Assembly: GCA_003614675.1 (NCBI GenBank) | Contig: ML002360.1 | Coordinates: 1 to 38,289, forward strand | Length of the DNA stretch: 38,289 nt | Reading direction: 5' to 3' | From: Dimargaris cristalligena | Lineage: Eukaryota | Part shown: in pieces, positions 1 through 38,289 of the stretch | Numbering within the stretch: the first letter of the stretch is position 1 | How the letters are laid out: every line of letters begins with the position of its first letter | The notes under the pieces: generated by a model | Databases searched by the model: none | Told to the model about the DNA's origin: nothing | The model's input: only the letters and a program-made list of their open reading frames with translations | Program-made: the position numbers and the translations under genes

Positions 1-2450
1 ATATAATAATGAAAATGTAGGAAAGATGACTATACTCGTCAGGGGCAGGGGCAGGGGCTCATTCACTCATCAGGGGTGTACTTCTAATAAGTGTGAAAAA
101 TGGATTAAAAATAAAAGTAGGTAAAAAATGTGGTAAGTTTACCACAGTCATGTAATGCAGAGTGTTGGACTTTGCTAGGTTCAAGGGGGTTGAGACCAAG
201 GTGGCCTTAAGGAAGTTGCTGCTGAGTTCCTGGTCATCTATTGCATTATATGTCATCATCTTGCTTTATTGGTTGTTAAGAAAAATAAAAAATAAAAAAT
301 GTTATGATCAAATAGTGTAATCAATTTAGTACTCAGGGATACCAAAACTTCGAACTGAATGGATAAAAATAATAAAGTAAAATAGAATTAGCAATAATAA
401 TAATCAAAGTAAAACCATGTAAAGGGTAATCATCAGTATCATTGGGTGAAGTTAAAACAGATATTTATTCATTTATCTCAAAACTAACTTATCCCTTCAA
501 CTGAGGGGATGCTACTAAGGTATATATAAGAAATTGACCAAACTAAATAACTATAGCTAAGATTAAAGCCGTGATAATTGTAGGACATAAAAAACCTGAA
601 GATAGGGGGAAAATTGACCTACTGGCTAAACTATGGTCATGAATGGGTTAAAAAAGAACCAAAGTATAGAAATTGGAAGGTTGGAAGACACAGTCTTCCC
701 AGTCCTCCTTCATGTCGGATATTGATAAAACTAAGAAAAGGAATTCATGCTAAGAAGTTGTATAGCATAATTCCAAGGAGGAATCCACCAGAGGCTGGTT
801 ATTCCCAAGCCCCGCTCATAAAGGATCATCAATAGCATAAAAGTAGTAATATGAGGTGGTCAATTATCATAGTTTTAAAATCACCATTGATTTTGACAGC
901 CTATAACTTCACCAATAATAGATGGAAAAGTAAATGAAAATATGATTTGGAAAGCTGAACAAAAAGAGAATCAGCTAGTATAAAGAAATAAAATAATACT
1001 CTTGGCCCCAGACTATTCCCATAGAAATAACTCATCAATTGTCTACGGACCTTGAATTCATCCAAAGTATGACTACTTCTTGGGTTGGCAATGTGTACTG
1101 GGGCTTACACAGCCTCTGCCCAACTGCCCACATCAGCACATATGTCCCAAACCCGAAAAAAAAAGGGTGACATATATTGGTGTGTCTACTGTAATTTTCA
1201 AAGGGCTTGAAATGAAGAACTGATTGAGTCTCGGATTTCCAAGTAGCAGCCTCCCCTCCTGTCAGATAATGGTATGTTGATTTCCTTACTTGGCAATTGG
1301 CAATGTGAATAACACTGGGTGTCAGACTACCTAATCTACCTTAATGCAGACATGTTAGCATCCATCCCCATTAGGCCTTATAGTGCCATATTCACCTCCC
1401 CATGGTCACCCCCAGTACTATGGGATCACCCTATATCATAAAACCATTCCCCTTCCAGACTCCACCTCTTCATACTAATCACTCAGTATGCTGATCTGAG
1501 GACTCTTCCAGTTACCCAGAGAGTCTTCCAGATACTAATGGCTGTCCAGTTGGCCTATTTTACCATATCTTAGTATTAGTAGTATACTTCCCCCCAGGGC
1601 CTCCCTCTAGAGTTGCCCCCATGCATATATAACTGGGCCCCCTTGGGACCAGTTAAATACTTTAACTTATTTCTTACCCCCCCTAGTTTACCCCAATAAA
1701 CTCCATATATGCTCACCACCCCTATATTAACTAGTAGGTATGCTTACTGCACGTCCCTTGCCTGTACCTGCATTTGTAGCCTTTATTAGTTAGTACTGCA
1801 CCCCTACCTAATGCTAGGACCCACTTGGCTAAGCCCAAGCCCTATCTACCATTAGAAGCCTATCCTCAGGACTCTTGACAGACTAAGAGTAGTTAACCTA
1901 GGTAACACTGGGTTTCATTATCAGAAAAAAGGGGGATAGGTCAGTTAACTAACATCAGTATTTGATTTTGAAACCCCTTTTGTTGCCAGGCTGCCTGCTT
2001 AAACACGTGGCATGAGACTGACAATTTTAGGGAATAAGTATTAGGCAACTCCACTATTGCTTATCTACTTGAAATCACCAGTGAGTGACCCTCCTAGAAA
2101 GCACAATAATTGTGCATGGGAGTGGGCTGGTTCATCTGTATCATGATAACTCCAGTTGATGAGTCTGGGCTTTCTGGATATAATACTCCACCCATTTTAC
2201 ACCATGTACATAACACCTAGACTTTGATAAAATTGTGTTGACTGTCTCTCATATGGGCATTATCTATTTTGCTTTTCACAGTCCATTCAAAATCCTATAC
2301 TACTGTGTTAAATTAGTACTGCTGTTAAACTTGTGAATGTGAGCAGAGGACGTCACCCCCCCCCCCTCTCATTTCCAGTACAGTCTAATGTTAATGAGGC
2401 TGGAGCCCTACTTGCAGAGGATGGGGGGTTTTCTGGATTGCAAGAGACAT
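1..2450. other. AT-rich, CpG-depleted region; probable decayed repeat, transposon or pseudogene
   Basis: Only about a dozen CG dinucleotides counted by eye in the first ~2.4 kb. CG becomes frequent again from ~2450. No long ORF and no recognisable protein motif. Confidence 0.5.
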
Positions 2451-3112
2451 TTTCCGGGGTGGGTGTGATCATTGTTTTGGACAGGTGGGCACCGGTATCA
2501 CTAAAAAAAATAATGCGACAATATAGGAAAATCGGCTTCTATTGCTGAAATTACCCGAACTCGGGGGTGATTGCCGGAGATCACTTGATCAAATAAACGC
2601 AATAGTAGGAATCCGGGAGAAACCCCAGAAGATAAGACGTGGCCGACCCTTTTGATAGGTAATCGAACCCGTTGCTTATATTGGGTCGCGACTTGGCTAC
2701 TTAGACTGCCTGTTACCTTTTCTATGAGGTCGGGGGATGCAAGAGTGCGGGTCAGGCTTTGGCAATGCAAGGATGACAGTTAACCTTGTTTTCTTTCGAA
2801 AGGTCCGTTAAAAGAAAAAAGAAATGCGGGCAATTAACCCACATGCAAAGCAACACACCCAACGCGTGTATTTGAGGGCGGGATCGCTGTGAGATACAGC
2901 TCCTTTACCATCAGCTACTGGGAATAACTGTTGCCCATGGTTAGGTGATAATATTGTACCGCCAGACAGCTCTATTAATGACACCCATATATTTTATATA
3001 TATAATTGAATCAACAAATAGTGGGGATGCCCCAGCTCCTCTGTCTTGGATCATTGGTCTATGTCCCGTCCCCACGGCCCAACAACGCCTACCTGCTACC
3101 CCAAGTTCATTT

Positions 3113-3248
3113 GACAGAAGTTAATCCAGGCTATATAACAAATAATCCATTTGACGAGGTAAATATTACTGGTCAAAAGTTATTCTCCCACATATTATCC
3201 CATACACATATTGTGTAAAATCTTATACAGTTGGGTTGAAGTTCACCC
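3113..3248 (+). mobile_element. 136-bp MITE, copy 1 (most diverged)
   Basis: Colinear with copies at 7245-7380 and 11242-11377. Imperfect TIRs (gacagaagttaatccaggctatataa ... ttatacagttgggttgaagttcaccc). Flanked by direct repeat ATTT (3109-3112 and 3249-3252). Confidence 0.8.
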
Positions 3249-3391
3249 ATTTCGATTATTCTCCCACCCACTTGGGCTACTCGACCAACCCTCCTCCCTG
3301 TCTCTTCCCCAACTCGACGCTCATTTATTCTCATTTCCTTACAAGCTTTATCCAGTTACTCATTCCCGTAACCCTCGGCCCGGTTTTCAGC

Positions 3392-6288
3392 ATGGACGCC
3401 GAGGAATTCCGTAAACATGGACATGAGGCCGTCGAAGCCATTGTCGCGTACATGGAAAATATCAACGACAGACCCGGTAAGAACCGATATATACACTTCT
3501 CTTTCCTTTAACAAAGCCCCGTCGGGCCTTATTTACCATACCGGTTTATGTTTTTGCTTCTGTTCCCTGTGCAGAGGGACTGCAATTATTTTGAAATGCC
3601 CAACAAATAAATAGTAAAGAAATCCCCCGTGGTGGGAATATTTGCGACAAATTCGATGAATATTGGACTGCTAAAATCGCGCCACACCTATACTCACATC
3701 GACCTCGATTCCCCCAACTTTTCCCACAGTTCGCTCGCAAGTAGCCCCTAACTACCTCCGGCAATCGGTGCCCAAACATGCGCCCAAGGAACCGGAGGAT
3801 TTCGACCAGGTCATGAAGGACTTCAACTCGGATATCATGCCTGGCATCACCCACTGGCACTCGGGCAAATTTTGCGCGTACTATCCCACCGCCTTTTCCT
3901 ACCCGTCCATGCTGGGTGAAATGTACATGGCTATGTTGGGCGTCAACGCGTCAACGGTAAGTATAGCTCCATGACCGACGGCCCCCCCCTTTTTTTTGGG
4001 GGGGGGATATCTACGGGCGTGTGATGATATTCGCCTATCCGTATAAGCCTTTGGGTTGACCCGGATTTGAAAAATAAATCTAAAAAAAATAAATGCCGTG
4101 CTCTTCGGCCAATTGGCTACGGCCTTCTCCGCCCCCCTCCACACGCATCCACTTGCCTATACAGGTTTATCCCAAAATTAACACTCCCCATATGATCATA
4201 TTGTTTGGAATTATCCCCGGGTAACATTCGCTTCAGTGGGCCGCCAGTCCCGCGGCTACGGAACTCGAATACATTACCATGGATTGGGTGGCGAAACTGA
4301 TTGGTTTAAGCGATGCTTTTCTAAATACTGGTAAAGGCGGCGGTGTGATTCAAGTAAGTATATATTTTACCCTGAGGTCTACTGCGTACTATGTTAACAC
4401 CGGGCGAGGAGCCGAGTCATAATGGTGCGAAGGTTATTTTCCGACTAATTCCCTGGGGATAAAGCGAGCTATGGGTGACTACAAGACATTTCGACTTAAC
4501 ATGCCTCCAGTCGAGTAAATTTACAATACCCAAGGGGCCTTTTACCAAACAATATGCCATTTTGAAAATACTGGCCATCTCCTTTGTAGAACTCGGCTAG
4601 CGATGCCACTCTCCTGGTTATGGCGGCGGCTCGCACACGAATTCTGGATCATTTGTCAACGCAGGAAACTATAGATCCCCATGTGGCTGCCACAAAATTA
4701 GTGGCCTACTCCTCGGACCAGGTAAGTAACCCGTGTGATATATTCAATCTCGGACTAGTATAGGCCGTCGATACCCGCCACCAGCACATCGGAATCCGCG
4801 AAATGTCTTTAGACCACATTTATAACAAAGCGGTCTATTCGTGGGTTGCTCAGTTGATTTATAGCATTGGATTGATATTGAACCTATAAGCAATGGTATG
4901 GTTTTATTTTTTTATACCCCACCTTCTGACCCTTTCTATACCCGCAGACTCACTCCAGTTGTCAAAAGGCCGCCAAAATCCTAGGACTTCGGTTCCGGGC
5001 TCTTCCGACTCGCGATGACTGTATTTTGCGCGGCGATGTGGTCCGCCAAGCAATGCGCGAGGATATTGCCCAGGGTCTTATACCCTGTTACATAACAGTG
5101 ACAATCGGGACAACTTCGACTGGGGCGGTTGACGATATTACCAGTATCGTAGAAGCATGTAAGGCCACAGTGATCCCGAATGGGCGGAGGCTACCGTTCT
5201 ATTGTTTTAACGTCTATTTTTTTCTTCCTACCCTACTTCCGTCCCATGGTCCGGTTAAAGTATCCTCTGTATTGGCAAACCATTGGCCAGTGATCTATTG
5301 ATTTATCCGAAGACTGGGACACTTGGCACTGCCGGAAAACCGGTTAAATTAGTTTGCCACACCGCTTCTTTCCCGCCTGACTACTTTCCAGTATACGACT
5401 ATTGGCCTTCTATATACCTACCCAGCCGTACTAACTTCTCCTTTTCCCCTGTCGACCTATATATTTCCCGATTCAGGCAAAGATACCCAGGTCTGGGTTC
5501 ATGTAGATGCCGCCTACGCTGGCAGTGCCATGGTATGTCCCGAATTCCGCCACTTTATGAAAGGAGTGGATCAGGTGGACTCGTTTGACTTTAATATGCA
5601 TAAATGGCTTTTGATTCACTTCGATTGCTCGTGTTTGTTTGTCAAGGACCGGGGGCTTCTCGTCCGGATTAGCACGGGTGCACCCGACGCCAGGGCTACA
5701 ACTAACCCGACTCCGAGCACCACTCTCTCCGATACCCCGGATCTCCGGCCCCAGAGCCTAGAGGTGGGGGGCACCGAATCGGGCGAATCCACTACCACCA
5801 CTACCCGGGTGGAAAGTTTAACCGATTTCGGACCATCGACTAATCGTCGGTTCCGTGCCCTACGGCTGTGGTTCACCATTCGGTCCTACGGCCAATCCGG
5901 CCTCCAGAACTTCATCCGGAACCACATTAATCTAATGAGGTATTTCCAAACTTTCTTAGCAGCCGATGGACGGTTCGAAGTGCTCACCCCCGTTCACTTT
6001 AGTTTAATTGGCCTTCGCCTAAACCCCGAGCTGTGCCAGCGCGTGGACCTGGGAATGGGCGGAGTCCCGGATAAGTCCAACCCCGAACTCCGTAACAACG
6101 CCGCCAACGCTCGTCTACATGGTATGATTAATGAAGCGGGCGTCTTCTTGACGAAGAGCGACCTGCATGGCAAAACCTTTATTCGTGTTAGCATCGGTGC
6201 ATTCAAATCGAATCGGGAGTCCGTTGAACATATTTGGTCGGTGATTCAACAATCGACTGACCAGATGTTGCTGACTCCACCCCAGTAA
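3392..6288 (+). CDS. Aromatic-L-amino-acid decarboxylase-family protein (group II PLP-dependent), paralogue 1, atypical catalytic loop; ~527 aa, 6 exons
   Basis: Exons 3392-3476, 3730-3956, 4237-4353, 4590-4721, 4948-5158, 5477-6288; all introns GT-AG, frame continuous. Motifs: [60 protein letters not shown] (PLP lysine), [10 protein letters not shown]. Confidence 0.93.
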
Positions 6289-6755
6289 AACCCTCCCTGT
6301 AACTATACCATAGAATTGGGTGGTACTACTGGTTCAGATTTTTATTATTATTATTAGTGTAATCGCCTTAGGTTTTACTATTTTTTATTTTATTTTGGGC
6401 CTAGTATATATTCTTCCAATGGGTGACGCCATTCGACAATCCTTGCTTTGGAACACTTTACCCGCATAGTTTTACATTGTCTTTCGTGGTTGACCAGGAG
6501 AGTGTTCAATAGATCAATATTAAAACAGTGGTTTGTAATTGAAGTGGCTTCATTTAGTCAAATGAGGGATTTATAATATCTCCCCTGAAAAACTGGTCGT
6601 TCAAAAAAACAATCGTACAGCCGCATGCATCGGGGTCAAATGACGGTATCGCATGGTAAAATGAACGGATGGGATAAAGATGGGAGGGGGGGTCACCTGA
6701 CACACAAAGTCCCTCATGCAATAATAATAATAATATGGAGAATCGACCTAAGACG

Positions 6756-6781
6756 ATATATATATATATATATATATATAA
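6756..6781. repeat. (AT)n microsatellite
   Basis: Perfect AT run. Confidence 0.9.
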
Positions 6782-7244
6782 TTAAGGTAAATAAATAAAT
6801 AGGGTTGAATCGACCTGCACATAGGCGGGCCCGGGTTTGTAAGACGGGTGATGGGTGAGATTTAGAATGCCCAACTGCCTTATACAGGGTATTTGTCATG
6901 TACCAGTGTGATTCGGGGTTCTATGAATCCAATCAATATCTCCGCTTGTTTCAGTCCCCTTTCCAGGCATAATCACTCACCTATATCCCCCGAGTGGCTA
7001 TTAAATCCCACTCCCACAGAATAAAGCCCCTGGAACACGATTGAGCTACAAAACAAAGCAGAGCGGCATTGGAATTCGGATAAATATGCCACGGGGGTGG
7101 TAGTGCCAATATTGGTGTAGTTACAGGTCATCTGATCATCCTGCCAAGCTATCCTGTGAACGGGAGGTAGTCCTGGGAGACTTGGGGAATACTTTGACAC
7201 GTTTATATGTAAGAATAGATAAGTTAGTTTGATAAAATTCACAT

Positions 7245-7380
7245 GGGAGAAATTCAAACTGGCTGTATAAGGTTTTACATAATACGTGTATGGGCGAATA
7301 TATGTGAGAATAACTTTTAACCAGTAATATTGGCCTTATCCAATGGATTTTTCATTATACAGCCTGAATGAACTTCTCCC
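7245..7380 (-). mobile_element. 136-bp MITE, copy 2 (inverted orientation)
   Basis: Reverse complement of the 11242-11377 copy. TIRs gggagaaattcaaactggctgtataa ... ttatacagcctgaatgaacttctccc. Perfect 4-bp direct repeat ACAT (7241-7244 and 7381-7384). Confidence 0.88.
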
Positions 7381-8475
7381 ACATGTATACGGTGTAAATC
7401 GACTTTGGTGTCTGCCGTTAAGAAAAAGAATAGAAGGTGTAAAACAATTGGCTCTCCATCCGTCCATATGGGGCCAATAAGGGGCGAAGATATAAGCCAG
7501 GAGCAATAGGGCCGCGCTACCCGGCGTTATTCCGCCAATCACCGCAACCAACTGACGATGTAAGCTGATAACGGGTGGATATATATGTGTCATACAAGGG
7601 GATAATTGAATGGCGGTGCTGTATAGCACAGTATTGACATGGCTCCCTCCGATGACCAGCCACTACGTCTCAGTCCCGCCGGTACGGAGAATGTAAGGGG
7701 TATATGGGTATACGAGAAATTTAATAGAGGAAAACGGCGGGGGAGGGGGTTATTCCCGAATCCAAAGTGGATCATATAGTCGCAGTTCAATTAGATATAT
7801 ACATATCTGGCTTAATAGGAATATCTCTTTCTCAAGAATCCCCCCATCAAGGGGAGGCCCGAAAAAAAAGTAGTGAATCTGCAAGTATTGGCCATTCTAT
7901 ATAGAACCAGGATCACACTACTTGTCTGACCAACTACTGTGGCCATCCCTTGTGCTTTTTACTCAGGCATATTGCGCGGAGATAATCATAAAAACGGGTA
8001 TCACCGGCGGTGGCTTACTTGAGGCATGAATGTCCCCCCCCAGTTCGGGGGTATGGTCAAGATAATAATAATAATCAAAAACAGGTCAGGCCAGGCCAGG
8101 TATGGAGTGGAATGGTTCTACATCGAATCCCGGCGGGAGTCAGATAGCATAGCGGATGGACTGGAGGTGTTCTCCGGTCTTGAAATTCGACAGGTGGGGT
8201 AAAGAAAAGGTACCCTTTGGTTCACATTGTTCGCGCATGCCCCTCATATACCACCCGGACTATTCATTGCGGTTTCCCTCCACGGCCCCTTACCACGCCG
8301 GCTGTGCGTCCTATCCCCCCATTGCCGACTTGGGTTAAAAGCCGTAGTCTCTGGGTTCTGCATTATTCATACTCTCCAGCCCAAGTTATAGATCGTTCAG
8401 TTCACTGGCCAGTTCTGATTGAGGAACCACGGATTTGGCTCAACTGACGTTATTTAACCAAAAATGAACCCTAAC

Positions 8476-8496
8476 CACACACACACACACACACAC
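8476..8496. repeat. (CA)n microsatellite
   Basis: Perfect CA run. Confidence 0.85.
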
Positions 8497-9170
8497 CATG
8501 GCGGGTCATTAACCCTGCAGCCTCCCTCCAAACTTTAAATTAAGCAGTACAGCGACCGAACATGGGTCGGGCATATTATCCCTTGGCGGTGTTTGGGGTG
8601 GGTGGGTAAGCGAGTTCCTTGACTAACGCTGAGGGCGGTTCTCGCACTGGTGCACTTGTTTGGGGAGGGGAGGGAAAGAAAGGGGGGTGAAGTTACCTGG
8701 TGCAGATTACCTGAAACTTTTTCTTGAGATGCCCGACATTTCGCAGAGGACGAGTTGAAGTGCGTGGCACACGGGGAAGAGTTCCGTGCTATGGAGTATT
8801 CTCGTCATGGCGGGACTGACATGGACGGACATGCCCGCCGGCAATCCATCGGGTATGGTTAAAGGGAGCGGCAGTTAGGGTGGCGGCCGCTTGCAGTCGA
8901 TGATGTCCCTCTTGCAGCGCTACTGGAGTCGGCGTAGTATAACCTAAATACAACCCTACCCTCTTCGACCGTATCACAGGCCATGGGAAAGGAGGGTGCG
9001 TATCTATGCCTCAGACGGGGTTATCGTCCAAGGAAAAGGGACGTATAGATCAGACTGTGGTTTTTACATTCAATTATGGGGTGAATGGGCGCATCCCCGG
9101 TATCCCCTACCATCACCCCGGTTATTCCTGTAGTTTGGAAAGATGTGCCGGTCCACTAATTAGGGTCAAT

Positions 9171-9178
9171 TATAAATA
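9171..9178 (+). promoter_or_regulatory. Candidate TATA box of AADC paralogue 2
   Basis: TATAAATA followed by an abrupt switch to a pyrimidine-rich, leader-like sequence that runs to the ATG at 10148. Confidence 0.4.
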
Positions 9179-10147
9179 CTTGACGTGAATCCCCGACATT
9201 AAACCCCCCCGAACTCTACACATGTTTTTTCCCTAACTCCTTCCAAACACCAATCTCCCCTACTGCTTATACATTTCAGCGCACCCTCGGCCTCTGTTTT
9301 TCAACCCAGTCCTGTGCTTCTCACAGTTCAATTACTTGGCGTATCCCGTACGCGTGTCGTTTTCCCAAGACCGCCAATTGTTAACCGCGGCGTGTTTACC
9401 CACCATACCTATCCGTGCATGGCCCTTATTTGCCGCCGCTGTTGCTTTCCTCAGTGTATTACAGGCTGTCTGACTGTCCCTGAGGCGTTTTAATCACCTA
9501 TTAGCCAGGTTTCCCCCGCTTTATATTAACCCCCCCAAAACATCTTCCATTTTGTTCCATGCTCTTTTTGCATTCATTATTTTTCCTGGTGGTCCTTTAA
9601 TAAGTGCGGTCCCCCCCTCCCCTCCATCTGATGAACATACGCACACAATCACATTGTTACCACTATATCCCCCATTTAACTATATATTTAGTTCGTATTC
9701 TATAAGTGGGTTATTTTATTATATAACGCCAAAATACCCCCCCCCCTACTTGGAATATCGTATTTATTGAACGCCGGGATAAACTCGCCTACAATATCTA
9801 CTCTTAATTTTAAGCCTCCCTTGACTTTTGTTCATACTGAGCCAGTTACTACAAGACTCCACTGTACTTTGTGACTTGCCCTTCGACTTCTCGCCTGGGA
9901 CCTTTTTCCCTGCACTTGTCGTGCCTTCGTCTATATTTTACCCATACTGTCACTACTAACCAAGTGGTTATATAACCCAGCCCTCCCTAGCCACCCAAGC
10001 GATACCCACTCTATAGTCGCATACTACACCTCTATTATTTTCAACCCTTGCATTCCACTCCGACTTTCACCCCAAAGTCTTCAGCTGTTAGCCCGCTGCC
10101 CCCACTCTACACACACATTGTACCAACGCATTTACACCTGCTATTCA

Positions 10148-13100
10148 ATGGACGCTCAGGAATTCCGCAAACATGCCCACCAGGCTGTGGAAGACATTGT
10201 TAACTATATGGAGAATTTGAACGAACGACCCGGTAAGTACATACCTTCCGCTTCTTCTGACCTGGGCATAGGTGCGCTAAAGTGAGAGCTTTAGGTTAGT
10301 AGAGCCCCGATACTAGCTGATACTGTCGCTTAAGAAAGAAAGAAAGTAAAGGGCATACTCTACCATGCGACCCAATATCAAGACGCACCCTAATTTTGAA
10401 TTCAGGGAAGTCAACAACACACCAACCCTTTTTACTTGAAAAGTACTGGATTGAAACAACCACCCGTCGTTGTCTACTAATCCGTGCAGCCCAGTTATAC
10501 CCCATGTATGAATTCAACCAGTCTTATCCCAGGTGCGTCCCGGTTACCTGCGCGACTTGATCCCGTCCGAAGCCCCCAAGGAGCCCGAGGACTTTGATCT
10601 GGTCATGAAAGAATTCCACGAAAAGATCATGCCCGGCATCACCCACTGGCAATCGGGCAAGTTCATGGCGTATTTTCCGTCCGGATTCTCGTATCCCTCC
10701 GTTTTGGGAGAAATGTACAATGCGATGGTGGCCGTCATTGGATTTAATGTAAGCTTTTTGGGAAGGGGGGGATAATTCTAAATTAGGCAATGCGAATTTT
10801 AAAGTTTATTAAATTAAATACGGCAATGGTTGATTATTGTCTCAAAGCCGGCATAGGGTTTGTGTTTTTAGAACCATTCTAGAAGAAACATCAGCCAAAC
10901 TAAAACCCTTCCTCTATGAAATACCTCACACCATTCTTATACATGCCTTGTAGTGGATCAACAGTCCAGCGGTTACCGAGCTCGAACACGTCATGATGGA
11001 CTGGTGGGTTAGGCTGCTCGGCCTGGGCGACGGTTTCTTGTCCACTGGTAAGGGTGGCGGCGTTATCCAGGTAAGCACGATTGATACCACCACACAACCT
11101 GCATGAACCCCCCTGTGCTGCCTTTTTTTCACATAACTACCGTTGATCAAATGACTCGTATAGCACAGGGACTCTGGGATGCATGGTGCCCCCCCCCTTT
11201 GGATGTCTATCACTGTTATATATCCCCCCCCATATTAACATGGGAGAAGTTCATTCAGGCTGTATAATGAAAAATCCATTGGATGCGGCCAATATTACTG
11301 GTTAAAAGCTATTCTCACATATATTCGCCCATACACGTATATTGTAAAACCTTATACAGCTGGGTTGAATTTTACCCATATCAAGTTTTTTGGTTGACTT
11401 ATCTTTCCCCTGCCTATCCCCATTCCATACTATACCATGGCATACCATGCTACGCTGCCCCGTCGACAGAACTCGGCGACCGATTCCCTCATAGTGTGCA
11501 TGGCTGCGGCCACTAAACGCCAAATCCACGCCTTGGCATCCGATGAAGATGTGGATACTTCGGTCTTGCGCGCTAAAATGGTCATCTACGGATCAGACCA
11601 GGTAGGCCTTCTGAGTGTTTAGATGCAATGTGGTCCCTCCTGAAATCATATGGGATACCCATACACATCCCTGTATACTTTACTAACAGCAATTGTACTA
11701 TATTCCAAACAACTTCACTGAATCATATCTGACCCCCCCTCCCTTCACACACACACCTATCCTGCACCAAACTTCCCATTTCTAGACCCACTCGGGAACT
11801 GCCAAAGCGGCCCGACTTTTGGGATATATTCATCGAGTAGTCCCCACCGACGACTCTTGTGTTCTGAAGGGATCCGTCCTCAAGGCTGTCATGGACCGAG
11901 ATGTTCAAAAGGGACTCATCCCTCTCCTCATTACGGCAACCATTGGTACTACAGGTTTTGGTTCTATGGATGACCTTCCGAGTATTGTCGAGGCCGGTAA
12001 GTAATGCCTTTCATGGCCCTATCTTGAGAATCGGCCAGTATTGGGGAATAATAAAGCCGGGTATCGGGAGAACTGATTCCGGATCATAGTTTGGGAACTG
12101 CAACCTTCCATGCTGAATACTTATCTGCGCTGTACCCATTGTCCGGAGGCTCCCATGCTGCACAAACCTATGCCTGATCTTCCACCTGGACGATTAGCTA
12201 CTTACTGGGGGGTACTTATTACCCATAGCCCAAGAGTCTACTATTTGGTACTCTCCTAGCCCAACATTATCATCTACTTATTTGTGATTTATGTACTGTT
12301 TTCCCCCGCACATGTTCCTGCATCCGGCCAATTTCCCGAAACCCAACCTAATCACTGGTGCCCTCCTACCCCACGTGTACACCTAACTTTGGTCCAAAAT
12401 GACCCTGAATAACATCGGTACAACCATATCATCACAATCAACTCACCCGCCGACTCCCCCCACCCACCAGCCAAATCCCACGGGGTCTGGGTTCACGTTG
12501 ACGCTGCCTACGCCGGCAATGCCATGGTATGCCCTGAGTTCCGCCACCTCCAGCAAGGCGTTGAACAGGTCGACTCCTACATTTTCAACCCCCACAAATG
12601 GCTGCTCCTCCACTTCGACTGCACCTGTCTCTTCCTCAAGGACACCGCCGCCGTCACCGATGCTCTAACCGTCCGCCCCTACTATCTGCGCTACCACGAA
12701 CACGACCAGGGGCTCGTCGAAGACTTTAGCGACTACCAGGTCTCCCTGGGTCGCCGCTTCCGGTCCCTCAAGGTATGGTTTACGCTCCGGTCGTACGGCG
12801 AATCGGGCCTCCAACAATACGTGCGGAACCATTACCGGCTTATCAACCGCCTGGAGGCCGCTTTCCGGGCGGATAGACGGTTCGAGATTTTAAATCCGGT
12901 GCATCTGCCCCTCATCTGTTTCCGGCTTACCCCGGCCGTATGTATCGCCAGCGTGAAAAATCGCCATTGGGTGGCCGAAACGGTTGGCGATGGAAACATC
13001 ACCACCACCAGCAGCTCCCAAGAAAACGGCAGCAGCAGCAGCGGTGACAATGGTCCATTCCCCTTTGAGCCCCTGGGGATTGGTTTTAGGAGCGCCGCCG

Positions 13101-13381
13101 AAGTGGCGGAGGAATTGGTTGACGGGATTAACGTGGGCCGGAAAGAAGGAGGAGGAGGGCCGGTGCTGACCCCGGAAGCTATCCGAATCACTAATGAGCG
13201 GAACCTACAGCTGTTCAATATTATTAACCAATCCGGCATTTTTATCTCCAAAGCCGATATCCACGGCCAGGTCATTTTGCGCGTGTGTATCGGGACCTTT
13301 AATTCCACCGACGAAACTACTGATTTCAGCTGGAATGTGATTCGTCAGAGCGCGGACAAATTGCTGATGGCCTCCTCCTAA
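10148..13381 (+). CDS. Aromatic-L-amino-acid (DOPA/Trp/Tyr-type) decarboxylase, paralogue 2; ~560 aa, 6 exons
   Basis: Exons 10148-10232, 10522-10748, 10954-11070, 11470-11601, 11786-11996, 12471-13381. The first five exon sizes (85/227/117/132/211) equal those of paralogue 1. Motifs: [33 protein letters not shown], loop PYYL, DYQVSLGRRFRSLKVWF. Confidence 0.95.
11242..11377 (+). mobile_element. 136-bp MITE, copy 3, inside intron 3 of AADC paralogue 2
   Basis: TIRs gggagaagttcattcaggctgtataa ... ttatacagctgggttgaattttaccc. Flanks ACAT (11238-11241) and ATAT (11378-11381), one mismatch. Confidence 0.88.
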
Positions 13382-13459
13382 ATATAGGCATCCCCAAACC
13401 CATCCATTTTTGGCATTCCCCGGCTCTCGCATTATCCCCGTCGCTATGATTGCTTCCTT

Positions 13460-13494
13460 ACACACACACACACACACGCACACGCACACACGCA
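13460..13494. repeat. (CA)n/(CACG)n microsatellite in the AADC paralogue 2 3' region
   Basis: Compound CA run. Confidence 0.8.
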
Positions 13495-15152
13495 AACTTA
13501 CCTTCTCTTCCTAGGCTATTACTATCCCCCTTTTCCTCACTAATTTTCTTACGACTGTATCTTTTACTATTATATCGAAGTGATTTCATTTTTGCCCTTA
13601 CTTTTTCTTCTTCTTTTCTTTAGTTTGCCTATTTTTTGGCAATTGCAAACTGTCAGCTAAATACACCGCGACACATGTATATCCGAATAATTAGTCTATT
13701 TTCATCACCCATCCTCTTCAACTATTTTGTTTAATGGATCGCAACATTAGTGACTGCCTGATGTTTGACACTCACCGCCCACACTATACCTCCCCACCCC
13801 CCTAATTGATTATGAGTTTTCCCATTAGATGTAGCCTATAGCATATTGCTCAACCATGCCCTGCTGTTTTTTATCTTATTAGTAGGGTGGCATGGACTTG
13901 TTTTACATTACCTAGTCCGTAATCACATTTACTAAAGCACCCGAATTAATCTAAAAGGTAATGCAATTTGGTTGCAGGGGGGAGGGCGAACGTAAAAGGG
14001 ATGCGTGATGTAGGGGGGGGGGGCAATCGTGGAATGATTGGAAAAACCAAAAATTTAATTCTGGCACCGATATATCGGGTCGTCCGTACATTGGCAGAAC
14101 CCGAGGAATTCGCCTAGTGGCTAGTAGCGCCCCCGACGGCATAGGTTGCGGGATGCTAACTCTTACATGGTGGCCGTTTCTCCACGTTTGGCATCAATGA
14201 AAAATCAATGAATAATGGCAAACCTAATGCCGTCGCGTAGCGAAATCGGGAACGTCTCTCGCTTTACCTTTGACCCTACCATAGGTAAAAAATAACCAAC
14301 CGTTCAGCAGATTACTTGGCTTCAGGCTTACCTCGTTAAACCTAAACCGTGTAGATCTTAGTCACCAATATTAGTATTAGCAATACTTTACATTAACTTC
14401 ATTACTCTCCACTACAGGTTATTTACCCATCACTTATAAAAAAATATCCGGTATTAAACCTTTGTACCACATTCGGTAATGGACATGTTCCTACTACCGA
14501 TTCTTAAGTTAGATGTGGCACTGGTGAGGTACACCCCTCAGCCTTCCCAGCCAGCCTACTCGCACACCCAGTGGTACATAAGGGTGATAACTATCTATGC
14601 CATCTTGATTTACCGTTAACCAGGAAGGATCCATGCTCAGTTCGCACAACGAGCGATATGATTCTCCCACACAACCACCACCGCCACTACATATATAAAA
14701 TGGTCCAGAGTGAATATTTTATTTGGTAAATAGAGTCGATGAAGCAATTTGATAAATGATAATAATAAAATAAACCAAACATGGGAAAAAGAAAGATTAA
14801 GTGATTGGCGAGGGGGGGGGGAAGGACTGAATATTTCATTTTTACCGCTACTAAACACACACACACACAGACAGACAGAGAGAAAGATAAGGGACGAAAA
14901 GGAAGAGAGGAGAAGAGCTAAATCTACCCGGATAAAATGTCGCGACCAGTGAAAGAAATAATGTAACTCATTAAGATTCAACTACCCGATGTTACAGTAA
15001 AAAACCAATGACTAACTAGAAAGGGAGATGTGAAGAGGAAAGGGAGGGGGGAGGGTTGCTGTGGATGTTTGAGTTATAGTTATATAATAACCCCACCCCA
15101 CTCCCCTCCCCTCCCCTCCCTCTCTCTCTCCCTGTAAAATCATTCATAGGAT

Positions 15153-18042
15153 TTAATGGTCTCCTTTTCCGGATTGCGACCCATCGGCGGAATGGTGACT
15201 GTAATATTGGGGATTATGGACAGGTGGAGCCGAAAGGCTGGCGGGAGCGGCGGCTTGAGCTGCATGTGGATGGTGCATTTCGTAACCGTAGTAGGGACTA
15301 CCGTGTGGTGGCGGCATTGAGTGGCCCATCGAACCGGGGGCTACTCCCGAGGCCGACACGCCTGAGGCCCCAGCCGCACCATTGGCACCCGGCGGGGCTG
15401 TTGGCGGAGCTTGGGGGTAGCCGCCGGGGTATCCGGGAGCTCCACCCCAGGGGGAGGCGGCTCCCGCAGGACCCGCGGGGGGGTAGCCACCACCGCCGTA
15501 GCCCGCGGCTCCCGCATAGTGGGGAGGGGGGACCGGGGGATAGCCCGCGGCAGCAGGGCTTCCGTAGCCACCGGCGATGGGGTTCATGCCGTACGGCGGG
15601 GGTGGGGCAGTCATGCCACCGGTGACGGCCATAGCGGCAACGGCATCACCGGGACGGTCCTTGCCCCACGAACACTTCAGCGGGCGGCCATTCAGCACCG
15701 TCCCGTTCAGTGTTGCGATGGCAGCAGCGGCGTTTTCGTGGGTGTCCATTCTAGATCAAGTCAATCAGGTAGCGCAAGGCGGAATGATCGGTTAGATTAC
15801 GCTGGACCAATATAAGTATATATAACATAAGCATTTTCAGAGCGGTCGACCTATCAAACCCAGTACCAAACGAGCTAACTAGACAGGTGGGATTCGTCTT
15901 TTTCGGATGCATTAACTTACTTGATGAAAGCGTAGCCCCGGTCAAACTGGAAGCGAGTGTTCACAATATAACCGTATTGTTGCAAAAGAGAAGTCACCTG
16001 GTCCGGGGTGGTCTGGGGGGCCATGTTGCCCAGGTACACGGTGGTGTTGTAGTAAGGGGTGCGGGTTACCACGGACTCGTAGCTTAGCTGGCCGGGGTGG
16101 GCCCGGTGGAACGACGAAGCGGCCCCCTTCTGGTTGGCCCAGTTCACCCGAATAGCCCGGGTTCCGATCCACTCTCCGTTCATCGTGTTGATGGCCTGTT
16201 CGGCATCGGTCTTCTCGCGGTAGGCAACGAACCCGAATCCACGGGTTTTACCCGACTGGGCATCCCACATGACGCGGGCGTCGCTGGGTGGGGAAATGGT
16301 ATTCCCAGGATATTCAGTTCAGGGGGGAAGATGGTGTGTAATGGTATAATCGTACAGATTAATAATCCGTGGTTTTCAAAGTTTAGAACGTAGATTGCAG
16401 GGCGTGGCCTTAGAAAACAATGTACTATATCATACCACTCTACCAGGAGGGTCATACATACCAGATGGACCAACTTACCTCATACTACCGAACACACCAA
16501 ACGCCTTTTGCAGGATCTGGTCATTCACTTCGGGACCCAGGTCACCCACAAAAATGTGGTGGTGGTCTAAAAGGAGTGGTTGGTGGAAAAAATGGAGAGA
16601 CCAGCGTAATATTAACCAAAACAGTTAGATTCAGGGGGTTGGACAACTATGGACACACTATTAACTGGTACTATACTTCAAAGTGGTGTCAAGTTGGAAT
16701 AGGGCAGTGAGGCTTGGCATCCAACCACAAAAAGTGATACAGTCAATGAAATTAATTAGACGGCGCTAGTGGAGATGTCCCACTTACTGGAGGTATCTTC
16801 ACGGAAAGAGACGGAGCTAGCAAATGCCCAGTTCACTTTGATTTCCTACTCAGGCATGAACCGTGGCAGGGGAAATGTATAGGATATAAGATGATGTGCA
16901 GGGAATAGTGGATGATGAATTAGCACACAGGTGCAACAGCCGGAGCGTGATAGTGTATACCAGTTACACGGTCTATTGTGTAAAAACCGGTAGGGCAGAA
17001 TAAGCATGACATAAAATCGAGATCAAAGATGGAACGACGGAGGTACCTTATCAAACACCGAACGGCCGTTCATTATTAAAGCCTGTTCGGCGGCCTGGTG
17101 GTCACTGAATTCCACAAATCCGTAGTTCAGACCTTGGTTGGCAAACTAGAGGGTGGGTTGGTACAGGTTAAATGCAATGTTTTTTTAAAATATATATATA
17201 GTATAAAAATACAGATAAACAGACATGTAAATACAACAATCAACTGCCGGGGGTATCACGGTGAACAGCAAATAGAGTCGGAGATCCCCAAGGCAGTTCT
17301 CACCCCTCTGACGGGCAGTGCATTAGGCGAAACACGAACCAACAGTGTGGTATTGAACACACACAAACAAATCAATGGCGCCGGAGTTCCCCAAAAGCGC
17401 AACGAGGAACCAGTCTGATTTGATCAGCCCCCAGGAACTTTGGCTAACGAGACATATCTCAAATCCATCAATTTTAGATCCTCCGGTAGGTGGTTTGCCA
17501 AAGTAGCCCCATGCATTAAAGACCATTTTGCGGCTCTGGGCACGACTGAACTAAGCTCAGTTCAAATAACTCTACGCTGCCATATCCTTTATATTATCCG
17601 TGAAATATCTAACCACCACCATGTACATTGCCGTGTAGATACGGCGTTTTAGTAAACCCCGAATGCGGAGTTGCCTGGTTTGGGAGTTTTTTTTTTGGGG
17701 GGGGGTGGGGGGAGTATTTGTCACAGTAGACGAATACGTAACAGAGCAAACTAAAACTAAGTAGTTGGGTATATATGAACTTACATTACGGTCAGCGATG
17801 AGCTTCACGGATTGGACCTTTCCAAGGGTGTTGAAAATGTCACGGAGCATGTCCTCAGTGACACGAGGGTCAAGATTGCCGACGTACAGGCTGCGACAGC
17901 CTTCCTCGGAGCCAGCGGCGACTGCACCAGGACTAGGGTTATGCCCGGCACCGGACGGGTCCCCCTGGGCATGCTGGGGAGGGTAGCTGGGATAGGCCTG
18001 GCCCTGTGGAGCAGCGGGGTGGTGACCCGGATTAGAGTACAT
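15153..18042 (-). CDS. PUB1: Pub1/TIA-1/TIAR family triple-RRM RNA-binding protein with Gly/Pro/Tyr-rich low-complexity C-terminus; ~487 aa, 6 exons
   Basis: Exons (minus strand) 18042-17785, 17145-17047, 16845-16788, 16566-16479, 16283-15921, 15750-15153. RRM1 LYVGNL..NYGFVEF..IKVNWA; RRM2 HIFVGDL..DARVMWD..SGKTRGFGFVAY..AIRVNWANQK; RRM3 TVYLGN..DRGYAFIK..RPLKCSWGKDR. Confidence 0.92.
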
Positions 18043-18186
18043 GGTGAAGGAAGCGGAGATGGGCCAAGACCGCAATTGATGGTAAGAAGCGGGAGTGGAT
18101 AGAGTAGTGAGATTAGGTAATGAAAAGAGGAGTAAGGGAGGAGAAGTAAGGGTGTGGTGGTGAGGTAAGCTACCCTACAGGTAAGC

Positions 18187-18212
18187 ACTATACTATACTA
18201 TACTATACTATA
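18187..18212. repeat. (ACTAT)n pentanucleotide tandem repeat upstream of the PUB1 ATG
   Basis: About 5 units. Confidence 0.75.
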
Positions 18213-20401
18213 TAATACGGTAAGTGGACAAAAAGGGGTGGGAATGGGAAGAAAAAAGAACCAGGCTTCCTAAGGAGCTCCAACCTAGAACTAAATAGGT
18301 AGGTGGTGCGCTATAGATAAAAAGAGAGGAAAGGAAGAGAGAGAGCAGGCCACACTGGGTAGTGGTAGTAGTCGTAGTAATAGTAATAATAATAGAGTCG
18401 ACCGAAGGTTCCGTACGACCCTTGGGCGGCATATCATTGACTACTCCCGTCTGCCCAGGTGATGCACAGGCCGACGACCATATAAGAGAACTCTGCACAC
18501 CGTCCCGTCCGGGAAGCAGCAGGTCGAGTCGCAATGCGCTTCTTTGGGGCTGTTAATGCCGCTCCCCTTGCTCCGCTCCTAGGGTGAGCGGACCCGGCAG
18601 GGCGGGTCCATTATTCATCAAGCAACCTTGCATGAGCAGTGGAGGTTCTCCTCCTATAGGCACCCCCCATGGGTAAAATTGAATTATCCGGAGCTCATGT
18701 CAACAAGGCCCACCCACCGACTAGCTAGCTAGCCTTACCTCAACCCAAGCTATGATGTCCGTTGGGGGTGGGGTGAGTAGGCAGGTTATAGAGAGGAGAG
18801 TCCTTAACGTGTTTTAGAAACCCGGGCCCCAGACTATCGTAGAGTCCCAGAGCCATGGCCAAGCGGAAGACGACGACGATGACAGGGGATATGACGGGGG
18901 AGGTCTGCTTTTATCGTGGCCAATAGCTTACGGGGAAGATCCAAGCTAGTCCACAGTGTTAATAAAGGAGCGACGCTGACACTCCTCACCATCGGGGGGT
19001 CGTATTAGTGGTCTGCTACAGCCAAAACACTCCACACGGGTGGCAGTGGTGAATCTTACTTCCTTCCTTTCCTTCTCCCCAGTTCCCTCTCATCAAGAGA
19101 GGGTCATATTCGGATTTCAGGATTGCCTCGTCCTTTCTTGGATCGCGAAGTAAAATCCCAGTGCCAGTTCCATTTTAGGGCGGACGCGGTATGCCTTGTT
19201 GACCAGGGAGGAGCATCGGAGCCGGGACGTGGGATAGTCGTAATTTTTTAATTAAAGACAGGGAAGCACACACTCTGTTCACTGTAATTCTTTCGGTGGG
19301 CCGCCTAGTAGCAACGTCCTGTCTTTCTGTGGTTTTATTGGAACCTCGCGTTCTTTTCCACACCCCCACCTTGATGTTGAGTAGTCGGGGCCCTACCTTG
19401 GTAGCAGCTCTTCACTGGCCGCCCCAGCAAACTAAAGTATCTCGCCTACCTGAACGGTATACGTGTGGTGGTCTATCTAGTCAGTAGCACGCGTGGTCTC
19501 TTTCTAAATGCCACCACAAAAGCCACCCGAAAAAAAGCAACTGGAACAGGTAGAGGGGATGGTGCTATTGCACTGTGTGCTGGATTTGCCTCCACCGGTG
19601 GCTTCCCTTGGACCCATTCTGTCCCCCCCCCAGTCCACAGCCCCCTCACCCGCCAGAGTGACTTGGATCATGAAACACCCCACCACTTCTTTGTCAATCG
19701 AGGAACCGCCATACACCTGAGTGCCCTCGGGCCGAACTTCACTTGATGTTGGGGGGAATGCCCATTGGCGGCGGAGAGTATGGGCATGTAGCGGACGAGC
19801 GGGGCCAGCCGTCAGTTGTCCAAGAACGAGGGCCTTCCGGATTTATTCGGTGCCTGGGAAATGGCCAATATATATAAGATAACCCACTGGCATTTTGATT
19901 CAAGAAGGTGATACATGGGGTAGACATTCAACAATGATACCACATCCACTGCGATAGCCTGGCTGGGCGAAATAGCGCATTTGGCCCCTTTAACAAAATC
20001 CGCATAGTAATAGCCCTAATAGGGGGCTGGATGAAGAAATTGGCTGGGTCCCGTGGTCTTCATTGTCACTTTAGAAATTCACACATCTCTGCACCCTTAC
20101 CCGCCTCCTCCATCAGGCAAGCAACCCAGCTCTCCCATTCCTTCCCAGCTTGTATCATTTTTTATTTCAAATACCGACTTTCCCATTGGACCCCTCTACC
20201 GACATTCTCTATTTATTCGTTCTATTCGCAATCCACGCCGAGTGTCTTCGAGCCCCGCTGATACTTTATAGGGCCCCCATTTCACATTTCATCCAACCCC
20301 CCCGCCGAGCCTGCCCGACTATTAACTTATATACTCCCCCATTCCGTCGGTCCAAACGACCTACCTCAACCCCGGCCCCAACAATACCCAATACCCCTCC
20401 C

Positions 20402-22593
20402 ATGGCTGATACTGAAGGAACTCCAGGTGACCTGTCGATCCTGCGCCAAACGGTCACCCAGCTACTTCAGCAACATGCGGCGTACGACATGCTCCCTGTG
20501 AGTTTCCGGCTAGTGGTCTTTGACACCACTCTGCAAATCCCCAGTGGACTTTCCCTGTTGCTTCAGAACGGTAAGAAGCTACATTGCTAATGGGTTTATG
20601 AACCCATCGGTCCCGCCCGACACTGCCGAGCGAAGGGCATCGCTGCACGGCGCGAGTCACTGAGCCCATATGGTGGTGGTTAGTCTCACCCGGAATATTT
20701 ATGAACTATACCCACCCCATGTTAACCAATTATTACCGCGCTGCTAACAATACCCCCACGATCACTATCATTCACCACCCGCTAGGAATCGACTGCGCAC
20801 CGATATGGGACTCTGAAAACAATGCCTACGCTGGTATGCTGACGGTGACCGACATCCTGGCCCTAATTCGCCATTACTACGCGCAGCACTCCTATTCCGA
20901 GGCCATGGCCGAAATTAGTAAAATTGAGCTCAGCTCGTTTAAAGGTACCCCGTATATGTCTTAATTAACAACCTATACCACATAATATACTATGTCTTTA
21001 TTGGAAACGCACTACTAAGCCGCCCTCGTAAACGATTTTAGTAGAATGGGCACGAGAGGCATCTCGGAATTTATCTGCTATCCTAACTCGACATTGATAT
21101 ATATTGCTTAAATACTCGTCATCACCATTCTAAATCTCCGACCATGTCGCTTAGAACTCTATCATGGCATCACAAGCCGGTACCCAAACACCCTTTCGAT
21201 ACACCCCATGAACAGCCTTTATGACGCCGCCCGGATTCTAATCGAAGCCGACTACCATAGCCTGGCCCTAGTGGATGCCGATACCTACAGTTCCCAGGAC
21301 TGCGTCGTCTCGGTTTTATCCTTGTACAGTATTCTGCGTTTTGTATCCATGAATGTAAGTGAAGGATTGTCGGGCTAAATCCTCCGGGCTAGTTTTCTTA
21401 AGGACCCGGAAAGCACCTACTACATTCACATTAATCCAGCATGATAAATATATGCGACTATGTCTAACCAGTTATTGGCTATGCTTTATATTACCCCAAT
21501 TCGTGATTTTGGTACTCACCGGTTTACCGCCTCGGTCTTTTATGAATGGGTGGTTCGGCTATGCGTTACAATGTCAATCAGCTTAAGGACAAGAAATCAC
21601 TCCGGGAACCCCTGCTTACCCACCGCATCGGGACTTACGAGGGCATTTCCACCGCTACTATGGATACCCGGGTGATTGAAATCATCCATGTGTTGGTTGA
21701 GAAGAATATTTCCGTGGTACCCATTCTGGACGAACAAGGTAAGTAGGGGCTTAGGTCTACTCGCATTTGGGGGGACCAAAGGGCGATGGTATTTACGCCA
21801 AGGCCTGGGTGCTATTGTATTTCTATTCGGTTAAATGTACCCCAGAACTGACCTAATGAATAGGATAGTCGTACCGGATTCTCTCTAACCCATTATCCTC
21901 CACAATACCTGCCTTTTTATTTGCTGCACTATGGTATAGGCAAAGTCATTAATGTATTCGAGGACTCTGATATTATGGTAAGTGTTCATTAGAACGGCTG
22001 TTTTGAGGCGTGTTTGAGAGAGACTCGGTTCTAAATGGAAGACGCTAAGCGTATCACTCCATGCCCGAGCCAGCACTGCTTGCCATAATTGCTATCGTGC
22101 CTTTCTTATCCTTCTATTTATCTATTTAAATGCTGGTTAAGAGGGTTTACTAACCAGTTCCAATGCGTGTTTTACATCTGTTTCCTACCATTCCACAGAT
22201 CATGGCCCGGGAGGAGGCCCTCGGGGAACTGGATATGCCGGTCCATGAAGCCATTCAACGCCGACCTGATGTAAGCCCTACTGTTTCCTATTAACCTGCC
22301 CTACGAACTGGGGGGGGGTGTCACTCGTTTACCAATGGTGTATATATATATATTGCTTCTCCAATCGTTTATGTGCTTGGAATGGTTTAGCTAACCGGTA
22401 TATTTTATCTGGACTCTGTTAAACATTTCAGGATTTTGCCGGTGTGCACACCTGTCGGTTGTCGGATACGCTACTTTCGGTCATGGATATTTTGCGCAAG
22501 GCCCAGTTGCACCGGTTGATCGTTGTGGACGAAGATGATCATTTGGTGGGCATTATATCCCTTAGTGATATATTAAAGGCCATTGTGGCCTAA
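20402..22593 (+). CDS. SNF4: Snf4 / AMPK gamma regulatory subunit (4 CBS domains); ~318 aa, 7 exons
   Basis: Exons 20402-20570, 20786-20944, 21155-21354, 21582-21738, 21940-21977, 22199-22270, 22432-22593. Motifs: YDMLPVSFRLVVFDTTL, APIWDS..YAGMLTVTD, SIHPMNSLYDA, GVHTCRLSDTL, HRLIVVD..LVGIISLSDIL. Confidence 0.92.
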
Positions 22594-23353
22594 TATTTCA
22601 TTTTCCATTTTCATAATCACATACATACACATCACCAGTTTGAACGAATTAATGTTAGCTGGCGTGTTGATTTCATATTTTTCACACTCCCCTTTTTGCT
22701 ATATACAATTAATGTGATAAACTTAAATCGATATTTTCGGACCAAAATAATAATCGGCCACCTTCTTAACTGGTGCAGCTATGGGATTTTACCTATGGAA
22801 TGTAGAGGGAGGATGGGCCTTCGCATGGGTTAAAAGGACAACTAGGCGGCCTGCTCTATACTCCAGGGGTTTTAAGTCTTTCTTGCATTTTATCAATTTG
22901 GGCCAGGGTTGAGTTTTTGTAATACTAGAGGCAGCGGCGCATCACGTGTGATATACCATCAGGGTGCAGCCGCCAGTGCTTTTAATGGCTTCAATTCACT
23001 AAACAGGAAGGCCAAATGTTACCCAAATGCTGCTTCAAGGGCCAGCAGTGTCGTGGCGTAAGCAGGCTGTGGTATAGTGCCCAACAATCCTTGGCGTGTC
23101 TCTTCTCCTCTCCTTTCTACCTATCCTTCGTTAACTTGAATGTTGAGCGGACTTACCTATTTCACCAATATTTTTATTTGAACCCCTCCCTCATCAGTTG
23201 AATTCCTCCTATACTCCCCTAACTTTCTACCTGCGCTTGTCCCCAACTGCCCCAACAATACTGCTGCCCAGTCCATAAATTCATTCCCACCCCACCGCTT
23301 TCCTACGCCTTTCTCTCATTATCACCTGTTCCCCCCCCCCCCACCTCGTCACC

Positions 23354-25144
23354 ATGGCCGCCAACAACGCCGGTTCCGACCTATTCGAGAGCTACGAACA
23401 GGACTACATTACCCTGGCCCAGGACATCAGCAAATCCATTCACTCGCTTATCCCCTCAGCGACAGGAGGTTCGTTCTATCCCAGACAATTTGTATAACGG
23501 GTTGAGATGCCGTAGAAGGAGAGGGCCTGCCCAACCTGAAATGGTGCTACCCGACCTTCCCCTCAGTATCCACGTTCTCTCCCCTGACTTCATCTCACTA
23601 ATGGTCGGCTTGAATTTGCGGGTTACGCCTATTTGGGGATGCTTTTATTTTCATAACACCTCCTATGTTTTATAGACGGCAAAAAGCAACAAATAAAGAC
23701 TGCTCAGCGCCAAATTGAGGAGGCCGACGAAATTGTAAGTGACGCTGCCCCTCTGTCTGTTCTCTCAGCCTCGACGCTCCTTTTCATGGGCACACTACAG
23801 GGCCTCTTGTACGGATGTTTCTTAGTATCACTCCGCCTATGCGGGTCTCCGGAAGAGGACACGTTGAATAGGCCCCCCCCCCGATGTCGGAATTCATTTA
23901 TTCTCATTTCAACCGTAGCACCACGGTCGCGACCCCGTCTCCCTCTGTTGGGCCAAAACTAATATACTATTCCCCCCATGTTTATCTCCCCATCTATACC
24001 CCCCGTTCCCAATTCACCCCCAGCTGGGCCAAATGGAAATCGAAGTGTTTAATACCCCCTTCTCCATCCGTAGTCGCCTACAGGCCCGCCTCCGAAGCTA
24101 CCGTACCGACCTCGACCAATTTCGCCGGGACCTGAAAAAAGCCGCCGCCGGCCATAACCAAGAGCGCCAGGAATTATTCGGCGACCGGACCGGTGGGAGT
24201 AGCGCGTTTTCACCCTCGGACCTCGATGGCGCCGCCATGGACCAGCGCACCCGTCTTCTGGCCGGAACTGAGCGCCTCAATGATAGTAGCCGGCGGCTGC
24301 AGGATAGCCATGTTCTGGCCCTCGAAACCGAGACGGTCGGGGCCGGAATTTTGGCCGATTTGCGTACCCAGCGCGAGCAAATTATGCACACTCGGGATAC
24401 AGTAAGTAGTGCCTAGCTGGGCCATTATATATATATATATATATATTGTAACCCTAATTCGCTTGAAAGAGAAGAGAGGAGAAGGATTCTGCTTACCGAA
24501 GATATCCGGAAAAACTTCTCCTTCACCCGTATCTCATCCTTAGTTTTGGATGGTGTGTGGCAGGTGGTTTTTACAGAATGATATGGCTTTTGCCAGTCTC
24601 CCCCTCATCAGTTCCAGCGTGTTGGTATCGTGCTATACCTGTGGATCTAGACAGTCTACTAATTCTTAATCGTTCGACTTTTCCCTCCTTCATAACCTGT
24701 TCCTTTAGTTAATGGAAGCCGACTCGCACATCGACAAGGCCCAGCGCACTATCAAGGCCATGGCTCGGAGGTAAGTCTCTTGAAGAATTGAGATAGAGTG
24801 ACCAATTGCTGATATGGTGGTTATTATCTCATCCTTACAATAACCTATATTCACCCACATAGTTATAACACCCCTCAATCTTTAATCCACTAGCGCGTTT
24901 CTTCTAACAATATTCACCTTACTGTTAATTTGACTATTTGACTATACCCTATGTTGGCTGTTTTGCCAATCTCGGCTACCCACGCACTCCTACTCTTTTA
25001 TACGAACAACACCATCTTATGGATGGTTTGCCTGGTGATCCAACCTTCAGAATGGCCACTAACCGCATGATTACGGCCGCCGTGATTATTTTTCTGGTTG
25101 GCCTAATCCTCGTGGTGCTTTACCTTAAACTGTCCCGCAAATAA
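23354..25144 (+). CDS. VTI1: Vti1-family Qb-SNARE; ~235 aa, 5 exons, C-terminal transmembrane anchor
   Basis: Exons 23354-23468, 23676-23734, 24024-24401, 24709-24770, 25051-25144. Motifs: LFESYEQDY, EEADEILGQMEIEV, DQRTRLLAGTERL..SSRRLQDS..LALETETVGAGILADLRTQREQI, and a hydrophobic tail. Confidence 0.93.
24426..24446. repeat. (TA)n microsatellite in VTI1 intron 3
   Basis: Perfect TA run. Confidence 0.85.
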
Positions 25145-25578
25145 TCTCTGTACCAGGCTGGGTATTTGTCGGATCTCCAATGTATAATTTCTATATCCTC
25201 ACACTTCTTTTGTTCGCACCCTTTCTAGCCGGACTTCTCCTCCCTCCCTCCTTTACTATATACCCCTTCCCATTATGTTTATTCGAGCCTTCAGCGTATT
25301 CCTTCAACCTCCTATATAATTTCAAATCATGTACTGTCCCAACACTGGTTTCACCGTGACCATTTTTTATAAAAACGTTATCCGAAAAATACAGAAATCC
25401 ATAAGGCCCGCGTTCCATGCTGACGGGATGGCCAATTGGCTCAAGGCTGGAAAAGAAATAGTAAAATAAAAGACGAAACGACCGAATTGGAATGAATCTC
25501 TCCACCAAGACGGCCGATTGGGCACGTAGGAGCAGAGTAAAGAAGGTGTGTGGAGCAGGCGGGGTAGTGGCAATACAT

Positions 25579-27073
25579 CTATTTCGATACATTTGGAAGC
25601 GTGTAAGTTAGGGCCATTTTATGGTCCGGACTGAGGTGAAGGGTCGTGTCGTTAGGCAGATACGTTTTACAGTCGTAGGTCGGGCTTTGGGAGAAATCTG
25701 CTACCCCAGAATGCCTCTTCAAAAATTCGGTCGCTTTGGTCCACTCGTTATTTTTAGCGCATCCAACTAAAAATTTGGCCATTGGGATAGTATGCCCTTC
25801 GAGAACACCTTGGGCCGTGATCTCTTGATCCAATTCCACCGCCACTGCGGCGGCCAGATGACGTGGCGTATAAAAACCGGGCATGTTCTTTTCTACCATT
25901 TCCAGGAAGCTCTTCAAACCATCGGCATTATCTCTAGCCACGAAGCCGAGGGCCAATGAGTTGACTAGCTGGCGTATAAAAGCCTGGCCGAACTCTTGGA
26001 CGGGAAATGATGTGTGGACGGGAACATGTGGGAATTGAAAAGCGGAATCGATGGTATACCGGTTCAGATAGTCCAGCTCGGTATTGGTCGATAGGGCGAT
26101 GAGAACCACATCACGCGGGTTCAATTGTTCAGCCATGAGTCGGCCCACTGTAAAGAGGGTATTGGGCACGTTCAGATATTCTAGCACAATTCGAAGAAAA
26201 TCCATGTCGTTCCGCTGGACGGCCGCTTGGAGGGGCGCCCAAATGGTCAGTTTATCGGCGGTAAATTCAGCCAAGTGACGCTGGAGGAAGGCATCCCGGT
26301 TGCTAAGTTGTTTCAGTCGGTCCTTGAATTCCACCACGATCTCCTCAGCGTTGGGATACCTGGTCTTTTGCCTGGCCGTCCCCACAAATTCACCCAACGA
26401 CGAATAACCGATCTTCGCGAGGGTTCCCGAGATATAGCTCTGGTAAAAATAGATGTTGGCTTCGGAATTCAACAATAGAGCTAAGCTCTTGAAAATTACC
26501 TCTAGAGGCACATCCGGGCTGGTTTTTGGGTCAACACTGCCTTTCAAGAGACCTTGGGCCTATTAAAGTAATAGTGATATCGTGAGGGAAGGGGGTGGGA
26601 ACGGGTGCATCGGTATTTAAATTAGCATTTTTAAAGACCGAGTAATTAAAGGATATGCCCAAGGGCCACCGTGACCCACGTACTATTAAGTAGTACGCAT
26701 TACTAGTATCCCCTAGTGATTGACCAGTAAACCACAGAGCAGACGGCGGGTCGGACTACATGGCTACATTATCTAAAGTATGGCTAGAGGGGCATATGCT
26801 CATGTCACTTAAATAAAGGTACATTATTCCCCATTATATATTTATGAATCCTGCACTTACCGAGAGCATACACTTTTGGCGATAACTGTAATCCAAATCG
26901 TTTAGTTTTCGGTCCGCAGAACGAAGTGCCAACATATCCGCAGCATTGCATTGCCGGAAAATTTCGAACATAACTTCGGTGGACTGGTCCTTTAAGCCGG
27001 CACCAGTGGTTGGAGTAGCCATCACCGCCGAAGTACTAACGGCCAAGGCCAGACAAAGAATAGAGGGATACAT
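25579..27073 (-). CDS. Putative secreted protein A: signal peptide + F-box-like motif + helical/ankyrin-like region; ~397 aa, 2 exons
   Basis: Exon 1 27073-26861 (GTAAGT donor), exon 2 26559-25579 (TAG acceptor, phase 0). N-terminus MYPSILCLALAVSTSAVMA-TP, then LKDQSTEVMFEIFRQCNAADMLALRSADRKLNDL. A possible extra intron (GTATCG at 25590 to ttccAG at 25447) would only change the ending VSK* to P*. Confidence 0.82.
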
Positions 27074-27245
27074 ATCTAAAGGATAGGAAGGGGGTGAAAG
27101 ACTAGGGTATTTTCAAGCGAAAAATAAATAAACTAAAAGTCGGAGGAGAATCTGAGGTGGTAGTGAATCAGGGTGTAGGTCGCCAACAGTTACTGTATCA
27201 AAAGAATGTGGGGATGAAGGAAGAATAAGGAGAAGGAGAAGTAGC

Positions 27246-27266
27246 TATATATATATATATATATAT
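27246..27266 (-). promoter_or_regulatory. (TA)n run in TATA-like position ~170 nt upstream of gene A
   Basis: An equivalent run occurs at the same distance upstream of gene B (30997-31023). Confidence 0.5.
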
Positions 27267-28505
27267 TAATATCCACATTATTTGAGGTTACTAAATATGA
27301 CTATCTCTTCACGCCGGCGTTGGGACTGGCGAAATGGCTCCCCGACCAGACCATATCGGAGGTGATTTTCCTTCATAGGGTCGACAGTGGGTTTACCTTA
27401 CCGAATACTCCCCTAACATCTAGCTGCCTATATTAATGGCGCAAAGCCATCGACTAATATTGCACGTAGTATTGGCCACCCTTGCAGCGAGCAGCCAATG
27501 GAAGAACACAAACCAACCCTGCTCTAGTATTCTTGTTCGACCATTGAATAACTATAGAACCATCACAGAATCGTCATCGGCCATACATAAAGGTTGTGCA
27601 CTGCATGGGCGACCTTTTCCCCCTCTTTAGTCCCCTTTATCCTCTGGTATTTTTAACACGCCAATTATATGTCGATGAATGTTCAAGAGTTCGACATGTA
27701 CTCCCCATTTTCACCCCAACCTGAGCAGGGGTGTTGCTGTACGTCCATAAAACACCATTGGCTAGAGTCGAGTAAAAATTTTTTAGTGCGATTCAAAATT
27801 TTTGAAGAAATACGAAAAGTGAATCAGGTGGGAACGCCAGTTTATTTCCTACAGAGTTCGTTTCTCTAAACACACCCTTTACCAGTCGGCCGAATTGGAC
27901 CTCCCCCAATTTAGACTGGCATGACGGGCTGAAAATACAGTGAATTATGTGATGAAGGACCTGCTTTATGTGGCCCTCATTCGTGGGTGAAGCCAAATAT
28001 ATACCATTGTATGCAACATATCTATATCCCAGCCCTTTTTAGCAAGAATCTAAATCAATTCGGTTAATGGTACCAGTTGCTACCGCTTTCACTTATATAG
28101 TTGAAAATTGCAGGTATAATATATGCAAGATTTGTCCTAGGTATATGAGATATTGGACAATACTTTTAGTGGAAATTCTAAAGGAATATCAATAAAACTG
28201 TATAGAAGGACAGAAAACAGCTAGAGGACGGTAGGTGCCTCTAGGTAGTTAGGTTTTTTGAATAGCATAGTCGACGGGGCATATTTTAAGTGGTTAAAAT
28301 GAGAGGGCAGGGTATAACTAAGTAAACCAATATGATTGGCCAGAAACAGGGGATAATACATTTACCATACTGTCACCTCCTGCTGGGTCTAAGGGAGCTT
28401 TAGAGAATATGGGTGCTGTAATATTAGGAAGCCTACCTATGTTTACAATGTCTCAGTATTAAAATGATAAGCCATTGTAATATGCCATGTCTGGTTGCTT
28501 ATTCA

Positions 28506-28922
28506 ATGGAAGCTGACTTACAGATTATCAAGGGCATGGTGCGGAGGTAAGTCTCTTGAAGAATTGATACAGTGGAGCTGTTTGCTAATAGGCTAACCAT
28601 TCTTTAATTCCTACAATACGCTATATTCACCCACATAGTTATAACACCCCTTAATCTTTAATCCACTGGTCCGTTCTTCTTACACAATTCACCTGGCCAT
28701 TTATTTGTTTTATATTTGAACATACCCCATGCCATCTGTTCTGCCAATCCTGGCTACCCACGCACGCCTACTCTTTTATACGAACAACACCATCTTATGG
28801 ATGGTTTGCCTGGTGATCCAACCTCTAGAATGGCTATTAACCGCATGATTACGGCCGCCGTGATTATTTGTCTGGTTGGCCTAATCCTCGTGGTGCTTTA
28901 CCTTGAACTGCCCCGCAAATAA
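28506..28922 (+). pseudogene. Duplicated 3' fragment of VTI1 (exon 4 remnant, intron, exon 5)
   Basis: Exons 28506-28546 and 28829-28922, splice sites intact (GTAAGT / cTAG). Has an 18-nt in-frame deletion relative to VTI1 and lacks VTI1 exons 1-3. Confidence 0.8.
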
Positions 28923-29356
28923 TCTCTGTACCAGGCTGGGTATTTGTCGGATCTCCAATGTATAATTTCTATATCCTCACACTTCTTTTGTTCGCACCCT
29001 TTCTAGCCGGACTTCTCCTCCCTCCCTCCTTTACTATATACCCCTTCCTATTATGTTTATTCGAGCCTTCAGCGTATTCCTTCAACCTCCTATATAATTT
29101 CAAATCATGTACTGTCCCAACACTGGTTTCACCGTGACCATTTTTTATAAAAACGCTATCCGAAAAATACAGAAATCCATAAGGCCCGCGTTCCATGCTG
29201 ACGGGATGGCCAATTGGCTCAAGGCTGGAAAAGAAATAGTAAAATAAAAGACGAAACGACCGAATTGGAATGAATCTCTCCACCAAGACGGCCGATTGGG
29301 CACGTAGGAGCAGAGTAAAGAAGGTGTGTGGAGCAGGCGGGGTAGTGGCAATACAT

Positions 29357-30829
29357 CTACTTCGATACATTTGGAAGCGTGTAAGTTAGGGCCATTTTAT
29401 GGTCCGGACTGAGGTGAAGGGTCGTGTCGTTAGGCAGATACGTTTTACAGTCGTAGGTTGGGCTTTGGGAGGACTTCTCTACCTTAAAATGCAACTTAAA
29501 AAATTTGGCCGCTTTAGACCACATATTTTTTTCGGTGCAACCAACTAAGTATTGGGCCATTGGGATTTCATGCCCTTCGAGAATACCTTGGGCCATGACC
29601 TCTTGATCCAATTCCACCGCCACTGCGGCGGCCAGATGACGAGGTGCATAAAATCTGGACATGTTCTTTTCCACCATTTCCAGGAAGTTCTTCAAATCAT
29701 CAGTATCACCGCTAGCCACGAAGCCGAGGGCCAGCGAGTTGACTAGCTGGTGAATGAAGGATTTTAAAAACCGGTCGTAGAATGGCATTAAGTAGTTGGA
29801 ATACACGGGATCATATCTGGTTAAATCCAGACTGTCCGCCCCAGTGATCAGTGCACCATGGCTGGCTAGGGCGGCAAATTTAACGTCATCCTCGTTCAAA
29901 TTTTGGGCTAGGCGAAGGCCCAGCATAATAGAAGAGGTGGGTAGGGTCAGGTAGTGGAGGACCCTATCGAGTATTGCCAAGTCCTTATTCATGACGGCCG
30001 ATTGGAGAGGTGCCGAAACCACTAGTCCCTTGGGAGTAAATTCAGACAAGGGACGTTGCGGATAGGCCCCACGGGCCCGTAATTGGTCCAATCGGTCCTT
30101 GAATCCCGCCACTGTCGCCTCGGCGTTGGGATACTTAGTCCGTTGGTGGGGCTTACCTTCAAATTTACCCATCTGCGAATAGCCGGTTTGCTTGAGGGTG
30201 CCCCGAATAAAGCGCTGGTAAAAATGAATGTGGGTCTCGGACTCCAGTAACACGGACAAATTCCCTAGAACTCCCTCTAATGACGATCTCAAATTGATTA
30301 TCGGGACACTACCTGTTCTCAAGGCGTTTTGGACCTATTATAGTTATGGCGATACGGGTGTGTATGAGTGTGGATTGTTTATTTGTGTTAGTATTTTTCA
30401 AAGTATAGGTCATTAAATGATATGTCAAGGACCACGCAATATTTGTACCCGCAGAGGCGTATATTTCTATTCTATATAGTGATAGGCCAGCGGTTTATGG
30501 CGCCCAGAGCAGGCTTGACTGCATGGCTACATCATCTAACGCACGCCTGGAGGAAATTACCATGTGCTGGTGAAATAGAATTGGATTATTTATCGTAATA
30601 CATTTACGCCACTTACCGAGACAACATAGTTATAGCGATAACACATGTCTATATTGTTCAATTCCAGGTTCGCGGAACGAAACTCCGACAAATCCGCAAC
30701 ATCGCATCGCTCGAGAATTTGGTGGATAACCTCGGTGGGTTTACCCGTTAGATGGCTGGCAGAGGTTGGAGCAGCTATAACCGTTGAAGTGCCAATGGCC
30801 AAGGCCAGGCAGATGATAGATGAGTACAT
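29357..30829 (-). CDS. Putative secreted protein B, paralogue of A; ~396 aa, 2 exons
   Basis: Exon 1 30829-30617 (213 nt, as in A), exon 2 30334-29357. N-terminus MYSSIICLALAIGTSTVIA-AP, then LTGKPTEVIHQILERCDVADLSEFRSANLELNNI. Last 37 aa are identical to A. Confidence 0.82.
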
Positions 30830-30996
30830 TTCTAAAGGAGAGGGGGATAGTGAGACACCGGGATAATTGTAGGTGAAACTAACAATTACCAGACAAGAAT
30901 CTGAGGTGGTAGTGAAATAGGGAGTATATCACCTATAGTTATATTGTATCCCAAGAATGTGGTGATGAAGGTAGAATGAAGGGGAGTTGAGGTAGC

Positions 30997-31023
30997 TATA
31001 TATGTATATATATATATATATAT
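30997..31023 (-). promoter_or_regulatory. (TA)n run in TATA-like position upstream of gene B
   Basis: Positional equivalent of 27246-27266. Confidence 0.5.
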
Positions 31024-32948
31024 CCACATTACTTGAAATCACTAAATCAATCTATGTTTTTGTGCCGACGCTGGGTGCGGCGAAATGCCCCCCCACCAGA
31101 CTATAGCGAAGGACGATGCTCATTTGAAGAGCCATCTATTTATCCCAAACGACATCTTAACATCTAGCTGGCTATACTAACGGTACCAAAATGCCGGTTA
31201 TTTTTACGCTGTATTGACCACCCTTGCGGTGAGCGGCCAATGAAGAACACACACCCTTCCTTCCCTAATATACTTGTTTGACTATTGCGTAACTATAGAA
31301 CTATCAGGGAATTGACCTTGACCATACATAAAGCTTGTGCACCGCATGGGCGGCCTTTTCCCCCTCGTTAGTCCCTTTAAGCCTTTGGCATTTGTGGCAC
31401 GTCTATTATATACCCAGGAGTGTTCAACTATTCAACATGTACTCCCTATTTTTACACCAGCTCTGGGTAATGGGCATTGCGGTACGCCGATATCCTACCA
31501 TTAGTTAGAGTAGAGTAATATTTTTTTAGTTCGATATAAATGATTTCAAGAGATTCATATCTTAATGTGGGAATGGCTGCCTCTTTTATCCCGTAGAGTT
31601 CGTTTATCTAAGAATATTATATATCATACAGCTAAACTGTACCTGTTAGGCATTGGGGTGACAGGCTAATATAGGGGAGGAACGATTGAGTTTTGCTATG
31701 AAGTATCCTTTTCTATGAGATCTGTAGTAGCGGGTAAATCTTAAAACCCCAACCATTTTACACGGCTGATATATAATTTGCTCGTGTTTAACAAGGGCCT
31801 GGATATCTGAGATTAGCTGTTCCCTCATTATCTTCTGCGAAGACTGTTAGTTACCACTAGATTCACTTATGAAGATATTAAATGCAAGCACAATACAAAT
31901 ATGAAAGAGATTCAATCAGCGAGAATAACGAAATGTCCGTCTGATGGGATGGGTAATGGTGGGTAGCAATAAATACACCACACATTTGATTATATCCCAA
32001 TCAGGTAAACCCTTATACAGGGGGGGGGCTGAATTTCCAACATATCTTATTTAACCAGTCTAGGCATCATATACCTTACACCCATATAATAGATATCCCT
32101 ATTCAATATGGCTATAGGAGTTGTCTTGACTGGGAAGAGAGACAACACTATGTGGGTGGGGAAATAGTTAAACGGACGCAGCCAAACCATGACCAAGTCC
32201 TGGGGGGTGGACTGTCCATCGGGTGGGCAATACATGATCAAGCTATGACTGGTATTTTTGGGGGGGCCTTCGTTTAAACCATTACGGATCCATTCGCCTC
32301 CAGCCCTCATAAAAGCCTTGATTCGACCCAATGTTCTTCCATTGCTACGTTCTTCTGTATGTTGACGGTGTGTAAATGTAAGGCATATCCCCCCTAACCG
32401 GTAAGATATATGCGCATGCTGACCTAACAGGTTGCAACCTCATTATGCTCCACTAATTCAGGGGATACGGCGTGAGATTATTTAAATTGGATAGCCTGTA
32501 CTAGGCCCGATTAATAATCTAAACTAAAGATTAGATGTGCATTGTGATCTCTCAATGGAATACCACAACGTGAATATGGATGGGAAAACAAACTTAAACA
32601 GAGTAAGGGTTTTATTATTCAATGGACCAAAATGCAGCAAGGTCAGGGAAGACTAGGTTGCAAAGATGCAGCGAAAGACCGGTATAGGGGAGGTTATAAA
32701 ATAAAACCCCCAGGCACCGAGAAGTTTAGCTAATAATTTAGAACCTATCCCCCCTTGCCAGGCCGAAGGGACGCGGAAGTCCATACACATTAAAGAAGAT
32801 ATTCCCCTGAGCCAAGGCGATGATAAATGATGGGGGAGGGGAACATGCAACAGGCCAGGAAATGTACAACATCGATGGATAGTCGTAACCACTAATGTGA
32901 GAGTGAATGATGGAGAGAGGAAAGCAGAATGAGGTTGGTAAAAAGAAT

Positions 32949-33658
32949 TTACAACTTAACCTCCTTGAGACCATCCTTGAGCATGATCAGGTAGGGGGTG
33001 ACACCATCTTCACGGAAGTTCAGGAGGGCGACCATGCCGTCGGGGTTCATGGATTCACCGACGTAGAAGTCGTAATCCTTGATGTTGGCAACGACCTTCT
33101 TCACCAGCTTAGTGGCACCAGCCTCGAAGATGGGGATGCGTTCGGGGTTGGTCTCCTGGAGCTTAGCCTTGATGGCCTTCAAGTAGCCGCGGATGTAGGT
33201 CATGTAGCTCTTCTTGTCAAAAGAAGAGGCGTTGAGGCGGAACGAGTGGACCACATTGTTCACCTGAATGGCACCCTCTTCGAGAGCCTCGTCTTCACCA
33301 CCTTCGGCGGAAGGATTGGCACCAATGTCCACATCGGCACCGGGCTTGACGGTCACCATAGCGCAGTCAACCTCGACGATGGCATCATCGATGACGGTCA
33401 TGGGGAAGGCGTCGGAGACCATCTCGTCGCCTGGATGGAGTGGGCAGTGAAGTGAAGTGAAGTGAAATGAAGAGATGAGATAATTAGCATTGGACCAGAG
33501 TGGGTGAGTGATAGATAGATAGAGGAGCTGGAGAGGTGCCCCTTTCTTTCATCTGGGGGAGTTCCCCTCGGTCTACTTTTTCGGGAGATCAAGTAGTAGC
33601 ATAGGTGGAGAATATTGCTTTTCAACTTACCAGTAAGAATATCGGTGTACAGCAGCAT
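32949..33658 (-). CDS. TMA19: Translationally controlled tumour protein (TCTP/Tma19); 169 aa, 2 exons
   Basis: Exons 33658-33631 and 33430-32949. Motifs: MLLYTDILTGDEMVSDAF, DIGANPSAEGG, FDKKSYMTYIRGYLK, FYVGESMNPDGMVALLNFREDGVTPY, KDGLKEVKL. Confidence 0.97.
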
Positions 33659-35099
33659 GGTGAAAGAGTAGAGGTAGTAGAGTGGGGAATCTAACAAAAA
33701 GAGTAGATGAACAGGCCGAAGAAACGGAAGAATAGACTAACAAAACTCAACGGAAGTAAGGCAAGAAACAAAAAAGCCGGCGGGGGTGGTGGTGGGGGGT
33801 ATAGCCCCTGCCAGCGTTGGGTCTCTTCTACAAAATGAGTGTGAGTGTGTGATACCACAAATTCCATTTTTTTTTTTCACCTCTCACACTCAACCTACTG
33901 CCAAATAGCTCTATAACTATATGGCCAATGCAAGCAATACAATAATGGGGCTGTTTCAGCCGAACCACCAATACAAACGCATACAAGGTAAACACTGCCA
34001 AAGGGCGCATTTACTCTTGCTGGTATGGTCAATACAACGAGTCTGTGTAGATTATAGCCAACCACGATATAATATGTCCCATGAAAAAAAAAATCCCCCA
34101 AATGGGAAGGGTTGGGACTGCCGGGGACTGATTGGTCCACACGGTATTTGGGTTTCCCATAATTGCACGTCGTGGTCCCACCCCGTCGAGCCCGTAAAAC
34201 AGCCAGGGAGAGGATCAATGGTGGTCTATACTGATTGAGCCGCATCATTATATACTACTATACCCTGGGACGTGCATGTTTGGTGTGTGAGCCATACAGA
34301 AGCGCCGCCACTCTCCCTCATTCTCATTCCCAGGTGGTTTGGCGGTCGTCTGTTATTCTGTATCGAACGGACGAAGAAGGAAGGGTCTCTATCGAGGGCA
34401 GTACTTGTCGAAGCTGATTGATTCTTCGTTGGGTATCGGGTCTACTACGAGGGCACTTGCCGCCCCCCCCTTTTCCACAGCGTGCCTGTTATATTTTTCT
34501 ATAGGCTACACGGAAAATGTAAAAGGCCGTATAGTAATGCAGCTAGTACTCTGCACTAAGTGGGCAGCGGGACTATCATCGATCGCATGTCGAGGCAACT
34601 GGTGTTTGCAGCTGCCGAGTCACTACTACTCCTACATGTTCTGGGCCCGTTGCGCGGCACATGGGTGGGTGTAGGTCTACATCTACATTTGTCTTTCAAT
34701 TCTCCTCCTCTTCCACTCTTTTCTTCGAGCTTCTCTTTCCGCGGGGCGAAACTACAGCTGCATCCCCTCTCCGCTTACATATCCGCCCCCCCCATTTTCG
34801 GGCCTAGCTCGACCTGCCACGGTAGATTGTATGCGGTAATGGTCTACTGCCCACTACACTGCTGTCCTTCTCTCCTCTTCCTCTCCCCCTCTTTACCGCT
34901 TTGTCACCTTATTCAGTAGAGTCCGCGCAAGCTGCACGCTCCTAGCCCATTCTTTCTCTCTCTTTCTCTAACTATCTCTTCTACTCTCGGTCCCTTTTAT
35001 TCTCTTACGGCTTCTTCTTTCAACCTTTTAACGTATATCTATATATCTGTCTGTAACTCTACTTAACGCATCCCTCCACCTCTATACACTGCATCCACC

Positions 35100-36507
35100 A
35101 TGACCGAAGGCACCGCCACTTTCTCATCTGCCGCTATTCCTGGTCCTTCCGGCTCCCCCGGCCTGGCCACGCCGACCAGCAGTGTCACACCCCCGAACTC
35201 CGCCGGCCCCGTTTCCTCCTCGACCGCTACTGCTCTTGCCCCGGGGGCCGGGGGTTCGGTCACCACTACTCCTACCCACTCCTCCACCACTACCCCTTCC
35301 CAATCCCGCCAAATTCCTCTCACATGCGCCGGTCACACCCGGCCCGTCGTACAGCTGCAATTCTCGTCCTTCACCCTCGATAACAACTATCTCCTGATTA
35401 GCGCCTGTAAGGATGGGATGCCCATTCTGCGGGATGGTATCACCGGTGACTGGGTCGGTACCTTCCTCGGCCATAAAGGGGCCGTATGGAGTGCTAAATT
35501 AAACCGTGACACATCGCGTGCTATTACCGCCTCCGCCGACTTCTCCGCGTAAGTACCCCCCCCACGAACCCTCTAAGAAGGCTATCGAGTCGATTACTGA
35601 CCCCTTTCCCCTACCATATTCTCTGATGCTGCCCCCCTCCCTGGATCATTCATCGTCTTTTGGACTCGATTCATATCTCGGTGGCACTTGAACCCCCCCT
35701 ACTTCTCAATGATTAACCAATGATCCTACTTGGTTTTCCATCCCCCTCCATAAATAATATGATCCTTCATTGATGGTGGACTATCTTCCTTCCGTTCCAT
35801 ACAGCAAACTATGGGATACCTACACCGGCCAGGAACTCCTCTCGTTCCCCCACCGCCACATTGTGCGCACCGCTGATTTCATCAATGACACCCACGTCGT
35901 CACCGGTGGTACCGAAAAGATGCTCCGCATTTTCGATTTGGACCACGCGGGGGGCAACAGCGGCCAGTGCGACATACCCGCCCTCGAGCTAGAGGGTCAC
36001 CAGGGGGCCATCAAACACGTGTCTTGGGACCGGACTCGGAGTCAGATCCTCAGTGCGGGTGACGACAAGCAAATCAACGTGTGGGATCTCCGTACCCCGT
36101 CGCCCGTGCATTCCTACCAGCTCGACGATCCCATCACCCATATGGATCTCTCCGCAGACGGTGAATTCGTCATGGGCGCCGCCGGCAAAACCATCCACTT
36201 CTGGGACGCCTCCAGCCGCCAGCTGGTCAAATCATACACCATGCCCTATGAGGTTTCCTCCGTCTCCATCCACCCCCACCACCATACCTTCGTAGCCGGT
36301 GGATCATCCGATTTGTGGGTGCACGTATACGATTTCGAAACCGGTCGGGAGTTGGAGGTCTACAAGGGCCACCACGGCCCCATTCATACTGTCAGCTACA
36401 GCCCCGACGGTGAGATTTACGCCACGGGATCCGAAGACGGTACGATCCGATTGTGGCAGACCACCCCCGGTAAAATTTATGGTCTATGGCAGCCACGCCG
36501 GGCTTAG
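35100..36507 (+). CDS. STRAP: STRAP/UNRIP-like WD40 repeat protein with Ser/Thr/Pro-rich N-terminal extension; ~383 aa, 2 exons
   Basis: Exons 35100-35548 and 35805-36507. Motifs: RQIPLTCAGHTRPVV, LISACKDG.PILRDG.TGDWVGTFLGHKGAVWS, TASADFSAKLWD, YKGHHGPIH.VSYSPDGEIYATGSEDGTIRLWQTTPGK.YGLW. Confidence 0.93.
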
Positions 36508-38289
36508 GCGGAGGAATGGGACTAAAAAGAGAGAAAGCGAGCCATTAAAACCGCCTTATTTTTTTGATTGGCTGGGTCAAGTTCTCGTCCGTCCTATGTT
36601 TTATGATATTCTCGTCTCGATGCCAATATTTTTCATTATTGGCTATATATCCCTGTTTCAACATATTTTCTCCTCGGTGACGGTGTTCGCAACGCAGTAT
36701 TCCGGAGTGGTTTTTTATTGTTTTATTTTTATTTTACATTCTCATTACCGCGACGCTCGTGCCACTCTTTCCCGTCCTACTGATGTATGCGATACGTGGA
36801 CCATAGGTTACTTGACTGTTTATCGTACATTCTTACTATTGCTGGAATTTGGAATACCGCCTGTTTTATTTTACAATGCTCATTGCTTATCAAGTTTTAT
36901 TTCTTCCCTTCATCCAGTTAGGTGCGGTCCCATACCTCCATTTCCATCTAATCATGGAACAGCACCAATAGGCTTCACATCAACATGCCTTTAATTTTTT
37001 TACATTATATTTCAAAATAGCAGTCACCAATATTCAGTCGAGTTGGTCCAGGGACCACACCCACTTCGGGGATTTTAAAGCCCAATCTACTCAATAGCGG
37101 CTAGGGGAATGGTTCCATGGTCTCGGCCAGTTCAAGATGTGATACGCATCGGATACCACCACCTACATGACGGGAGAATCAAGCAGGTTTTCTTATCAGT
37201 ATATTTCTGGATATATCCAACTAAATAAATACGAGATAATTTCCCTCATTTAGTTAGAAATGATTCAAAGTGAAACTGCATCAGATCGGAGAAATTGGAT
37301 AGGGTAAGTTCTTAATCGAAATTGTATTCATCAGGTCTCTTCGACTACTTGAAAGAAACCTGCCTCTGATTAGACAACTTTATCCAGTCTGAATCTTAGA
37401 TGATAGACAAGGATCAGGTTGACCTGGATGGTCTTTCGGGAAACTAGGAATAGACAACGTTGAATCCAAATATAGCAAACCCAGATTTCCCGATTTAGTA
37501 CCATCTGCGCCAAAAAAAAACGAAGAGAGGAAACCCATTTGATACAGGTTTTTTGGACACATAGGGGTAGTGGCAGACCTGGGCCTAATAATAATTTCGC
37601 AACTGATTGGCAGTTACGCAAAACCGATAGGGTACTACGGATATTGTCAGTAGTACTGCTAGAATAGGTTGGCTATTTTTTAGGAACGTCCTGATGACAA
37701 TAATTGGCCATCGACCCATGGTGTACATCTTGCTCCCAAAGAATTTGCCCCAGCTGGCACATCCATCAACTCTAAAGGGTGATTAATTTCGCCAGGCCTC
37801 TCGAGTTTATCACAAATTTGGAATCATCCCGAATATGGCAGTCGAAATTTAGGTATTCATGAATGTAAATCAGAGGGGTATTATTTTGTCAATTTAGGAT
37901 ATAGTTCCATTAGTTATGATGTGCGTATTTTTGATTACTATGGTGAATAGGGTGTTTTGATTCGATGCAGTCAATTAAAATCCACAGCTACCCGTGGCGT
38001 GGACAACAATCTTGGTAATAACCAAAAACCTACGCCTAGGACGAGTAATACGAATAAACAAACACACACGCAAGTAATCGACGTAAAGAGTGCTCTATAG
38101 ATAATAATAAGGGAGATGTTAACAAAGGTGAGTTAGCTAATAAAAAAGATATCACACAGAGTTAATTAACTAAAGAATTTATTATAGGAATTGGATCGGC
38201 TTTATTTAGCTGAGCAGTCTAAATGATTACGGCGTTGTTGTGGTCGCACTTAATACCACAAGGTAATATAGCCTGATAACCTTATCAGG

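Follow-up and report, generated by a model that had tools for sequence, protein, structure and literature searches.

A tandem pair of candidate secreted F-box proteins with ankyrin-like repeats in the mycoparasitic fungus Dimargaris cristalligena

The locus described here raises the question of whether a parasitic fungus may secrete proteins that carry an F-box-like motif and ankyrin-like repeats, and whether such proteins could act on a host cell. The window, by which we mean the whole stretch of 38,289 nucleotides that was analysed, comes from Dimargaris cristalligena and carries on its minus strand a tandem pair of paralogues, gene A (27073..25579) and gene B (30829..29357), position 25579 being the final base of the gene A stop codon and 30829 the A of the gene B ATG. 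Two family copies only were found in the window by tblastn. The Dimargaritales are described, in the passages cited, as parasites of fungi that use an appressorium and a biotrophic haustorium (PMC9866270), which agreed with a guess, made before the source was known, that the DNA might come from a parasitic fungus.

A sequence-only reading of this DNA had proposed a two-exon structure for both genes, with a 213-nt exon 1 bounded by a phase-0 intron. This was confirmed with exact coordinates and with predicted splice sites that are consensus in both genes. The shared architecture consists of the 213-nt exon 1, a single phase-0 intron (GTAAGT...TAATAG) and an exon 2 of about 980 nt, leaving 397 open codons in A and 396 in B, as follows.

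26861..27073, minus strand: gene A exon 1, 71 codons, leader and F-box-like motif, from translation; the GTAAGT donor abuts 26861
26560..26860, minus strand: gene A intron, 301 nt, phase 0, GTAAGT...TAATAG, with in-frame stops inside
25579..26559, minus strand: gene A exon 2, 326 codons and stop, coding for the helical-repeat domain and, at the C-terminus, a conserved tail; open frame, 99% identity to P0005
27246..27272, minus strand: (TA)n TATA-like box of A, about 175-200 nt 5' of the ATG, with no ATG and no donor-like site before the start
30617..30829, minus strand: gene B exon 1, 71 codons, leader and F-box-like motif, from translation; equal to the P0007 start and 99% identical to the P0006 start
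30335..30616, minus strand: gene B intron, 282 nt, phase 0, GTAAGT...TAATAG; in-frame stops are numerous
29357..30334, minus strand: gene B exon 2, 325 codons and stop; open frame, 98.8% identity to P0006
30997..31024, minus strand: (TA)n TATA-like box of B, 5' of the ATG

The start codon has A at -3 and is the earliest ATG past the (TA)n box, no donor-like site lying in between, and an in-frame stop lies 13 codons upstream of the gene A ATG. The NCBI model P0006, which is gene B in a second assembly, uses the identical exon 1/exon 2 join. Other public models conflict: P0005 (gene A in the other assembly) inserts a 24-residue mini-exon within the A intron region that has no counterpart in B, P0007 lacks 15 residues and, at 312 aa, ends prematurely, P0010 has 38 residues that are missing from P0008, and no gene A model from this assembly was returned in the range searched (179-571 aa). 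These conflicts would suit errors of annotation or duplicates in decay, in which a misplaced start, a misjudged splice or a pseudogene would mean that at least one copy is not expressed in the form modelled. We regard this explanation as very unlikely, as the two frames are open and agree in exon lengths and intron phase although the proteins have diverged by 45-55%, pN (0.27) is lower than pS (0.40) over 392 codons of A and B, and the orthologues in the second assembly are intact and 99% identical.

Both proteins begin with a hydrophobic leader of 19 residues that ends in V-x-A.

27017..27073, minus strand: signal-peptide-like leader of gene A, residues 1-19, MYPSILCLALAVSTSAVMA, followed by T; 9-residue hydropathy peak 2.8, V-M-A at -3/-1
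30773..30829, minus strand: signal-peptide-like leader of gene B, residues 1-19, MYSSIICLALAIGTSTVIA, followed by A; hydropathy peak 3.0, V-I-A at -3/-1

The secretion-type leader of about 19 residues claimed earlier is borne out by the hydropathy and by the small residues at -3/-1, which point to a putative signal. A third paralogue, P0008, which is 29% identical, also has a classical leader. In all three N-termini (A, B and P0008), residue 20 is preceded by small residues at -3/-1, which follow an uncharged or K-bearing n-region and a hydrophobic core; this c-region, with T/A-P after it, is kept throughout. The proteins have no further hydrophobic segment and no KDEL/HDEL-type end.

The classical hydropathy threshold for a membrane span is about 1.6, and the 19-residue means of the A and B leaders (1.67-1.79) are at or over it, so that an uncleaved anchor is possible for these two. 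This would favour endogenous fungal F-box proteins, in which the N-terminus is unused as a signal or remains as an anchor and the F-box and repeats form, in the parasite cytosol, a substrate receptor for SCF that is tethered to a membrane. Fast-evolving lineage-specific F-box families are common among eukaryotes, fungal proteins with F-box and ankyrin repeats exist (73% of the members of an Ascomycota Atlas cluster have Ank_4 and 24% have F-box-like), and no obvious effector cluster surrounds the pair, the adjoining genes being of housekeeping kind and encoding a v-SNARE, TCTP, WD40 and RRM proteins and PLP decarboxylases, all of which would fit. However, the P0008 leader carries Lys2 and a hydrophobic core that runs to only about 11 residues, with a 19-residue mean of 1.29; it is not long enough to span a membrane and reads as a cleaved signal, not an anchor. 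By the positive-inside rule, a C-terminus-in anchor is expected to have a basic cluster past the hydrophobic core, and this is absent in all three N-termini, whereas the c-region of a signal is retained in all of them. We consider the endogenous explanation rather unlikely.

The F-box-like motif starts eight residues past the leader in both A and B, and the motifs LKDQSTEVMFEIFRQCNAADM and LTGKPTEVIHQILERCDVADL are both found in the pair.

26894..26995, minus strand: F-box-like motif of gene A, residues 27-60, with Ser in place of Pro; recognised by eye, aligns with the B and P0008 motifs
30650..30751, minus strand: F-box-like motif of gene B, residues 27-60; PF00646 E=0.12, residues 31-52 against profile positions 5-26 of 43

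The motif had been called degenerate from the start, with the Pro missing in A, and this is what we found; moreover, both A and B have Leu where Trp is usual in the third helix. The pattern used to recognise it has no further occurrence across the six-frame translation of the window (76,574 residues), but it was derived from the A and B sites themselves, so this uniqueness is not an independent test. A Pfam comparison with the F-box clan, proposed as a check, gave weak matches for gene B exon 1 (PF00646, E=0.12, 12.8 bits, cut-off 20.5) and for P0008 (PF12937, E=0.024; PF00646, E=0.041; residues 31-61, the place homologous to that in B). None reached the cut-off (12.8-14.8 bits, with 20.5 or 24.3 required; two of three N-termini), and no F-box match was obtained with gene A exon 1 or, at E<=10, with full-length B (P0006, P0007) or full-length A (P0005). 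These E-values refer to 24,736 models; the per-model chance for the F-box clan, which had been named in advance, is about 1e-6 to 5e-6 by our own arithmetic. UniRef labels both JGI models, P0007 among them, as 'F-box domain-containing'.

The claim of an F-box-like motif gains support from P0008. This paralogue was found independently of the motif and has at the same position a more canonical form, LINLPVEI...VCQKW, that is, LP.EI...VL..C...L..VC.KW, and the distance from leader to motif is constant across paralogues with a mere 23-29% identity. PDB sequence searches at E<=10 with P0006, P0008 and the N-terminal profile A2 each returned no F-box protein. In the AlphaFold models, pLDDT is below 40 across both N-termini, and a single long helix (44-78) lies at the place expected for F-box helices 2 and 3. 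ESM Atlas returned F-box clusters exclusively for P0008 residues 20-100 (top feature score 0.91, all rows under the bar), and the structure rows were F-box clusters in 10 of 10 cases (TM by query 0.52-0.62, for a model with pLDDT 0.45 and pTM 0.33). We take these neighbours as a lead only.

Exon 2 had been described as ankyrin-like.

26173..26238, minus strand: ankyrin-like repeat of gene A, APLQAAVQRNDMDFLRIVLEYL; family profile positions 168-198 align to designed ankyrin repeats, E 0.4-1.3
29948..30013, minus strand: ankyrin-like repeat of gene B, APLQSAVMNKDLAILDRVLHYL; alignment columns shared with the A repeat

The family profile gave 12 weak matches among PDB sequences, five of which are designed ankyrin repeats at profile positions 168-198, where P0010 carries TPLYWAIQEGKTAIVDSIM. 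The whole protein gave ankyrin clusters (0.94) and a single F-box+Ank cluster (0.92) in ESM Atlas, and VIA-align matched helical-repeat and ankyrin proteins at Z ~5. These results are consistent with the description, but Pfam found no ankyrin match in any of the seven proteins scanned.

At least four distinct paralogues exist, and the family is limited to Dimargaris cristalligena within the databases searched, as all four distinct members are from Dimargaris, nothing was found elsewhere among 1.84 billion representatives, and the metagenome contigs searched held no member. A and B differ with a dN/dS of 0.59 overall (dS 0.57), which is elevated. The leader is the best-kept part (pN 0.14, dN/dS 0.17), while the following 52 codons show a dN/dS of 0.87. 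In 40-codon windows the ratio is below 1 in 9 of 10, codons 41-80 reaching 1.09, and positive selection is thus not demonstrated. The earlier idea of a conserved exon for targeting coupled to a variable one for substrates was not supported, as exon 1 (45% identity) is no better kept than exon 2 (55%) and only the 19-codon leader is conserved. In the effector families of the Hessian fly, too, the leader is conserved and the mature protein has diverged, a pattern that the Dimargaris leader, at 0.17 against 0.59 overall, matches. In codons 372-397 pS falls to 0.05, within a tract shared by the two genes.

25050..25650, unstranded: near-identical tract, A side, last ~25 codons and 3' flank; sliding identity to 28830-29430 of 95-100%, and 99-100% from 25151
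28830..29430, unstranded: near-identical tract, B side, partner of 25050..25650 by sliding identity

The near-neutral ratio over the F-box part would also suit proteins that are secreted or reside in the secretory pathway and do not bind Skp1, the F-box-like stretch being a decayed remnant or simply a helical segment that caps the repeat domain. Their place of action would be extracytosolic, for instance at the wall or surface, or as an apoplast-type helical-repeat binder. The leader speaks for them as much as for effectors, and the sub-threshold F-box matches (zero in A) and the missing Pro and Trp point the same way. The tail has two invariant Cys (C337 and C367 of P0006), and with four Cys in each mature A and B this would suit disulfides. 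On the other hand, the fixed spacing behind the leader, the near-canonical motif of P0008 and the exclusively F-box neighbours of its N-terminus in both features and structure argue against a remnant, and Pfam detected no ordinary extracellular domain. We find this explanation doubtful.

Tentatively, we favour A and B as candidate secreted F-box effectors: the leader, the weak F-box motif and the ankyrin-like repeats suggest that they may be secreted redirectors of host protein degradation. Each would consist of a cleavable signal peptide, with predicted cleavage past residue 19, a divergent F-box starting eight residues into the mature protein, and a helical-repeat domain, some 300 residues long, that is built from degenerate ankyrin-like repeats and has the conserved Cys-containing tail at its end. 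The leader would direct the protein into the parasite secretory pathway, apart from the parasite's own Skp1. After release at the haustorium and entry into the host hypha, the F-box could dock onto the conserved Skp1-Cul1 core of the host, and the repeat domain would select which host proteins become ubiquitinated. Rapid evolution of the mature part, tandem duplication and gene conversion are all consistent with a host-facing protein.

Eukaryotic parasite proteins with a signal peptide, an F-box and a repeat domain are reported, in the passages cited, for SSGP71 of the Hessian fly (Mayetiola destructor), whose genes encode signal peptides and whose F-box, in one member, binds wheat Skp1-like proteins (PMC7330099). 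Skp1 binding is demonstrated there and hypothetical for the Dimargaris pair. SSGP71 has LRR domains in place of ankyrin-like repeats and is a very large family, compared with four known members here; it serves an insect on a plant, whereas a fungus on a fungus would apply to Dimargaris. No sequence relationship was detected, the Dimargaris family having no matches outside Dimargaris.

The F-box effector AnkB of Legionella pneumophila is described, in the part of the source cited, as hijacking polyubiquitination in its host (PMC2790608). AnkB, Agrobacterium VirF, Ralstonia GALA/RipG and the Orientia Anks resemble what we propose for our pair in joining an F-box to ankyrin or other repeats in a parasite that exploits host SCF, but they leave through type III/IV secretion and have no Sec-type eukaryotic leader, and homology is undetectable. 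AnkB is also anchored to the membrane by farnesylation, which has no counterpart here, as the Dimargaris C-terminus is LPNVSK, without CaaX. Poxvirus ankyrin/PRANC proteins are likewise parasite-encoded ankyrin repeats with an F-box-like Skp1-binding motif, but the motif is C-terminal there and N-terminal in our pair; being viral and synthesised in the host cytosol, they need no leader. Endogenous fungal F-box/ankyrin proteins have the same order, an N-terminal F-box followed by ankyrin-type repeats, and the nearest language-model clusters are of that type. To our knowledge they normally have no N-terminal signal peptide, and they are detectable by Pfam, whereas the Dimargaris family misses its F-box cut-offs.

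The two genes, A and B, are tandem paralogues on the minus strand, and each encodes a protein with a secretion-type leader, an F-box-like motif and an ankyrin-like repeat domain, in this order.

Exon structure of the gene pair
Gene A, minus strand: exon 1 27073..26861 (213 nt), intron of 301 nt, exon 2 26559..25579, protein of 397 aa
Gene B, minus strand: exon 1 30829..30617 (213 nt), intron of 282 nt, exon 2 30334..29357, protein of 396 aa

Both introns start with GTAAGT, end with TAATAG, are in phase 0 and contain in-frame stops. The exon/intron read-out and tblastn with the public proteins agreed with the coordinates, exon length and intron phase that a sequence-only reading had assigned, and tblastn with these proteins indicated only two copies of the gene in the window. 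In both genes the start codon is the first ATG 3' of a (TA)n box, which lies about 175-200 nt upstream, and it has an A at -3; this promoter layout supports the start codon. The stretch from the (TA)n box to the start codon holds neither an ATG nor a donor-like site, and an upstream coding exon is therefore unlikely. Nothing was found in the window or region by Rfam, tRNA or tandem-repeat scans.

The public gene models within the family conflict with each other. A search with exon 2 of A returned three proteins, all from Dimargaris cristalligena, which are the models of A (P0005) and B (P0006) in a second assembly and the JGI model of B (P0007). P0005 is 99% identical to A and carries in addition a 24-residue mini-exon drawn from the A intron, while P0007 omits 15 residues and is cut short at 312 aa. 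The third paralogue, P0008, is without 38 residues, including an ankyrin-like repeat, that are kept in its partial relative P0010. No model of gene A from the same assembly as the window was returned in the 179-571 aa range searched. Such conflicts could raise the view that the architecture is a gene-model artefact, but the exon join of P0006 is exactly that proposed here for B, and we regard an artefact as very improbable.

The leaders of A (MYPSILCLALAVSTSAVMA, followed by TPTT), B (MYSSIICLALAIGTSTVIA, followed by APTS) and P0008 (MKLSPVAWLLMGIAPVCHG, followed by ATPN) were examined by inspection and hydropathy. All three showed the marks of a Sec-type signal peptide, namely a short n-region, a hydrophobic core in the range of 7-15 residues and small residues at -3/-1, and then continued with (T/A)-(P/T)-P. 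The 9-residue hydropathy peak of the A and B leaders was 2.8-3.0. A mitochondrial presequence was rejected, since the leader lacks Arg and shows no amphipathic pattern. The leader is also the best-conserved part of the protein between A and B, with a pN of 0.14 and a dN/dS of 0.17 over 19 codons; the dN/dS of the 52 codons after it is 0.87.

The 19-residue hydropathy mean was 1.67-1.79 for the A and B leaders and 1.29 for that of P0008. The A/B value lies near the classical membrane-span threshold and the stretch is long enough, so the leaders of A and B may be uncleaved anchors. The P0008 leader, by its Lys2 and its mean, reads as a plain cleaved signal. These observations bear on a rival explanation, that the family consists of endogenous F-box proteins, possibly membrane-tethered; if the A/B proteins are not secreted, they would be just another lineage-specific F-box family. 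The hydropathy of the A and B leaders would suit a tether, and the leader of P0008 points to secretion. Neither another hydrophobic segment nor an ER-retention-type end is present. We consider the endogenous explanation unlikely, though not negligible.

The F-box-like motif, which had been recognised by eye, was compared with the Pfam F-box clan (cut-offs of 20.5 bits for PF00646 and 24.3 bits for PF12937, E-values scaled to 24,736 models). The claim held in part: the cut-off was reached nowhere, but sub-threshold matches were obtained at the homologous place in two of the three N-termini. One is in exon 1 of B (PF00646, 12.8 bits, E 0.12, residues 31-52) and the other in residues 31-61 of P0008 (PF12937, 14.8 bits, E 0.024; PF00646, 14.3 bits, E 0.041), and they occupy homologous alignment columns. 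Exon 1 of A, P0005, P0006 and P0007 gave no F-box match in Pfam at E≤10. By our arithmetic, the per-model probability for a single clan named beforehand is ~1e-6 to 5e-6. The motif of P0008, LINLPVEIDDMVLDRCD......LSQVCQKW, is much nearer to the canonical F-box than that of A or B. P0008 was detected by way of its C-terminal domain, the best-matching stretch being 193-390 of the query P0006, and its F-box is thus independent support. Moreover, the motif keeps a fixed distance behind the leader in paralogues down to 23-29% identity.

When residues 20-100 of P0008 were submitted to the ESM Atlas, F-box clusters only were returned (top feature score 0.91, 122 of 256 features shared), and all ten structure rows were F-box clusters with a TM by query of 0.52-0.62. 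The Atlas model has low confidence (pLDDT 0.45), and every row lay under the tool's bar, so that these neighbours are a lead only. Several observations were counted against an F-box. PDB sequences gave no matches at E≤10 for P0006, for P0008 or for the N-terminal profile A2, and the AlphaFold N-termini had a pLDDT <40 over residues 1-105 of B and 1-136 of P0008. In the motif itself, Ser replaces Pro in A, and Leu replaces the usual Trp in both A and B. These departures would fit a secreted protein whose motif has lost Skp1 binding, and the motif of P0008 argues in the other direction; we give this explanation a minor place.

We take the C-terminal domain of A and B to be a helical repeat; it is probably of degenerate ankyrin descent and is not a demonstrable ankyrin family member. 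The AlphaFold model of B (mean pLDDT 56.2, pTM 0.60) is all-helical, with a pLDDT of 50-86 across residues 105-360, and it was used for the fold searches; the P0008 model (mean pLDDT 44.4, pTM 0.40) was too poor for this. Exon 2 had been described as ankyrin-like from the sequence. The Pfam ankyrin models (PF00023/PF12796 clan) did not bear this out, with no match at E≤10 among the seven proteins scanned (P0005, P0006, P0007, P0008, P0010 and two further proteins, P0001 and P0002), but the segment singled out in that description ('PLQAAVQ...', positions 168-198 of the family profile) drew weak profile matches. The profile gave 12 weak matches to PDB sequences (E 0.11-1.3), and five of them (E 0.4-1.3) are designed ankyrin repeats at these positions; four carry the names of DARPin or ANK designs, and in the fifth, 4k5b_A, a designed-ankyrin repeat is visible in the alignment. 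P0010 reads TPLYWAIQEGKTAIVDSIM at this segment.

When the whole protein was submitted to the ESM Atlas, the leading clusters were of ankyrin type (score 0.94, with 146 of 256 features in common), with recognition under the bar set by the tool, and one F-box+Ank cluster was also returned. Foldseek with the B model returned no matches at E≤0.001, and its top row was a DARPin scaffold at E 0.74. VIA-align with the same model gave a best Z of 6.3, with 19 chains at Z≥5 and none at Z≥8. Named ankyrin proteins made up 6 of 50 among the matches listed, amid many other helical repeats, and according to the tool's note these matches may reflect just a common helical arrangement. Two cysteines, C337 and C367 of P0006, are invariant across the four paralogues together with the surrounding block. 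Weak Pfam matches to SnoaL_4 (E 0.07-0.13) and MACPF_1 (E 0.054) were put down to chance.

A phmmer search of 1.84 billion representatives with P0006 as the query gave four matches at E≤0.001, which were P0007, P0005, P0008 (E 5.6e-10, 29% identity, 355 aa, Dimargaris) and P0009. The last is a protein of 2756 residues with near-identical repeats of ~45 residues (…AVCDQVGATWCAHSLRVDRSVRSSRRHLVRPFSESWPQCAIKS…) that aligned with B along a stretch of 45 residues (E 1.4e-5), and it was rejected as a spurious low-complexity/repeat match. With P0009 disregarded and P0010 added, which is 58% identical to P0008, the family as judged by sequence similarity comprises four distinct members, and all the searches together placed them in a single species. 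When metagenomes were scanned with the family alignment, 141 pattern matches came up, none of which was confirmed by tblastn. Exon 1 matched two of 32 candidates among longer proteins, both being B's own models, and no exon-1 module joined to a different C-terminus was seen among these 32, which is weak evidence according to the tool.

The duplicated unit covers ~24750-27980 and 28526-31730, with a start-to-start spacing of ~3.75-3.78 kb. A tract of ~600 bp (25050-25650 / 28830-29430), which holds the last ~25 codons of A and B and the 3' flank, is 95-100% identical between the units (99-100% from 25151). The next 300 bp show 80-87% identity, and the remaining coding sequence 39-71%. The proteins of the second assembly share this near-identical tail, and the tract looks like recent gene conversion, with an assembly error disfavoured. 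Over the whole of A and B, dS was 0.57, dN 0.34 and dN/dS 0.59; in 40-codon windows, codons 41-80 gave 1.09 and none was clearly >1. These values indicate that the proteins evolve fast under weak constraint, and dN/dS gives no clear sign of positive selection.

Between the two genes, parts of the 5' flanks (27195-27295 and 27494-27790 versus 30946-31046 and 31236-31535) share 76-82% identity, more than most of the coding sequence does. These flanks hold the (TA)n box together with a CCAAT-like GCCAATG/CATTGGC element, and may be conserved promoters or another unrecognised element.

It is described in passages of PMC9866270 that the Dimargaritales parasitise Mucoromycota and Ascomycota hosts by means of an appressorium and a biotrophic haustorium, and the guess of a parasitic fungus, made from the DNA, was borne out by this lifestyle. 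The constrained leader, the F-box-like motif at a fixed distance, the fast-evolving repeats, the restriction to one species and the haustorial lifestyle lead us to propose, tentatively and with somewhat less than even confidence, that the family members are secreted effector candidates that mimic substrate receptors of the host SCF ligase. The architecture and the haustorial lifestyle are all that speaks for the putative delivery into the host and the putative recruitment of host Skp1/Cul1. On this proposal, the ordinary secretory route of the haustorial mycoparasite would carry divergent F-box/ankyrin-like proteins into Mucorales hyphae, where they would dock on the conserved Skp1-Cul1 core of the host and tag host proteins for degradation. 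Behind a signal peptide, the F-box would in addition be held apart from the parasite's own Skp1.

Until now, cases of SCF hijack by F-box mimicry have come from bacteria, viruses and a gall midge. If the A/B proteins are secreted and bind host Skp1, it would extend to fungi attacking fungi. F-box mimicry of the host SCF is a known kind of mechanism, of which the A/B family would be a new, unrelated member in a new kingdom pairing, and the functional class of host-delivered SCF-mimic effectors with which it was compared includes SSGP71, AnkB, VirF and GALA. The Hessian fly SSGP71 family is a proven eukaryotic precedent for a design of F-box plus repeats behind a signal peptide. PMC7330099 reports that SSGP71 genes encode signal peptides, that the proteins combine an F-box with LRR, and that the F-box of one member binds wheat Skp1-like proteins.

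The literature searched contained no paper joining 'Dimargaris cristalligena' with 'F-box'. The terms 'secreted F-box' and 'secretory F-box' were absent among the matches listed, which are part of a longer set, and the titles and abstracts of the matches listed mentioned no such protein in a mycoparasite. To our knowledge, the effector biology of biotrophic fungi that attack other fungi has hardly been explored. A passage in PMC8146833 also remarked on the lack of material tying F-box domains to eukaryotic pathogenicity. Two genes of the family are already in the databases as 'F-box domain-containing' proteins, this being the UniRef name of P0007 and of P0008. It is possible, but doubtful, that this is the first secreted F-box effector family from a fungus, and also the first that one fungus deploys against another. 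If the proteins are secreted and bind host Skp1, the family would be a small and tractable test case, with four paralogues, a cultivable host-parasite pair and a conserved Skp1.

The neighbours of the pair are housekeeping genes, with no obvious effector cluster around it.

Other coding features of the window
4930-6288, plus strand: Pyridoxal_deC frames, first set (Pfam E 6.5e-15 and 6e-39)
12413-13381, plus strand: Pyridoxal_deC frames, second set (Pfam E 6e-53)
17572-18174, minus strand: RRM protein
32949-33548, minus strand: TCTP (Pfam E 5e-66)
35067-36507, plus strand: WD40 beta-propeller protein, split over at least two frames

The two Pyridoxal_deC sets are possibly paralogous PLP-dependent decarboxylase genes, ~7 kb apart. 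A frame of Vti1-type v-SNARE (Pfam V-SNARE, V-SNARE_C) was located at 23919-24416, and downstream of it, at 24929-25144 on the plus strand, lies a short open frame with a hydrophobic tail (…RMATNRMITAAVIIFLVGLILVVLYLKLSRK). Pfam gave no match for this piece itself, so we infer that it is probably the last, tail-anchor exon of the v-SNARE gene. The B unit has a diverged second copy of the short frame at 28662-28922 on the plus strand (D1 repeat, 94% DNA identity). No other part of the SNARE gene accompanies this copy, which suggests a duplicated orphan exon.
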